From Acidobacteriota bacterium (GTDB lineage: Bacteria; Acidobacteriota; Vicinamibacteria; Vicinamibacterales; UBA2999), in NCBI GenBank assembly GCA_046726375.1, contig JBKPAJ010000045.1:52-64051 (forward strand): a stretch of 64,000 nt of DNA, read 5' to 3'. The position numbers and the translations under genes are program-made. Below the pieces are notes generated by a model. That model searched no databases and was not told the origin of the DNA. It was given only the letters and a program-made list of their open reading frames with translations. The stretch's first letter is position 1; each line of letters opens with the position of its first letter. Below, piece after piece: positions 1 to 64,000 of the stretch.

Positions 1-163
1 TCCACCACGCAGGTTCACGGACGTTCCTCACGAACGGTCACGAAGGTTGACGATCCACGGCAGCGAGCCACCGTGAACTCGCGTGACGAAGCTACGTCGG
101 CGAACCTCCGTGAACGCCCGTGCGGAACCGACGCAAGGAACCCATGTTAGGAACCTCGGGAGC

Positions 164-1594
164 CTACGTCGTCTTCGGCAGTTCGAATCCCTTGCGGTAC
201 TCACGCGTGAGCAACGCGTTGGCTTTCTTGTCGTTCTCGAACGTTTCGGACTTTCCGTCGAACACGAGGCTGTGGCCAACGCGATACGCGATGTTGGCAA
301 GCTGCGACAACGAGGCGGAGATGTGGCCGCTGAGGATGTCGCTGTTGAGCAGTTTCGGATCGCCGGCGCGAATCGCGTCGACGAAGTTCTGATAGTGCGG
401 CGTCTCGGTGCTCGTCAGCACGAGCGGATCGCTGCCCCCGCTTTCGCGCGCCGGCACGTCCTCGCCCGGGCCCGGTTCGTTTTTCGGACCCAGGTAGGAC
501 TGCCACTTGCGGCCGTCGCCATCGATCCACACCCAGCCTTTGGATCCGTAAAACAAGTTGCCAATACGCTGCGTGCCTTCGTCGTTCGTAAACTCGCCGC
601 GCGTGGCGAACTCGAGCACGGTGCCATCGGCATATTCGAACAGCGTCGTGTGCGTGTCGGGCGTCTCCTGCGACGACTCGGGACCGAAGTATCCGCCTGA
701 AGACAGGATCTTCACCGGATGCTCGTTCTTGTTCAGTCCCCAGCGTGCGACATCGAACTGATGCGGCCCCTGGTTGCCGGTGTCGCCGTCGCCGTAATCC
801 CAATGCCAGTGCCAGTTATAGTGGAAGCGATTGCGATTGAACGGTCGCTTCGGCGCCGGTCCGAGCCACAGGTCGTAATCGACTTTCGAGAGGTACTGCT
901 CGTCGTAGGTTGGCTCGTAGTTCGTGGAGCCAACAGTCAGCGCGTACGTTTCACCGGGCGCCATCGGGCCGTCCGGGTATTTGCCGATCGGCGGCCGCGG
1001 CTTGAAGCACAAGCCGCGCGCCATGTAGACCTTGCCGATGCCGCCTTCGTGCAGGAACTTGATCGCGTTCTTCACGACCGCGCGGCTGCGGTTCATCGTC
1101 CCGACCTGCACGATCTTTTTGTAGCGCGCCGCGGCGACCACCATCTGCCGGCCTTCCCAGACCGTGTGCGAGGCCGGCTTCTCCACGAACACGTGCTTGC
1201 CCGCCTGCAGGCCCCAGATCGTGGCGAGCGCGTGCCAGTGATTCGGCGCCGCAATCACAATCGCGTCGATGTCCTTGTCGTCGAGCACGCGCCGGAGGTC
1301 CTGGACGAAGTTGGGCTTGAACGTGCTGACATCGGCGAGGCGCGCATCGTTGATTCTCTCGGGCGCGAGGTTGGCGTCGATGTCGCAGAGCGTTTTGACC
1401 TCGACGTTTTGAAGCCGGGCAAAGCCGCGTTTGAGCGCGTTGCCCTGGCCCCGAATGCCGATGCTGGCGACGACGACCCGATCGTTGGCGCCAAGGATGC
1501 GGCCACCGATCATCACACCGGCTGCAGCAGCTCCGACCGTCTTGCCGAAGTCGCGACGCGTCACCCCCAACGGATCAGTTCGATCGCTCACCAC
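164..1594 (-). CDS. Gfo/Idh/MocA-family NAD(P)-dependent oxidoreductase, Tat-exported
   Basis: 476-aa ORF. The N-terminus VTRRDFGKTVGAAAAGVMIGG is a twin-arginine signal. It has the Rossmann stretch VASIGIRGQG and the family-typical VFVEKP motif. A GTG start is preceded by a GAGGAGGG RBS. Confidence 0.8.
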   Translation of the reverse strand: MVSDRTDPLGVTRRDFGKTVGAAAAGVMIGGRILGANDRVVVASIGIRGQGNALKRGFARLQNVEVKTLCDIDANLAPERINDARLADVSTFKPNFVQDLRRVLDDKDIDAIVIAAPNHWHALATIWGLQAGKHVFVEKPASHTVWEGRQMVVAAARYKKIVQVGTMNRSRAVVKNAIKFLHEGGIGKVYMARGLCFKPRPPIGKYPDGPMAPGETYALTVGSTNYEPTYDEQYLSKVDYDLWLGPAPKRPFNRNRFHYNWHWHWDYGDGDTGNQGPHQFDVARWGLNKNEHPVKILSSGGYFGPESSQETPDTHTTLFEYADGTVLEFATRGEFTNDEGTQRIGNLFYGSKGWVWIDGDGRKWQSYLGPKNEPGPGEDVPARESGGSDPLVLTSTETPHYQNFVDAIRAGDPKLLNSDILSGHISASLSQLANIAYRVGHSLVFDGKSETFENDKKANALLTREYRKGFELPKTT

Positions 1595-1716
1595 GGTGCC
1601 CTCCTCTTTTCACGGATTGTGACCGATTCCCGACGCTCGCGCCAGCATTGCCGTTACTGTTTCGCGTGCAGGCGCATGGGCAAAGGCGTAGGATTGGCGC
1701 GAACAGGAGACCCCAA

Positions 1717-2562
1717 GTGCGTACTCACGTTTCTCGCCGCGCTTTTGTCGGTACCGGCGCCGCGGCTGCCGCGTGGATGCTGGTCGGCCGATCCGGCTCA
1801 GCCGCCGCCGTTGGCGCTCCGCACACCGCCTTGAAGCTTGGCCTCGCATCCTACTCGGCCCGCGAGTTTCCGCTCGATCGCGCACTCGAGTGGGCCAAGC
1901 AGATGGGCGTCACCCACATGACGTTCAAAGACGTCCACATCCCGCGCACCGATCCGCCCGAAACCACGCGTGCACTGGCGGCGAAGATTCGCGCCGCGGG
2001 CGTCACGGTGATGGGCGGCGGCACCATCAACCTTGCCAACGACCCGGCGCAGATCAAGAAGGACTTCGAATACGCGAAAAATGCCGGCTTCCCGTTGATC
2101 TACGTGTCGCCCGATCCTGCCGCGCTCGACACCATCGAGCAGATGGCGAAAGAGTACGACATCAGAGTGGCGATTCACAATCACGGCCCGGAGGACAAGT
2201 GGTGGCCGCGACCGCAGGATGCGTACGCGGCCGTGAAGGCGCGCGACAAGCGTCTCGGTTTGTGCATTGACGTGGGTCACACGCTGCGCACCGGCACCGA
2301 TCCCGCGCGCGCGTGCCGCGAGTGCCGCGATCGTCTCTACGACATGCACGTGAAAGATCTGAAAGTGAAGACCGACAAAGACAGTCAGGTGGCCGTCGGC
2401 CGCGGCGTCATCGACTTCCCCGGTCTGTTCCGAACTTTGCTCGACATCGGCTATCAGGGGCAGGTCGGACTCGAGTACGAGATCAACGCCAACGATCCAC
2501 TGCCCGGGATGATCGAGTCGATGGCGTATATGCGAGGAGTGTTGGCCGCGATCACCACGTGA
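1717..2562 (+). CDS. Sugar phosphate isomerase/epimerase (xylose isomerase-like TIM barrel), Tat-exported
   Basis: Tat motif SRRAFVGTGAAAAAW. Family-like stretches are RVAIHNHGPED and LGLCIDVGH. I chose the GTG at 1717 (AGGAGA RBS 6 nt upstream) over the longer 1648 ORF start. Confidence 0.75.
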   Translation: MRTHVSRRAFVGTGAAAAAWMLVGRSGSAAAVGAPHTALKLGLASYSAREFPLDRALEWAKQMGVTHMTFKDVHIPRTDPPETTRALAAKIRAAGVTVMGGGTINLANDPAQIKKDFEYAKNAGFPLIYVSPDPAALDTIEQMAKEYDIRVAIHNHGPEDKWWPRPQDAYAAVKARDKRLGLCIDVGHTLRTGTDPARACRECRDRLYDMHVKDLKVKTDKDSQVAVGRGVIDFPGLFRTLLDIGYQGQVGLEYEINANDPLPGMIESMAYMRGVLAAITT

Positions 2563-2607
2563 AACACGCCGGCATTCACTGCACGGGTCTTGAATTCGGC
2601 AGCGTTC

Positions 2608-2678
2608 GGCTTTCAGCCATCAGCTGTCAGCTCGCGGCAGGAGAACGAGCCGAAAGCTGACAGCCGATAGCCGAAAGC
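2608..2678. repeat. Imperfect 24-bp inverted repeat (long hairpin, REP-like) between the isomerase gene and the TonB receptor gene
   Basis: gctttcagccatcagctgtcagct (2608-2631) pairs with agctgacagccgatagccgaaagc (2655-2678) with 3 mismatches. The loop is 23 nt. Confidence 0.55.
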
Positions 2679-2724
2679 TTGACCGACACAAAGTGAACCA
2701 AGGTCGATAACTGGGAGGGTGGGC

Positions 2725-5700
2725 ATGGTGTCGTTGACTTCTCGTCCGTCCGGCGTGCTCGTCGTTATCTTCGCAGTGTTCATCGCACTCGCCCCACATC
2801 ACGCAAGTGCGCAAGCCGTTTCCGGCACACTCCTTGGCAGCGTGACCGACTCGGCCGGTCTGCCAATTCCGGGCGCTGTCGTCACCATCACCGAGGTCAA
2901 TACCAACATCAAATCGAGCACGACCGCCAATGAGAACGGCAATTACGTGTTCTCGAGCCTGCGGAACGGGTCGTACCGAGTCGAAGCCGAGCTCTCCGGA
3001 TTCAAGAAGGCGGTGCGTGACGGCGTCGAGGTGCAAGTCAACGCGACGATGCGGGCGGACCTCAAGCTCGAAGTCGGGACGGTCGAAGAGTCCATCACCG
3101 TGGTGGGCGCGAGCCCGCTGCTGCAAACCGATCGCGCCGACACCGGCCGGATCATCGAAAGCACGCTGCTGCAGGAAGTGCCGCTGGCGTGGAACCGCAA
3201 CTTCCAGGGTGCGCTCGTGACGGTGCCGGGCACCACGCGCCCGCACCGCGTGCACTCCGAGTTCTTCAACGCGCAGGACAGCCTGTCGACCGAAGTGAAC
3301 GGCCAGTCGCGGCTCGCCAACAACGTGGTCCTCGAAGGCATCGACAACAACCATAAAACCGGGTTGCTGACCGTGCTCATCCCGTCGGCGGAAGCCATTG
3401 AAACCGTGAGCGTGACGACCAGCAACTACGACGCCGAATTTGGCCGCGCAGGTGGCGCGGTGACTGCTGTGACGTTGAAGTCGGGCACGAACGACTTCAA
3501 AGGCAGCGGATTTGTTGGCGGGTACACGGATGCCACGGTCGCCAGCAACTTCTTCAGCCATACAAAGGCACCGACCAAGGTGGTCGGTTCCGGCTTCACA
3601 CTGGGCGGTCCGATTCAACGGGACAAGATCTTCTTTTTTGGCGATTATCAGCGCGCCATCGACAACGCCGGGCGCATCCAGCGCTCCATCATTCCACCTA
3701 TGGAATTCCGGCGCGGCGATTTCAGCCGTGCGGCCACTGTCGTCTACAACCCGCTCACCGGCAACCCCGACGGCACGGGACGCCAGCCGTTCGCCGGCAA
3801 CGTGATCCCGGACTCGATGATCAGTCCGATCGCGCGGCAGTTGCTCGCGCTGATTCCAGAACCGACCATCCCGGGCGCCGCGCTCGGCCAGATCAACTTC
3901 GAGCAGGCCTATCAGCGCAGGAAAACAACGGACGCGTACGACATCAAGATCAATCACCAGATGTCAGAGCGCAACGCGTTGTCGGCGCGGTTCAGTTACC
4001 AGCGGCCCGAGATCACCGATCCCGGTATTTACGGCGTCTACGGCGGCGGCGGAAAAGAGTTCGCGGGCGTCGGCACCAACCTGACGATCAGCACCGGCGC
4101 GACGTTCACCCGCACCTGGAGCAACACCCTCGTTCAGGAGATCCGCGGCGGCCTTGCCTATTACCACAACGAAGCGTTGACGGACGCGGCGGGACTGAAG
4201 ACGTCGGATGAAGTGGGCATCCGAGGCGTCAACATCAACGATTTTTCTGACGGTCTCACAAGCATTTTCATCGGCGGAACAACGGGCGGACAGGGATTGT
4301 ATACGGCGCCCGTGCTCGGTTTCGCTGCCAGCCTCCCGTGGGACCGATCGGAGCGCACGGTCGAATTCTCCACAACGGTTACGAAAATCACTGGCAACCA
4401 CACGGTGAAATTCGGCGGCAACCTGCGACACAACCGCGACTTCCTGCTGCAGGTTCAGGATCGCCTGGGTCCGCGCGGCGGGTTCGAGTTCAACGGCGCG
4501 CAAACCGCGATCCCGTCCGATAACGCCGCGGTCAACGGCTTCGCCAACGCCTTTGCCAGCTTCCTGCTCGACGTGCCAAGCCGCGTCGGCCGCGACTTGA
4601 CTGTCATCGATCCAGGCACACGCCACTGGGCGGTGTTCAGCTTTGTGCAGGACAAGTGGCAACTGACACCACAAATCACCATCGACCTCGGCCTGCGCCA
4701 TGAGTACTACACGCCGCTCGTTGGTCTCGAGAGTCAGGGCGGTTTGGCGAACTACGATCCGGTGACCAACGCACTGCTGGTGTCCGGCTACGGTGACGTG
4801 CCCACCGATCTCGGGGTCAAGAAATATTGGAAAAACTTCGTGCCGCGCGTGGGGCTTTCGTATCGCCTTACCGAGACGTCGGTCGTCCGTGCCGGGTACG
4901 GCATCAGCACGATCCCGTTCCCGGACAATAGCTACGCGTTCAACTTCCCCGTCAAACAGAACAACGATTTCAACGCGCCCAACACGTTCGCCTTCGCGCC
5001 GGTGCGGATGGCCGACGGCTTTCCCGCGCCCATCGTCGCCGAAATCCCTGCGAACGGGATCATTCCGGCGGACACCGCCCTGCTCAGAAATCAACGCTAC
5101 TTCGCGATTCCCGCCAACCTGCACGAAGGACGGCTGCAGTCGTGGAACGTCGCCTATCAGCGGCAATTGCCCGGCGGATTCACCGCCGAAGCCGCCTACG
5201 TCGGCAATCGCGGCAACGTCGTGAACACGATCAACCTCAACGCCGGCATGGTTGTGGGGGCAGACAACGCGGGCCGGCCGCAATTCGCGCCGTTCAATCG
5301 CACAGCCGAAACCACGGGCTGGATGCGATCGAACACGACCTACCACTCGCTGCAGACCAAGTTCGACAAGCGTTTCTCGCGCGGCTTCCTGCTCACCACG
5401 TCGTACACCCTCGGCCGCTCGATCAACTACTGGCAAGGCGACAGCAATGGCGGCATCGTCACACCCGCCGACATCGAACGCAGCCGCGGACGCGCCGAGT
5501 ACGATCGGCTGCACAGCTACGTTCAGAGCTTCGTCTATCAATTACCGGTTGGACCTGAAGGGCGATGGTTGCGGACCGGCCCGGCGAGCTGGATCCTCGG
5601 AGGCTGGCAGCTGTCGGGCATCTTCACCGCACAGTCGGGACTGCCCATCAATTTCACATACAGCGCCGCGACTCTGCGCGCCCCAGGCAACACGCAGCGG

Positions 5701-6048
5701 CCCGATGCGAGCGGTAAACCGAAAGTGCTGGGCGGCATCGGCCCGACGGAGCAGTGGTTCGACACGTCGGTCTTTTCGGCACCGCCGCCCAATACGTTCG
5801 GCAATGTCGGACGAAACGATCTGCTCGACGGGCCCGCTTACGTCAACCTCGACGCGAGCCTGGCCAAGTGGTTCCAGATCAAGGGCGACATCAAGGCCGA
5901 GTTCCGCATCGATGCCTTCAACGCGACCAATCGCCCGCAGTTCAGCAACCCGACGAGCGAGTTTGGCGCTCCGCGTTTTGGCCAGATCACGACGACGCAG
6001 GCGAATACGGAACGCATCATCCGCTTTGGCTTGCGCGTGTTGTTCTAG
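2725..6048 (+). CDS. TonB-dependent outer-membrane receptor with N-terminal carboxypeptidase-regulatory-like domain
   Basis: Signal peptide ending ASAQA. The stretch SGTLLGSVTDSAGLPIPGAVVTITEVNTNIKSSTTANENGNYVFSSLRNGSYRVEAELSGF is a typical CarboxypepD_reg fold. The remainder is a long beta-barrel-like sequence ending in the terminal aromatic RFGLRVLF. The ATG at 2725 follows a GGGAGGG RBS. Confidence 0.85.
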   Translation: MVSLTSRPSGVLVVIFAVFIALAPHHASAQAVSGTLLGSVTDSAGLPIPGAVVTITEVNTNIKSSTTANENGNYVFSSLRNGSYRVEAELSGFKKAVRDGVEVQVNATMRADLKLEVGTVEESITVVGASPLLQTDRADTGRIIESTLLQEVPLAWNRNFQGALVTVPGTTRPHRVHSEFFNAQDSLSTEVNGQSRLANNVVLEGIDNNHKTGLLTVLIPSAEAIETVSVTTSNYDAEFGRAGGAVTAVTLKSGTNDFKGSGFVGGYTDATVASNFFSHTKAPTKVVGSGFTLGGPIQRDKIFFFGDYQRAIDNAGRIQRSIIPPMEFRRGDFSRAATVVYNPLTGNPDGTGRQPFAGNVIPDSMISPIARQLLALIPEPTIPGAALGQINFEQAYQRRKTTDAYDIKINHQMSERNALSARFSYQRPEITDPGIYGVYGGGGKEFAGVGTNLTISTGATFTRTWSNTLVQEIRGGLAYYHNEALTDAAGLKTSDEVGIRGVNINDFSDGLTSIFIGGTTGGQGLYTAPVLGFAASLPWDRSERTVEFSTTVTKITGNHTVKFGGNLRHNRDFLLQVQDRLGPRGGFEFNGAQTAIPSDNAAVNGFANAFASFLLDVPSRVGRDLTVIDPGTRHWAVFSFVQDKWQLTPQITIDLGLRHEYYTPLVGLESQGGLANYDPVTNALLVSGYGDVPTDLGVKKYWKNFVPRVGLSYRLTETSVVRAGYGISTIPFPDNSYAFNFPVKQNNDFNAPNTFAFAPVRMADGFPAPIVAEIPANGIIPADTALLRNQRYFAIPANLHEGRLQSWNVAYQRQLPGGFTAEAAYVGNRGNVVNTINLNAGMVVGADNAGRPQFAPFNRTAETTGWMRSNTTYHSLQTKFDKRFSRGFLLTTSYTLGRSINYWQGDSNGGIVTPADIERSRGRAEYDRLHSYVQSFVYQLPVGPEGRWLRTGPASWILGGWQLSGIFTAQSGLPINFTYSAATLRAPGNTQRPDASGKPKVLGGIGPTEQWFDTSVFSAPPPNTFGNVGRNDLLDGPAYVNLDASLAKWFQIKGDIKAEFRIDAFNATNRPQFSNPTSEFGAPRFGQITTTQANTERIIRFGLRVLF

Positions 6049-6066
6049 AGCGTCGAACGCCGCGCG

Positions 6067-7611
6067 TTAGAGAGTCTTCAGGTACTCGATCAACGCGCGG
6101 CGATTCGCATCCGTCCGGATTCGCGACCAGAAGTCGTGACCGCCGTTTTCTGATCCGACCCGCGTGGTGTCGAACCAGTCGCGGCTCGATCCGAATCGTC
6201 GAAGAAGTTCGGCTTCGGAGAGCTCGGCGTCCTCTTGATTGCCAAAGAGCTGCTGGCCGACGCGCTCGCGATCGAACCGTCGCGCCGCCATCACTTGAAA
6301 GATCCTTGGCCGCTCCGACGCCGGACCGAGCAAGTGATGGAGCGTGGGCACGCTGCCATTGTGCAGGTACGGGTAGTTCGCCCACACGCCGGTGAGCGGT
6401 GTCGCGGCGTAACCCGTACTCTTGACCAGCGCCCCTTCCTTCGCAAGCGGGCTGTCGTCGAACGCCTCGATGAATCGGCGCGAGACAACGTCGAGCCGCG
6501 CGCGATCGGTACCCACATCGGCATGAATGCCCGGCCACACGACGTTGCCGTTGCCGTCGTATCGTCCGTGACACTGCGCGCAGCCGACGCGCATCGAGTA
6601 GAAGAGCTCCTTGCCTTGTTCGGCGAGCTTGTAGTCGATCGCATAGGGATAACGCGGCGGCCGCAGGTGGCGAATCACCGAGTCGAATTCCTGCTTGATC
6701 GTGGGGATCACGTGCTCGACCAGCGCGTCGAACGAGCGATCCTTCTCGAGCTCCATCGACGACGCCATCAACGGGAATTTGCCGTGAAAGCTGCCGTCGG
6801 CATACCAGCGCTGCGCCTGCATCTTGGCCGCGGTGTGCCAGAGCGGCGGGATTTTGACATCGCCGCGGCCAACCTCGGAAACCGCCGGCATCGCGCCGCC
6901 GTGCGGGCGCATGTAAAGTTCGACATGTGAGGCCGCGAACGCGGTGGAGCGCGCGCGGGTGAGGGAATCGATCTTGTCGTGATGGTGACTGCTGAGAATG
7001 CGATTGGCGTCGGCGGCAATCGCCCGCGAAGCAGGATCCCGCGTGACAAGTGGCAGCCACTTCTCGTTGGTCAACGTTTTCAACGACTCGCCCAGCCAGA
7101 GATCATCAAATACCTTCGTGCCTGCACCGAGATAGGCGACGCCGTCGATTTCCGCCATGTGACAAACAAGGCAATTGACGGTCCATTTGAGCGAGCTGCC
7201 GGGTTCCAGGCTGGGCGCCATGCCGAACGCGGGAATCAAGCGGTTCTCCGGCCACAGCACGAGCCCAACCTTGTCGCGCACGATCGTGTCGACGTCGCCG
7301 ACGACAGCCTGCGTCACGAGGTTGCCGTCGAAAACGGATTGCGGAATCCAGGCCGACGTGTCGTACGTCTGGTGCACGAAGGCAAAGAGCGCCGCGTGCC
7401 GTTCGCGCTGCGGGCGGCGATCGTTCGCGTCCCAGCGATACATCAAGTTGCGAATATCCGAGTCGAAGGACTCGAGAAGCGTTTCGCGGCTCACCGGCGG
7501 CGCAGAGGCCGACGCCCACCATCGCGCGGCGCCGTAGAACAGGACCGTTGCCGCCAGCACCGATCCACCGAGCACCCGTAATAAGCGTCCGGTCACCATT
7601 GGTTGCTCCAA
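6067..7611 (-). CDS. Di-haem cytochrome c, cytochrome-c-peroxidase/MauG-like
   Basis: Two CxxCH motifs (CLVCH, CAQCH). A C-terminal PYLHNGSVPTLHHLL stretch resembles the CCP/MauG PYxHDGS..TLE motif. An N-terminal hydrophobic anchor/signal is present. Confidence 0.6.
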   Translation of the reverse strand: MEQPMVTGRLLRVLGGSVLAATVLFYGAARWWASASAPPVSRETLLESFDSDIRNLMYRWDANDRRPQRERHAALFAFVHQTYDTSAWIPQSVFDGNLVTQAVVGDVDTIVRDKVGLVLWPENRLIPAFGMAPSLEPGSSLKWTVNCLVCHMAEIDGVAYLGAGTKVFDDLWLGESLKTLTNEKWLPLVTRDPASRAIAADANRILSSHHHDKIDSLTRARSTAFAASHVELYMRPHGGAMPAVSEVGRGDVKIPPLWHTAAKMQAQRWYADGSFHGKFPLMASSMELEKDRSFDALVEHVIPTIKQEFDSVIRHLRPPRYPYAIDYKLAEQGKELFYSMRVGCAQCHGRYDGNGNVVWPGIHADVGTDRARLDVVSRRFIEAFDDSPLAKEGALVKSTGYAATPLTGVWANYPYLHNGSVPTLHHLLGPASERPRIFQVMAARRFDRERVGQQLFGNQEDAELSEAELLRRFGSSRDWFDTTRVGSENGGHDFWSRIRTDANRRALIEYLKTL

Positions 7612-8571
7612 TCAGTGTTGTGAAGTCGCCAGCAGCTTCAAGGCACGGTCGCGAGCCGCGCGCCACTGGGCTTCTTCTCCAGTGGCCTTCGACCGCGGAT
7701 CTTTTTCGAATCGTGCCAAGCCGTCGTTGAGCTCGCGCACCGCTTCGCCGGCACGGCCGGCACGGAGCGCCGTATGCCCCGCTTCGAGCCAGAACAGCCG
7801 GTTGCGCGGATATCGCCGCTGCAGCTCACGGCTGATGCCGAGCGCCTCGTCGTAGCGCCCTTCGCGGTTCAGCATCAGCATCAAGGTCAGCATCGCGTTG
7901 GTCTGCGCATTGCTCGGATAACGCGCCGCGTTTTCCACCAGCGCCAGCCCCTCGTCGCGCCCGCCCTCAAAGCCGGCAAGGCGGGCCATCAGACGCTTAT
8001 GAAATGGAAGGCTCGCGATGGTGTAGCGATACAAACCAACAACGAGGCCGGCGTCTTTGCGCGTGGGGTCGAGCACAAGCGTGCGCTTGTGTTCGTTGTA
8101 CGCGCGCCGGCCAGTACCGACGCTGTCCATCACGCGGCCTTCGATGGTGGCGATATAGGAAGTGCGAAGCGCCGCGGCCGCGCCCAGCTGAAAGTGGGCA
8201 TCAGCGTCGTTGGGATGCGCACGTACGCGAGCTTCCGCGAGGGTCAGAGCACGATCGATGTGGTTGGTGAAGGACGTGGCGAGATCCGCCGGTGGCACCT
8301 TTCGCTCGACGCTGGCGCGCGCCTGGCCGAGATACTCTTCCACGGTGATCGCACCCTGGTGAAACAGCATGCGCATCCAGATCGTCGCGGCTGCCAGCCG
8401 GTGCGCCGTGGCGTCATTCGGGTCGGCTGCAATCGCGGCGTCGAATGCCGCGAGCGCCTCGGGATAATCGAGGTTGTAGCCGTACTCGAGGCCGCGGCGA
8501 TGGAGAGCCTCGTTGCTGCCGTTATGGGCGAGGCAGCAGGCGAAAGCAAAAGGGAGAAGAGCGCGTGACAT
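7612..8571 (-). CDS. TPR-repeat protein (exported), directly abutting the di-haem cytochrome gene
   Basis: Degenerate 34-aa TPR-like repeats (e.g. YDEALGISRELQRRYPRNRLFWLEAGHTALRAGRAGEA). The internal ATG at 8571 (MSRALLPFAFACC signal-like) is preferred to the 8820 start. The stop lies immediately next to the start of the 6067-7611 gene. Confidence 0.6.
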   Translation of the reverse strand: MSRALLPFAFACCLAHNGSNEALHRRGLEYGYNLDYPEALAAFDAAIAADPNDATAHRLAAATIWMRMLFHQGAITVEEYLGQARASVERKVPPADLATSFTNHIDRALTLAEARVRAHPNDADAHFQLGAAAALRTSYIATIEGRVMDSVGTGRRAYNEHKRTLVLDPTRKDAGLVVGLYRYTIASLPFHKRLMARLAGFEGGRDEGLALVENAARYPSNAQTNAMLTLMLMLNREGRYDEALGISRELQRRYPRNRLFWLEAGHTALRAGRAGEAVRELNDGLARFEKDPRSKATGEEAQWRAARDRALKLLATSQH

Positions 8572-8642
8572 CGCGTTGTGGGCAGCGTAAAGGGCGCCGC
8601 AGGGCGATGTCCTGACAGAACCATGAGAAAGGCTGATTCCTC

Positions 8643-9686
8643 GTGACCAGAGCGGTACGACTGACCGCCTGCGTGCTGACAGCAACTCTGCTGTGGCCTG
8701 CATGTCAACGACGTCCGCAAGCGCCGTCACCTGCGCTCGTCGAACGAGCCGCCGTGACGATGGGATCGGAGCTGCGGCTCGGGGCGTGGACCGCCGATGA
8801 ACCGGCCGCGGTCGCCGCATTCGCGGCGATCTTTCGTGAATTCGATCGCCTCGAGGCGCTGATGAGCGTCTGGCGGCCCGGGAGTGACGTGCAGCGGATC
8901 AATCAAGCCGCGGGTAAACAGGCGGTGAAGGTCAGCGACGACGTGCGAGCGGTGCTGAAGGAAGCGCGCCAGGCCAGCGAGTGGACCGGCGGGAAGTTCG
9001 ACATCACCGTTGGCGCCTTATCGGATCTTTGGAAGTTCGATCACGATCAGGACAACCGGGTTCCGAACGGCGACGACATTCGCAAACGCTTGGCACTGAT
9101 CGATTACACAGCTGTGGAGGTCGACGATCGTGCAGGCACCGTCTACTTGCCACGCGCAGGTATGCGAGTGCATCTCGGCGGAATCGGCAAAGGCTACGCG
9201 ATCGATCGCGCCGCCGCGCTTCTGCGCGACCGCGGCTTTCGTGATTTCATGATCCGTTCTGGCGGAGATCTCTATGTCGGCGGCCATCACGGCGATCGAC
9301 CGTGGCGCGTCGGCATCCGCGATCCCAGAGGCGCGGCGGATCAGATCGTTGCGTCGCTCGACCTTTCAGACGGAACGTTCAGCACGTCAGGCGACTACGA
9401 ACGGTTCTTCATGGAAGGCGGCCGTCGCTATCATCACATCCTCGATCCCGACCGCGGACTACCCGCGGGCGGCTGCCGCAGCGTGACGATCGTGACCAAC
9501 CGCGCCGTGACGGCTGACGCATTGTCTACCGGCGTGTTTGTTCTCGGCCCGTCAGACGGCATGGCGCTGATCGAGCGTCTGCCAGATGTCGAGGGCGTGA
9601 TCGTTTCGGATCGAAACGAAGTCTTGATCTCTTCGGGACTGAAAACCCGCCTGGCCGTACGTGCGCGCCCAACTGACGCACCGTAA
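8643..9686 (+). CDS. apbE: FAD:protein FMN transferase (ApbE family), lipoprotein-like
   Basis: Signal/lipobox-like LLWPAC. ApbE-typical stretches are FDITVGAL, HLGGIGKGYAIDRA, FSTSGDYERFF, YHHILDP and ADALSTGVFVLG. Confidence 0.85.
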   Translation: MTRAVRLTACVLTATLLWPACQRRPQAPSPALVERAAVTMGSELRLGAWTADEPAAVAAFAAIFREFDRLEALMSVWRPGSDVQRINQAAGKQAVKVSDDVRAVLKEARQASEWTGGKFDITVGALSDLWKFDHDQDNRVPNGDDIRKRLALIDYTAVEVDDRAGTVYLPRAGMRVHLGGIGKGYAIDRAAALLRDRGFRDFMIRSGGDLYVGGHHGDRPWRVGIRDPRGAADQIVASLDLSDGTFSTSGDYERFFMEGGRRYHHILDPDRGLPAGGCRSVTIVTNRAVTADALSTGVFVLGPSDGMALIERLPDVEGVIVSDRNEVLISSGLKTRLAVRARPTDAP

Positions 9687-9699
9687 AGGTCCCATGGTT

Positions 9700-9715
9700 G
9701 CCGGCTTCGGCCGGC
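9700..9715 (+). terminator. Candidate stem-loop after apbE (GCCGGC-UUCG-GCCGGC)
   Basis: Perfect 6-bp GC stem with a UUCG loop, 14 nt after the apbE stop. A T-rich gttcttcgttcttcgttct follows about 20 nt later, so it is not a canonical intrinsic terminator. Confidence 0.3.
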
Positions 9716-9762
9716 GCGTCCTATCGGCGGCGCGCGTTCTTCGTTCTTCGTTCTAAACCCAA

Positions 9763-9877
9763 GCTCACTTCAGTTCGCAGCGCCAACGGCGTTGAACGTT
9801 CGAACAAGGCCACTTTCGGCCCGAATCTTGCGGTCGGCTCCATGCCACGATCATCAACTCAAGTGAATTGAGGGGGG
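9763..9877 (+). repeat. Copy A of a 115-116 nt conserved structured intergenic element (possible ncRNA or miniature repeat)
   Basis: Shares blocks with copies B and C at the same offsets: GCTCRCT at offset 0, GCGCCAAC at offset 17, GCCWCGAT at about offset 75-84, and a 3' end (C)TCAAGTGAATTGAGGGG. The 5' tcacttcagtt pairs with the 3' aactcaagtga. Confidence 0.6.
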
Positions 9878-9909
9878 TAGTTCCCGCGCAGCGGGATAAT
9901 GCGGCTTCG

Positions 9910-11166
9910 ATGCCCTCCAACCACCGCGCTCGCCCTCGCGTCCTCGGCTTCGTGTTCGTCCTCGCCGTCATCACCTATCTCGATCGCATCTGCATTTCCG
10001 CCGCAGCGCCGTTCATCATGGCGGACCTCGGGATGAACGTGATCGAAATGAGCGTCGTGTTCAGCGCCTTCACGCTCGCCTACTCGCTCTTCGAAATCCC
10101 TTCGGGATGGCTTGGCGACGTCAGAGGGCCGCGCCGTGTGCTGACCCGCATTGTCATCTGGTGGTCGGCGTTCACCATGCTCACCGCGGCGGCGCAGGGC
10201 TTCCGCTCGCTCGTCGCCATTCGCTTTCTGTTCGGCGCGGGCGAAGCGGGCGCGTTTCCAAACATCGCGCGCAGCCTGTCGATGTGGTTTCCGCAGCGCG
10301 AGCGCGGCCGCGCCAATGGCGTGTTGTTCCTTGGATCGCGTCTGGGCGGCATGCTTTCTGCGCCGGCTGCCCTGTTTCTCATCTCTCGCTGGGACTGGCG
10401 CGTGAGCTTCATCGTGTTTGGCCTGCTCGGCCTCGTGTGGGCGGCCGCCTGGTTTGTGTGGTATCGCGACAGGCCGCAGGATCATCCGCGGATGACCAAG
10501 GAGGAGCTCGCCTGGATCGAACAGGATCGGGCGCCGGTCGCATCCGCTGCGCACGCCGCAACGCCGTGGCGGGTACTGCTCGCGAGCCGCAACCTCTACG
10601 CAATTTGCGCGATGTATTTCGCGTTCGGCTACGGGCTGTATTTCTACTTCACGTGGCTACCCACGTATTTGATCAAGGAGCTCGGGTTTTCGCTCCTAGG
10701 CGGTGGATTGTTTGCGGCACTTCCGTTTCTTCTGGCGGGGCTTGCAGATGTGAGCGGCGGGTGGCTCAGCGACCATCTCAGCCGCCGCTATGGGTTGCGC
10801 GCTGGCAGATGTTATCTGGGCTGTGGCGCGTTTCTGATGTGCGCGGTGCTGGTGTTTCTCTCCACCCTGGCGCTTCCTCCGGTCGGCAAAGCGCTGTTGC
10901 TCGCTTTCGCACTGGGCTCCGCCGATCTCGCCCTTGGCGCGTGTTGGGCGGTGCCCGTCGACATCGCGCCCGCCCATGCCGGAGTGGTAACCGGCTTCAT
11001 GAACACGCTGGGTAATCTCGGCGGCTTCGTCGGACCGATCGTCGTCGGCATTGCCGTCGAGCAATGGCATTCGTGGTCGTATCCGTTTTACATCACGGCG
11101 CTGGTCTACGCGGCGGGAGCGGCGGCGTGGCTGCTGATCGATCCGAAGCGGCCGATTGTCGCATGA
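9910..11166 (+). CDS. MFS transporter (anion:cation symporter-like)
   Basis: 12-TM-like profile. Typical MFS motifs are ITYLDRICIS and GWLGDVRGPRRVL (the loop 2-3 D-R-x-G-R-R signature). I chose the ATG at 9910. Confidence 0.8.
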   Translation: MPSNHRARPRVLGFVFVLAVITYLDRICISAAAPFIMADLGMNVIEMSVVFSAFTLAYSLFEIPSGWLGDVRGPRRVLTRIVIWWSAFTMLTAAAQGFRSLVAIRFLFGAGEAGAFPNIARSLSMWFPQRERGRANGVLFLGSRLGGMLSAPAALFLISRWDWRVSFIVFGLLGLVWAAAWFVWYRDRPQDHPRMTKEELAWIEQDRAPVASAAHAATPWRVLLASRNLYAICAMYFAFGYGLYFYFTWLPTYLIKELGFSLLGGGLFAALPFLLAGLADVSGGWLSDHLSRRYGLRAGRCYLGCGAFLMCAVLVFLSTLALPPVGKALLLAFALGSADLALGACWAVPVDIAPAHAGVVTGFMNTLGNLGGFVGPIVVGIAVEQWHSWSYPFYITALVYAAGAAAWLLIDPKRPIVA

Positions 11167-12007
11167 GAATCAGCCAGTGCGGGCACTTGCGGGTGTCCGC
11201 GTAGAGCCGCTCGCAGTCGTCGCAACGCACGCATTCGGTCATCACGATGCGCGGTCCGCGAATAGCACCCCACTCGCACTTCTTCTCGCAGATCCTGCAG
11301 GTATCGCACTCCGACCACCGCTTGATGCGAAATATCGTCACTGTCGAGAGCAAACCAAGCGCGGCGCCAAGAGGACAAAGAAAACGGCAATACAAATTGC
11401 GCACGAACACAGTTGCGGCCAGCAGCACACCAAGTCCGATCCACATGCCGGGAGTGGCCTGGCCGCCGAACATCCAGAACGGTTCGACGTAGCGGTAGAT
11501 CGAGGCGTCGCGCGTGGCGAAGAAATACAGGAGAGTGGCGCCAAGAATCGCATATTTGATCTTCGCGGCGCGCCGCTCGAGCGCGCCTGGCACTTCGATG
11601 CGCCATCGCGACGGCACCACGCGATCGATAAGCTGAGTGAGTGCGCCAAAGGCGCAGATGCGCCCGCAGTACAACCTTCCCCACAACACGGTCGTGACCA
11701 CGGCAAAGGCGGCAAAGCCATACCACGCGATGCTGTATTTAAAGACCGGGAGGCTCAACGTGAAGAGGCTGAACACGTTGACGATCGAAAGCAGCTGACT
11801 CTTGTAGAACCCCAGGTAGATCACCGAAAGCGCAAGCGTGACGTATTTCAGCCGCGTGCTCTTCCGATGAAAGCTGACGAGCACCAACGTGGCAAACGCC
11901 GCAAACATCGCGAGGTCCAGTCCCTGATCGCGAAGCAGCGTGCTCCAGCTGATCACGTCAGCGTCGTCCGGAGGAAAGGCCCAGGCGTCGGTGGGAGGTT
12001 GCATCAC
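11093..12007 (-). CDS. NapH/MauN/NosR-C-terminal-like membrane polyferredoxin (4Fe-4S binding)
   Basis: Several TM helices. Cys motifs are CGRICAFGA, CRFLCPLGA, CDTCRICEKKC and CVRCDDCERLY. The start overlaps the stop of the FMN_bind gene by 4 nt. Confidence 0.75.
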   Translation of the reverse strand: MMQPPTDAWAFPPDDADVISWSTLLRDQGLDLAMFAAFATLVLVSFHRKSTRLKYVTLALSVIYLGFYKSQLLSIVNVFSLFTLSLPVFKYSIAWYGFAAFAVVTTVLWGRLYCGRICAFGALTQLIDRVVPSRWRIEVPGALERRAAKIKYAILGATLLYFFATRDASIYRYVEPFWMFGGQATPGMWIGLGVLLAATVFVRNLYCRFLCPLGAALGLLSTVTIFRIKRWSECDTCRICEKKCEWGAIRGPRIVMTECVRCDDCERLYADTRKCPHWLILMRQSAASDRSAATPPLPPRRPAP

Positions 12008-12528
12008 TGAATTACCGGGGGCCCAAGCAGTTGCCGCGCAACACGCCGCGCGCTGTTTCTCACGGCGCGCGCTGCGCTCGACACCGTCATGGTCGCTCTC
12101 GAAACCGCGTCGATATCCGCGCCGACTTTGAACGCGTCGCGAATGTTCTTGTTGCGAAACTGGGCGGCAAACGCCGGTGGTTCGATGGAGAAATTTCCGT
12201 ATGGCTCGTTGTGCTGCGTCACGATGATGCCGGTGAGGATTCCTTTTGGATCCATGCCGACCAGAATCTTGATCGGTCCATCGAAACCGCGTTCCAGTGG
12301 CTCAAGCTCCGTCGTCCAGAACGCGTAACCTATCGGTGACGCGCCCGCCGCCGGCTCGTTCGCATAGACCTTGAAGTGCGGCGGATCGCCGCCCTTCGGC
12401 GAAAACGCCTTGGCCGCGGGAAAAAGCTGCGTGAGCTGCGTGTGCAGCTTTGGATCGATCGCCGTTTGCCGGCCCGACACCACGGCGGTCGTAGCGAGAA
12501 GCGCCGCGGTGAGGACGGGAACCTTCAT
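12004..12528 (-). CDS. Periplasmic FMN-binding (FMN_bind / NosR-N-terminal-like) protein
   Basis: Signal peptide MKVPVLTAALLATTAVVSG. The FMN_bind-like core is GPIKILVGMDPKGILTGIIVTQHNEPYG ... DIDAVSRATMTVSS (canonical D-x-x-S-G-A-T). The ATG at 12528 is preferred over the 12825 start. Confidence 0.75.
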   Translation of the reverse strand: MKVPVLTAALLATTAVVSGRQTAIDPKLHTQLTQLFPAAKAFSPKGGDPPHFKVYANEPAAGASPIGYAFWTTELEPLERGFDGPIKILVGMDPKGILTGIIVTQHNEPYGNFSIEPPAFAAQFRNKNIRDAFKVGADIDAVSRATMTVSSAARAVRNSARRVARQLLGPPVIQ

Positions 12529-12558
12529 GCGTGTAAAGTATCCACCCCGGAGGCGGAG

Positions 12559-13032
12559 ATGTCGAACACGCGGGTACGCACAACACTTGCATTGGCCTTG
12601 ATGCTGCTGACCGTTAACGCGTCGGCACAAGCGCCCAACGCGCCCTCTCCGCGGCTGAGCAAGGTGACGAGCCTGAAGTGCTCGTTCACGATGCAGGCAA
12701 CCGGCACCTGGAAAGGCGGAGAATCGCTGGCGTCGGTCAAAGCCGCGAAGCTTGCGACGGCGTTCAATGCGGTGAACATCGACGAGGGAACGGCGGAAGC
12801 CGTTGGCGACAGTGGCAAGTGGCACATCACCGTGCGTCTGCTTGGATCGTATTTACATTTCATGCAAATGGACCCGTACGGCGCGCTGCATGTTACGACC
12901 GTGATGGATACGGAAACGAGCGCGGGCAAGCTGCAAGCGGTCCATACGCGACACGAATACACGCCCGTGTCGCTGCCGGGACTGACGTCGCGGCCGGAGC
13001 AATATTACGGTGAGTGTGAAATCGGCAGGTGA
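12559..13032 (+). CDS. Hypothetical exported protein
   Basis: ATG at 12559 after a GGAGGCGGAG RBS. Signal peptide TLALALMLLTVNASAQA. I recognise no family. Confidence 0.5.
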   Translation: MSNTRVRTTLALALMLLTVNASAQAPNAPSPRLSKVTSLKCSFTMQATGTWKGGESLASVKAAKLATAFNAVNIDEGTAEAVGDSGKWHITVRLLGSYLHFMQMDPYGALHVTTVMDTETSAGKLQAVHTRHEYTPVSLPGLTSRPEQYYGECEIGR

Positions 13033-13124
13033 CGCGCGGGCTAAGCCGCGCCACTGCAGTCGCCGCGGAGGCGGGCCTAAGCCGACCGCGTGAGGGCGGC
13101 TAACGCCGCACCACCACGTTACCT

Positions 13125-14153
13125 TCAAGCGCGCTGCGAAAAGCGCCCGCGCCGCACTTTTGCGAGCGGTGAGGAGTCTCCGTTGAGAAACGCGCGAAGT
13201 TCCGCCGCAACCATGTCCGGCGCGTCCTCCTGCAAGTTGTGGCCGGCCGGCAGCGAGCGGCCGCTCACCGTCGTCGCCCGCTCTTTCCAGATCGACAGCA
13301 CGTCATAGAGGCGTCCCATCGGCGCCTTCGCGCCCCAAAGCGCCAGCAGCGGGCACGCAATCTTCTGGTCGAGATCGGCTCTGTCGTGATCGAGATCGAT
13401 GGATGCACCGGCCCGATAGTCTTCGCACATGCCGTGAATGTTTGCCGGGTCGCGTCGCACACGCAGGTACTCGGCATCGACCTCCGCCGTCATGCGGCTC
13501 GCCTGCCGCTCGATGTCTTCTTTCAGCTGGTTCTCGGGACCGGGCGCCGGACGGAGATAGTTGAACCAGTGGAAGTACGCCTGGACGAACTCGATGGTGA
13601 CGTGCGTATACAGGTAATACGTCGGCACGATGTCGAGCACCGCCAGCTTTGTGACCCGATCGGGATGATCGAGCGCCATCCGGTGGCCGACTCGGCCGCC
13701 GCGGTCGTGGCCTATGACCGCGAACTTTTCAAAGCCCAGTTTTCGCATCACCTCGACCTGGTCGAGCGCCATCGCACGCTTGGAGTAGTTGGCGTGGCGA
13801 TCGCCATCAGGCGGCTTGCTACTGTCGCCGTAGCCGCGAAGGTCGGTGACGACAACGGCGTGATCCGTTGCGAGCATCGGCGCCGCGAGCCGCCACGAAA
13901 TCATCGATTGCGGCGCGCCATGCAACAACAGCACGGGCGAGCCCTGGCCCGCCATCACCCCATTGATCGTGCCGCCGGTCACCTCGACGGTGATCGATTT
14001 GAATCCGGGAAAGAATTTCGCTGCGGGCGATGCCGGCGCCTGCGTGCCGGCCTGCGCATCGAGCGACCCGGCGTCGGCGGTGGGCAACGCGCTTGCGGTG
14101 ACGACCGCGCCCATCTGCAGGAGGACATCGCGCCGTGTCAGTCGTGTTGTCAT
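13125..14153 (-). CDS. Alpha/beta-fold hydrolase (epoxide hydrolase/haloacetate dehalogenase-like), Tat-exported
   Basis: The stretch TRLTRRDVLLQMGAVVTASALP is Tat-like. The motifs HGAPQS, the nucleophile elbow GHDRGG and a C-terminal GHNLQEDAP are present. Confidence 0.8.
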   Translation of the reverse strand: MTTRLTRRDVLLQMGAVVTASALPTADAGSLDAQAGTQAPASPAAKFFPGFKSITVEVTGGTINGVMAGQGSPVLLLHGAPQSMISWRLAAPMLATDHAVVVTDLRGYGDSSKPPDGDRHANYSKRAMALDQVEVMRKLGFEKFAVIGHDRGGRVGHRMALDHPDRVTKLAVLDIVPTYYLYTHVTIEFVQAYFHWFNYLRPAPGPENQLKEDIERQASRMTAEVDAEYLRVRRDPANIHGMCEDYRAGASIDLDHDRADLDQKIACPLLALWGAKAPMGRLYDVLSIWKERATTVSGRSLPAGHNLQEDAPDMVAAELRAFLNGDSSPLAKVRRGRFSQRA

Positions 14154-14226
14154 GGCCGTTGTTGAGCCTACTCCGCCTCTAGGTGCGCGCACAACCTCAG
14201 CCTCATTACGTCATTTTGTGTAACCG

Positions 14227-14244
14227 TTACGTATAATAACGTAA
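14227..14244. promoter_or_regulatory. AT-rich perfect palindrome TTACGT-ATAATA-ACGTAA containing TATAAT and ending on the A of the ATG
   Basis: Read directly from the sequence. A third ATTACGT half-site lies at 14205-14211. This is the only strongly AT-rich patch in this divergent intergenic region. Confidence 0.35.
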
Positions 14245-15383
14245 TGGAACCGGCCAATCCCTTCGTCTACGGCGAAATCGTCACCCAGCGCGCCTTCGCC
14301 GACCGCGAGGATGAACGGGAACGGCTGGCGTCCGACCTCGCCGCCGGGCAGAAGACCTTCCTCATCTCCCCGCGCCGCTACGGCAAATCATCGCTCATCC
14401 GCGACGTCATGCACGGCCTGGCGAAGCAGCGCATCCTGACGGTCGAAGTCACCGTTGCCGCATCGAGCTCGTACGTCGGCTTCCTCGAAGCGTACGCGCG
14501 AGCACTCGTCTCGGCGGAGACGCCGACAGGAAGCATTCGGCGCTGGGCTGGCGAGCTCCTCCAGTCGCTGCGGCCGGAGCTTCGCTTCGATAGCGAGCCG
14601 GGCTTCGCGCTGTCCTTTCCCACCGTGCGCAACGCGCGCGACGCCGCCAGACTGGCCACCGAAGTGTTCGCACTGCCCGGCCGCATTGCGGCCGTGCGTC
14701 GAAAGAACCTGGCGATCGCATTGGATGAGTTCCAGACCATTGCGTCATTCGACGGCGGGACGGTTGAACACGCGTTGCGGGCGGCCGTTCAGGAACAGCG
14801 CACCGTCGGGTACGTGTTTGCCGGCTCGGAACCCTCCCTGATGGAGCGGATGCTCGGGCCGCGCCGGCCGTTCTACAAGGCTGGTCCGGTGATGCGTCTG
14901 GAAAAGATCGACCCCGCCGTGTTCGCCTCGTTTCTCGAAGCACGATTTACGGCCAGCGGGATTCGGCCCGAGCCGGGGCTTGGTACCGCGATTGTCGAAC
15001 TCGGGGGCAACGTGCCTTACGATGTGCAGCGTCTCGCGCATGAAACGTGGGACGACGTGAGGGCGGCCGGGCGGAGGACGGCCGGACTCGAGGACCTGCA
15101 CGGCACTCTTACGCGGCTGCTCGGACAGCAGCACACCGTGTTCGAAGAATCATGGCAGCGCCTCACGCTTGCGCAGCGCGGCGTACTCCGCGCGCTGGTC
15201 TTGCAGGACGGCCGCGAGCTGCTCTCGGCCGACGTCCGCACCCGCCATCGTTTACCCGGAGCCTCGAGCGTCCAGGCCGCCCTCGCCGCGCTCGTGCGCG
15301 ACGATATCGTGATGAAAGAAGGCTCGCGCTACGTACTTGGCGATTCGCTCTACCGCGAGTGGGTCGCGCGCAAAACGTTTTAG
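14244..15383 (+). CDS. AAA-type ATPase (Arch_ATPase/ATPase_2-like) with C-terminal winged-helix-like region
   Basis: The N-terminus PFVYGEIVTQRAFADREDERERL and the Walker A-like ISPRRYGKSSL match the family. A Walker B-like LAIALDEFQ is present, and the C-terminal end is typical of the DUF234-type tail. Confidence 0.65.
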   Translation: MEPANPFVYGEIVTQRAFADREDERERLASDLAAGQKTFLISPRRYGKSSLIRDVMHGLAKQRILTVEVTVAASSSYVGFLEAYARALVSAETPTGSIRRWAGELLQSLRPELRFDSEPGFALSFPTVRNARDAARLATEVFALPGRIAAVRRKNLAIALDEFQTIASFDGGTVEHALRAAVQEQRTVGYVFAGSEPSLMERMLGPRRPFYKAGPVMRLEKIDPAVFASFLEARFTASGIRPEPGLGTAIVELGGNVPYDVQRLAHETWDDVRAAGRRTAGLEDLHGTLTRLLGQQHTVFEESWQRLTLAQRGVLRALVLQDGRELLSADVRTRHRLPGASSVQAALAALVRDDIVMKEGSRYVLGDSLYREWVARKTF

Positions 15384-15414
15384 CCACGAGCTCCACGCAA
15401 CGCGGAGATCGCAG

Positions 15415-16548
15415 TTATTCTTGCGCAAATTCCCGCAGTGCGCTCTCGACCACACGAACTGCACGCCAGTACTCATCGAGCAGTAAGTGCTCATTCGGCG
15501 TGTGATCGAGCGCGCTGTCTCCAGGACCGTACGCGAGGATCGGGCACCGCCAAATGGGCGCGACGACGTTCATGTCGCTCGTGCCCGACTTCAAGAGAAA
15601 GCCCGGTTGCGCCGAGGAGTCCACGCCTCGAATGGCGGCGAGGAAGCTTCGCACGAGCGGGTTCTGGCGATCCGCTCGCCACGCCTGTTCGACTCCACGG
15701 AACCGACACTCGATCGAAGTGCGCGTGGCGCCGATAGCGGAGGCTTGCTCAGCGATCTGCTTCATGAAGGCATCACTGTCGAATCCGACCGGAAGCCGCC
15801 AGGCAAACTGCGCCTCGACCACGTCGAGCATCTCTGGCGTGGTCGCGGTCACAAAGCGGCGAAGACTCGGGCTCAGTTGGTCGAACACCTTCTCGCGGCC
15901 CGTATTGACGCCGGCCGCGTGCGCCGTGACCCAGTTCCACAAATCGACAACCACTTGTGCGACGCTGGCGTCCGGACCTGCGGTATGTGCCATCGGTTGG
16001 TGCGCGGTGAGATCGAGCAGAAGGCGACCCTTGTAGCCGAGCGTCACGCGGTGCCAGTGGCTCGGTTCACCGATGACACATGCGCCAGGAATGGGCTCGC
16101 GGCTACCGTCGAAACGCGCAGCAATGAATCGCGCCCCCTTACTCGTTGCAGCTTCTTCCTCGACCGCTCCCACGACAACAATGCGGAGCCGATGCTGGCG
16201 CGCCCACGTCGACCCGAGTCGTGCAACGGCGGCGGCGAACGTTGCGAGCGGCCCCTTGGCGTCGACGCTGCCGCGTCCATACAACACGTCGCCACGGGGT
16301 GACGCTTCGACGCGGACCGGAATTACGCCGGGAACAGTATCGATGTGTCCGAGCAGAACGACCGTTCGGCCCGCGCCGCCCTCGCCCATCTCGCCGATGG
16401 CGTTGCCAGCCTCGTCCACGAAGGCGCGGTCATAACCCAACGTGGTCATCTGCTGCACCAGCCAGCGGGCCGCTTCCGATTCCTCTCGCGAGATCGATCG
16501 GATGGCGACGAGGTCGTGAAGGAGTTCGACCGCGCGTTTACGGTCCAT
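15415..16548 (-). CDS. lysK: [LysW]-lysine/ornithine hydrolase (M20 peptidase, ArgE/LysK family)
   Basis: M20 motifs LLGHIDTVP and GRGSVDAKG. It is the last gene of the lysW cluster. Its start shares one nucleotide with the lysJ stop (TGATG). Confidence 0.75.
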
Positions 16549-17732
16549 CAGGCGGCGAGACTCCGAATCGCGTTGGCGATCGCCGTCACGCCTATCGCAA
16601 TCTCTTCTTCGGAAATGACGAGCGGCGGCAGCAGTCGCAGCACAGTCGAGCCGGCGGGAAGCGCAATGACTCCGTGCTCGAGCATCAGCGTCTTCAACAC
16701 CGGTGCAACTTTGGTCCGCAGCTCGATGGCGAGCATCAGCCCCAGTCCTCGGACTTCGCGAACGATCGACACATCACCGAGCGCCGCGCGCAGCGCCGAC
16801 AACATCTGCTCGCCAAGTTTCGCGCTGCGCGTAATCAAATCCTCATCTCGATAGACGGCGAGCGCGGCAACGCCCGCCGCGCAGGCCAGCGGCGAACCAC
16901 CAAACGTGCTGCCGTGCGCGCCGGGCGAAAGCGCATCGCGCACCGCTTTTATATAGGCGAACGCGCCCATCGGAAAGCCGCCGCCGAGTCCTTTCGCCAT
17001 GCAGACGATGTCCGGCTCGATGCCCGCGTGCTCGAAGCCGAACCAACGGCCGGTGCGGCCGAAGCCGGTCTGAATTTCATCGAGGATGAGCAGCGCGCCA
17101 CGCTCGCGACAAAGGCGTTGCGCCGCGTGAAGGAAATCAGCGGCGCCGATGTTTACGCCGCTCTCGCCCTGCACGGCCTCGAGAATCACGGCTGCGGTGC
17201 GATCGCCGATGGCTTTGTCGAGCGCGGCCGCGTCGTTGAAAGGGACATGCGTCGTTTCGAGCAGCGGCAGAAACCCTTCGCGATACTTCGGCTCCCACGT
17301 CACCGACAGTGCACCGACGGTGCGGCCGTGGAAGCCCTTCGTGGTGGACACAAACGCGGCCCGTTTGGTGGTAAGCCGCGCGATTTTGAGCGCGCCGTCC
17401 ACTGCTTCGCCGCCGCTGTTTGCGAGAAACACGTGCGGCAGATGAGCGGGGAGTACACCGACGAGCGCGTGCGCGAATGCGGCCCGAACGTCGTTGTAAA
17501 GGTAATTGGGGCACAGCGTGAGCGTGCGCGCCTGACGCGCAATCGCGTCGGTCACACGCGGGTGACAATGCCCCAGCATTGCCACCCCTTGCGCCGAAGA
17601 GAGATCGAGATAGCGGCGGCCGTCGGAGTCGATCAGCCAGCAACCCTCGCCGCGAACGAAAACGGCGTCGCCGCGTCGCGCAGTGGTGCCGCCCAGGATG
17701 AGTTCTTCGATCGCCGCGCGAGGATCGGGCAT
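16548..17732 (-). CDS. lysJ: [LysW]-aminoadipate semialdehyde / acetylornithine aminotransferase (class III PLP)
   Basis: Class-III aminotransferase motifs: [28 protein letters not shown] and the PLP-lysine context [14 protein letters not shown]. Confidence 0.8.
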
Positions 17733-17741
17733 TGTCGGTCG

Positions 17742-18545
17742 TCAGGCGATGTGCGTCCCGGCGCCGGTGAGGGCGCGTGTAATCGGCTCGCTCACGCGAC
17801 CGTCGGCGAAGATCACTTTCCGCACCCCCTCGGCGATGGCCTCGACGGCGCCCATGACTTTCTTCTTCATGCGGCCCTCGGCCACTTCCATGAATCGAAT
17901 GGCCTCCGACTTTGAAATCTCCGGAATCAACGTCGACTCATCGGGAAAGGCGCGCAGCAGGCCGGGTGTATCGGTCAGGATGACCAACGCGTCGGCTTTG
18001 AACGCACCTGCCACCATCGCCGCGGCGCGATCGCCGTCGACGTTGATGGCTTCCCCGGCGGTGGACGCACCGGGCGGCGTGAGCACAGGGAAGTAGCCGG
18101 CGTCGATCAACAACCGCAAGAGCGCGGTGTTGACGCGTTCGACCGTACCCGTCCAATCATCGCGAAGCACCATGCGCCGGCCATCGACGCGGATGCGCAG
18201 CGTGTCTTTGCGAGTACCTTCGAACAGACGGCCATCGAGGCCAGACAGGCCGACGGCGTTGATGCCTTTCTGTTGCAGTTTTTCGACCCACATCTTATTG
18301 AGCTGACCACAGTAGACCATCTCGAAGATTTCGAGTGTACGGCGATCGGTGCGGCGGCTCACATGGCCGCTCTCGCTGGTGACGAACTGCGCTGGATGAC
18401 CGAGCGCTTCGGCCACCGCGTTGGTCGTTTGTGCACCGCCGTGAACGAGCAGCAGTTGGCCGCCCTGCGCCCGCAGCGCAGCCAGATCGGCCACAATCGC
18501 GTCGGTATCGAGAGAAGTTCCGCCGCCGACTTTTATGACGACCAT
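17742..18545 (-). CDS. lysZ: [LysW]-aminoadipate kinase / acetylglutamate kinase family
   Basis: The ATG at 18545 gives MVVIKVGGG, the amino-acid kinase N-terminal motif. LLLVHGGAQ and DGDRAAA motifs are present. Confidence 0.8.
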   Translation of the reverse strand: MVVIKVGGGTSLDTDAIVADLAALRAQGGQLLLVHGGAQTTNAVAEALGHPAQFVTSESGHVSRRTDRRTLEIFEMVYCGQLNKMWVEKLQQKGINAVGLSGLDGRLFEGTRKDTLRIRVDGRRMVLRDDWTGTVERVNTALLRLLIDAGYFPVLTPPGASTAGEAINVDGDRAAAMVAGAFKADALVILTDTPGLLRAFPDESTLIPEISKSEAIRFMEVAEGRMKKKVMGAVEAIAEGVRKVIFADGRVSEPITRALTGAGTHIA

Positions 18546-18660
18546 GTCTGTTGGCGGACCTAAGGGTCCGCGGCTCCTTACCTTGATACATGTCGCGGCG
18601 GACGTGAAAAGGCCCGCGCCAACCCACCCTGATCCATGTAGCGGCGGAGTTCCGCCATCC

Positions 18661-19716
18661 TTAAATCGGGTGCAGTCCGGGGAATTGCAATCCCACGGTC
18701 TCATCCCACCCCATCATCACGTTGAGGCACTGCACCGCTGTCCCAGCCGCGCCTTTCATCAGGTTGTCGATCGCACACATCGCGACCACACGGCCCGAAG
18801 AGGCGTCGAACTCGAACCCGACGTCGGCGTAGTTGCTGCCGGACAGAATCTTCGGCTCCGGGTAGCGATAAAGTCCCGCGCGCTCCTTCACGATGCGCAC
18901 GAACGGCTCTTGCCCATACGCCTCGCGGTAGGCCTTCCACAGATCTTTCTCAGCGACATCACGATTGACGAAAACGTGAGCAGTGGCAAGAACACCACGC
19001 ACGTTATCGATGGCCGTCGCGCTGAGATGCACGTCGGTTTCAATTCCTCGCAGCCGCAACGCTTGCAACACTTCGGCGGTGTGGCGGTGGCCTGTTGGCG
19101 CAAAACTGCGCATCACACCGGCGCGCTCGGGATGATGCGAGGCATCGCTCGACGTCGCACCCGCCTCGCTGCTCCCGACTTTCACCTCGCACACGATGCC
19201 ACGCTGCGGATTGATCAGCCCGGCGACCGCCAGCGGCCACACAGCGAGGGTTGTCGCCGTGGCGTTGCAGCCAACGCCGCTGACGAACCTTGCCGCCGCA
19301 ATTTCCGCACGAAGCAGCTCAGGCAGGCCGTACACAAAGCGTTCAAGCCACGACGGACTCGCGTGCGGCTTGCCATACCAGCGTACGTAGTCCTGGTCGC
19401 GTCGAAGTCGAAAATCGGCGCTCAGATCGACGATGCGCTGCGTCAGCGCCGCAAATTCGTCGATGCGTGACATCGCACTGCCATGCGGCAGACACAAAAA
19501 CACGACGTCCGCGTGCTCGAGCGCATCAGCTCGAACGAATTTGAGGGTTGTTCGGCGTCTGAGATTCGGATGCGTGAAGTAAACGAACTGCCCGTCGAGG
19601 CGTTCGCTCGTGACCTGCTTGACGTCGATATTGCGATGATCGAGCAGAAGCCGCAGCAGCTCGCCGCCCGTGTATCCAGATCCGCCGACGATGGCGGCAG
19701 TAAGGCGCTCGGCCAT
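18661..19716 (-). CDS. lysY: [LysW]-aminoadipyl-phosphate reductase / N-acetyl-gamma-glutamyl-phosphate reductase
   Basis: N-terminal AIVGGSGYTGGELLRLL. The active-site context is VSGVGCNATA, and the ArgC-like C-terminus is DNLMKGAAGTAVQCLN. Confidence 0.85.
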   Translation of the reverse strand: MAERLTAAIVGGSGYTGGELLRLLLDHRNIDVKQVTSERLDGQFVYFTHPNLRRRTTLKFVRADALEHADVVFLCLPHGSAMSRIDEFAALTQRIVDLSADFRLRRDQDYVRWYGKPHASPSWLERFVYGLPELLRAEIAAARFVSGVGCNATATTLAVWPLAVAGLINPQRGIVCEVKVGSSEAGATSSDASHHPERAGVMRSFAPTGHRHTAEVLQALRLRGIETDVHLSATAIDNVRGVLATAHVFVNRDVAEKDLWKAYREAYGQEPFVRIVKERAGLYRYPEPKILSGSNYADVGFEFDASSGRVVAMCAIDNLMKGAAGTAVQCLNVMMGWDETVGLQFPGLHPI

Positions 19717-19733
19717 CCGCTCCTAACCTCGGA

Positions 19734-19848
19734 GCTCGCTTGAGGTGGTGGCGCCAACCGCGCGAGAAACGCTCGGACAGTGCTCCTTGTGACCCATATC
19801 GCCGTATTGCCTCGATGCTGCGCTTGTCCACTCAAGTGAATTGAGGGG
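19734..19848 (+). repeat. Copy B of the 115-116 nt structured element, filling the lysX-lysY intergenic gap in antisense orientation to the operon
   Basis: It has the same conserved blocks and offsets as copies A and C. A 12-bp closing helix forms between tcgcttgaggtgg and ccactcaagtga, with one G.U pair and one bulge. Confidence 0.6.
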
Positions 19849-19849
19849 C

Positions 19850-20809
19850 TTAGACCGACGCGCCTTCCGCGAGCGAGATCGCCGTGACATGCGGGGCCGT
19901 TCCGGGAGGCCAACCGTTGGCCGCGTTCCAGCCGTCCTTCGCGACCGCCAGGCAGAAATCGACCATCCGCTCCGGGATGTTGACGTTGGTCGGCGCGATG
20001 CTGTTGCGAAACTCCATGGTGTAGTTGACTTCGTTGACCAGAAGACCACGATCGGGATCTTCAAAGAGATCCAGCGCCACCATGCCTCCGCCGACTGCTC
20101 TCGCCGCGCGCGTGCAGATGTCAGCGAGCTCCGGCGTGATTGGACAGTTGCTGGACGTGCCGCCCCGCGCCGTGTTGGTGATCCAGCTGGGGGAGGTGCG
20201 ATAGATCGCACAGATCGTCTCTGGGCCGACCTGAAATGCGCGAATATCGCGGCCGGGCTTCTTTACGTACTCCTGGATGTAGAAGATGCTGTGGTGATAG
20301 CTGCCGAGCGTTTCTTTGTGCTCGAGAATCGCTTCAGCCGCGTCGCGATCGTTCACCTTGCTCAACAACCGTCCCCACGAACCGACTGTCGGTTTGAGCA
20401 CCGCTGGATATCCGAGCTGTTCGATCGCTTCCAGCGCGCTCTCGGGCGTGTAAGCGATGAGCGCCTTCGGCTGCGGCACGCCTGCCGCAGCGAGTGCACT
20501 GGTGGTCATCAGCTTGTTGCCGCAAATATCCGCCACCAGCGCGGTGTTGACGGTGCGCACGCCTTGATCGTTCAGAATCTTGAGGCTGTACAGCGCGCGG
20601 CTGTGGTTGATGCAGCGTTCGATGATGACGTCGTAGTCGCGATAACGATGATTGACGACGTCGGTGATGTCGAAGATTAGTTTCTGGTCGTCGAGGAGAT
20701 CGAGCGTGACACCACGGCGATCGAACGCTTCGAAAAGGAGCTTCTCTTCGACGCGAACGCGACTGTACAGGACACCGACCCGCAGCGTGCCGGAGTGGCC
20801 GTTATTCAC
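19850..20809 (-). CDS. lysX: LysW-alpha-aminoadipate ligase (RimK/ATP-grasp family)
   Basis: ATP-grasp/RimK-like stretches: [20 protein letters not shown], and [18 protein letters not shown]. It overlaps lysW by 8 nt. Confidence 0.85.
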
Positions 20810-20987
20810 CCCAGTCCTCTTCCTCCTGTGGAGCCAGCGCCAGGGTCAAGGGCTCGATGGCGACAACTTCGAGTTCTGCGCCGCAGCCGGAACACTGCGT
20901 GATCTCGTGTTGCATGACGTTGGTAAGCGTCACTTCGGCAAAGCACTCCGGGCATTGAGCCTGCCCGCTGGCGGTCTGAACGGCCAT
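20802..20987 (-). CDS. lysW: Amino-group carrier protein LysW
   Basis: 61 aa. It has a zinc ribbon CPEC...CSGC and an acidic C-terminal tail ending EEEDWGE, the canonical EDWGE carrier terminus. Confidence 0.85.
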
Positions 20988-21037
20988 TTCAACTCCTGCG
21001 CGATCGTGTGAGGTGAAGATTTTATACGAGCGCGTCA

Positions 21038-21070
21038 GCGACCTCCGTCCCTGCTAACGACGGAGGTCGC
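21038..21070 (-). terminator. Perfect 12-bp hairpin downstream of the VOC gene and upstream of lysW
   Basis: gcgacctccgtc (21038-21049) pairs with gacggaggtcgc (21059-21070) around a 9-nt loop. A third gacggaggtc copy lies at 21078-21087. No U-run follows, so its terminator function is uncertain. Confidence 0.4.
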
Positions 21071-21086
21071 GAATGGTGACGGAGGT

Positions 21087-21686
21087 CTACTCGTTCTTCG
21101 TCTGGTTGCTGATCTGAAGGTCCCAGCCATCCGGATCGAACACGTGGTAGCTCTTGAAGTTGTCGCCCACCATGTCGGGCCGCGGGTTGAGGCCGCGCCG
21201 TTCGAGCTCCGCTTTCACTTTGTCGGTGTCCCACGGCTGCACACCGAACGAGATGTGGTTGATGACACCGGTGAGCGGTGGACGCGGGCGGCCGGATTGG
21301 CCAGCTGCCGGCGCTGCAGCTGGTGCGCCTTGAGCGGAGGGCGCCGCCGCCTCCTGTCCATCCCGTTGCGGGCGGTTGCGAATGATGATCTGTCCGACGT
21401 TCCCGATGTCGAGCGTCGCCTGCGTCTTGCCGTTGTCGTTGCGGATTTCCCATCCCATCAAACTCGAATAGAACGCGGCACTCTTTTTATAGTCCGTCAC
21501 TTGATAAGAGATGTGGTCCAACCACACGGTTTTCCACGGCGCCTTATCCACGGGCGCCGACTGAGCGCCCAGTGTCGTGGCCGTCGGCGCCGCCATCGCC
21601 GCCATCGCCAGACTTTGAATCAGCTGTCGGCGCGTCATCCTGCCGTCTTCAAATTCCTTGAGCAACCTGGCGATTTCGGTTTCCAT
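21087..21686 (-). CDS. VOC (glyoxalase/bleomycin-resistance/dioxygenase) family protein, Tat-like signal
   Basis: The ATG at 21686 follows a GGAGGC RBS. The N-terminus reads RMTRRQLIQSLAMAAMAAPTA. VOC-like stretches are LDHISYQVTDYKKSAAFY and INHISFGV. Confidence 0.7.
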   Translation of the reverse strand: METEIARLLKEFEDGRMTRRQLIQSLAMAAMAAPTATTLGAQSAPVDKAPWKTVWLDHISYQVTDYKKSAAFYSSLMGWEIRNDNGKTQATLDIGNVGQIIIRNRPQRDGQEAAAPSAQGAPAAAPAAGQSGRPRPPLTGVINHISFGVQPWDTDKVKAELERRGLNPRPDMVGDNFKSYHVFDPDGWDLQISNQTKNE

Positions 21687-21844
21687 GTCGGCCTCCTTGA
21701 ACGGGCGAAATATACCGTGAATTCGCGCCGACGAGCTGCTAGCTCGGCTATCGCCCGGAACCAATTGCTGTTAGTGACGGGCCGGTGCCGCGCCATAATG
21801 GTGCCTTGCGGCGTGGGTCGGGCGATTCGACCGAAGGAGAGTTC

Positions 21845-22051
21845 ATGGCATCGACGCAGGGCACGATCAAGCGATTGATTAGCGACAAGGGGTTTGGGTT
21901 CGTGGCCGCGCAGGATGGAAGCGAATACTTCTTTCATCAGTCGGCATGTGTGGATACCAGATTCGATCAGTTGCGCGAAGGACAGGCAGTCACATTTGAC
22001 AAAGGCCAGGGACCGAAAGGACCCCGGGCAGAAAACGTGCGTCCAGTGTAG
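21845..22051 (+). CDS. cspA: Cold-shock protein (CspA family)
   Basis: 68 aa. It has the RNP1 motif KGFGFV and the RNP2-like motif YFFHQS. A GAAGGAGAG RBS precedes the ATG at 21845. Confidence 0.9.
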   Translation: MASTQGTIKRLISDKGFGFVAAQDGSEYFFHQSACVDTRFDQLREGQAVTFDKGQGPKGPRAENVRPV

Positions 22052-22136
22052 GGCGATCAGGGAGTTTCGACGGGAAGATCTCCGAGATCGAGGAGCGATT
22101 GACAGAGAGATCAGGAGGATCAGGGAGAAGAATTAT

Positions 22137-22310
22137 CTCCCCGATCTCCCAAACTCCCTGTTAAGGTTCTCCCCGATCTCCCAAACTCCCTGTTAAGGTT
22201 CTCCCCGATCTCCCAAACTCCCTGTTAAGGTTCTCCCGATCTCCCCAATCTCTCGTTAAGGTTCTTCCCCGATCTCCCCAATCTCCCCGTTGAGGTTCTC
22301 CCGATCTCTC
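22137..22310. repeat. Tandem array of a ~32-bp unit (3 identical + 2 diverged + 1 partial copy)
   Basis: ctccccgatctcccaaactccctgttaaggtt occurs at 22137, 22169 and 22201. Diverged units lie at 22233 (31 bp) and 22264 (34 bp), with a partial unit at 22298. A partial inverted copy (cagggagttt...gggaagatctccgagatcgaggag) lies at about 22057-22100. Confidence 0.85.
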
Positions 22311-23122
22311 TACTTGCGCGTCGCCGTGAACGCGCCGTTCGTTCCACCCTTCACGGTTCCTTTGATGCTTTTGCCATCGACGCGGCCCGTGTAGCTCACG
22401 CCACCGGCCGAGAACGTGATTTCGTCGCCGCGCAGGCGACCGCTGACCGGCGTCGAACCAAGCATGCCCGACACCATCTGGAACTCCTGCTTTAGCGTGA
22501 GCGGATTCGAGCCGAGTTGCCACGTCCCCTCGACCTTCGCGGGCACGATCCACAGCAGCGCCGTACACCAGTTGGTGCAATCTCCGGAGATCTCCTGCTT
22601 GTCGTCCGCTTCCCAATCCTCCATCGTGAACGAGTTCGACACAATGCGCGTGCCCGGCTTGAGCTCGAGCAGCTTGGGCCGGAGTTTCATATTGATCGAG
22701 GGCAACAGGAACATGGTGATCACCTGCGCCTTCGACAGATCGGTCTCGAAGAGATCGGCTTTCTCGAACGTGGCGCGGGCACTCACGCCTGCAGCCGCGG
22801 CATTCTTCACCGACAACTCCACCATGTCGGGGTTGTACTCGATGCCGTGCGCGCGCGCGCCGCGCTTCGCCGCCGTAATCACCGTGCGGCCATCACCCGA
22901 TCCGAGATCGATCACATAGTCCTGCGGCGTCACCTTGGCCATGTCGAGCATCTTGTCGACGAGCGCCTGCGACGTCGGCACCCACACGACGTCCTTGCCC
23001 GCTTGACCCACCTGCGGCTCGAACGGTTTTTGAGGGGCGGGCTGCTGCGCGCGCCCCGCCGTAGCGGCCAACGCAATCGCCGCAATCAATGCAAACAAAC
23101 GAAAGACGTGCCGTGCTGTCAT
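22310..23122 (-). CDS. Class I SAM-dependent methyltransferase with N-terminal signal peptide and C-terminal beta-rich domain
   Basis: Signal peptide FRLFALIAAIALAATAGRAQQ. SAM motif I is VIDLGSGDGRTVITAAKRGA and the post-I motif is HGIEYNPD. Confidence 0.75.
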   Translation of the reverse strand: MTARHVFRLFALIAAIALAATAGRAQQPAPQKPFEPQVGQAGKDVVWVPTSQALVDKMLDMAKVTPQDYVIDLGSGDGRTVITAAKRGARAHGIEYNPDMVELSVKNAAAAGVSARATFEKADLFETDLSKAQVITMFLLPSINMKLRPKLLELKPGTRIVSNSFTMEDWEADDKQEISGDCTNWCTALLWIVPAKVEGTWQLGSNPLTLKQEFQMVSGMLGSTPVSGRLRGDEITFSAGGVSYTGRVDGKSIKGTVKGGTNGAFTATRK

Positions 23123-23197
23123 CGATAGCCTCTTTCAAATAGACCGGGTAGCTGGTGACCCGCGTCGCGACTGGCGATTATACGGCTGGAATGGAAC

Positions 23198-24037
23198 ATG
23201 CAACCCGAGCGTTTCGGTATGTCTCACGAGCTGGCTGGTTCGCCTGTCGCACAAGAGCTGCGGCCATGGGTCGCGCGCGCGGTGCGAGGGGGATACGTCG
23301 CCAAAGGTCTCATCTATTTACTGATTGGGGCACTTGCGCTGCGTCTGGCCGCAGGATTGAAAGGCGGCCGGTTGATGGATCCCGGCGGCGCATTGGTGAT
23401 GTTGATGCGCCAGCCATTCGGTCAGATCATCGTCGCGATCTTGGGGATCGCGATCCTCGCGTACTCCGCATGGCAATTTGTCGCTGCTATCTGGGACACC
23501 CGCCGCAAAGGCCGCGGGTGGAAGGGCTGGATGGGTCGTGCGTTGACAACGATCAAAGGCGCGGCGTACGGAGCCGTGGGCTGGCAGGCGCTGCGCCTGG
23601 TGATGGGCATGCGTTCGACATCGACCCGCCCCAGCGCGGTGGCCGCCGATGTGCTGACCGTCCCGCTCGGAGATATCTTTCTTTTTCTGGTCGGCGCGGG
23701 CGTGGCAGTGTACGGGGCCTTCGAGCTCCGGGACGCCGTGGGTTCGAGATTTGGTGACGATTTCGACGAACACCGATTCCGGCGCGAAACCGGATCATGG
23801 GCGGTGGCGATCGGCTGCTTCGGCAACGCGGCCCGTGCGGTGCTTCTGATGACGATCGGCGTGGCGCTGATCACAGCCGCAGTGCAGCGCGAACCGGGCG
23901 AAGCCGGCGGCGTCGCGCACGCTCTCGCAACGCTCTTCTCGCAACGATACGGAATCGTGCTCGCAGGAGCAGTGGCGGCTGGCCTGACGTGTTTTGGACT
24001 CTTTCAATTCATGCACGCACGCTACGCGCGGCTGTGA
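23198..24037 (+). CDS. DUF1206-type membrane protein
   Basis: Three repeats of paired TM helices with G(Y/A)xAKG-type heads (GYVAKGLIYLLIG, GAAYGAVGWQAL, NAARAVLLMTIG), as I recall for DUF1206. Confidence 0.6.
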   Translation: MQPERFGMSHELAGSPVAQELRPWVARAVRGGYVAKGLIYLLIGALALRLAAGLKGGRLMDPGGALVMLMRQPFGQIIVAILGIAILAYSAWQFVAAIWDTRRKGRGWKGWMGRALTTIKGAAYGAVGWQALRLVMGMRSTSTRPSAVAADVLTVPLGDIFLFLVGAGVAVYGAFELRDAVGSRFGDDFDEHRFRRETGSWAVAIGCFGNAARAVLLMTIGVALITAAVQREPGEAGGVAHALATLFSQRYGIVLAGAVAAGLTCFGLFQFMHARYARL

Positions 24038-24071
24038 GCGGCGGCCTTACACGCTCGAGGTCTGTGGCGGC

Positions 24072-24572
24072 TTATTCGTGCCGGCATCTGCGGCTCGTCC
24101 CAGCCGCCGCGGCAGGCCCCGCGTTTTCAAGACCAGCGGCCACCGTGGCGGCCACGGCGTCGGCGGTGATCGGCTTCGATCGATACGCGTCGAAGCCGGC
24201 CTCGAGCGCACGCCCTTGGCTTTCAGCTGTGGCGTAAGCCGTGACGGCAACGGCGCCGATTCGCCCGATTGCGCCATCGAGCGCACGGATGCGACGCATC
24301 AACGCGTATCCATCTTCGCCAGGCAGCCCGATGTCGGCGACCAGCACATCCGGACGACGCCGCGCGTCGCCCACAATTATGGCAAGCGCGTCCTGTGCGG
24401 TAGAAACGGCGATCACCTCCGCGCCGTCACGCATCAGCACCGTCTGGAGCAAGTCACGCCAATCGCCGTCATCGTCCACAATCATCACGCGACGTGGACC
24501 GAGCGAGACGCGCGGCGTCTCGACTTTGACATCGTCAGCGGCGGCCTCGGTGACGACCGACGGAAAGCTCAC
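24072..24572 (-). CDS. Stand-alone response-regulator receiver domain protein
   Basis: The stretch VMIVDDDGDWRDLL...PDVLVADIGLPGEDGY...AVTAY...YRSKP carries the phospho-acceptor Asp and conserved T/K positions. There is no output domain and no adjacent kinase. Confidence 0.8.
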   Translation of the reverse strand: MSFPSVVTEAAADDVKVETPRVSLGPRRVMIVDDDGDWRDLLQTVLMRDGAEVIAVSTAQDALAIIVGDARRRPDVLVADIGLPGEDGYALMRRIRALDGAIGRIGAVAVTAYATAESQGRALEAGFDAYRSKPITADAVAATVAAGLENAGPAAAAGTSRRCRHE

Positions 24573-24584
24573 AGTAAAGAGGAT

Positions 24585-25607
24585 TTATCGGCTGGTGTCT
24601 GTCCGATTGGCGACACGACGCCCGATTTCAATGGCTTTGAAGCCTGGTTCACCCCAATTCATCACAAAGACGCCGAAGCCTTGCTTCATCCGCATTTCGA
24701 TGTCGTCGGGTGTTGCGGGATAGCCACACGCTAGCTTGAACTCCTTGCACGCCGAGAGCACTTGCTGAATCGCGGCTTCCCACGCCGCTTGATCGACCTG
24801 CCGCTGACCGTTGGCGTCGGTCGTGGAGAACACCCCGCGCAGCGTGCCCGCGCCGGGCCACAGCACGCCGATGCCCTTCACGGCGGCGATCTCGCGCACA
24901 TGCGCGAGACCCTCCTTGCTCTCGACAATGGTCCAGTTCACGAGTTCGCCTTCGGGGTTGAGCGGCCAGAGATCGGCCTGGCGGCGATAATCTGCTTCGG
25001 ACATCCCCCAAAACGCGGGCGCCGACCCGACGTCTTCCGAACGCATGCCGCCCTTCGACTTGAAGCGCATCGCCGCGAGCCCTTGTTTGACCTCGGCGGC
25101 GCTCTCGACTTTCACGAACATGATGCCGCTCACGCCGAGATTGAGCTGCTTGCCGATGCCCTCCGCCGCCTTCGCAGGATCGGTTGCGATCTCCTGTGTC
25201 TTCACGACCAGCGGATGCGTCAGTCGCAGCAACGGTGATGTGCGCAGCGCGCCGGCTTGCTGCATGCCTTTCACGAAGTCCGCGTAGGCCGGAAGGGCGC
25301 GATCGACGCCGCCCTCCATGCTGCCGTCGAAGATGAAGTCGGCCGATTTGTAAGCGACCGCGTCGGTGGCGAGTTCGAGTGGCGTCTTCTGTGGCGGCGC
25401 TGGTGTGCTTGGTGCGCTCGCCGCCGCTCCGCCGGGTCCGCGTCCGCCGGATCGTCGATTGCTGGGAGCATACAGGCCGAAGACCGGCTTGTTCTGTTCG
25501 AGCAGATCGATCATCGAATTCAGGTGCGGCTTGCGCGACTGCGCGTCGAGAGTCAAATACCCGCCGACCAACACACCTGCCATGACGACAAATTTCAAAT
25601 GACGCAT
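24585..25607 (-). CDS. Exported HpcH/HpaI aldolase/citrate-lyase-like TIM-barrel protein (tentative)
   Basis: The ATG at 25607 follows a GGAGGCC RBS. Signal peptide MRHLKFVVMAGVLVGGYLTLDAQS. The stretches GVSGIMFVKVESAAEVKQGLAAMRF..GGMRS and IVESKEGLAHVREIAAVKGIGVLWPGAGTL resemble HpcH/HpaI motifs. Confidence 0.45.
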   Translation of the reverse strand: MRHLKFVVMAGVLVGGYLTLDAQSRKPHLNSMIDLLEQNKPVFGLYAPSNRRSGGRGPGGAAASAPSTPAPPQKTPLELATDAVAYKSADFIFDGSMEGGVDRALPAYADFVKGMQQAGALRTSPLLRLTHPLVVKTQEIATDPAKAAEGIGKQLNLGVSGIMFVKVESAAEVKQGLAAMRFKSKGGMRSEDVGSAPAFWGMSEADYRRQADLWPLNPEGELVNWTIVESKEGLAHVREIAAVKGIGVLWPGAGTLRGVFSTTDANGQRQVDQAAWEAAIQQVLSACKEFKLACGYPATPDDIEMRMKQGFGVFVMNWGEPGFKAIEIGRRVANRTDTSR

Positions 25608-25697
25608 AGGGCCTCCTTGCGCGAGCGAAACGCAGAGTATATCCGCTGTACGCAGCTCAGGCGGCACCGCGACTGGCGAATGCCGCCTGATTAACAA

Positions 25698-26354
25698 CTA
25701 GCGTCGGGAATTCCAATTCCCTTCGCGATAGCCCTCGTCGTAGCCGGCGCGGAAACCGTCGCGATACACATCCTTGTAACGGTTCTTGTCGCCGTACGAA
25801 TCGAGGTAGCCGCGGTCCGCTGCACGATACCGGCCGTGACGCGTGGCGTCGAACCGATCGTTGTCACGGCCATCTTCGAGGCCCTGCGCGCGACCGTCGC
25901 GATACCCGTTCTCGTACGCGGTGTCGCCGTAGCGGGAGCCGCGGTAATACGGGTCGTAGGTGCCGTTGGGTGTGCGATTGCGTCCAGGCACCCGGCCAAC
26001 GCCGCGGTCGTCATCAGGATATGGATACGTCCGCCATGTGCCGTTCGGATCGTAGCGGCCATTGCCATAGCGGCCATACGGGTCGTAGACGTTCTCGCCG
26101 TAAATCACTCGCGCGTTGCGGTTGCGCGCGGCGGTCGCCTCCGCTTGCCGGCAGGTCGTGGCACCGGGCTGGCGCCCATTCGGCACGCCGTCATACCAGA
26201 CGCGGCACATGTTGGCTGGGGGGAGCTGCCCGGGCGCGACGCCCTGGGCGCGCGCAATGTCGTTCCGGTTTCTTCCACGGCTCTGTGCATCTGCCGTGGA
26301 GGCCAGCGGCAGAAACGCGGTCAGAGCCACAATCACTGCGGTCGTTCGAAACAT
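25698..26354 (-). CDS. Exported low-complexity R/Y/G/D/N-rich protein
   Basis: Signal peptide ending ASTADAQS. The motif PPANMCRVWYDGVPNGRQPG is followed by repeated YDPYGRYGNGRYDP and GYRDG / YRDGFRAGYDEGYREG units. Confidence 0.55.
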   Translation of the reverse strand: MFRTTAVIVALTAFLPLASTADAQSRGRNRNDIARAQGVAPGQLPPANMCRVWYDGVPNGRQPGATTCRQAEATAARNRNARVIYGENVYDPYGRYGNGRYDPNGTWRTYPYPDDDRGVGRVPGRNRTPNGTYDPYYRGSRYGDTAYENGYRDGRAQGLEDGRDNDRFDATRHGRYRAADRGYLDSYGDKNRYKDVYRDGFRAGYDEGYREGNWNSRR

Positions 26355-26540
26355 TCGGTCACCTCGCGATTCCAGCCCGTCTGACGGGCCACCTCACCGT
26401 CGATACTGCACGACCGGTACCAACCTCGAGTAGAACGCGAATCCGGCAAAAATCGGGCGCATCGACGGTTCGTTTCGCGTGTCCGTCCTCTCGTCCGGAC
26501 GCGCCGCGAGTCATGTACCATGTGCGAGGGCCTGAACCCG

Positions 26541-26656
26541 GCTCACTCGAGTGAACAGCGCCAACGTCGCGAAGTGCGCGAACGCCGCCCGCGTTTTCGC
26601 CCGTCCACTCGGATTACCTCGACGGCCACGATGCGCAACGCAAGTGAATTGAGGGG
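26541..26656 (+). repeat. Copy C of the 115-116 nt structured element; its 3' GAGGGG lies 8 nt upstream of the rhomboid start codon
   Basis: It has the same blocks and offsets as copies A and B (GCTCACT, GCGCCAAC at +17, GCCACGAT, CAAGTGAATTGAGGGG). Confidence 0.6.
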
Positions 26657-26664
26657 CTGAACCG

Positions 26665-27426
26665 TTGATTCCCTACCACGACGAAAACGCGACCACGCGT
26701 GCCGCGGTCGTCACGATAGCCATCATTGCGATCTGCTCACTCACGTGGATTGTGGTCCAGGGCGCGGGCGCGACGCTTCCTCTCGCTCGATCGGTCTGTA
26801 ACCTGGGACTGATCCCTGGCGAGCTCACCGGCCTGCTCCGGCCGGGTACGAGCGTTCCGATCGGCGAAGGGCTGAGGTGCGTGATCGATCCGGGCGCGCA
26901 GCCTCTGAACATCTTCACGTCGATGTTTCTGCACGGCTCATGGATGCACCTCATTGGCAACATGTGGTTCCTGTGGCTGTTCGGGAACAACATCGAAGAT
27001 TCGATGACGCGACCGCGCTTCGTCGTGTTCTATCTGCTGTGCGGCATCGCGGCCGCGACGCTGCAGGTGATCGTGGAGCCCGATTCCAGCGCACCGATGG
27101 TGGGCGCGTCCGGCGCGATCAGCGGCGTGATGGGCGCATACCTGGTGCTCTATCCACGCGTTCGCGTCTACACATTGGTGCCGCTCGGCTTCGTCCTGAC
27201 CACCATGCGTCTGCCTGCGTGGGGAATGCTGATCTACTGGATGGTGCTGCAGCTCGCGGGAGGCGTGACCGGCATTTTCTCGGAAGAAAGCGGCGGCGTC
27301 GCGTTCTGGGCGCATGTCGGCGGGTTCCTCGCCGGAGTCATCCTGATCAAGTTGTTCGCCAAGCCCAATCACGTGATCATGCACCAGCAACAGCACTGGC
27401 AGCCTCGGGAAGTCGGATGGCGATGA
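26665..27426 (+). CDS. Rhomboid-family intramembrane serine protease
   Basis: The motifs HGSWMHLIGNMWFLWLFG (the HxxxN region), the catalytic GASGAISGVMGA, and AFWAHVGGFLAG (catalytic His) are present. The start codon is TTG. Confidence 0.85.
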   Translation: MIPYHDENATTRAAVVTIAIIAICSLTWIVVQGAGATLPLARSVCNLGLIPGELTGLLRPGTSVPIGEGLRCVIDPGAQPLNIFTSMFLHGSWMHLIGNMWFLWLFGNNIEDSMTRPRFVVFYLLCGIAAATLQVIVEPDSSAPMVGASGAISGVMGAYLVLYPRVRVYTLVPLGFVLTTMRLPAWGMLIYWMVLQLAGGVTGIFSEESGGVAFWAHVGGFLAGVILIKLFAKPNHVIMHQQQHWQPREVGWR

Positions 27427-27455
27427 TAAGGACCGCGTAGCACGCGACGGCCCGA

Positions 27456-29369
27456 ATGATGCTCACGAAGGCAAGGCGGCGACGGATTGGCCGCTGGCTG
27501 CACGAGCGACGCGAAACCGCCGGGGCCCATCCGCCAGTTGTGCATCGCTCGCCGTGGTGGCAGGTGATGTGCCTCACGGGCGTCGACTATTTTTCGACGC
27601 TCGGCTACCAGCCCGGTATCGCCTTTCTGGCGGCGGGTCTCCTGTCGCCGGTGGCCACGCTGATACTGGTGCTGCTCACGCTGTTCGGCGCGTTGCCAAT
27701 CTATCGCCGCATCGCCGAAGAGAGCCCGCACGGAGAAGGCAGCATCGCCGTACTGGAACATCTTCTTCCGCGCTGGCGCGGCAAGGTTTTCGTGCTAGTG
27801 CTGCTCGGATTTGCCGCGACCGACTTCGTCATCACCATCACGCTCTCGGCGGCGGACGCCACCGCGCACATCATCGAGAACCCGTTCTTCCCCGCGTCGT
27901 TCGGTCGCCCCATCGAAATCACGCTCGTGCTGCTCGCGCTCCTTGCCGCGATTTTTTTGAAAGGCTTCAAGGAAGCGATTGGCCTTGCCGTTGCGCTCGT
28001 CGCCATCTATCTCCTGCTCAACCTCATCGTGGTCGTGTGGGGCTTGAGTTACGTGTTCAGCCACACGGACCTGCTGCCGGCGTGGCAGATGTCGTTGACG
28101 CTCGAGTACGAGAATCCCGCACGCGCGCTGTTTGCCGCGGCCATTCTTTTTCCTCGACTCGCGCTCGGTCTCTCCGGATTCGAGACCGGCGTAGCGGTGA
28201 TGCCACTGGTCGAGGGCGGCAGTTCCAACTACGCGGAGGCCATCGCCGGCCGTATCCGTAACACCAAGAAGCTGCTGGTCACTGCCGCGGTGATCATGAG
28301 CATCATGCTGATGGCAAGCGCGCTGGTGACGACGTTGCTGATTCCGCCGGCGGAGTTTGCAGAAAGTGGTGAGGCCAATGGCCGCGCGCTCGCGTATCTC
28401 GCGCATGAGCATCTGGGCGAAGCGTTTGGCACCGCCTACGACCTGAGCACGATCTCGATCTTGTGGTTTGCCGGCGCGTCGGCCGTCGCCGGGCTTCTGA
28501 ACCTGGTGCCGAGATACCTGCCGCGCTACGGCATGGCGCCCGAGTGGGCGAAGTCGCGGCGGCCGCTCGTGCTCGTCATCGCCGGTATCACCTTCGCGAT
28601 CACGATTATCTTCAAGGCGAGCGTGGATGCCCAGGCCGGCGCCTACGCGACCGGTGTGCTCGTGCTGATGACGTCAGCCGCCGTGGCGGTGACGCTCAGC
28701 GCCCGCCGGGCCGGACGGATGTGGCGCCCGTACGCGTTGATTACCGCCGTTTTCCTTTATACGACCATCGCCAACATCGTGGAGCGGCCCGAAGGCATCA
28801 AAATCGCCTCGCTCTTCATCGTCTCGATCATTTTCGTATCCATGCTCTCGCGCGCGATGCGCGTTACCGAGCTGCGCGTCCACGCTGTGGAGCTCGATGA
28901 CACCGCGCAACGATTCGTCAAGGAGGCGTCGACTGCCCGGGCCCTTCGCATCATCGCGAACCGCCCCGATAGCGGATCCAAGGCCGAATACGACGGCAAG
29001 CTGCGCGAAGCGATGGACTCGCATCACCTCAGACGCGACGAGCCGGTGCTGTTTCTGGAGGTGCAACTTGGTGACGCGTCGGACTTCAGCGGCACGTTGA
29101 ATGTGGAAGGCGTCGAGGTTGGCGGCCATCGCGTCCTGCGCTGCGTTGGGCCGGCGGTGCCCAACGCCATTGCGGCGTTCCTGCTGCACGTCCGCGATCT
29201 CACGCGTCTCATCCCGCACGCGTATTTCGGGTGGACCGAGGGCAATCCCATCACCTACGTGCTGAAGTATCTGGCGCTCGGCGAAGGCGATACGGCGCCC
29301 GTCACTCGCGAAGTGCTGCGGCAGGCCGAACGTGACCCTGAACTGCGCCCGCGGATTCACCTCGGCTGA
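27456..29369 (+). CDS. APC-superfamily-like permease with a ~200-aa C-terminal soluble domain (tentative)
   Basis: About 12 hydrophobic helices are followed by a soluble tail. The N-terminal region [21 protein letters not shown] resembles a family usually annotated as amino-acid/APC permease. Confidence 0.45.
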
Positions 29370-29402
29370 AGAACCTCATTTGCGACATCGAGGTGGAATC
29401 GG

Positions 29403-30818
29403 CTACGCGCTCTTGTCGAGCACGAGACGACGCAGCTCAGCGAGGGTCGCTTCGACCATCTTCCGTGCATCGCCGAAAAGCATCTGCGTGTTGGGCTTAT
29501 AAAAGAGCGGATTCTCGACTCCCGCGTATCCCGTTGCCATTCCGCGTTTCGATACGATGCACGTCTTTGCCTTCCAGACCTCGAGCACCGGCATGCCGTA
29601 AATGGGACTCGACGGATCGTCCATCGCGCCGGGGTTGACGATGTCGTTGGCGCCGATCACGATGGCGACGTCGGTCTCAGGAAAATCGGGGTTGATCTCC
29701 TGCATCTCGTAGACGATGTCGTAGGGCACGCGTGCTTCCGCCAGCAAGACATTCATGTGACCCGGCAACCGTCCGGCAACGGGATGAATCGCGAACCGCA
29801 CCTTCGCGCCTCGCTGCTGCAGAAGCTGCGTGAGCTCGTAGAGCGGATACTGTGCTTGCGCGACCGCCATCCCGTAACCGGGAACGATCACGATGTTGCG
29901 CGCGTCGAGCAGCAACTGGGCCAGATCGGGAGCGCTGATGCTCCGCACTTCGCCGCTCACACTGGCGCCGGCAACGGCAGTGCCCTCCTCAGCACCGAAA
30001 CCGCCGAGAATGACGCTCAGGAACGAACGGTTCATCGCCTGGCACATGATGTAGCTCAGGATCGCGCCGCTGGATCCCACTAGGGCGCCGGTGATGATCA
30101 GCAGATCGTTCGACAGCATGAAGCCGGCCGCCGCCGCCGCCCACCCTGAGTAGCTGTTCAACATCGACACCACGACCGGCATATCGGCGCCGCCGATCGC
30201 CATCACGATGTGAATACCGATGAGGCCGGCGATGGCGGCGGTGGTGAGGAGTGGCCACACCGGCGGATGGTCACCCGCGCCGACGAACTGCGCCCCGAGC
30301 AAGACACACACGATCGCGGCGGCGAAATTGATGGCGTGACGCGCCGGCAGCAGGAGCGGCTTGCTTCGGATGGCGCCTTGAAGTTTCCCGAAGGCGACCA
30401 CAGAACCCGTGAACGTGACCGCACCGATGAAGACACCGAGAAATGTTTCGACGTCATGAATGCGGCGTTCCGCTCCCGTCAGCGCCACACGGGGACTGAG
30501 CGTGGCGGAGAGTCCGACGAGCACGGCCGCGAGCCCGACGAAGCTGTGCAGAATCGCGACGAGCTGCGGCATCGCGGTCATCTGCACGCGCGCCGCGAGT
30601 GCTGCGCCAATGCCGCCGCCGACCGCCAGCATTGCCAGCAGAATCGTGTAATCCGGACCCCGCGGTCCAAACGCCGTCACGGCGATCGCGATGAGCATCC
30701 CGACGATGCCGTAGGTGTTGCCGCGTCGAGCGGAGGCCTGAGCAGACAGGCCGCCGAGGCTCAGGATGAACAGCAATCCGGCGGTGAGATATGCCACCGT
30801 GACGAACGTCTCCGGCAT
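29403..30818 (-). CDS. pntB: NAD(P) transhydrogenase subunit beta
   Basis: Multi-TM N-terminus. The C-terminal dIII domain has the motifs [32 protein letters not shown] and [10 protein letters not shown]. Confidence 0.9.
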
Positions 30819-30827
30819 CTCTGCGTC

Positions 30828-32399
30828 CTATCGCCGAAACATCCGCAGCATCCGCTGCGTCACCAGAAAGCCGCCGGCGATGTTGATGGTCGAGAGGACA
30901 ACGGCGGCGGCTCCGAGCCATAACGCGGCGGATGTCGGCGGCCCGATCAACTGCAGCATCCCGCCGATGACGATGATGCCGCTGATGGCGTTGGTCACGC
31001 TCATGAGCGGCGTGTGCAGCGCCGGCGTGACGTTCCACACCACCTGCCAGCCGACGACACATGCGAGCGCGAACACGGTCAGATGGGACAGGAACGCAGG
31101 CGGCGCGACGAAGCCGAGCGCAATCGCCGCGGCCGCGCCCAGCGCAGCGAGCGCCGCCGCTAACGCGGGATTCTTTTGCGCCACGAGTGGCGGCGCCGGC
31201 ACGGCGGCAACAACAACCGGCTTCACAGCCGGCAAGGGCGGCGGTGCCTCGGCACGCGGCGGCGGCCATGTGATCTCGCCGTTGTGCACGACCAGCGCAT
31301 TTCGAATCACCGTGTCGTCGCGATCGATCTTGAAGTTCGCGGCGCCGCCCATATCGCTGAGGAGGTGAACAAGGTTGTTGCCGTACAGAAAGCTCGCCGT
31401 CGGCGCCAGGCGGCTGGGAAGATCGACGTAGCCGATGATGTGGACGCCGTAGCGTTCCACAACCTTGTTCGGAACCGTAAGTGCGCAATTTCCGCCGTTC
31501 TCGGCCGCAAGATCGACTACCACCGATCCCTTTTTCATCGAGCGCACCATGTCTTCGGTGATGAGCAAGGGAGCGGGCCGATTCGGAATCAGCGCAGTGG
31601 TGATGATGATGTCAACATCTCGCGCCTGTGCCGCAAACAACTCCATCTCGGCGCGGATGAATTCCGGCGTCATTTCCTTCGCGTACCCGCCCGCCGCCTC
31701 TCCTTCCTCGCGCACTTCCAGCTCGAGGAACTCGGCGCCCATACTCTTCACCTGTTCTTTGACGGCGCTGCGCGTGTCGAACGCGCGAACGATTGCGCCG
31801 AGACCGCGCGCGGCGCCGATGGCCGCCAGTCCCGCGACGCCTGCGCCGATCACCAGCACTTTTGCCGGTGGCACGCGGCCTGCCGCCGTCATTTGTCCGG
31901 TGAAGAATCGGCCGTAGAAGCTCGCGGCTTCGATGACGGCGCGATAGCCGGCAATATTGGCCATCGAGGAGAGCGCGTCCATCTTCTGGGCGCGGGTAAT
32001 ACGAGGGATCTGATCGACGGCCAGTGCCGTGACCTTGCGCGCCGCCAGACGCGACACCAGCGCTTCGTGCTTCGCCGGCCAGAGAAAGCTAATCAGCACC
32101 GCTTGGGGGCGCATCAAATCGACTTCGTGGGCGCCGAGCTCGGCGTATTCATCGGGCGGCTGGACCTTGAGAATGACGTCCGCGTCTCGCCAGAGCTGCT
32201 TGGTATTTTTCGTTACGACCGCACCACTCTGGCGAAAGTCCTCGTCGCCGAACGACGCGCCCGTGCCGGCGTCGGACTCGATGACCACGTCGAACCCAAG
32301 TTGCCGCAGGCTTCGAACCGTTTCCGGTGTCGCCGCGACACGGCGCTCACCCGCCCGCCGTTCTCGAGGCACCCCAATCCTCTTGGTCGCTTCCGTCAT
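30828..32399 (-). CDS. pntA: NAD(P) transhydrogenase subunit alpha (fused dI + membrane dII-alpha, 523 aa)
   Basis: It has the alanine-dehydrogenase-like dI domain ([22 protein letters not shown]). The C-terminal membrane helices end ...[16 protein letters not shown]. Confidence 0.9.
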
Positions 32400-32500
32400 G
32401 TCAACTCACCATCATAGGTGTGTTCGCAGTTCTACAGAAACCACACCCCTGCCCTGACATTGATCGAAAACCGGCTCCGCGCACCTACAATACGCGACGT

Positions 32501-33598
32501 ATGCGAGTCGTCGTCTTGAAGGAACGCGCCGAGCGCGAGCACCGGGTCGCGCTCGTCCCCGAATCGGTTGCCAAACTGATCAAAGCCGGCGCCCAGGTCG
32601 TAGTGGAGCAGCAGGCCGGCGATGCCGCCGGTTTTCCTGATCGCCTCTACATCGCCGCCGGCGCCACGATTGCCAGTTCCGCGTTGCAGGCGCTCACCGG
32701 CGCCAACGTCATCGTCACGGTCCAGCCGCCCATCGCGAATCTCAACGAGCTTCCGGCCGACGCTGTGCTCATCAGCCTGGTCCCGCCGGGAAGCGCCGTC
32801 GATCTCGTGCCGCGCATTGCGGCGCAGCACGTGACCGTGCTCGCTCTCGAGCGGGTGCCGCGCATCACGCGCGCGCAATCGATGGACGTTCTTTCGTCGC
32901 AGGCGACCGTGGCTGGCTACAAAGCCGTGCTGCTCGGCGCGACCCACATGCCGCGACTGATGCCGATGCTCACGACAGCGGCCGGATCGTTGACCCCGGC
33001 CAAGGCGTTTGTGCTCGGCGCCGGTGTCGCCGGACTGCAGGCGATCGCAACGGCGCGGCGCCTCGGCGCCGTGGTCTCGGCGTTCGACGTGCGCGCCGCA
33101 GTGAAAGAGCAAGTCCAGTCGCTCGGCGCAAGCTTCGTCGAGGCGGGTGTGACGGCGGAGGGCGCCGGCGGATACGCCCGCGAGCAGACGGCGGACGAGC
33201 AGGCGCTCATGCAACAGGCGTTGGCCAATCACATCAAGGATACGGATCTGGCGATCGCGACGGCGGCGATTCCCGGCAAACGCGCGCCGGTGCTCATCAG
33301 CGAGGCGATGGTCGCGTCGATGAAGCCGGGCGCGGTGATCGTGGACCTTGCGGCGGAGAGCGGCGGCAATTGCGCGCTGACCAAAGCGGGCGAAGTTTTC
33401 ACGACCTCCAATGGCGTCACCATTGTCGGGCCTCTGAACCTGGCGGCGTCGGTGCCGCTCCATGCGAGTCAGATGTTCAGCCGCAACGTCCTGACGCTCT
33501 TGCAACACCTGATGAAAGACGGGCAAGTCGTCATCGACTTGAACGACGAGATTACTGGGCCGATGTGCGTGGCACATCAAGGCCAGGTGCGGAGCTGA
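32501..33598 (+). CDS. pntAA: NAD(P) transhydrogenase subunit alpha part 1 (soluble dI only)
   Basis: The ATG at 32501 gives MRVVVLKERAEREHRVALVPESV. A Rossmann motif AFVLGAGVAGLQAIATARRLGA is present. No TM region. Confidence 0.9.
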   Translation: MRVVVLKERAEREHRVALVPESVAKLIKAGAQVVVEQQAGDAAGFPDRLYIAAGATIASSALQALTGANVIVTVQPPIANLNELPADAVLISLVPPGSAVDLVPRIAAQHVTVLALERVPRITRAQSMDVLSSQATVAGYKAVLLGATHMPRLMPMLTTAAGSLTPAKAFVLGAGVAGLQAIATARRLGAVVSAFDVRAAVKEQVQSLGASFVEAGVTAEGAGGYAREQTADEQALMQQALANHIKDTDLAIATAAIPGKRAPVLISEAMVASMKPGAVIVDLAAESGGNCALTKAGEVFTTSNGVTIVGPLNLAASVPLHASQMFSRNVLTLLQHLMKDGQVVIDLNDEITGPMCVAHQGQVRS

Positions 33599-33603
33599 TT
33601 GCC

Positions 33604-33903
33604 ATGTCCACCGAAGCGCTTGTCGTCGCCATTGTGATCTTTACGCTTGCCACTTTTCTTGGCGTCGAGCTGATCGGGCGCATTCCGCCCATGCTGCATA
33701 CGCCGCTGATGTCAGGGGCCAACGCCGTCAGCGGCATCACGATCGTCGGATCGCTGGTCATCGCCGGCAGCAATCTCGGTTGGATCTCGAACGTGTTTGG
33801 CTTTGTCGCCGTCGTGCTCGCGATGATGAACGTGGCCGGCGGCTACGCCGTGACCGATCGCATGCTAGGTATGTTCCGCGCCAAAGGCGAGGAGAAGAAG
33901 TGA
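33604..33903 (+). CDS. pntAB: NAD(P) transhydrogenase subunit alpha part 2 (membrane)
   Basis: 99 aa with 3 TM helices. The motifs HTPLMSGANAVSGI and NVAGGYAVTDRMLGMF are present. The stop overlaps the next start (ATGA). Confidence 0.85.
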   Translation: MSTEALVVAIVIFTLATFLGVELIGRIPPMLHTPLMSGANAVSGITIVGSLVIAGSNLGWISNVFGFVAVVLAMMNVAGGYAVTDRMLGMFRAKGEEKK

Positions 33904-35297
33904 TGCCGTATTGGGCGACACAGATCTTCTATCTCCTTTCCGCGATTCTCTTCATCGTCGGCCTCAAACGGATGAACAGCCCCGCGACGGCGCGGAGGGG
34001 CAACCTGATCTCGCTCGTCGGCATGCTGCTGGCAATGGCTGTGACGCTCCTCGATCAGACGATCGTGTCGTACTGGATCATCCTTGCCGGTGTCGCGGTC
34101 GGCACCACGCTTGGACTGTGGCAGGCCTACTCGGTACGAATGACGGCGATGCCGCAGATGGTTGCGCTCCTCAATGGATGGGGCGGCGGCGCGTCGATGG
34201 TGGTGAGCGCGGCGGAGTTCCTGCGCTCACATCAGGGCAACGCGCTCATTCCTACACAGACGGGCATCGTGATGCAGGCAGGTCTGCTGATTGGCGGCGT
34301 GACACTGACTGGGAGTCTTATCGCGTTCGCGAAGCTTCAGGAATGGATGACGGGCCGTCCGATCACGTTCCGCGGGCAGAACGCGTTCAACGCGCTGGTG
34401 TTTTTGACGCTCGTCGGACTCGCGTGGTGGCAGGTATCAACGGAAGTGCCGCTGCTGGTGCCTTTTTATCTGCTCTGCGCGTTGTCGCTGGTGCTCGGCG
34501 TGTTGCTGGTGATTCCGATCGGCGGCGCCGACATGCCCGTCGTCATCTCTCTGCTCAATTCGTACTCAGGCATCGCCGCGGGAATGACCGGGTTTGTGAT
34601 CAACAACGAAGTGTTGATCATCGCGGGCGCGCTGGTCGGAAGCTCCGGCATTATTCTGAGCCAGATCATGTGCAAGGCGATGAATCGTTCGTTGATGAAC
34701 GTGCTGTTCGGCGCCTTTGGGACGCATACGACGGCCGCCGGCGGCGCCAAATCCGCGGCCGGTCTCACGGTGAAATCGATCATGCCCGAGGATCTGGGTG
34801 TGCAGGTCGCGTACGCGCAAAAGATGATTGTCGTGCCCGGCTACGGGATGGCGGTGGCGCAGGCACAGCACCAGGTGCGTGAACTGGCCGATCTCGTCGA
34901 GAAACGTGGCGGCACCGTGAAGTACGCAATCCATCCCGTCGCCGGCCGCATGCCAGGTCACATGAACGTGCTGCTCGCGGAAGCGAACGTTCCTTACGAT
35001 CGCTTGTACGAGATGGACGAAATCAATCCCGAGTTCGATGAAACAGACGTCTGCCTCGTGATTGGCGCCAACGACGTGGTCAATCCGGCCGCGCGTCACG
35101 ACACCGGCTCGCCGATTTACGGCATGCCGATCATCAACGCCGACAAGGCGAAGATGTGTGTCGTGCTCAAACGGTCGATGGCCGCCGGGTTTGCCGGGAT
35201 TGAAAACGAGCTGTTCTACGCGCCGCGCACGTGGATGCTCTTTGGCGATGCCAAACAGAGCTTGCAGAAGTTGATCTCGGAAGTGAAACAGGCCTGA
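33903..35297 (+). CDS. pntB: NAD(P) transhydrogenase subunit beta (second copy)
   Basis: It has the same dIII motifs as the first copy ([42 protein letters not shown]). Confidence 0.9.
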   Translation: MPYWATQIFYLLSAILFIVGLKRMNSPATARRGNLISLVGMLLAMAVTLLDQTIVSYWIILAGVAVGTTLGLWQAYSVRMTAMPQMVALLNGWGGGASMVVSAAEFLRSHQGNALIPTQTGIVMQAGLLIGGVTLTGSLIAFAKLQEWMTGRPITFRGQNAFNALVFLTLVGLAWWQVSTEVPLLVPFYLLCALSLVLGVLLVIPIGGADMPVVISLLNSYSGIAAGMTGFVINNEVLIIAGALVGSSGIILSQIMCKAMNRSLMNVLFGAFGTHTTAAGGAKSAAGLTVKSIMPEDLGVQVAYAQKMIVVPGYGMAVAQAQHQVRELADLVEKRGGTVKYAIHPVAGRMPGHMNVLLAEANVPYDRLYEMDEINPEFDETDVCLVIGANDVVNPAARHDTGSPIYGMPIINADKAKMCVVLKRSMAAGFAGIENELFYAPRTWMLFGDAKQSLQKLISEVKQA

Positions 35298-35380
35298 CGG
35301 TCGACGCCTCCCCGGCTACGACCCACGGGACACATTCGGTTCAGCTTGAGGGCCACAGGTTGCGCATGCGAACGTGAGTT

Positions 35381-35944
35381 GTGCTGCGCATTGCGGTCCT
35401 CGGCGACAGTCTTGCCGTGTCGCCGTCACGTGATCTGGGCTTCCCTTCTATTCTGCAGTCTCGTATCGACGCGTCCGGCGTCCGCGCGGTGGTCATCAAC
35501 GCCGGCTCGCGGGGAGACACCACGAGTGGCGGGTTGCGCCGCTTGTTGGACGTCATGTCACAACAGCCGCGGATCCTCGTGGTGGCGCTCGGAGCCAACG
35601 ACGGCTTGCGCCGCGTTCCCGTGGCCGATGTGCAGCGCAACCTCGCCGCGATTATTCGCCAGGCGACGGGTCTCGGCGCACGCGTGCTTCTATGCGGGAT
35701 GGAGACACCGCCGATTCGAGGCTGGCAATACACGTTGGCGTTTCACAAAGTCTTTCCCTACCTCGCCGCCGAGTACAAGGTGCCGCTTGTCCCCTTCCTG
35801 CTGACCGGTGTCGCCCTCAATCCCGAGCTGAACGGCGAAGATCTCATCCATCCGAACGAAGCTGGCGCCCGGCAGATCGCGGCCACGGTTTGGCCCTATC
35901 TGCGGCCAATGATCGAGGAGGAAACGAAAGCCGCAGTCGGGTAG
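35381..35944 (+). CDS. SGNH/GDSL hydrolase (TesA/arylesterase-like)
   Basis: Block I is IAVLGDSL, block III is GANDGL, and block V is DLIHPN. The start codon is GTG. Confidence 0.8.
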   Translation: MLRIAVLGDSLAVSPSRDLGFPSILQSRIDASGVRAVVINAGSRGDTTSGGLRRLLDVMSQQPRILVVALGANDGLRRVPVADVQRNLAAIIRQATGLGARVLLCGMETPPIRGWQYTLAFHKVFPYLAAEYKVPLVPFLLTGVALNPELNGEDLIHPNEAGARQIAATVWPYLRPMIEEETKAAVG

Positions 35945-35954
35945 GATCGCGCGC

Positions 35955-36998
35955 ATGCGCCGCATAGCTCTGCTGCTCGTTGTTATCGCAACACCGTGTC
36001 TGGCTCAGTCCCACTCGCCGTCCGAGCAGGCCAGTTCTGATCCATGGTTCTCAACTTTTTCCATCATCGCGTTTGATCCAACGACGAAAGAACTCGGAGT
36101 GGGAGTGCAGTCGCGCGCGTTTGGCGCGGGCGCGGCCGTTCCGTTCGCCGAACCCGGAGTCGGAGCTGTTGCCACACAGGCGTCGGCAAATCGCCAATAT
36201 GGACCAAAGGCGATGGCGCTGCTCAAGCAGGGCCTGAGTCCGGCCGAGGTGATCAAGCGGATCACGGACGAGGATCCCGGACGCGATACGCGACAAGTGG
36301 CGGTGATCGACACACAAGGGCGATCGGCGGTGTACACCGGCAAGCGTGTGATCGATCGCAACTTCGACAAGAACGATCCGGTGCACTTCGGCGGCTACGC
36401 CGGCCACGTCACGGGAACGAATTTCTCGGCGCAGGGAAACACGCTCGCCAGCGAGGAAGTGGTCAAGGCCATGGCGGCGGCGTACGAAAACGGCAAGGGC
36501 GCGATGGCGGAGCGGCTGATGGATGCGCTCGACGCCGGTCAATCGAAAGGCGGCGACACGCGCGGCATGCAATCGGCCGGCCTTCTGGTCGTCCGCCCGC
36601 TCGCTCCGAATTCCGAGTCGACGGTCGAGCGCATCGTCGACATCCGCGTGGACGATGCGGAGAATCCGTTCAGGGAGTTGCGCCGGTTGATGAACATGAC
36701 GCTGGGCGTGCCGAATCGCCTGACCGAGAGCGCCGCGCAGCTCGCCAAGCAAGGCAAGTTCATCGAAGCGATTGCCGAGCAGAAGAAGGCGCTCGAGATC
36801 AATCCGCGTTCCGAACAGCTGCAGTACGCGCTCGCGCAGATTTATGCGCAGTCGGGCGACCAAAAGAACGCGATGGCTTTGCTCAATCAGGCAATCACGC
36901 GCCAGCCAAGCGTCTGGAAGCCACGGGCGGCACAGGATCCGGTATTCGCAAAGTTGCGGGACTCGGCCGAATTCAAGCGTCTGGTGGGCAGCAACTGA
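35955..36998 (+). CDS. DUF1028 (Ntn-hydrolase-like) protein with C-terminal TPR region, exported
   Basis: A signal peptide is followed by TFSIIAFDPTTKELGVGVQSRAFGAGAAVPFAEPGVGAVATQA, typical of DUF1028. The C-terminal stretch AEQKKALEINPRSEQLQYALAQIYAQSGDQKNA is TPR-like. Confidence 0.7.
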   Translation: MRRIALLLVVIATPCLAQSHSPSEQASSDPWFSTFSIIAFDPTTKELGVGVQSRAFGAGAAVPFAEPGVGAVATQASANRQYGPKAMALLKQGLSPAEVIKRITDEDPGRDTRQVAVIDTQGRSAVYTGKRVIDRNFDKNDPVHFGGYAGHVTGTNFSAQGNTLASEEVVKAMAAAYENGKGAMAERLMDALDAGQSKGGDTRGMQSAGLLVVRPLAPNSESTVERIVDIRVDDAENPFRELRRLMNMTLGVPNRLTESAAQLAKQGKFIEAIAEQKKALEINPRSEQLQYALAQIYAQSGDQKNAMALLNQAITRQPSVWKPRAAQDPVFAKLRDSAEFKRLVGSN

Positions 36999-38618
36999 CT
37001 AGGCCCAGTCGGGCGATTCGGCCAGTGCCTCGGCGCGTCTGCGCAGCGCGATATTCAAGAGCCCTGCCGCAGCCAGCAGGATCGCCGCAGCCACGATCAC
37101 TCCCGTCCCCGAACCGTAGGCAAATTCCTCGAGCATGAACAGCGCGAAGGTACCCCCCATCATCGACATCAGCATCCACGCGAACAAGGTCATGCTCGCG
37201 ACAGACTTTTGCGGCGCGCTGGCGAATGGCAGTCGCGGATCGACGAGCGTCGCGCCTTGCAGCATGATGTGACTCAGCAAGCCAAGGAACGCCGCGTGAA
37301 CGATTCCGTGGACGGCATGCTGGTACCGCCACGTCAAGACTGCGGCGAGAAACACCACGAACGGCGTGAGGAACAACCACACAATGACGTTCTTCATCGC
37401 AACGATCAAACGCGTGCGGGACGCCGGCGTCACAAAGTAGATCCAGGCGGCGCGGAAGGCGTCGGACATTGAAAGATGCTGAATGAGGATGGTGGGAAAA
37501 AACAGGACCGCCAGCGCCATGAGATTAAACGCTTCGCCATTCTGCTCGACGAGAAATGGATCGGCGCCCGACCCGTCGCTGGCGCCAATGAACATATAGA
37601 GCAGGGTAAGCGGGATCGTCGACAGAATGCCAAGTCGAACGCGAACGTCGTGGCGAAAATGCGCTCGCACGAGCAGCACAACCGCGCGCGGTTCGTCGCG
37701 CCTGAAAAACCACGCAGGGCGCCGCGAGCGGCCTCCGGCATTCGCCGGCGCGTCGGTGGATATGCGTGAAAGATGCTCGGCGTAGCCGGCCGCCAGCGGT
37801 CCGCGGAGAAGAACGGCCATCGCGCCCAGAAACACCACGGAAATCGCCGCGCGACCCCAAACACTGGCGTCGGTTATTCCGCTCGCGATCTCGAGATAGC
37901 TCGCGTACCACGCCGGAGGCAGGAAGTACAGCCACACGCCGCGCGGCATCGAGGCATCCGTCACCAGCGATCGATCAGTTAGCCCGAACAGCAGGAACGC
38001 TCCTCCGTAGGCAATCATGGCGACGAATATTTGCGTGTAGCCGAGAATTCGCTGTAACCGCGCGGGACCGACCGAACGGAGCACGGTGCCATAAACCGCA
38101 ACAATCGTGAACGTTGTGGCGAGGGAGCACGCCAACAACGAAACGACCGCCGCGAAACCGCGCGCCAGATGCAGGCCGCGGGCGAAAGTCTGAACGATCA
38201 CGACCGGCCAGCCCATGAACGCCGTGAGCAAGGTGGAGTGGAAGACGATGTTTGTGAGACGCACCGCGAAAAACGTGCGCGAGGAAATCGGCAGCGGCCC
38301 CAGGATTGAGTGATCGGTCGAGGCCACTATCGTCGGCAGATGTTGCGTGAGAAGCGCGGTGGTAACCAGCGTTGATATATACACGAGCGTCACCACGCCT
38401 GTGAGTAATACGTCTCGATTGATGAGTATGACGGCGGCGGCGCTGATGCCGAACGTGCCGTACACGATCGTCATGACCAGCCAGTTGCGCACGCTGCGGA
38501 GCGAGTAGGCTGTGCGGTCCTGTTGCAGCGGCGGCCGGAAGTCTGCGCGCAGCAGCGTGCGGCTGATCGCCTTCCACTGCATGTAGTCGATGCCGGCACG
38601 CTCGAGGAGCGCTCTCAT
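36999..38618 (-). CDS. Multi-pass membrane protein, putative permease partner of the adjacent ABC ATPase
   Basis: About 12 hydrophobic helices. The start overlaps the ATPase stop by 4 nt. I recognise no named family. Confidence 0.5.
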   Translation of the reverse strand: MRALLERAGIDYMQWKAISRTLLRADFRPPLQQDRTAYSLRSVRNWLVMTIVYGTFGISAAAVILINRDVLLTGVVTLVYISTLVTTALLTQHLPTIVASTDHSILGPLPISSRTFFAVRLTNIVFHSTLLTAFMGWPVVIVQTFARGLHLARGFAAVVSLLACSLATTFTIVAVYGTVLRSVGPARLQRILGYTQIFVAMIAYGGAFLLFGLTDRSLVTDASMPRGVWLYFLPPAWYASYLEIASGITDASVWGRAAISVVFLGAMAVLLRGPLAAGYAEHLSRISTDAPANAGGRSRRPAWFFRRDEPRAVVLLVRAHFRHDVRVRLGILSTIPLTLLYMFIGASDGSGADPFLVEQNGEAFNLMALAVLFFPTILIQHLSMSDAFRAAWIYFVTPASRTRLIVAMKNVIVWLFLTPFVVFLAAVLTWRYQHAVHGIVHAAFLGLLSHIMLQGATLVDPRLPFASAPQKSVASMTLFAWMLMSMMGGTFALFMLEEFAYGSGTGVIVAAAILLAAAGLLNIALRRRAEALAESPDWA

Positions 38619-39382
38619 GCCCGCTCGAGCGCGCGAAGGATGTCGCCGGTGATCTGGCCGACGTCGCGCACGCCTGTCAGCTTCGCGAACGCCTCATCGA
38701 GCGTCGACGTTCCCGTGGCGGCAGCGATTTCACCCGGCGTACCCGTCGCAATCTGGCGCCCTTTGTCGATGATGAGAAGACGGGTGCAGACCCGCTCGAC
38801 CACTTCGAGAATGTGCGAGCAAAACAGGATCGCGCAACCCTGGGCCGCGAGGGTGCGCAGCAATTCTTTGACCACTCTCGCGGCGTTCGCGTCGAGACCG
38901 TCGAGCGGTTCGTCGAGGATCAGCACCTGCGGCCGGTGAATCAGGGCGGCCGCAAGCACCACCTTTTGCTTCATGCCCTTCGAGAATCCGTTCAGCCGGA
39001 GATGGCGTGAGTCGCCCAGCCCGAGCAAATCGAGCAGCTCCTCGCGCCGGGGCGCAGTCGCGACCGGATCGAGATGGTGAAGACACGAGATCATCTCGAG
39101 GAATTCCGCGGCGGTGAGCGCTTCGTAGAGCACAGGCTGCTCCGGCACGTAGCCCAGTCGCTTCTTGGCTTCGAGCGGTTGTTCGACAATGTCGAACCCG
39201 GCCACACGTGCGCGTCCCGCCGTCGGGCGAATGAGGCCGGTGAGGATCTTGACGGTCGTTGATTTGCCGGCGCCGTTCGGGCCCAAGAAGCCGAGGATTT
39301 CGCCGGGCTCGACGCGAAGATTCAGCTCGATGACCGCCCACTTGGAATCGTAGGCGCGCGACAGCATCTCGGTTTCGATCAT
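38615..39382 (-). CDS. ABC transporter ATP-binding protein
   Basis: Walker A is GPNGAGKST, the signature is FSKGMKQKV, and Walker B is LILDEP. Confidence 0.9.
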   Translation of the reverse strand: MIETEMLSRAYDSKWAVIELNLRVEPGEILGFLGPNGAGKSTTVKILTGLIRPTAGRARVAGFDIVEQPLEAKKRLGYVPEQPVLYEALTAAEFLEMISCLHHLDPVATAPRREELLDLLGLGDSRHLRLNGFSKGMKQKVVLAAALIHRPQVLILDEPLDGLDANAARVVKELLRTLAAQGCAILFCSHILEVVERVCTRLLIIDKGRQIATGTPGEIAAATGTSTLDEAFAKLTGVRDVGQITGDILRALERA

Positions 39383-39476
39383 GCGTGCGTCAGATACGCG
39401 ATGGCCAGCCGCGCGAGCTCGTCAGGAACGTGTTCCCATGATAGTGCGGCCTTGCCGAATGACATAAAGTCGAAGC

Positions 39477-40808
39477 ATGGCGCAACTGCGCGGCGTTCGT
39501 GTCGTGGTCGTGGGTGGCGGGTTGTCGGGTCTCGCGGCGGCTCGCGAGTTGTCGCGCGAAGGCGCCGACGTTCATGTCATCGAAGCGCGCGAGCGGCTCG
39601 GCGGGCGCGTGTGGACGCTACGCGAGGACGACTTCTCGCCTGAGCCCGTGGAGCTTGGCGGCGAATTCATCGATGGCAGCCATTCCGCTATTCGAGATCT
39701 TGCGCGCGAGCTGGGACTGGAGCTCACGCGCGTGATCCGAGAGGGCTTCGCTCTCGCCCTCGACGTGGACGGGCGTCTACGGATCCACACCACGCTGCAG
39801 CCAATCTGGCGCGGTTTCCAAAGGACACTCGAGGACGCTGCACAAGCCGTTGAGGAAAGCCAACGCAACTGGCAGTCGTCCGTGGCGGCGGCGTTGGGAC
39901 GACGATCCTTGGACGACCTGCTCCGCGCACGGCGGGCATCGGCCGATGTCCGCGCTCTCGCCGCGGCGCTGCGCGGGTTCTTCGTCGCCGATTCGGATGC
40001 GTTGTCCGCCCTGGTTGGCGTGGAACTGACGATGGAAGAGACCGATCCCGGTCACGTGCCGCTTTTCCGCGTCAGAGGAGGCAACGACCTGCTCGTCAAC
40101 GCGTTGACCCGCACCAGGAATGTCCGCTATTCGCTGAGGCGTGCGGTAAAGCGCGTGCAGCAGAGCGCCACTGACGTGACGCTGTCCATCGTCGAGTCCG
40201 ACGGCCGCGTCGCCACCATGCGCGCCGATTATCTCGTCGTGACCGTGCCGCCAACGGTGCTGCGTACCTGGACGTTCTCACCGGCGATGCCGGCCGCTCA
40301 GCGTGGCGCGTTCGAAGCGCTGTCGTATGGACTGGCAACCAAAGCGCTCTTGCGATTCGAGCGGCGCTGGTGGCGGCGCTCCGGCCGGCCACGTGCGTTT
40401 GGCACGAATTTACCGGTCGGCGCCGTCTGGGAAGCCACAGAAGCGGGCAACGGGCCGGCAGTTCTCACGCTTCTTGCAGGTGGACGCGCCAGCGACGAAC
40501 TGCAGGAGATACTCGAGGGCGGCGGCGGCGACGCGGTGGTCGAGCGCCTTCGCTGGTTAGGCGATCCTGAACCGCTGCGCGAGATCCGCAGCGTCACCTG
40601 GGAGCGCGACCGCTGGGCGCGTGGAGGATACGCGTTTTTCGGCCCGAGCTTCGAGCCGGCATGGCGCGATCACTTGTCGCGCGCCTTCGGCCGCGTGTTC
40701 TTCGCCGGCGATCACACCAGCCGCCAGTATCAGGGCTACATGAACGGCGCGGTTGAGAGTGGCCAGCGGGTCGCGAAGGAGGTCGCCGCGATTCATACGC
40801 TGGTATAG
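39477..40808 (+). CDS. FAD-dependent amine oxidase (flavin monoamine oxidase family)
   Basis: The dinucleotide fold is VVVVGGGLSGLAAARELSREGADVHVIEARERLGGRV. The C-terminal stretch FFAGDHTS..GYMNGAVESG matches the family. Confidence 0.8.
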   Translation: MAQLRGVRVVVVGGGLSGLAAARELSREGADVHVIEARERLGGRVWTLREDDFSPEPVELGGEFIDGSHSAIRDLARELGLELTRVIREGFALALDVDGRLRIHTTLQPIWRGFQRTLEDAAQAVEESQRNWQSSVAAALGRRSLDDLLRARRASADVRALAAALRGFFVADSDALSALVGVELTMEETDPGHVPLFRVRGGNDLLVNALTRTRNVRYSLRRAVKRVQQSATDVTLSIVESDGRVATMRADYLVVTVPPTVLRTWTFSPAMPAAQRGAFEALSYGLATKALLRFERRWWRRSGRPRAFGTNLPVGAVWEATEAGNGPAVLTLLAGGRASDELQEILEGGGGDAVVERLRWLGDPEPLREIRSVTWERDRWARGGYAFFGPSFEPAWRDHLSRAFGRVFFAGDHTSRQYQGYMNGAVESGQRVAKEVAAIHTLV

Positions 40809-40811
40809 CCG

Positions 40812-40839
40812 TTGACAATATATCCATAGTGGCTATATC
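40812..40839 (+). promoter_or_regulatory. Candidate sigma70-type promoter (TTGACA-N16-TATATC) overlapping the palindrome ATATATCC-N5-GGCTATAT upstream of padR
   Basis: Read directly from the sequence. The half-sites match 7 of 8. The start codon lies about 10 nt downstream of the -10 element. Confidence 0.35.
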
Positions 40840-40849
40840 GTCGGTGGAT

Positions 40850-41209
40850 ATGGCCGCGGACGACGCCGAATCGCTGTTGCCGCTTCGGCCGGCGACGTTT
40901 CACATTCTGATGGCGCTTGCCGATGAAGATCGGCACGGCTACGCCATCATTCAGGAAATTGCGGCGCGTACCAACGACGAAATTCGGATGAGCGCCGGCA
41001 CGCTGTATCGATCCATCCAGCGCATGATCGAACAGGATCTGATCGTCGAGATCCACGAGCGCCCGGCGCCCGAATTCGACGATGAACGCCGCCGGTATTA
41101 TCGGATTACGAAGTTTGGCACCGCCGTGGCGCGCGCCGAGACGCGCCGCTTGCAGGATCTGGTGCGCCTCGCCCGCGCCAGTGGCTTCCTTCCAAGGAAC
41201 GCGTCGTGA
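40850..41209 (+). CDS. PadR-family transcriptional regulator
   Basis: The winged-helix core is FHILMALADEDRHGYAIIQEI....SAGTLYRSIQRMIEQDLI. The stop overlaps the ADOP permease start. Confidence 0.85.
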   Translation: MAADDAESLLPLRPATFHILMALADEDRHGYAIIQEIAARTNDEIRMSAGTLYRSIQRMIEQDLIVEIHERPAPEFDDERRRYYRITKFGTAVARAETRRLQDLVRLARASGFLPRNAS

Positions 41210-43800
41210 AGCTTTATCGCGCGCTCCTTTATCTCTACCCCGCCTCGTTCCGAGCCGAATACGGCCGCGAGATGGACGCGATTTTCACTCGCCGGCACAA
41301 CCACGCATCAGGCATTGCGGCGCGGCTGGCGCTGTGGGCCGAGGCCGCGCTCGACGTCCTCGGCAACGCGCCTGCGATTCATTGGGACATCCTGCGTCAG
41401 GACCTGCGGTTTTCGATGCGCACGGTTCGTCGCGCGCCGCTCTTCAGCGTGACGGTGGTGCTCGTGTCGGCGATCGGCATTGGCGCGACGACGGCCGCGT
41501 TCTCGCTCGCCGATCACGTCCTCATCCGCCCGCTGCCGTTCCCTGAATCCGAGCGCCTGGCCAAATTGTGGGAGAACCAGGCTTTTCGCGGTTACGGGCG
41601 CATGGAGGTGTCATTACCAAACTTTGTCGAGTGGAAGAAGCAGAGCTCGTCGTTCGAGAGAATGGCCGCGTATACGACCTTCGCCTCGAACCTTCTTACC
41701 TCGAGGGAGCCGGTGCGGGTCGATGGCGCCGGTATGATCGGCGATCTGTTCGGGGTGCTCGGCGTCGAGCCCGCCATCGGCCGTGGCCTTCGGGAAGAAG
41801 ACGGACAACCATCCGCTGCGCCGGTCATCGTGTTGAGCGATCCGTTGTGGCGCGCGCGCTTCAACGCCGACCCGCAGATTCTCGGCAAGACTCTGACGCT
41901 GGACGATCAGGTGTGGACGATCGTCGGCGTGATGCCGTCGTCGTTCGAATACCCCGATCGCAACACCGATTGCTGGATCGCGTTTAAATTCCCGCCCGCG
42001 ATCTACGAGCAACGCAACAACAACTTTCTGCAAGTGATCGGCAGGCTCAAGCCGGGTGTCACGGTGGAAGCGGCGCGCGCCGAGTTGACCGTCATCGTCA
42101 AGCGCCTCGCGGCGCAGTTTTCGGACATGAATCCGCAGACGGCGGCCACCGTGCTGCGTCTCCGCGACGAGCTCTCGCCGCAGACGCGGCTGATGCTCTG
42201 GGGCCTCGTGGGCGCAGCAGCCGCAGTGCTCCTCATCGCATGTGCCAATCTCGCCAATTTGTTTCTGACGCGGGCGCTGTCGCGACAACGAGAGCTCGCC
42301 GTGCGCGCGGCCCTCGGCGCCGGCCGGCACCGGCTGGTCCGCCAGATGTTTACGGAGGGAGTCCTTCTCGCTGCCGCCGGCGGTGTCGCCGGCATCGCGT
42401 TGGCTGTCGCCGCAATTCCATCCGCCGCGCGTCTGGTTCCGAACAGTTTGCCGGTCGCCGAAACTCCACCGCTGGATTGGCGGATGCTTGTCGGCGCGGC
42501 GGTGGCGACGCTGCTCACCGCCGTGGCATTCGCGCTTCTGCCCGCGCTTCGTTCGGGCCGCGACGCCGACGGCGCGGCGCTGCGCGAAGGCGTGCGCACC
42601 GGTGCGAGCCGCCGGACAGAGCGGCTTCGTTCTGCGCTGGTGGTCGCCGAAGTCACGGCGTCGGTCGCGCTCCTCATCTGCTCCGTTCTGCTCGTGCGCG
42701 CGCTCGTGAAGGTGAGCGAAACGGATCCGGGATTCCGCGCGGACGGCGTGCTGACGATGCGCACGGCCTTGCCGACACGCAAGTACGCGGCGACCGGGCT
42801 GCGTATGCAGTTCTACAATCGCGTGCTTTCCGAGATCCGCGCGCTGCCCGGCGTGACCGGCGCCAGTTACATCAGCTTCCTGCCGATGGTGATGCGCGGC
42901 GGCATTTGGCCGGTGGCCGTCGACGGACAACCAGAGGATCCGACAACCAAGAACACGGTCAGCCTGCGGCAAGTCACGCCCGGATTCTTCTCCGCCATGG
43001 GCATCCCCGTGTTGCGCGGTCGCGACGTGGGTGAAACGGACACGTCCAACACGCCACTCGTCGTCGTTGTCAGTGAGTCGTTCGTCCGTCGGCATTGGCC
43101 CTCTGTCGATCCGATCGGCCGTCGGGTGTTTGTCGGGTTTAACGACCGGACGGTCGTCGGTGTGGTTGGAGATATCCGCGTGCGCGGTCTCGAGCGCGAC
43201 AGCGAGCCGCAAGTGTACATCGCCGCGGCGCAATTGCCGGACGGCGCAATGGTGTTCTACGCGCCCAAGGACTTAGTGGTTCGCAGCTCCGTGCCGCCGG
43301 CATCGCTGACGGAGTCGATCCGCACGATCGTGTCGCGCGCGGATCCGCAACAGCCGATTTCCGCGATCCGCACGCTGAGCGACATCGTGGACGGCGAAAC
43401 CGCACCGCGCCGCGTCCAGGTGCGCGTGCTCACGACGTTCGCCGTCATCGCGTTCGTTCTGGCCTGCATCGGCTTGCACGGCGTGCTTGCCTTCTCGGTC
43501 TCGGCGCGTGCGCGTGAGATCGGCGTGCGCATCGCGCTCGGTGCGGAGCGGAGGACGATTCTTGCGATGGTCCTTCGCCGCGGATTCGTCCTTGGCCTCG
43601 CCGGCGTTGCGCTTGGCGGAATCCTGTCCGCGGCGGCTGGGCGAGGCATGCAAGCGCTGCTCGCGGGAATCAGCCCGACCGATGTCGCGACCTTCACGGC
43701 AACGGGGCTCGTCTCGCTGCTGATGGTCGCAGCGGGCAGTCTGCTGCCGGCGCTGCGCGCCGCGCGCGTCGATCCAATTACGGTCATTCGATCGGAATGA
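41206..43800 (+). CDS. ADOP-family ABC permease (duplicated MacB/FtsX-like, 864 aa)
   Basis: The N-terminus LYRALLYLYPASFRAEYGREM is characteristic of the family. Two MacB_PCD + FtsX modules are present. The PadR gene upstream is the usual pairing for this family. Confidence 0.85.
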   Translation: MKLYRALLYLYPASFRAEYGREMDAIFTRRHNHASGIAARLALWAEAALDVLGNAPAIHWDILRQDLRFSMRTVRRAPLFSVTVVLVSAIGIGATTAAFSLADHVLIRPLPFPESERLAKLWENQAFRGYGRMEVSLPNFVEWKKQSSSFERMAAYTTFASNLLTSREPVRVDGAGMIGDLFGVLGVEPAIGRGLREEDGQPSAAPVIVLSDPLWRARFNADPQILGKTLTLDDQVWTIVGVMPSSFEYPDRNTDCWIAFKFPPAIYEQRNNNFLQVIGRLKPGVTVEAARAELTVIVKRLAAQFSDMNPQTAATVLRLRDELSPQTRLMLWGLVGAAAAVLLIACANLANLFLTRALSRQRELAVRAALGAGRHRLVRQMFTEGVLLAAAGGVAGIALAVAAIPSAARLVPNSLPVAETPPLDWRMLVGAAVATLLTAVAFALLPALRSGRDADGAALREGVRTGASRRTERLRSALVVAEVTASVALLICSVLLVRALVKVSETDPGFRADGVLTMRTALPTRKYAATGLRMQFYNRVLSEIRALPGVTGASYISFLPMVMRGGIWPVAVDGQPEDPTTKNTVSLRQVTPGFFSAMGIPVLRGRDVGETDTSNTPLVVVVSESFVRRHWPSVDPIGRRVFVGFNDRTVVGVVGDIRVRGLERDSEPQVYIAAAQLPDGAMVFYAPKDLVVRSSVPPASLTESIRTIVSRADPQQPISAIRTLSDIVDGETAPRRVQVRVLTTFAVIAFVLACIGLHGVLAFSVSARAREIGVRIALGAERRTILAMVLRRGFVLGLAGVALGGILSAAAGRGMQALLAGISPTDVATFTATGLVSLLMVAAGSLLPALRAARVDPITVIRSE

Positions 43801-45727
43801 CGGCGATTCGATAGACCGCAACCGGCCAAAAAGGCTCGGCAGTGACCAGCGAGACGCGATTGAAGCCGTCGATCCACACGTCCCTCGGCACGGAGAAGAC
43901 GGCGGACGTGGGTTGCTCCGGCGCCGCGACAAAACTTCCAACGGCGCGATTGTTGACGAGCACCGTAATCGATGCGCGAACCTCCGGCGACGTCAGACGC
44001 GATCGGGCGTCGAGGGTGAGTCGCACGGCATGGTTCGAAGGAAGCCGTAACGGCAGCGTGAGCGTCGCGGGAGAGCTCCCCGTCCACCACGCGCTGCCGG
44101 TCGTGTCGCCGGTGGGCGACCCCCACCCATCGAGGAGAAACCGTCCCGCACGCCCTTCCATCTTCAGATCGACCGCCGGCTGCAGCGGCTCGACCCCAAG
44201 CAGATCGTAGCGATCAATCGGCAGTCCCGTTTGCCACGCAAAGACGGCATTGGCCGGAAATGCAAAGGGATAAAAATACGGTGGCCGCGTGTATACCTCC
44301 GCTTGCTGACGCGTCATCTCGGCAAAGCTCACCGCGCGATCGCGCGGCAGCATTCCGGCGCGATACTGCTCCATGAGCAGGTAATTCCAAGCAATTCCGA
44401 CGAGTGCCAGGATCGCGATCGCCGTGGTCGGCCGCGCCAGCAACGCTTGCGTGATCAAGGCGAGGCCCGGCGCGAGCACGACCAGGCAGCTCACGAAACG
44501 CCGGCCGCCGAATGACCAGCCCGATCCGAGATCGGGTGTTGCGCCGTTGATCCACGCGGCGGTAAACACGATCAGCACGGCCGCCACAGCCCACCACCAG
44601 CGGCGTCGGGCGTAGGCGATCGTGCCGAACAGCGCGAGATAGGCGACCGGCGTCCACGAGAAGAAGCCGTGCCAGGACGACCACAGTGTTTCCATCCACC
44701 TCGATTGCAACGGTGACAGAAACCCCTCTTCTCCTCCGACCAGTACGAGCTGCTCGCGGCTGAACAGGACGGCCGAGTGTGCGAGCTGCAACGCAAGCAA
44801 CGGGGCAAAGCCGATGAAGCCCCACAACGCGTAGCGCCCCGCTACCTTGAGACGCGCGGCCACCGCTTGCGGCAACGCCAGCACCTGCATCGCGGGAAGC
44901 AGGACAAAAACCGCTTCTTGCGGGCGCGTGATAAACGCGAGCCCAAGCAAAAAGCCGATCCACGCGAGCTGCCCGGCAGTTGCGTGCCTTAGATCACATT
45001 GCGTGGCGGCGGCGACAAAGAGCGCAACGAAACCAAAGGATGCGGCGTGCGTCATCGACGGCTCGTAGACCATGTACCAGAACAACGAGGTGCCGCCGAA
45101 TACGAGCAGCGTCGCGGCCAGAGCGGCGCGCCGACCGAACTCGCGGCGAAGAAGGCCGTGCACGACGAGAACGCCAACCGCGCCAATTACAAACGACGAA
45201 ACCAGAGCGGCGCGCACATATGACGTGGTCAACCCGATCGCCACGGGATCGGCTGGCGCGGGCCACCAGCCCGCGCTCCTTCCGATCGCGTCAGCGACAG
45301 CGACGATGAGATAGAGTGGCAACCACACGGGAACGGGTCCAATCGGAACGATATGGGCAGGCCGGGGCGGCTGTTGCAGGTACAGGAATTCGCGCGTGAC
45401 ATCGAGATCGCGATCGAAGATGACGCTGCGCAACTGCGTAAAGTAGATGACACCGTCAGTGGTTACTCCGTGTGCGTCCTCGATCTGTACGGCAAGCGCA
45501 AACAGGAGCACGAGCCAGACAAGGTGATAGTCCGCCGTGCGAAGCAGGAAAGTCCGCCACAGCTCCCGGCGCTCGGCGGCGAGCAGCCAGGAGCCAGCGG
45601 CAAGAAGAGGCGTGGCTGTGGCGAAAACGAGCCACGTGCTGGGTCGCGGCGGAAGCTGCAGCAACCAGCCGGCCCAGGCAACAACCAACGCGGCAAGAAG
45701 CAGCCCTCGACGGCTTCGGATCGACAT
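43784..45727 (-). CDS. Multi-pass membrane protein, possibly a GT-C-fold (ArnT/PMT-like) glycosyltransferase
   Basis: At least 10 hydrophobic helices, with an early loop YFTQLRSVIFDRDLDVTREF reminiscent of GT-C DxD-type loops, and a beta-rich C-terminal domain. The start at 45727 was chosen to avoid overlap with the divergent methyltransferase gene. Confidence 0.35.
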   Translation of the reverse strand: MSIRSRRGLLLAALVVAWAGWLLQLPPRPSTWLVFATATPLLAAGSWLLAAERRELWRTFLLRTADYHLVWLVLLFALAVQIEDAHGVTTDGVIYFTQLRSVIFDRDLDVTREFLYLQQPPRPAHIVPIGPVPVWLPLYLIVAVADAIGRSAGWWPAPADPVAIGLTTSYVRAALVSSFVIGAVGVLVVHGLLRREFGRRAALAATLLVFGGTSLFWYMVYEPSMTHAASFGFVALFVAAATQCDLRHATAGQLAWIGFLLGLAFITRPQEAVFVLLPAMQVLALPQAVAARLKVAGRYALWGFIGFAPLLALQLAHSAVLFSREQLVLVGGEEGFLSPLQSRWMETLWSSWHGFFSWTPVAYLALFGTIAYARRRWWWAVAAVLIVFTAAWINGATPDLGSGWSFGGRRFVSCLVVLAPGLALITQALLARPTTAIAILALVGIAWNYLLMEQYRAGMLPRDRAVSFAEMTRQQAEVYTRPPYFYPFAFPANAVFAWQTGLPIDRYDLLGVEPLQPAVDLKMEGRAGRFLLDGWGSPTGDTTGSAWWTGSSPATLTLPLRLPSNHAVRLTLDARSRLTSPEVRASITVLVNNRAVGSFVAAPEQPTSAVFSVPRDVWIDGFNRVSLVTAEPFWPVAVYRIAVIPIE

Positions 45728-45771
45728 CAACACGGACGCGTCATCGTATGTTCGTTGGTCGAGGCCACGTG

Positions 45772-46602
45772 ATGCAAGACGTGTCCGCACTCGCCACCGG
45801 TCTCACGGAGAATGAGGATGGCATCTGGCAGGCGCGCAGGTTGTCGCCAATTGATTACCCCGACGAGGCCAACGCGTTCTGCTTCGGCATGGAAGACGGC
45901 TCGTTCTGGTTTCAACATCGCAACGCCATGATCGTGGACGCCGTGCGCCGGTTTCCACCGGCGGGGTTCATCGCGGATATCGGGGCGGGCAACGGTTACG
46001 TGTCGCTCGGCCTTCGCCGCGCTGGATTCGAGACGCTCGTCCTCGAGCCGGGACCGCACGGGATCGCCAATGCGCGCGCGCGCGGCCTTGGTCCGCTGAT
46101 CCGCGCCACGTTGCACGATGCGGGATTTCTACCCGGTTCTCTTCCGGCAGCTGGTCTCTTCGACGTACTCGAACACATCAACGACGACAGCGGCGTGCTT
46201 GCGCTCCTCTACACGCTCATCACGCCCGGGGGCCGCGCGTATCTCACCGTGCCGGCCTTCGAGTCGCTCTGGTCGAGCGAAGATGAACTCGCCGGACACC
46301 ACAGGCGCTACACGATCCGAAGCTTGGGCGCTCGCCTGACGAATGCCGGCTTCGTGACCGAATTTGCCACGTACTTCTTTGCTCCCTTGCCGCTGCCGGT
46401 ATTTCTATTTCGCTCGATACCCTCGCGCCTCGGCTTCCGCAAAACGCTCGAGGCGGACCAGATCTCAGCGGAGTTGCACCCGCGCGAGAACCTTGCCGTC
46501 ACGGCGATCCGCACCATCCTGTCAGCCGAGCGCGCGTTCGTCAGTCGCGGGTTGCACATTCCCTTCGGCTCGAGCTGTCTCGTTGTCGCCCGTCGTGGAT
46601 AA
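45772..46602 (+). CDS. Class I SAM-dependent methyltransferase
   Basis: Motif I is IADIGAGNGYVSLGLRRAGF, and FDVLEHINDD is present. The ATG at 45772 was chosen over the 45472 start. Confidence 0.75.
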   Translation: MQDVSALATGLTENEDGIWQARRLSPIDYPDEANAFCFGMEDGSFWFQHRNAMIVDAVRRFPPAGFIADIGAGNGYVSLGLRRAGFETLVLEPGPHGIANARARGLGPLIRATLHDAGFLPGSLPAAGLFDVLEHINDDSGVLALLYTLITPGGRAYLTVPAFESLWSSEDELAGHHRRYTIRSLGARLTNAGFVTEFATYFFAPLPLPVFLFRSIPSRLGFRKTLEADQISAELHPRENLAVTAIRTILSAERAFVSRGLHIPFGSSCLVVARRG

Positions 46603-46618
46603 TCGCCAGGAGGCATTC

Positions 46619-47953
46619 GTGGCCGACGTTCCGTACCGGTTGTGGAGTGAGCTGGCTCCCGAACCCCCGCCGGCCGCGCGCACGATCGTGGCCAAGCTCA
46701 AACCAACGACGCGCGAGGGCCGGCGTGCCGCGTTCGGCACGCGCTTCGAGGCCGCTGTCGAACGGAATGACGCGGATAGCGACGAACGCGAATCACATGT
46801 TCGCCGCCTCATGGCCAACGCCCGCATCAAGACCGTAAAGCCGGTTCTTCCCGAAGAAGTGATTGCACCGCCGCTGGCGCCGCGCCGGGCACGTGGGTCA
46901 GGGCGGGCGGCGACGGCAAAGCCAGTGGTGGATCGTTCACGTGGGCTCGTGACGATCGAGGTTCCTCACGACGAGGATCCGAAGCAGATGGCGCGGCACC
47001 TCGCGGGCCTCGCCACCGAGGTCGAATACGCCTACGTACCGCGTCCGCGGCGCATGTTCGCGAAGAAAAAACCCAAGCAAGCGGACCCTTTGTTTTCGCG
47101 GCAATGGGGGCACGCTGCGGTGCACATTCTCGAGGCGCGCCGGTTGGCCTCCTTTGTCGAGGCGACCAAAGTCACGGTTGCCGTTGCCGACAGCGGCATA
47201 GACGAGGGCCACCCGGATTTGGCCGGCGTTGTCGGCGAGTACCGCACGTTTCTGAAGAACGAGGGCAAACGCGATTATGCCGGCCACGGCACGCACGTCG
47301 CCGGGATCATCGCGGCACGTCGCAACAACGGCATCGGCGTCGCGGGTCTTTGCGCAGCCAGGCTTCTGGTGCTGAAAGTGCTGCCCGGCCTGGTGGAATG
47401 GGATGCGGCGGCATATTACCGATCGCTCGCGTACTGCCTCGGGCGCGCACGCGTGCTCAATCTCAGCCTCGGCTCCGAATCGTTCGACCCCGGCGAGAGC
47501 GATGTGATGGCCGACCTCATCGCGGGCGGTGTGGTCGTGGTCGCGGCGATGGGCAATGAATACGAGGAAGGGAATCCAGTGGAGTACCCCGCGGCGCTCG
47601 AAGGTGTCTGTGCCGTCGGCGCGACCGATCACGCCGATCGACGCGGTGACTTTTCCAATACCGGCAAACACATTTCGATTTCCGCTCCCGGCGTCTCGAT
47701 CGTGTCGACGACGCCAACCTATAAGTACGCATACGGCAAAAGCGATTACGACACCTGGGATGGCACGTCCATGGCCGCACCGCACGTCGCCGCCGCGGCC
47801 GCCCTGGTGATTGCCGAGGAGCCGGATCTGAAGCCCGCGCAAGTGATCAAAAAGCTCGAGCGCAGCGCCGACAGGGTTCCGGCCATGAAGAAACGGCCCA
47901 GCACGAGCTTTGGCTGGGGACGTCTCAACATCGAAGCCGCGGTAAAGTCCTGA
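46619..47953 (+). CDS. S8 (subtilisin-family) serine peptidase with N-terminal pro-region and no obvious signal peptide
   Basis: The catalytic triad contexts are VAVADSGID (D), HGTHVAGIIAA (H) and GTSMAAPHVAAAAAL (S). A GTG at 46619 follows a CCAGGAGG RBS. Confidence 0.85.
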   Translation: MADVPYRLWSELAPEPPPAARTIVAKLKPTTREGRRAAFGTRFEAAVERNDADSDERESHVRRLMANARIKTVKPVLPEEVIAPPLAPRRARGSGRAATAKPVVDRSRGLVTIEVPHDEDPKQMARHLAGLATEVEYAYVPRPRRMFAKKKPKQADPLFSRQWGHAAVHILEARRLASFVEATKVTVAVADSGIDEGHPDLAGVVGEYRTFLKNEGKRDYAGHGTHVAGIIAARRNNGIGVAGLCAARLLVLKVLPGLVEWDAAAYYRSLAYCLGRARVLNLSLGSESFDPGESDVMADLIAGGVVVVAAMGNEYEEGNPVEYPAALEGVCAVGATDHADRRGDFSNTGKHISISAPGVSIVSTTPTYKYAYGKSDYDTWDGTSMAAPHVAAAAALVIAEEPDLKPAQVIKKLERSADRVPAMKKRPSTSFGWGRLNIEAAVKS

Positions 47954-48025
47954 GCCAGCGAGTGAAAAAAGCGACTCAAAGGACGCGTCCTGAGCGAGTC
48001 CAGTGAAAAAAGCGAGTCGAAGGAC
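47947..48025. repeat. Two tandem ~38-nt repeats (gtcctgagc..gtgaaaaaagcga.tc.aaggac), REP-like
   Basis: Unit 1 is 47947-47984 and contains the protease stop codon. Unit 2 is 47987-48025. Each unit is bounded by complementary GTCCT/AGGAC ends. Confidence 0.55.
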
Positions 48026-48037
48026 TACGATCCTGAA

Positions 48038-48286
48038 ATGGACATTACGGTCAAAGTCCGTCCGCGAGGCGGCAAAAAAGCAGCCGCTGTCGTGCGCAAT
48101 CGCTTGAAGGATGCGCATCCGAAGGCGAAGGTCGAAGAGGTGTTTCCCGGCGTTGAGACGGGACGACGCGCAGGTATGGTGGTGGTGAACGTGCCCGACG
48201 AAGACTGCGACGCCGCGCTCGCCTCGTTACGCAGTCACGACGACATCGAATATGCAGAGCCCGCGCACCCGCGCAAAGCCAGGTAG
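48038..48286 (+). CDS. Small protein resembling a subtilisin propeptide (inhibitor I9-like)
   Basis: 82 aa. The stretch GMVVVNVPDEDCDAALASLRSHDDIEYAEPAHPR parallels GLVTIEVPHDEDPKQMARHLAGLATEVEYAYVPRPR in the upstream protease's own pro-region. Confidence 0.5.
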   Translation: MDITVKVRPRGGKKAAAVVRNRLKDAHPKAKVEEVFPGVETGRRAGMVVVNVPDEDCDAALASLRSHDDIEYAEPAHPRKAR

Positions 48287-48308
48287 TGGCGCGGCTTCCG
48301 CTGTGCCA

Positions 48309-48578
48309 CTACTGCAGTCGCGGCGGGACTGGCAGCCATTCGCGGGACGCGTAATCGGCCATCGTGAGGCCCAGCAGGATAAACAGGAAGCAGAACCCTG
48401 AAACCACGACGAGCTTCGTCAGCCGGCTGCTGTACTTCACGTGCATGAAGTACAGAACCACCAGTGTCGCCTTGATCGACGCGATCCCGAGCGCCACTAT
48501 CTTGTTCAACTCTCCAAGGTTCACGTAGGCGACGAGCAGGTAATGGTCGTGAGGACCATCAGCGTGAGAAGATGACAA
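48309..48578 (-). CDS. Prokaryotic cytochrome c oxidase subunit IV-like small membrane protein (orphan, possibly N-terminally shortened)
   Basis: The stretch LNKIVALGIASIKATLVVLYFMHVKYSSRLTKLVVVSGFCFLFILLGLTMADY matches the COX4_pro pattern. The first helix appears short. Confidence 0.55.
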   Translation of the reverse strand: MSSSHADGPHDHYLLVAYVNLGELNKIVALGIASIKATLVVLYFMHVKYSSRLTKLVVVSGFCFLFILLGLTMADYASREWLPVPPRLQ

Positions 48579-48867
48579 CGTCGGACTTGACCGAGGCGAT
48601 GCACTCCAGTCCGTTCGTTGACGAGACGTCGACGTTGTGCATCTGGAACCTTGACGTGAAGCTGACCACAGGCGATGAGATGCGCGACCGCATCATCGAC
48701 GCGCTTGACCCTCGTCCGAGTTCGTGGATAAGATCGCAGCCTCAATCGACGGGATCTCGGTCCTCCCCTTCGGCAAATTCTTTGGGGGCGCGAAGGTGTG
48801 TCATCACAGTTCCATCGCGGACTCGCGGCCTGGGCAACTGTCCTCCAGCGCCCCGGAGTCCTAGCCG

Positions 48868-49515
48868 TTGGCCCAGATTTTTCCCCCTTGGTGGAACAAG
48901 CTGCCGATCGTCGCCGCCATCGCGGGCGTCCTCGCGCCGACGCTCGCCGTCGCGGGCGTCTGGTACTACTTTTCCCCGTGGTACACAGACGTTGGCTACC
49001 GTCCGGTTCAGCCCGTCCCGTACAGCCACAGGCTCCACGTCGGCGAGCTTGGTCTCGATTGCCGCTACTGTCACGCCTCGGTCGAGATTTCTAACGTCGC
49101 CAACGTTCCGCCCACACAGACGTGCTTGAACTGCCATCAGACCGTGAAGCGGGACAGCCCGCTGCTCGCACCGATTCGGGACAGCGCCCAGAGTGGCCGG
49201 CCGATGCACTGGATTCGCATTCACAAGCTTCCCGACTATGCCTATTTCACACACCGCGCGCACGTGTCGGCAGGAATCGGCTGCGTGACCTGCCACGGCC
49301 GCATCGACGAAATGGAAACGGTCACCCAGATGACGCCGCTCAGCATGAGCTGGTGCCTCGACTGCCACCGCAACCCGGGTCCGAATAGACGCCCGGTCTC
49401 GGAAGTCACCAACATGAAGTGGACGCCTCCGCGGGACATACAAGCGCTCACGGCGCAGCTCGACCGCGAACGACCGGTCAATCCGCCGACTGAGTGTTCG
49501 GGGTGCCACCGGTGA
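48868..49515 (+). CDS. actA: Alternative complex III subunit ActA-like pentahaem cytochrome c
   Basis: An N-terminal TM helix is followed by VGYRPVQPVPYSHRLHVGELGLDCRYCH. Five CxxCH motifs are present (CRYCH, CLNCH, CVTCH, CLDCH, CSGCH). The start codon is TTG. Confidence 0.85.
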   Translation: MAQIFPPWWNKLPIVAAIAGVLAPTLAVAGVWYYFSPWYTDVGYRPVQPVPYSHRLHVGELGLDCRYCHASVEISNVANVPPTQTCLNCHQTVKRDSPLLAPIRDSAQSGRPMHWIRIHKLPDYAYFTHRAHVSAGIGCVTCHGRIDEMETVTQMTPLSMSWCLDCHRNPGPNRRPVSEVTNMKWTPPRDIQALTAQLDRERPVNPPTECSGCHR

Positions 49516-52500
49516 GTCGGACCTACTGGCGAAGTCTCGCGCAGATCGAGGACCGCCCCGAATTCCGCGCCGCTCTCGAGCGCGAATTCCCGGAGGGTGC
49601 CTCGGAGCTTCCTGCAGGGATCACCCGGCGCGAAATGATGATGCTCGTGGGTGCCTCGCTGTCGCTCGCGGGGCTCGCGGGGTGCCGGCGCCCGGTCGAA
49701 GAGATTGTCCCCTTCGTCACCGCTCCCGAGGAGATCGTCCCCGGGATCCCGCGCTACTACGCCACGACAATGCCGTTCGGCCGGAGCGCCTACGGCCTGA
49801 TCGTCGAGAGCCACGAAGGGCGACCGACCAAGATCGAGGGAAACCCCGCGCACCCCTCGACCCTCGGAGCCTCCAGCTCGCGCGTCCAGGCATCCGTGCT
49901 CGGCCTCTACGATCCTGACCGCTCGCAAGCCGTCAGGTTGAAAGGGGAGCGGAAGGCCTGGAGCGATTTCGTGACCGCTTGGGGACCGCTGTCCGAGGCT
50001 CATGCAGCGGATGGGGGCGCCGGCCTTGCGGTCCTCTGCGAGTCCTTCTCCTCGCCAACTCTGGCGCGCTTGGGCGTCGAACTCCGTGCTCGCTATCCGA
50101 AAGTACAGTGGGCGACCTACGACGCCGTCAGCGACGAGAACCGGCTCGCTGGTCTGCGGTCCGCCACGGGGCGCGGCCTCGACCTCATGCTCCGGCTCGA
50201 TCAAGCGTCCGTCATCCTCACCCTCGACGCCGACCCGCTCCTGACCGACCCCGAGATGATCCGTCACACCCGGGACTTCGCGGCCGGAAGGCGTGCCGGA
50301 GCCTCGGGTGGCGCGATGAACCGACTCTACGCTGTGGAAGGGGTCTACTCGCTGACGGGAGCCATGGCGGATCATCGGCTTCGTCTCGAGAGCCGCCAGA
50401 TCGCGCCCTTCCTCGCCGCCCTCGCTGTACGCCTTGCTCCGCCCGCGGCTGGAGCCGCGATCCAAGCGGCAGCGAGCGTCCCGGGTGTCGACCCGCGCTG
50501 GATCGACGCGCTTGCCAAGGACCTTCTGGCGAACCGCGGCAAGGGGTTGATCGTGGCTGGGGAACGCCAGCCCGCCGCCGTCCATGCCGCCGTCTGCGCC
50601 CTGAACACGTATCTCGGCAATACCGGCAGGACGGTCACCTACTTCGAGACGAAGGACGCGGCGCTTCCGAGCGTGAGCTCGCTGGCCTCGCTCGCCTCCG
50701 CGATGAAAGCGGGATCGGTCCAGACGCTGGTCGTCCTCGGCGGCAATCCTGTGTTCGATGCCCCCGCCGATCTCGACTTCGCGTCGGCCATGGCGAAGGT
50801 CCCTCACTCGATCGCGCTCGGGCACACGGTCGACGAAACATCCTCCAACGCGGAGTGGCATATCCCTCGTGCTCACTACCTCGAATCGTGGGGAGACGCG
50901 CGCGCGATAGGAGGCGCGCTCAGCGTCGTGCAGCCGCTGATCCTCCCCCTGTTTGGCGGACGAAGTCCCGTTGAAGTGCTGGGGCTGATGGTCGGGGGCA
51001 AGGATAGTCCCGGCTACGACATCGTGCGCGAGACCTGGAAACCGATCCTCGGCGAGGGCGAGTTCGACAAGAAGTGGAACCGCGTCCTGCACGATGGATT
51101 CCTTGCCGGCAGCGAGCTTCCCGAAGTCCTTCCGGATCTCACCAAGGAGCCCTTTGCCGATCTCGCGCGCCTGATCGGAGGCGCGAGCGGAGCCGGATCC
51201 CGGGCCGATGCGGGATCTCCGGGTGGCCTGGAGATCGTGTTTCTCCCATCCCCGTGTCTTCACGACGGCCGATTCGCCAATAACGGGTGGCTGCAGGAGC
51301 TTCCCGATCCCCTCACCAAAATCACGTGGGACAACCCCGCGCTCGTGAGCCCCAAGACCGCCCAGTCACTCGGTCTTGCGAATGAGGAAGTAGTCCGTCT
51401 CGATTATGCGGGCCGCTCGCTCGAGCTCCCCATCTGGATCCTCCCCGGCATGGCCGACGGCGTGGTGGCCCTCACCCTCGGCTACGGTCGTCAGCGCGCA
51501 GGGCGGATTGGGTCCGGGGTCGGGTTCGACACGTTCATGGTCCGATCGTCCCGCGCAACTGGCTTCGACAACGGCGTCAAACTTACCAGGCTCGGACGCA
51601 AGTACCCGCTTTCACCGACGCAGGACCACGGCAGCATGGAGGGCCGTCCCCTCGTCCGCGAGTCGACGCTGGCCGAGCTTCGATCGGACCCGGCCTCGCA
51701 GTCAGCACGAGCCGAGAGCGCGCATGAGGGGAGTTCGCCACAGGCCCCCAAAGGAGGAGGAGTCCCCGGCACACTTGGCGTCTTCGAGGAGGAACCGCAT
51801 CACTTCTCACTCTGGAAGGAGCATACCTACGATCAGGGCCACCAGTGGGGGATGACCATCGACTTGAACGCCTGCATCGGCTGCAACGCGTGCATGACGG
51901 CGTGCCAGAGCGAGAATAACGTGCCGGTTGTCGGCAAGATCCAGGTTGCGAAACAGCGCGAGATGCACTGGCTGCGGGTCGACCGGTACTTCTCCGGCGA
52001 GCCCTCCGGCAGCCCGGAGGTCGTTTTCCAGCCAGTTCCCTGCATGCAGTGCGAGGATGCCCCTTGCGAGCAGGTCTGCCCCGTGGCCGCGACCGTCCAC
52101 GACAGGGAGGGCCTCAATGTGATGGTCTACAACCGGTGCATCGGGACCCGATACTGCTCGAACAACTGTCCCTACAAGGTTCGCCGCTTCAATTTTTTCA
52201 ACTTCACCAAGGACACGCCCGACATCCTCAAACTCGCGATGAACCCGGACGTCACGGTCCGCGCGAGGGGCGTCATGGAGAAGTGCACCTACTGCACGCA
52301 GAGGATCAGTCGGGCGAAGATCGATGCGAAGCTCGCGGGGCGCGCGCTCCGTGACGGCGACGTCAAGACGGCCTGCCAGCAGGCCTGCCCGGCCTCGGCC
52401 ATCGAGTTCGGAGATCTTCGGGACGCGTCGAGCCGGGTCGTGAAGGCGAAGGCCGACCCGCGCAACTACGCGCTCCTCGACGAGCTGAATACCAGGCCAA

Positions 52501-52607
52501 GGACGACCTATCTGGCCAAGGTGCGCAACCCGAATCCGGACCTCGAGGGCGCGCGGACCGACGCGGGAGCCTGGCCCGCAGAGAAGGAAGAAAGGCCCGT
52601 TTCATGA
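49512..52607 (+). CDS. actB: Alternative complex III subunit ActB-like (Tat-exported molybdopterin-oxidoreductase-like domain fused to a 4Fe-4S ferredoxin domain)
   Basis: The N-terminus is YWRSLAQIEDRPEF, the Tat signal is ITRREMMMLVGASLSLAG, and HEGRPTKIEGNPAHP is present. The ferredoxin half has CIGCNACMTAC, CMQCEDAPCEQVCP, CIGTRYCSNNCPYKVRRFNFF and CQQACP. A GTG start overlaps the actA stop. Confidence 0.9.
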   Translation: MSRTYWRSLAQIEDRPEFRAALEREFPEGASELPAGITRREMMMLVGASLSLAGLAGCRRPVEEIVPFVTAPEEIVPGIPRYYATTMPFGRSAYGLIVESHEGRPTKIEGNPAHPSTLGASSSRVQASVLGLYDPDRSQAVRLKGERKAWSDFVTAWGPLSEAHAADGGAGLAVLCESFSSPTLARLGVELRARYPKVQWATYDAVSDENRLAGLRSATGRGLDLMLRLDQASVILTLDADPLLTDPEMIRHTRDFAAGRRAGASGGAMNRLYAVEGVYSLTGAMADHRLRLESRQIAPFLAALAVRLAPPAAGAAIQAAASVPGVDPRWIDALAKDLLANRGKGLIVAGERQPAAVHAAVCALNTYLGNTGRTVTYFETKDAALPSVSSLASLASAMKAGSVQTLVVLGGNPVFDAPADLDFASAMAKVPHSIALGHTVDETSSNAEWHIPRAHYLESWGDARAIGGALSVVQPLILPLFGGRSPVEVLGLMVGGKDSPGYDIVRETWKPILGEGEFDKKWNRVLHDGFLAGSELPEVLPDLTKEPFADLARLIGGASGAGSRADAGSPGGLEIVFLPSPCLHDGRFANNGWLQELPDPLTKITWDNPALVSPKTAQSLGLANEEVVRLDYAGRSLELPIWILPGMADGVVALTLGYGRQRAGRIGSGVGFDTFMVRSSRATGFDNGVKLTRLGRKYPLSPTQDHGSMEGRPLVRESTLAELRSDPASQSARAESAHEGSSPQAPKGGGVPGTLGVFEEEPHHFSLWKEHTYDQGHQWGMTIDLNACIGCNACMTACQSENNVPVVGKIQVAKQREMHWLRVDRYFSGEPSGSPEVVFQPVPCMQCEDAPCEQVCPVAATVHDREGLNVMVYNRCIGTRYCSNNCPYKVRRFNFFNFTKDTPDILKLAMNPDVTVRARGVMEKCTYCTQRISRAKIDAKLAGRALRDGDVKTACQQACPASAIEFGDLRDASSRVVKAKADPRNYALLDELNTRPRTTYLAKVRNPNPDLEGARTDAGAWPAEKEERPVS

Positions 52608-53209
52608 ACGTCCGCACACGTCGCGTGCTGGGCGCGCTCGCGTTGACCTCTCTTTTCGCCCTCCCCGGCTGCGCGCGCGGCTGCACGTCGAGCCGTCCTC
52701 CCATCCATCTCAACCCGAGCATGGACGACCAGCCGAAGGTCCTCTCGCAGACGGCCAGCGATTTCTTCTTCAACGGTGCGTCCATGCGCGAGCCCGTTCC
52801 GGGAACGGTCCCGATCGGCGGGCTGAAGGAAGACACGGCCTTCTTCACCGGAAAGGGGGCGGACGGACAGTTCGTCGCGGCGATCCCCCATCCCGTGGAC
52901 GAAGCGCTTCTCGAGCGCGGCCGCCAGCGCTACGCGATCTACTGCCAGCCTTGCCACGACGCTCGAGGGGACGGCAAGGGGATCCTGTTCCAGCGAGGCA
53001 ACGTCCCCACCGCTACATTCCACCAGGACAAGATCCTGAACTACACGGACGGGCAGATCTTCGACGTCATCACGAACGGGGTAGGGCTGATGCCGGCGTA
53101 CCGCTGGCCGATCCCTCCTGCGGACAGGTGGGCGATCATCGCCCACGTGCGAGAGCTCCAGCGCAAGCGCCAGGCGAGCGCCACTGTCGCGCCCGCGGGT
53201 ATCAAGTGA
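52604..53209 (+). CDS. actE: ActE-like lipoprotein monohaem cytochrome c
   Basis: It has a lipobox-like FALPGC and a single CQPCH. The motifs GVGLMPAY and DRWAIIAHVRELQ are present. The start overlaps the actB stop (ATGA). Confidence 0.75.
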   Translation: MNVRTRRVLGALALTSLFALPGCARGCTSSRPPIHLNPSMDDQPKVLSQTASDFFFNGASMREPVPGTVPIGGLKEDTAFFTGKGADGQFVAAIPHPVDEALLERGRQRYAIYCQPCHDARGDGKGILFQRGNVPTATFHQDKILNYTDGQIFDVITNGVGLMPAYRWPIPPADRWAIIAHVRELQRKRQASATVAPAGIK

Positions 53210-53223
53210 GTGAGGGAGGCACC

Positions 53224-55158
53224 ATGTCCAATGGCGTGATGAACGGCGCGATGAACCGGAAGGTGTTGTTCCTTCTCGGTCCCGTCACCGTCCTGGTGAT
53301 GTTCGCCGCGGTAGTGTGGATGGCTTCGCAACTGGTGAGCCGCGAGTACAGGGAGCCTTACCGAGCCCCTGCCGCGACCGCGGACCCGACGCCACGCACG
53401 GAAGGACTGGTCGCCGAAAGGGCCGATGCGGAGGCGAAGGCGCGGGCGAAGCCATACGAAGAGGTCGAATACCGGACTGTTCCGGTTGTCGGAAGCCGCG
53501 TGGCCATCTGGGCGGTCGCGCAACTCCACCTGCTATTTGCGGCGTTCGTCCTTGCCGTCCCAATCTTCGCGTTCATCATCGAGGTGATTGGCTACAAGAC
53601 CGGAGATCTGCGATACGACCGGCTCGCGTACGAGTTCACAAAGCTGCTCTCCACCTCCTTCTCACTCACCGCAACCTTCGGAGCGTTCCTGACGTTCATG
53701 CTCATCATTCTGTATCCGAAGTTCACGAACTACCTGATGAGCGTGTTCTCCCCCACCTTTCTGCCGTACGTGCTGCTCTTCTTCGCCGAGGCCTTCTTCC
53801 TCTACACCTATTACTACGGCTGGGGGAAGTTCCATCCCTTGGTTCATCTTGGCCTGGGGCTCGGCCTCAACCTCGTGGGCACGGGGATCATGCTCATTGC
53901 CAACGCCTGGCTCACGTTCATGATGTCGCCGCGGGGGGTTTCGGACCAAGGGGCGGTTCTCTCCGTCTGGGACGCGGTCTACAACCACACGTGGATGCCG
54001 ATCAACGTCCATCGCGTCATCGCGAACATCGCGTTCGGCGGATCGGTCGCGGCCGCCTACGCCGCCTTCAAGTTCCTGCAGGCGGAAACCGACGAGGACC
54101 GGGCGCACTACGACTGGATGGGTTACATCGGTAACTTCGTCGCGATCAGCGCCTTCCTCCCGCTTCCCTTCGCCGGCTACTGGCTCGCGAAGGAGATCTA
54201 CGCGTTCTCGCAGACGCTCGGGCTTACGATGATGGGCGGGGCTTTCTCGTGGCTCTTCATCATCCAGGCCGTATTGATTGGGAACCTTTTCCTCGCCGCC
54301 AATTACTATCTCTGGCTCGGGATGGGGCGGGTCGAGGGGGTGCAGCCGCTTCAGAAGGTCATTAAGTACCTTCTCATCGGGATTGCGCTCTGCTTCGCGG
54401 TCTGGGCGACGCCGCGGTCGATCATCGCAACCGTTTCCGAACTCCGGGCAATGGGAGGGTCGACACACCCGATTCTCGGTTACCTCGGTGTCATGTCGGC
54501 CAAGAACACCGCCGTGAACATCCTGATCCTCACGACGTTCATGAGCTTCCTTCTATATCGCCGGACGGGAAAGGTCGCCACGGTCGCGTGGGCAAAGATG
54601 GGGCATGCGGCGCAGCTCACCATCTTCGCGGGTGCCGCGATCTTCGTCATCTTCCTCGGCATCTATGGGTACTTCGTCGAGGCAACGGTCCGGATCGGTC
54701 TGTCCGTGCCGCAAGTCAGCTCGGTTCTCGTCGCCATGGTGTCGATCACGGCCATCGACCTCTTCCTCTTCCGCGGGGCGAGGAAGACGGGCGAGGTACG
54801 GTGGGGAAGGATGCCCGCGGTCTCCCAGTACGTGCTGATCTTCATCGCGGTCACCTTCACCTGGCTCATGGGGCTCATGGGCTACGTTCGCTCCGGGCTC
54901 CGTCAGCATTGGCACGTGTACGGCGTCATTCGTGACAACTCGGCCGACGCGTTCACGCCCACCCTTGGGTTCGCGACGCGGGTTATCTCGGTGACCGTTC
55001 TCGCGTTCTTCCTCTTGATCGGGTTCGTGTTCTGGATCACGAGCCTGCATGACCGGCCCGATTTCAAGGCGGCCAAGGCCCGCCTCCGCCCACACTCTGA
55101 CGAGATGGAGCCGGAGTTCGCCATGGAAACGGCAGCCGAACATAGGCAGACGTCATGA
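53224..55158 (+). CDS. Cytochrome bd-like (CydA-family) ~14-TM membrane protein without a recognisable Q-loop
   Basis: By-eye alignment to E. coli CydA gives AVAQLHLLFAAFVLAVP ~ LTAMYHFLFVPLTLG, FFAEAFFLYTYYYGWGKF ~ FFLESTFVGLFFFGWDRL, LIANAWLTFMMSP ~ LVANGWMQNP, and INVHRVIANIAFGG ~ KFVHTVASGYVTG. A GAGGGAGG RBS precedes the ATG at 53224. Confidence 0.75.
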   Translation: MSNGVMNGAMNRKVLFLLGPVTVLVMFAAVVWMASQLVSREYREPYRAPAATADPTPRTEGLVAERADAEAKARAKPYEEVEYRTVPVVGSRVAIWAVAQLHLLFAAFVLAVPIFAFIIEVIGYKTGDLRYDRLAYEFTKLLSTSFSLTATFGAFLTFMLIILYPKFTNYLMSVFSPTFLPYVLLFFAEAFFLYTYYYGWGKFHPLVHLGLGLGLNLVGTGIMLIANAWLTFMMSPRGVSDQGAVLSVWDAVYNHTWMPINVHRVIANIAFGGSVAAAYAAFKFLQAETDEDRAHYDWMGYIGNFVAISAFLPLPFAGYWLAKEIYAFSQTLGLTMMGGAFSWLFIIQAVLIGNLFLAANYYLWLGMGRVEGVQPLQKVIKYLLIGIALCFAVWATPRSIIATVSELRAMGGSTHPILGYLGVMSAKNTAVNILILTTFMSFLLYRRTGKVATVAWAKMGHAAQLTIFAGAAIFVIFLGIYGYFVEATVRIGLSVPQVSSVLVAMVSITAIDLFLFRGARKTGEVRWGRMPAVSQYVLIFIAVTFTWLMGLMGYVRSGLRQHWHVYGVIRDNSADAFTPTLGFATRVISVTVLAFFLLIGFVFWITSLHDRPDFKAAKARLRPHSDEMEPEFAMETAAEHRQTS

Positions 55159-55778
55159 TGATCCCGCACACTGTCAGGGTCGGCGCTCTCGTTATCGCAG
55201 CGACTTCGTTCTATACATACGTCGGCCAGCTGGTACCGCAGAAGGAAGTTCTGCCTCCGCAGGAGACTGTGATCAGATCCGACCTGACCACAGCCGACAT
55301 GGTCAAGGTAGGCCGCGAGATCATGGACGGCAAAGGACTCTGCTTTACCTGCCATACGATCGGCAAGACGGGGGCGCTCCGGTTCCCCGACCTCGAGGGA
55401 GTCGATGCCCGTGCGCAGAGCCGCGTCCCCGGCCTGAGCGATGTCGAGTACTTCGCTCAATCGATCTACACACCTGACGCCTTCATCGTGCCGGGATTCA
55501 ATCCGGGCATGCCCGTCATCAACAAGCCGCCGATCGGCCTCACCGATCAGGAGATCCTCTGCGTGATCGCGTACCTCCAGAGTCTTGGCGGCACGCCGAC
55601 GGTCACGCTCCAGACGAGTCACCGCTTCTACACTGCCCCGGCCACAGCCGGCGCGGCGCCAGGTGCGCCTCCGACCGCGCCGGGCGAGAAGTTGCCCCTC
55701 GTCGCTCCTCCGGCCGAGAATGCCGCGCCGGGCGCGGCGACGGTACCCGCAGCCCCCGGGAAGGCAGTGAAACAATGA
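55155..55778 (+). CDS. Membrane-anchored monohaem class-I cytochrome c with Ala/Pro-rich tail
   Basis: It has an N-terminal TM helix, a CFTCH motif, and a distal GMPVINKPP region. The tail is AGAAPGAPPTAPGEKLPLVAPPAENAAPGAA. The start overlaps the previous stop (ATGA). Confidence 0.75.
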   Translation: MMIPHTVRVGALVIAATSFYTYVGQLVPQKEVLPPQETVIRSDLTTADMVKVGREIMDGKGLCFTCHTIGKTGALRFPDLEGVDARAQSRVPGLSDVEYFAQSIYTPDAFIVPGFNPGMPVINKPPIGLTDQEILCVIAYLQSLGGTPTVTLQTSHRFYTAPATAGAAPGAPPTAPGEKLPLVAPPAENAAPGAATVPAAPGKAVKQ

Positions 55779-56593
55779 ACCTCCTCGTCGTCCTCGCCGT
55801 GGCCGCCGCGTTCGTGCTCCTTCGCTTCCGTCGGGCCAATCTGCTGATATGGGCCTGCGCCTGGTGGGTGGGGATCTATGTCCTCCTTCGATTTGGATTC
55901 ACTGCCCCGATTCCCTCCTCTGTTGTCAAGATCTACATGGGAATCAGCTCGATTGCGATCCTGGCGTACATGTCCTCCAGCCAGGAGCGTCGCCAGGAAG
56001 TCTCCCGCCCGCTGATCCGGCTCATGACCGACAGGCGGTACACAGTGCTGCTCTTCGCAATGGTCGTCGCCCTTCCGGCGCTCGCGGCCGCGAACGTTTA
56101 CGTCACCATGAACGCGCCCCTCGAGCCTCCCTTCTTCCCGCGCACGATTCATCCTGCATCGCCTTCCGAAATCACGGTTCACGACAAGAAGATCGCGATC
56201 GACACCGGAGATAGCCCCTTCCGACATCTCGAAACGTCGAGTCCGGAAGAGTTCCGCAAACATCTCGAGAACGGCCGCCGGGTCTATTACCGGAACTGCG
56301 TCTTCTGCCACGGCGACAACATGGCCGGCAACGGCATGTTCGTGCACGGGCTGAACCCGATCCCGACCAACTTCGCCGATGGGGACACGATCGCGAACCT
56401 TCGAGAGACATTTCTGTTCTGGCGAGCCGCTAAGGGAGGCCCCGGGCTGCCCGACGAAGGCGGGCCTTGGGACACGGCCATGCCCGCCTGGGAGAACTTC
56501 CTGAAGGAAGACGAGATCTGGGATGTGATCCTCTTTATCTACGATTTCACGGGCGAGAGGCCGCGCGCCAGAGAGGAGGTCGCGCAGCAATGA
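55775..56593 (+). CDS. Membrane protein (3-4 TM helices) fused to a monohaem cytochrome c domain
   Basis: Hydrophobic helices span residues 1-110. These are followed by a CVFCHGDNMAGNG motif and a distal AMPAW. The start overlaps the previous stop (ATGA). Confidence 0.7.
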   Translation: MNLLVVLAVAAAFVLLRFRRANLLIWACAWWVGIYVLLRFGFTAPIPSSVVKIYMGISSIAILAYMSSSQERRQEVSRPLIRLMTDRRYTVLLFAMVVALPALAAANVYVTMNAPLEPPFFPRTIHPASPSEITVHDKKIAIDTGDSPFRHLETSSPEEFRKHLENGRRVYYRNCVFCHGDNMAGNGMFVHGLNPIPTNFADGDTIANLRETFLFWRAAKGGPGLPDEGGPWDTAMPAWENFLKEDEIWDVILFIYDFTGERPRAREEVAQQ

Positions 56594-58284
56594 TCTCTCG
56601 CCTGGTAGCCCACGGGTGCGTCGTCGTGGTGCTCGCTTTGTCGGGTGTCGCGCCGGCGGGATTGGTGCGCGCGCAGGGCCCCGACCTTGGCACCGAGGCG
56701 CAGCGGGAGTCGGGCAAGAACACCTATCTCAAAAACTGCTCGCAGTGTCACGGCGAAAAAGGGGACGGCGAAGGCTACGCCACGCCGCATCTCCTCCCCA
56801 AGCCGCGCAACTTCACAACGGGCAAGTTCAAGGTTCGCACGACGCCCAACGGAGCGCTTCCTACGCACCAGGACCTCGTCAACATCATCAGGCGCGGCAT
56901 GCCCTACACTTCGATGCCCGCCTGGCCCAACTTCTCCGACCAGGAAGTATCGGATCTTGCCTACTTCATAAAGACTTTCTCCGCCGACTTCTCCAACCCC
57001 GAGCTTGCCCCCCAACCGGTTTCGTTGCCGAGCGCGCCGAGCACCACGAAAGAGTCAATCGAGCTCGGGAAGAAATTGTACGAGGAGACCGGTTGCGTAA
57101 AGTGCCACGGCACGCTCGGTCGAGGCGACGGACCTTCGGCTTCAACGCTGGTGGACGAGTGGAACCATTTGATACGCGCGGCGGACCTCTCGCAAAGGTG
57201 GACCTTCCGGGGAGGTTCGACTCGCGAGGATATCTTCCGGACGATGACCACAGGACTCAACGGCACGCCGATGGCGTCCTTTTCCGACGCCCTTACGCCC
57301 GAGCAACGATGGGCGATCACAGACTTCATCGTCTCTCTCTCGGCGAGCGACGGGCCTGGCTATACCAACCTCGTCGTCGCCAAACACGTTCAGGATCCGA
57401 TCGATCTGACGAAGGGCGCCGCGAACTTCGAATCCGCGGCTGTCGCACGCTTTCCGATCATCGGACAGATCATGGAGCCCGGACGCGCGTTCCATCCTCC
57501 CGCCACCTCCGTGACCGTTCAGGCAATCTACGACGCGGAGTCGATCGCCCTCCTCGTTCGATGGCACGACATGAGCGCGCAGAGGACCGGAAAGAACGAG
57601 CCGTCGCTTCCCGTGCCGCCGGAGGAGGAGGAGGAGGAGGAAACCGTCGCTCCGAAGGGGGGCATCTTTGGCGAGGAGGAAGTCGCCCAGCCTCCGGCCC
57701 AGGACCCCTTTGCGGAACCCGCCGCCGCGGCGACCGCCGCGCCATCGGAGTTCTCCGACGCCGTCGCCATCCAGATCCCTTCGCAGGTGCCAACCGGCGC
57801 CCGCAAGCCCTACTTCATCTTCGGTGACGGCCAGAACTCAGTGGATCTCTGGTTCTTCGATTTGGCGCGCCCCGATCCGCTTCAGTTCACGGGCCGGGGA
57901 AGCGCGAACGTCGCGCCCAACGACACGGGGGATGTCACCGGCGTCGCGAGCTACGACCAGGGAGAATGGTCAGTCGTCTTCAAGCGGCCCCTTCGCGCAT
58001 CCGCGGGCGCCGCGTTTACCCCCGGAGAATTCATGCCCATCGCCTTCTCAGTCTGGGACGGGTTCTCGCGTGAGCGTGGCAATCGGCGAGGTCTCTCGTT
58101 GTGGTACTCCCTCTACGTCGAGCCCGAAAACGTCCCCTCGGCCATCGGCCCGATGGTTAGGACTGCGCTCTTGATCCTCGTCATCGAGTTGGCAGTCATC
58201 GGCTGGGGGCGATCGCGTTACGGTTCTCGGACCCGCGACGAGATTGGCGGTGAGGGGAGACAGCACCCGGCCACGAGCGTTTGA
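56590..58284 (+). CDS. Di-haem cytochrome c fused to an EB_dh/DOMON-type haem-binding domain, with a C-terminal TM anchor
   Basis: A signal peptide is followed by CSQCH and CVKCH with MPAW/GTPMA distal regions. The EB_dh-like stretches are AIYDAESIALLVRWHD, DAVAIQIPS...KPYFIFGDGQNSVDLWFF, GEWSVVFKRPL and IAFSVWDGFSRERGNRRGLSLW. There is an acidic insert PPEEEEEEE and a terminal helix TALLILVIELAVIGW. Confidence 0.7.
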   Translation: MISRLVAHGCVVVVLALSGVAPAGLVRAQGPDLGTEAQRESGKNTYLKNCSQCHGEKGDGEGYATPHLLPKPRNFTTGKFKVRTTPNGALPTHQDLVNIIRRGMPYTSMPAWPNFSDQEVSDLAYFIKTFSADFSNPELAPQPVSLPSAPSTTKESIELGKKLYEETGCVKCHGTLGRGDGPSASTLVDEWNHLIRAADLSQRWTFRGGSTREDIFRTMTTGLNGTPMASFSDALTPEQRWAITDFIVSLSASDGPGYTNLVVAKHVQDPIDLTKGAANFESAAVARFPIIGQIMEPGRAFHPPATSVTVQAIYDAESIALLVRWHDMSAQRTGKNEPSLPVPPEEEEEEETVAPKGGIFGEEEVAQPPAQDPFAEPAAAATAAPSEFSDAVAIQIPSQVPTGARKPYFIFGDGQNSVDLWFFDLARPDPLQFTGRGSANVAPNDTGDVTGVASYDQGEWSVVFKRPLRASAGAAFTPGEFMPIAFSVWDGFSRERGNRRGLSLWYSLYVEPENVPSAIGPMVRTALLILVIELAVIGWGRSRYGSRTRDEIGGEGRQHPATSV

Positions 58285-58310
58285 GCTGATTGGGCCATCC
58301 GGAGGATCCG

Positions 58311-60350
58311 ATGTACAAGAGCATTTACGTTCCCGTCGATAACTCAGACCACTCCAACCGCGCGGTCGCTTGCAGCGTGGCGTTGGGCAAGGCGTTCTCC
58401 GCAAAGCTGGTCGGCTGCCATGTCTACGCGGCAAAACTGCACGACTATCGCTTCAGGCAGATGGAGTACACCCTGCCGGAGGAGTACATCGACGAGGTTG
58501 AACTGGAGCGCCAGCGGAAGATCCACGACAGCCTCATCACGATGGGTCTTAAGCTCATCTCCGACAGCTATCTCGATGGCATGTCGCGTCTCTGCGGCGA
58601 GTCGGGCCTCAGGTTCGAGCCGCGGATGATGGACGGGAAGCATCACATCGAGATCCTCAAGGACCTCGCCGGCTCACAGCACGACTTGGTCGTGATCGGC
58701 GCCCTGGGAGTCGGTCGCGCACGCGACAGCGTGATCGGCTCGGTCTGCGAACGTGTCGCGCGCCAGTCCGACCGCGACGTCTGGGTAGTCAAGCACGTAC
58801 CCGAGCCAGGCGAGCCGGAGCGCGACACGATTCTGGTCGGCATCGACGGCAGCCCACAGTCATTCGGCGCGCTGATGACCGCCATCGAACTGGCACGCAC
58901 GTTCGGCAAGCAGATCGAAGCGATCGCCGTGTACGACCCCTATCTGCACTACTCCGTCTTCAACGGCATCGTCAACGTCCTCACCGAGCAGGCGGCCAAG
59001 GTCTTTCGCTTCGAGGAGCAGAATCAGCTTCACGAGGAGATCATCGACACCGGACTCGCGCAGATCTATCAGTCGCATCTCGAGGTGGGCGAGCGGATGG
59101 CGAGCGAGGACGGCGTCACGATCAAGAAGACGCTCCTCGACGGCAAACCTTTCCAAAAGATCCTCGACCACGCGCGCAAAACGAATCCGTGGCTGATCGT
59201 GGTAGGGCGCATCGGAGTCCACAGCCCGAAGGACGAGACGGGGCTCGGGAGCAACGCGGAGAACATTCTCCGCGCCGCACACTGTGATGTCCTCCTCTCG
59301 ACGCGACTGGAAGTGCCCCGGCTCGACGTGCGCGCCGAGGAGACCGTCCGATGGACGCCCGAAGCCGAGGCGCGCATGCAGAATGTGCCCGAGCAGGTCA
59401 AGGGGATCGCCCGTACCGGCGTTCTTCGTCTGGCGCTCGAGAAGGGGCATTCGGTGATCACGAGCGCCGTGATCGATGAAGCAATGGATCGGTTCATGCC
59501 GAAGAGCGCTTCGGCTGCGACGAAGGCGCTGGCCGAGGCAGTGGCGCTCGAGCGGGCGAAGTCCGGCCCCGTCTCGCTCTGCCGGTCGTGCGGCGTCGCC
59601 GCCACGCAAAGCGGCGCGGTCAAGTGCACCGTCTGCGGCGCCACGGATTTCGAGGTGATCTCGCAGGAGATGATCGAGAAGATCGCCGCGGTGGAGGGCG
59701 GGCTCGAGGAAGAGACGACCTATGACGGACGCAAGCTGCGCTGGTCTGAGGACGCACGGAAAGGCCTCTGGACCATGAAGAACGCGTATCAGCGCCGCCG
59801 CGTCAAGGCGCGTGTCGAAAAGCGCGCGCGCATGATGAAGCTCGACGCGATCACGCTCGATTTCGCACGACAGGTAATCGAGGAGGAGACCGGAGCGCCG
59901 CTCGAGGTCCAGGGTCGTGGCGCGCAAATCCCTGAGAGCGCTGCCGCTGCAGCGGGCGAGGCCCGGCTCGTGGCGCGCGACGACAAGAAGAATCCGCTGA
60001 TCTCCACGTTCGCGTGGACAGACGAGGCCGCGCAGAGGATCCTTCGGGTTCCGGCCGGTTTCATGCGCAACAAAACGCAGGAGAGGATCGAGGAGCTTGC
60101 GCGGGAGCGCGCCGCGACGACGATCGATCTTGGGCTCGTCGAAGAGGGAATCGAGATCGGCAAGCGGATGATGGCCGAGATGATCGCGAACTACCCGTCA
60201 CAGGGCAAGAGCCCTGGAGTCGCGACGGCGGCGCCGGATTCGGCAGCCAACTCCGCGACATCCAATGGCAACGGCTACCTCAATGAGGTAAGTGCGCGGC
60301 CGCCTGTGACGACCGAGCGACCTGCGTCCCGCGACCATCGGGAGACGTGA
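58311..60350 (+). CDS. Multidomain protein: 2 x universal stress protein domains + zinc ribbon + three PCP_red-like (protochlorophyllide-reductase-B C-terminal-like) domains
   Basis: The USP starts are MYKSIYVPVDNSDHS and ILVGIDGSPQS, each with a ...VVGRIG/VIGALG end. The zinc ribbon is CRSCG..CTVCG. The three PCP_red-like repeats are VRWTPEAEARMQNVPEQVKGIARTGV, LRWSEDARKGL and FAWTDEAAQRILRVPAGFMRNKTQERIE. A GGAGGA RBS is present. Confidence 0.6.
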   Translation: MYKSIYVPVDNSDHSNRAVACSVALGKAFSAKLVGCHVYAAKLHDYRFRQMEYTLPEEYIDEVELERQRKIHDSLITMGLKLISDSYLDGMSRLCGESGLRFEPRMMDGKHHIEILKDLAGSQHDLVVIGALGVGRARDSVIGSVCERVARQSDRDVWVVKHVPEPGEPERDTILVGIDGSPQSFGALMTAIELARTFGKQIEAIAVYDPYLHYSVFNGIVNVLTEQAAKVFRFEEQNQLHEEIIDTGLAQIYQSHLEVGERMASEDGVTIKKTLLDGKPFQKILDHARKTNPWLIVVGRIGVHSPKDETGLGSNAENILRAAHCDVLLSTRLEVPRLDVRAEETVRWTPEAEARMQNVPEQVKGIARTGVLRLALEKGHSVITSAVIDEAMDRFMPKSASAATKALAEAVALERAKSGPVSLCRSCGVAATQSGAVKCTVCGATDFEVISQEMIEKIAAVEGGLEEETTYDGRKLRWSEDARKGLWTMKNAYQRRRVKARVEKRARMMKLDAITLDFARQVIEEETGAPLEVQGRGAQIPESAAAAAGEARLVARDDKKNPLISTFAWTDEAAQRILRVPAGFMRNKTQERIEELARERAATTIDLGLVEEGIEIGKRMMAEMIANYPSQGKSPGVATAAPDSAANSATSNGNGYLNEVSARPPVTTERPASRDHRET

Positions 60351-61192
60351 GCGCCTACCGCTTCTGCCGCACGGATGACATCGCGCTTCTCGTTGACGCG
60401 CTGAATCGCTGCTGGGCTCCGTACTTTCCCGACGAGCCGCCCATGACGCCAGCCGCGTTCAAGCGGTCGATCCGCGACCTTCAGGTCTGGTGCAGCAGCT
60501 GCATGGTCGCCTTCTCCGGTTCCGACCCGATCGGCGTGCTCATCGGCGCCAAGCGGCCTTCCGGCACCCTCGTCTACAAGATTGCCGTCCATCCCGATCA
60601 TCGTCGACAGGGTCATGGGCGTCACCTGCTCGCCTCGCTGGGCTCGAAACTCGCGATTCTCGGCCCGCCGAGAATTGTTGCCGAGGTCCCCGAGACTCTC
60701 GCGCCTGCTCACGCGCTGTTCAGCGCAAGCGGATATGTCCAGGAAGCGCTCCTGACTGACTACGTCTTACAGTGTGAAGAGAAAGGCGGCGAACAAAGCG
60801 GATTCGTGATCCCTGTCACGATCGACGATCTCGCCGCCAATGATCTTCTTGGAGAGGCTCAGGTTTGCTGGAAGCGCTCCGTGGAGACTCTCACTGCAAC
60901 GAAGGACGACATCGCGGGACTCGCCGTCGTCGCCGACGAGCGAATCGAAGCCTACCTCCTGTACGTAAAGCGCGGAATGGAGGAGACGGAGATTCTATCG
61001 CTCCGCTGTTTCATCGATGATGGTGGAGCGCGTTTGAAGCAACTGCTGTCGCGACTCCGCGCGCGACACACGGAGACCTTCCGGTTCCCAAAGGTCCACC
61101 CGGCCGAGGTCTCGAAGGAGTGGCTGGAGAAGCTCGGTTTCAGCCCTGACGGTGGGCACTTACTCTACGCAACGAGAGCGCGGTCCGCTTGA
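60347..61192 (+). CDS. GNAT-family N-acetyltransferase (two-lobed)
   Basis: Acetyl-CoA motif A is IAVHPDHRRQGHGRHLL. A GTG start overlaps the previous stop (GTGA). Confidence 0.7.
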   Translation: MSAYRFCRTDDIALLVDALNRCWAPYFPDEPPMTPAAFKRSIRDLQVWCSSCMVAFSGSDPIGVLIGAKRPSGTLVYKIAVHPDHRRQGHGRHLLASLGSKLAILGPPRIVAEVPETLAPAHALFSASGYVQEALLTDYVLQCEEKGGEQSGFVIPVTIDDLAANDLLGEAQVCWKRSVETLTATKDDIAGLAVVADERIEAYLLYVKRGMEETEILSLRCFIDDGGARLKQLLSRLRARHTETFRFPKVHPAEVSKEWLEKLGFSPDGGHLLYATRARSA

Positions 61193-61193
61193 T

Positions 61194-61406
61194 TCAGTAA
61201 CGAGCTCCTCGCGCTTCGTCTGCACCCGGTCGAGTTTGTCGGGCCCCACCAACGTCAGGGCCAATGTCGGGGTGGCCACGCGGCTTCCACCATGTAAACC
61301 AAGTGTGTCCGTGCGCTCTCCCGCGACGGATGTACCAGATGTAGTACGGCACCCACAGCCCGATTAAGAGCACGAGCGCGATTGTGAGGCCAATCGAGAT
61401 GTCCAT
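61194..61406 (-). CDS. Small single-TM protein, unknown function
   Basis: 70 aa. A GGGAGGAG RBS lies 8 nt upstream of the ATG. The N-terminal helix is ISIGLTIALVLLIGLWVPYYIWYI. It is convergent with the GNAT gene. Confidence 0.45.
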   Translation of the reverse strand: MDISIGLTIALVLLIGLWVPYYIWYIRRGRAHGHTWFTWWKPRGHPDIGPDVGGARQTRPGADEARGARY

Positions 61407-61562
61407 TGCTCAGCTCCTCCCGTGCAAAGATCTCTGATGCAAGCGGCGATCCTGGCGGCGAGCTCGTCTTGCGCGGCTGCGACGGTGTAAGCTATCAACC
61501 CTCGCCCTTCACAAACTCAGGCCGAGGCTGAACAAGGTCGAAGGTCCGGAACATCGGCAAAG

Positions 61563-62471
61563 ATGAAGCGCTACCACGAGATCGTCGGCGACGGAGGGTC
61601 CAGAATTCTCGAGCAGGTTGCCGAGCAACGCACCCGCATCACCGATGGGCTCGCCGCCGTGCGTCATCTCGTGGCCGTGGGCTCCGGCAAAGGCGGAGTC
61701 GGCAAGAGCACTTTGACGCTACATCTCGCGAGCGCTCTGCGCGCCCGGGGGCTTCGGATTGCGATCCTGGACGCGGACCTCAACGGCCCTTCACTGGCGC
61801 GCATGGCGGGTGTCCAACGTGCGCTGTTCGTCCCCGGCAGCAACAAGGTCGCGCTCCCGCGCACCGGGACCGGAATTGGCGTCTTCTCGATGGGCTCGGT
61901 GATCCCCGAATCGGAGGCGCTCGAGTTCGAGAGTGCGGCGCACGGAGAGTCCCACACGTGGCGCGCCACGAGGGAGTTTGCTCTCCTGGGCGAGATCCTC
62001 GGGTCCTTCGAGTGGGGAACGCTCGATCTGCTGATGTTCGATCTGCCGCCGGGAGCCGAGCGGACCGTACAGTACGCCGATTTTCTTGGGCCGCGGACCT
62101 CGTTCCTGCTCGTGACCATCCCTTCCGAGGTGGCACGCGGCGTGGTCGCGCGCTCGGTGGCAGCTCTGTCGAAGGGACCTAATCGCCTCCTCGGTTACGT
62201 CGAGAATATGAGCGGCTACTACTGCCGCGACTGCGACGCCATCAAGCCGCTGTTCGTGTCACCCGAACCCTTCGACGACGCTCAGGACAGGCGATCGGGC
62301 TTGGGGATCCCCTGCCTCGGGACCGTCCCATTCGATCCCGAGCTTGCACGGCACTGCGATCGGGGGACCTCCCTCGCGGAACTGCCCAACACACCCGTTG
62401 GCCGCGCCCTGGAGCATGTTGCGCAGCAACTTCTGGGCAGCCTCGGATCCACAACGGAGCCTTCCCGATGA
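61563..62471 (+). CDS. Mrp/NBP35/ApbC-family P-loop ATPase (Fe-S cluster carrier)
   Basis: The deviant Walker A is VGSGKGGVGKST. The motifs DADLNGPS and DLPPG, and the CxxC motif YYCRDCD, are present. Confidence 0.85.
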   Translation: MKRYHEIVGDGGSRILEQVAEQRTRITDGLAAVRHLVAVGSGKGGVGKSTLTLHLASALRARGLRIAILDADLNGPSLARMAGVQRALFVPGSNKVALPRTGTGIGVFSMGSVIPESEALEFESAAHGESHTWRATREFALLGEILGSFEWGTLDLLMFDLPPGAERTVQYADFLGPRTSFLLVTIPSEVARGVVARSVAALSKGPNRLLGYVENMSGYYCRDCDAIKPLFVSPEPFDDAQDRRSGLGIPCLGTVPFDPELARHCDRGTSLAELPNTPVGRALEHVAQQLLGSLGSTTEPSR

Positions 62472-62935
62472 AGTTCCTCTGCATCCCCTGCGACAGCCCG
62501 ATGAAGCTCCAAACCATCGGTCCGCCCGAGCGCGGCTCGCTGTCGGTCGTCTACTCGTGTCCTGAGTGCGGATACGAAATCGCGATGCTCACCAATGCGT
62601 ACGAAACGCAGATCGTCCAGTCACTCGGCGTGCGGGTCGGCCCCGAGGGCGGCACAGCGGAGGAAGGCACGTCCGACAGCCGCTGCCCGTTCAACGCGAT
62701 GATTCCGGCGATGGATGATGCGCGACCCTTCGACGCTGCTCAGGGCAGGCCCGATCAGGCCGACGAGCCGATTACCGTTCGGTGGACTGCCGCCGCGGAA
62801 GCCCGTCTCGCAAAGGTTCCCGAGTTCGTCCGCCCAATGGCGAAGAGCGGCATCGAGAGATTCGCCCGAGAGCGGGGAGCACTGGAGGTTGACGAGAACG
62901 TCCTGGACGCTGCCCGTGAGTTCTTTGGTATGTAA
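62468..62935 (+). CDS. Zinc-ribbon + PCP_red-like domain protein
   Basis: The N-terminus has CIPC...CPEC. The C-terminal stretch VRWTAAAEARLAKVPEFVRPMAKSGIERFARERG resembles the PCP_red repeats of 58311-60350. The start overlaps the Mrp stop. Confidence 0.6.
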   Translation: MKFLCIPCDSPMKLQTIGPPERGSLSVVYSCPECGYEIAMLTNAYETQIVQSLGVRVGPEGGTAEEGTSDSRCPFNAMIPAMDDARPFDAAQGRPDQADEPITVRWTAAAEARLAKVPEFVRPMAKSGIERFARERGALEVDENVLDAAREFFGM

Positions 62936-64000
62936 TGAGCGATTTCGCCCGTCCCTACGTCGTCTCTTGGAACCTTACCTACCGCTGCAACCTCGCCTGC
63001 GAGCACTGCTATCTCGACGCCGGCGGCACGCCTCTGGTCACGACCGAGAACTTCGCCGATCGGAGCGAGCTCGGCACCGAGGAGTGCTTCAAGGTCATCG
63101 ATGAAATCGCCGCTTTCGCGCCTGAATGCCTTACGATCCTGACGGGGGGCGAGCCGCTCTTGCGGCGCGACATCCTCGAGATCGTCCAGCGCGCAGCGGA
63201 GCGTGGACTTTGGGTCGTCGTCGGCACCAACGGCGTGCGCATCACCGAGAACGTGGCGCGGCGCCTGGCGGAGGCCGGAGGACGGGGACTCTCTCTTTCC
63301 CTCGATGCTCTCGATCCCGATCGTCACGACCGCTTCAGAAGAGTACGTGGCGCCTGGCGAAACACAGTGGAGGGAGCGGAGATCCTCAACAGGGCCGGGC
63401 TTCCCTTCATCGTGCAGACAACCGCGGGCTCGCACAATCTCGACGAGCTCGAAGCGATCGCCGACTTCGCGCACGATCGCCTCGCCGCCAAGGTCTGGAA
63501 CCTCTACTTCCTGGTGCCGACGGGGCGCGGGCAGTTCGTGTCGGACATGACCCCCGAGCAGTACGACGACGTGCTCGCCTCTCTCTACCGGATCCAGCGG
63601 CAGTACGACCGCCGGATGCTCGTGAACGCGAAGTGCGCTCCGCATTACATCAAGACCGTTCTGGAGAATGCCGGCGCCGAGACCGATCCGATCCCGACAG
63701 ATGGCGAATCGGCGAGGGCGCCCTCGTGGCGCGGTCTGTCCCAGATCAGGACCTACTCCGGAGGGGCCGGCGGCTGTCCGGCGGGGACGCACTACATGGG
63801 GATACGGCCAAACGGCGATGTCACCCCTTGCCCCTACCTCCCGGTCTTCGCGGGGAATCTTCGCAGCTCGACTCTCGCAGACCTCTGGACGTCTTCGGGG
63901 CTGTTCGCCGACATTCGCCGTCGCTCCTCACTCGGGGGCCGGTGCGGAGCGTGCGAGATGAACGCCCATTGCGGGGGCTGCCGCGCCCGGGCCTACGGGA
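62935..64000 (+). CDS. Radical SAM/SPASM enzyme of the NirJ/AhbC/AhbD (tetrapyrrole-modifying) type, 3'-truncated by the window end
   Basis: My own translation gives MSDFARPYVVSWNLTYRCNLACEHCY (CxxxCxxC), LTGGEPLLRRD, VGTNG, SLDALDPDRHDRFR, YFLVPTGRG, and SPASM-like cysteines GGCPAG...PCPYLP...GRCGACEMNAHCGGCRARAY. The frame is open to the end of the window. This ORF is absent from the supplied ORF track because it has no stop. Confidence 0.85.
   Translation, partial: MSDFARPYVVSWNLTYRCNLACEHCYLDAGGTPLVTTENFADRSELGTEECFKVIDEIAAFAPECLTILTGGEPLLRRDILEIVQRAAERGLWVVVGTNGVRITENVARRLAEAGGRGLSLSLDALDPDRHDRFRRVRGAWRNTVEGAEILNRAGLPFIVQTTAGSHNLDELEAIADFAHDRLAAKVWNLYFLVPTGRGQFVSDMTPEQYDDVLASLYRIQRQYDRRMLVNAKCAPHYIKTVLENAGAETDPIPTDGESARAPSWRGLSQIRTYSGGAGGCPAGTHYMGIRPNGDVTPCPYLPVFAGNLRSSTLADLWTSSGLFADIRRRSSLGGRCGACEMNAHCGGCRARAYG

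Follow-up and report, generated by a model that had tools for sequence, protein, structure and literature searches.

Several enzymes of the SPASM radical SAM superfamily act on iron tetrapyrroles, among them NirJ (haem d1), AhbC (sirohaem route) and AhbD, the oxygen-independent haem b synthase that decarboxylates coproheme. We know of no characterised AhbD enzyme that needs a USP protein or partners carrying PCP_red domains. ChdC/HemQ decarboxylates coproheme by unrelated chemistry: it is a protein of ferredoxin-like fold that consumes H2O2 or O2. The PCP_red domain (PF08369) is the C-terminal domain of BchB/ChlB in DPOR, and in NB-protein structures from 2010 a helical segment of BchB/ChlB reportedly covers the bound protochlorophyllide. 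Tandem USPs are likewise familiar: M. tuberculosis Rv2623 is induced by hypoxia, and a mycobacterial acetyltransferase acetylates a USP. Here we analyse a locus of a soil acidobacterium, beside an unusual bd-like oxidase operon, in which relatives of these proteins are encoded together. Four of its genes, USP-PCP_red, Mrp, zinc-ribbon-PCP_red (ZnR-PCP_red) and radical SAM-PCP_red, constitute a module that recurs in about 20 radical SAM lineages, including distant ones in which the radical SAM protein is 40-49% identical, and that has apparently not been described so far. Our comparison set comprised 169 loci, 80 from Vicinamibacteria and 89 from diverse lineages.

Two units behind a bd-like oxidase operon

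In the window, by which we mean the whole 64,000-nucleotide stretch analysed, the following features surround the module.

48868..58284, plus strand: bd-like oxidase operon (Pfam), the context of the module
58311-60350, plus strand: gene for two USP domains, a zinc ribbon and three PCP_red repeats (USP-PCP_red), 679 aa, 26 nt past the end of the cytochrome c-EB_dh gene (58284)
60347-61192, plus strand: GNAT acetyltransferase gene, 281 aa, GTGA overlap with the USP-PCP_red gene
61194-61406, minus strand: conserved gene for a small membrane protein, 70 aa, RBS GGAGGAG
61563-62471, plus strand: Mrp/NBP35 (ApbC-like) P-loop Fe-S cluster carrier ATPase, 302 aa, CRDC motif
62468-62935, plus strand: Cys4 zinc-ribbon and PCP_red gene (ZnR-PCP_red), 155 aa, ATGA overlap with Mrp
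62935-64000 (window end), plus strand: AhbD-like radical SAM/SPASM gene, TAATG overlap with ZnR-PCP_red, 355 codons inside the window

The upstream operon encodes, in order, a multihaem cytochrome c, an ActB-like Fe-S protein, a cytochrome c, a CydA-like protein of OR-N type, two cytochromes c and the cytochrome c-EB_dh protein. Its CydA-like member aligns to Cyt_bd_oxida_I over the N-terminal half alone (profile positions 2-239 of 418; Pfam), which fits the OR-N family (bioRxiv 10.1101/2021.01.16.426971). An earlier, sequence-only reading had proposed that the genes behind this operon form one five-gene tetrapyrrole/Fe-S maturation set. All five genes lie where it placed them, their domain calls were upheld in HMM searches (each of the five proteins exceeds the Pfam gathering cut-offs, PCP_red included), and the 26-nt gap and the three overlaps were confirmed. 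The last three genes are indeed coupled, but the five do not make a single operon, because the minus-strand 70-aa gene occupies the 370-nt gap between GNAT and Mrp. The locus instead consists of two units: USP-PCP_red and GNAT, which belong to the tail of the bd-like operon, and a coupled Mrp/ZnR-PCP_red/radical SAM operon. The suggestion that the set might continue past the radical SAM gene did not hold up; in relatives it stops at radical SAM-PCP_red, with convergent oxidase genes (caa3/ACIII cluster) beyond.

GC3 is 0.73-0.83 over all five ORFs. Across the 80 Vicinamibacteria loci, identity is mostly 55-92% for the three members of the Mrp-radical SAM operon and 54-95% for USP-PCP_red and GNAT where these are found. 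The 70-aa membrane ORF, mostly 60-91% identical across about 26 related loci, lies either immediately 5' of Mrp or immediately 3' of the radical SAM gene. USP-PCP_red is the tail gene of the bd-like operon, sitting 12-196 nt 3' of the cytochrome c-EB_dh gene at all 34 Vicinamibacteria loci whose upstream sequence is long enough to tell; in most other lineages it immediately adjoins the radical SAM gene. Among the loci compared, GNAT is restricted to Vicinamibacteria, and since none of the 89 loci outside this class carries a homologue, we place it outside the conserved core.

Domains of the module proteins

USP-PCP_red scores 133 bits for Usp, in two stretches, and 79 bits for PCP_red (Pfam). 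A family-specific PCP_red HMM resolved three repeats (aa 344-395, 474-525 and 565-616), the middle one weak (E 5e-4). For the USP part, the best PDB sequence matches are ATP-binding tandem USPs, TTHA0350 and Rv2623 among them. It shares their pair of USP domains, of which the first has the G-x2-G-x9-G-S nucleotide-binding motif and the other comes close to it; what sets it apart is the fusion of this pair to a Cys4 ribbon and to the three PCP_red repeats. The neighbouring acetyltransferase matches Pfam GNAT families at about 36 bits. The Mrp/NBP35 protein has the P-loop KGGVGKS, the CxxC motif (CRDC) and the full-length ParA/NUBPL match (173 bits, Pfam) of Mrp/NBP35/ApbC and MrpORP proteins; it lacks added N- or C-terminal domains and falls under the equivalog cut-offs of both MrpORP (154 bits) and ApbC (102 bits). 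From gene coupling alone we infer its client: it would load the [4Fe-4S] clusters of the radical SAM enzyme.

The PCP_red parts, which include a 57.5-bit match in ZnR-PCP_red (Pfam), are clearly homologous to the BchB/ChlB C-terminal domain, sharing its W-T-x-E/A-A...IP-x-F-V-R motif. In PDB sequence searches their matches were BchB C-termini (2xdq_B, E 1.4e-6) along with the stand-alone PCP_red structures 2kru and 2l09. Unlike BchB/ChlB, the PCP_red proteins considered here have no nitrogenase-like partner domain, carry up to five repeats each and fuse PCP_red to USP, zinc-ribbon, radical SAM or ChdC-like parts, and a tetrapyrrole ligand for them is putative; our literature search found no report of tetrapyrrole binding by a PCP_red protein other than BchB.

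The window copy of the radical SAM enzyme (Radical_SAM 91 bits, SPASM 40 bits; Pfam), cut off by the end of the window, lacks about 100 C-terminal residues, its PCP_red domain among them, relative to full-length orthologues of 453-461 aa that comprise Radical_SAM, SPASM and C-terminal PCP_red. The CX3CX2C motif and the SPASM (auxiliary-cluster) cysteines are present. Against NCBIfam, a full-length orthologue scores 293.5 bits for AhbD, 278 for NirJ2 and 262 for TIGR04053, and the entire Radical_SAM and SPASM core aligns to AhbD/NirJ2 (TIGR04545/TIGR04055; model 2-339 of 339). NirJ (154 bits) and AhbC (137 bits), of the same superfamily, reach about half the AhbD score, PqqE 120 bits, and we found no nirS, nirF or nirDLGH near the module. 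The sequence-only reading had set peptide-modifying enzymes as the alternative to a tetrapyrrole enzyme, and the protein groups with AhbD/NirJ2 and away from peptide maturases. That it matures a RiPP peptide, with PCP_red recognising the peptide and a neighbouring small ORF encoding the precursor, is therefore highly improbable. Many peptide maturases do share the SPASM architecture, and small ORFs lie near the module at some loci (72 aa in L088, 63 aa in L083). However, peptide-maturase models score at most 138 bits, none of the small ORFs at the compared loci is conserved from lineage to lineage, the 70-aa ORF of Vicinamibacteria encodes a membrane protein found on either side and either strand, and HemY, ChdC and other tetrapyrrole links speak against it.

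The likeness to AhbD has its limits. The enzyme falls under every curated equivalog cut-off (AhbD, 293 versus 500) and forms a separate clade with moderate support (bootstrap 73/100), whose nearest relatives lacking the PCP_red fusion are AhbD/NirJ2-like; it may well use another substrate or catalyse another reaction, then, and AhbD activity is a prediction. It also differs from AhbD/NirJ2 in always having one to four C-terminal PCP_red domains and a USP-PCP_red partner, often along with Mrp and the small PCP_red protein.

Links to haem synthesis

At eight loci, a HemY-type copro/protoporphyrinogen oxidase gene lies immediately 3' of the radical SAM gene, at L087 after a gap of only 4 nt. Three of these proteins (L087, L163, L168) score 230-246 bits for TIGR00562 against a cut-off of 98; for the remaining five, the assignment comes from blastp matches of 49-79% identity. 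A second link comes from ChdC/HemQ-like proteins, non-homologous to the radical SAM enzyme, that carry the same PCP_red domain at their N terminus in at least 40 protein clusters labelled Nitrospirae by their sources (MAGs). One such fusion gene lies 9.4 kb from the module radical SAM gene (L092), and Vicinamibacteria have a ChdC-like gene some 9 kb downstream of the module; the ChdC-like proteins seen score 119-139 bits, under the equivalog cut-off of 235. These three links connect the module to the final steps of the coproporphyrin-dependent pathway, and the HemY neighbours and fusions of PCP_red to ChdC in particular suggest that ordinary haem b is made by this route. AhbA/B-like genes occur at none of the 169 loci. 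The module enzyme thus goes without AhbA/B/C, in keeping with reports that AhbD serves coproporphyrin-pathway organisms in which the remaining Ahb enzymes are missing (PMC13564367; PMC5095920).

Our best explanation, to which we give an even chance, is that the module combines an oxygen-independent haem b synthase with a haem hand-off system linked to terminal oxidases. The radical SAM enzyme would be an AhbD-type coproheme decarboxylase, the low-oxygen counterpart of peroxide-dependent ChdC/HemQ in the coproporphyrin-dependent pathway of Acidobacteria. PCP_red domains would bind its iron-tetrapyrrole substrate or product and shuttle it between enzyme and carrier proteins, and the tandem ATP-type USP part may couple haem supply for the adjacent oxidases to the energy or hypoxia state. 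If so, what the module makes or passes on is haem for respiratory oxidases under oxygen limitation. Besides the haem links, this reading draws on the terminal oxidase operons near many loci (see below), on the likeness of the USP part to ATP-binding tandem USPs including Rv2623, and on adjoining regulator genes: one of the Crp/Fnr type at L085, and PAS-kinase and sigma-54 regulator genes at L119, L141 and L156. Some loci encode five or more PCP_red domains, a number that haem b synthesis leaves unexplained.

The USP domains also invite a different view, in which the module's main task is sensing and regulation under stress or redox change: USPs would sense nucleotides, Cys4 and PCP_red parts would mediate protein contacts, and the substrate of the radical SAM enzyme would be no haem but, for instance, another tetrapyrrole, a quinone or a lipid. 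Its USP domains are of the ATP-binding type of hypoxia-induced Rv2623, the coupling of GNAT to USP in Vicinamibacteria recalls the mycobacterial acetyltransferase, and in one group of loci (L098-L112) the module is accompanied by a UbiE-type methyltransferase and a B12-binding radical SAM protein. Regulator genes, as listed above, often adjoin it. We nevertheless consider this improbable: the radical SAM core is clearly AhbD/NirJ2-like, PCP_red is fused to two unrelated coproheme-decarboxylase-like families (AhbD-like and ChdC-like), HemY is a neighbour at the eight loci above, and Pfam finds no DNA-binding domain in the module proteins.

Oxidase neighbours of the module

Of the well-flanked loci, 43 of 50 in Vicinamibacteria and 8 of 15 in the diverse set have a terminal oxidase operon no more than 10 kb from the module. 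One bd-like CydA subfamily (48-68% identity, about 550 aa) neighbours it at 26/89 diverse and 26/80 Vicinamibacteria loci, and this pairing spans five of the roughly 20 radical SAM lineages, all deep, in four arrangements that differ in side (upstream or downstream) and in strand (same or opposite). Co-occurrence with bd-like operons, one of three checks that the sequence-only reading had named, is thus borne out, and the other two, PCP_red in HMM searches and the placement of the radical SAM enzyme, came out in its favour as well. Such pairing, the ZnR-PCP_red gene inside the bd-like operon of L140 and the constant place of USP-PCP_red behind cytochrome c-EB_dh in Vicinamibacteria favour dedicated maturation of the OR-N bd-like oxidase, the core of the sequence-only reading, and perhaps also of an adjacent haem-copper oxidase. 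The AhbD-like radical SAM enzyme would then produce a specialised haem by altering an iron-tetrapyrrole side chain, or the PCP_red proteins would insert haem into the oxidase. Radical SAM genes go unmentioned in the paper defining OR-N (bioRxiv 10.1101/2021.01.16.426971), which leaves this idea without any known contradiction.

We still regard dedicated maturation as unlikely, though worth keeping in view. Within 10 kb, a CydA-like gene is missing from about half of the well-flanked loci, which carry an A-type oxidase, HemY or neither instead. Among the 50 well-flanked Vicinamibacteria loci, the Mrp-ZnR-radical SAM triad adjoins a caa3 operon in 41 and a bd-like operon in 21; in the L083 group the module follows COX1-CtaA-CtaB-COX3, and in some other lineages it stands only before HemY. 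HemY adjacency and the PCP_red-ChdC fusions favour mainstream haem b synthesis, AhbD-type propionate decarboxylation would have no obvious tie to haem d chemistry, and to our knowledge E. coli makes haem d without genes of this module. The interpretation offered by the sequence-only reading is accordingly supported in part: a tetrapyrrole/Fe-S maturation role is well supported, dedication to the bd-like complex is not supported, given the caa3, COX1-CtaA-CtaB and HemY neighbourhoods, and a bd-specific modified haem, while possible, is unsupported. Even so, the rearranged CydA adjacency, the L140 insertion and the tail position of USP-PCP_red hint at a job more specific than bulk haem b supply.

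Gene layout and transcription units

Directly downstream of the bd-like operon (48868..58284, +), the sequence-only reading had described one set of five plus-strand genes. All five are real, and their coordinates and overlaps were borne out; what did not hold is their unity, since they fall into two units with a minus-strand gene between GNAT and Mrp.

Genes of the region (window positions, strand, description)
58311-60350, +, USPx2 / Zn-ribbon / PCP_red gene (USP-PCP_red), starting 26 nt past the cyt c-EB_dh gene
60347-61192, +, GNAT gene, GTGA overlap with the USP-PCP_red gene
61194-61406, -, 70-aa membrane-protein gene with a strong ribosome-binding site, inside the gap between GNAT and Mrp
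61563-62471, +, Mrp/NBP35 gene, preceded by a 370-nt gap
62468-62935, +, Zn-ribbon + PCP_red gene (ZnR-PCP_red), ATGA overlap with Mrp
62935 to window end, +, radical SAM/SPASM gene (rSAM), TAATG overlap, 355 codons before the window end cuts the gene

We compared this layout across 80 homologous Vicinamibacteria loci (L001-L080). The USP-PCP_red gene lies 12-196 nt past the cyt c-EB_dh gene in all 34 loci that could be judged, but the distance from GNAT to Mrp ranges from 23 nt to ~8 kb. We therefore assign USP-PCP_red and GNAT to the tail of the bd-like operon, and Mrp, ZnR-PCP_red and rSAM (the triad) to a separate unit. Scans of the region for promoters, terminators and Rfam families returned zero sites or matches, so the two-unit structure rests on the opposite-strand reading frame and on synteny breaks. 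The junction equivalent to window positions 61192-61563 is an insertion hot spot across the 80 loci. The 70-aa minus-strand gene is kept in ~26 related loci, mostly at 60-91% identity. Its place is immediately upstream of Mrp in some loci and immediately downstream of rSAM in others, which means that it accompanies either the Mrp-rSAM operon or the caa3 cluster next door. The suggestion that the set might continue beyond the window failed: in relatives the rSAM gene is the last, and convergent COX2/COX4/COX3/COX1 and ACIII genes (NrfD-like, ActD) come next. An exact-protein look-up with the window's ZnR-PCP_red returned no match.

Identity of the radical SAM enzyme and its partner domains

The rSAM enzyme carries its CX3CX2C motif as CNLACEHC at aa 18-25, matches Pfam Radical_SAM at 91 bits and SPASM at 40 bits, and has the motif and auxiliary-cluster cysteines of AhbD; its invariant cysteines are kept across 22 family members. 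Full-length orthologues measure 453-461 aa and end in a PCP_red domain of their own.

Scores of a full-length rSAM orthologue against NCBIfam models (model, score, cut-off)
AhbD (TIGR04545), 293.5 bits, cut-off 500
NirJ2, 278 bits, cut-off 500
TIGR04053, 262 bits, cut-off 395
NirJ (TIGR04051), 154 bits, cut-off 515
AhbC, 137 bits, cut-off 650
Mycofactocin maturase, 128 bits, cut-off 265
PqqE, 120 bits, cut-off 381

The window fragment scored 269.6 bits against the AhbD model, again below the 500-bit equivalog cut-off. Because AhbD is the top-scoring model yet stays under its curated cut-off, the enzyme is, on profile scores, AhbD-like and not an AhbD equivalog. NirJ2, the runner-up, we take to be the name for AhbD in Firmicutes. 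Identity with the haem d1 enzyme NirJ was rejected, given NirJ scores of 147-154 bits, far below 515, and zero nir genes in the examined neighbourhoods. Peptide maturases (PqqE, mycofactocin, sactipeptide and others) were likewise rejected, their models reaching at most 138 bits, below their own cut-offs and below AhbD. Near the rSAM gene we found no small reading frame or precursor peptide conserved across lineages. The sequence-only reading, which had placed the enzyme with NirJ, AhbC and AhbD, thus withstood a check for grouping with peptide maturases: it is nearer AhbD than any of them.

Searching 1.84 billion representative proteins with rSAM yielded 922 relatives at E < 1e-30. Those that align over the full length, PCP_red domain included, are 40-49% identical, and the closest relatives that are free of a PCP_red fusion are themselves AhbD/NirJ2-like. 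Neighbour joining of 81 core sequences placed every PCP_red-fused enzyme in a single clade (bootstrap 73/100), distinct both from AhbD enzymes with fused AhbA/B-like domains and from an archaeal group.

Pfam assignments in the region (two Usp domains, PCP_red, GNAT, NUBPL-type ParA, Radical_SAM and SPASM) all exceed their gathering scores. The PCP_red calls of the sequence-only reading survived this search: against a gathering score of 32.5 bits, the USP protein scored 79.1 bits on PF08369, the small Zn-ribbon protein 57.5 bits and the C-terminal end of full-length rSAM 46.8 bits. A dedicated HMM built from the family's own PCP_red segments resolved three repeats in the USP protein, the middle one degenerate. 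In a sequence search of the PDB, the PCP_red parts matched BchB C-termini and two stand-alone PCP_red structures, and the USP part aligned with tandem USPs such as TTHA0350 and Rv2623. In DPOR, the BchB C-terminal segment forms a cap over the tetrapyrrole. We know of tetrapyrrole binding or covering by PCP_red for BchB only, and of the domain itself only from this chlorophyll enzyme. From its fusions to AhbD-like rSAM and to ChdC-like proteins (described below), we infer that PCP_red here is a candidate tetrapyrrole binder. The Mrp/NBP35 protein matches PF10609 at 172.9 bits, and its translation contains the P-loop KGGVGKS and the CxxC motif CRDC; it therefore has the P-loop NTPase and cluster-bridging CxxC features of NUBPL/ParA proteins, and scores below the ApbC and MrpORP equivalog cut-offs.

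Haem-pathway and terminal-oxidase neighbours

We examined these associations in the 80 Vicinamibacteria loci and 89 diverse ones. Neighbourhoods of distant rSAM family members repeatedly hold the same partner genes: USP-PCP_red is almost always the immediate neighbour, and a Mrp/ParA ATPase and a small or multi-repeat PCP_red protein are often present. Beyond Vicinamibacteria, no GNAT turned up. Eight loci, spread over several lineages, have a HemY-type copro/protoporphyrinogen oxidase gene immediately behind rSAM (L087:7845-9284 and equivalents in L119, L137, L141, L150, L156, L163 and L168), with a gap of only 4 nt in L087. The three HemY-type proteins that were scanned (L087, L163, L168) scored 230-246 bits on TIGR00562 versus a cut-off of 98, and the other five genes were called by blastp at 49-79% identity. 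A ChdC-like gene lies ~9 kb beyond rSAM in relatives, within 10 kb, and AhbA/B-like genes are present neither in the window nor in any of the 169 loci; in its HemY-type and ChdC-like neighbours, and in the absence of AhbA/B, rSAM shows the genomic association with haem-pathway genes looked for in an AhbD. Within the window, an amine-oxidase gene (39477-40808) was considered as HemY/CgoX and rejected because its match is limited to the N-terminal FAD motif; the stretch 39477-43800 encodes this amine-oxidase-family flavoprotein, then a PadR regulator and a MacB-type ABC permease.

A second link to haem synthesis comes from gene fusion. At L092:16301-16861, PCP_red is joined to the N-terminus of a ChdC/HemQ-like protein, and the same PF08369 + PF06778 architecture recurs in at least 40 protein clusters of ~315 aa (P0271-P0310), with the source label Nitrospirae ('Nitrospirae chlorite dismutase family'). 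Their top curated match is peroxide-dependent haem synthase at 121-139 bits, below the cut-off of 235. Since PCP_red is fused to both AhbD-like rSAM and ChdC-like proteins, it is joined to two unrelated coproheme-decarboxylase-like families. A coproporphyrin-dependent pathway with HemQ has been reported for Acidobacteria (PMC5095920), and organisms of this pathway that lack other Ahb enzymes have been reported to possess AhbD as an alternative that needs no oxygen (PMC13564367).

Terminal oxidases are the other recurrent neighbours. The bd-like operon of the window encodes a multihaem cytochrome c, an ActB-like Fe-S protein, further c-type cytochromes, the cyt c-EB_dh protein and a CydA-like protein, whose Cyt_bd_oxida_I match is limited to profile positions 2-239 of 418, the N-terminal half. 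This half-match, in an operon of c-type cytochromes and an ActB-like protein, appears to fit the published OR-N branch of the bd superfamily, which keeps the N-terminal helices of CydA, lacks the quinol-binding part and has other electron donors encoded in its operon. Of the 50 Vicinamibacteria loci that have 8 kb or more of flank on each side, 41 have the triad next to a caa3 operon and 21 next to a bd-like operon. About half of the 80 Vicinamibacteria loci have no bd-like operon within 10 kb, and the convergent caa3/ACIII cluster is nearly always there. In 26 of the 89 diverse loci, the module has beside it an orthologue of the CydA-like protein encoded in the window (48-68% identity over ~550 aa), upstream or downstream and on the same or opposite strand, and a CydA-like neighbour occurs in four further rSAM lineages (60% identity threshold). 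The co-occurrence implied by the sequence-only reading is thus found in further lineages and rearranged orders, and this metagenome scan of diverse loci overturned the view that the bd-like linkage is an accident of Vicinamibacteria gene order. At L140:5189-5671, a ZnR-PCP_red gene lies within the bd-like operon, between cytochrome c and cyt c-EB_dh genes; in another lineage, the module closes a COX1-CtaA-CtaB-COX3 operon. Of the well-flanked loci, 43 of 50 in Vicinamibacteria and 8 of 15 in the diverse set have a terminal oxidase operon no more than 10 kb away. The link to terminal oxidases is real and is not exclusive to the bd-like enzyme.

Proposed function and lineage-specific surroundings

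The evidence establishes the structure of the genes, their domains, their family placement and their genomic associations, and no more; every step of the following mechanism is drawn from sequence and gene context. As the most likely reading, we propose an oxygen-independent coproheme decarboxylase system, in which the AhbD-like rSAM would convert coproheme to haem b and Mrp/NBP35 would supply its [4Fe-4S] clusters. The PCP_red domains on rSAM, the Zn-ribbon protein and the USP protein would bind the iron tetrapyrrole and pass it onward, and the USP part, with the coupled GNAT in Vicinamibacteria, could make haem supply respond to energy or hypoxia state and connect it with the oxidase operon.

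The sequence-only reading had favoured a modified haem for the active site of the adjacent bd-like oxidase. We regard this as unlikely, because the module is found also without a bd-like oxidase and its links to the haem pathway suggest ordinary haem b. It is also improbable, in our estimate, that the module is dedicated to haem maturation in OR-N bd-like oxidases, and possibly in adjacent haem-copper oxidases, by making a side-chain-modified haem or by delivering haem into the oxidase active site without need of oxygen; if true, no bd-family enzyme would have had a genetically defined cofactor-maturation route before it.

If rSAM is instead an AhbD-type haem b synthase, many abundant soil and sediment bacteria (Vicinamibacteria and others source-labelled Nitrospirae) would own a second, oxygen-independent route for finishing haem b, built unlike characterised AhbD, and PCP_red would gain a general role in coproheme and haem handling. 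Whatever the chemistry, the conserved module opens OR-N bd-like oxidases and their caa3/ACIII partners to genetic study, and makes it testable where these haem-rich complexes obtain their cofactor at low oxygen and whether any haem is modified. The searchable literature contained no account of the module, the rSAM-PCP_red architecture or PCP_red-ChdC fusions. On this reading it would be an AhbD-type haem synthase whose domain architecture and partner proteins are new and which is consistently linked to terminal oxidase operons.

The surroundings of the module also vary by lineage. In the HemY-adjacent lineage (for example L087), rSAM and the USP protein both carry extra PCP_red repeats (3-5). 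The lineage with the module after COX1-CtaA-CtaB has an unannotated 140-aa gene without a family match ('u140', L083:9687-10109 and related genes) between rSAM and a three-repeat PCP_red protein. In L098-L112, a UbiE-type methyltransferase and a B12-binding radical SAM protein lie upstream (L109:5520-7968), the latter closest to the cyanobacterial slr0320 family (448 bits versus a cut-off of 775), and a CopD-like 171-aa membrane protein follows the module (L108:3518-4033); this protein was considered as a HemJ-like oxidase, but its 24-bit match, below cut-off, is too weak to support that. In L119 and L156, a 780-800-aa HEAT-repeat protein with weak matches to the bilin lyases CpcE/CpcF lies upstream (L119:4323-6719, L156:4441-6777), and genes for a PAS histidine kinase and a sigma-54 response regulator are found downstream.
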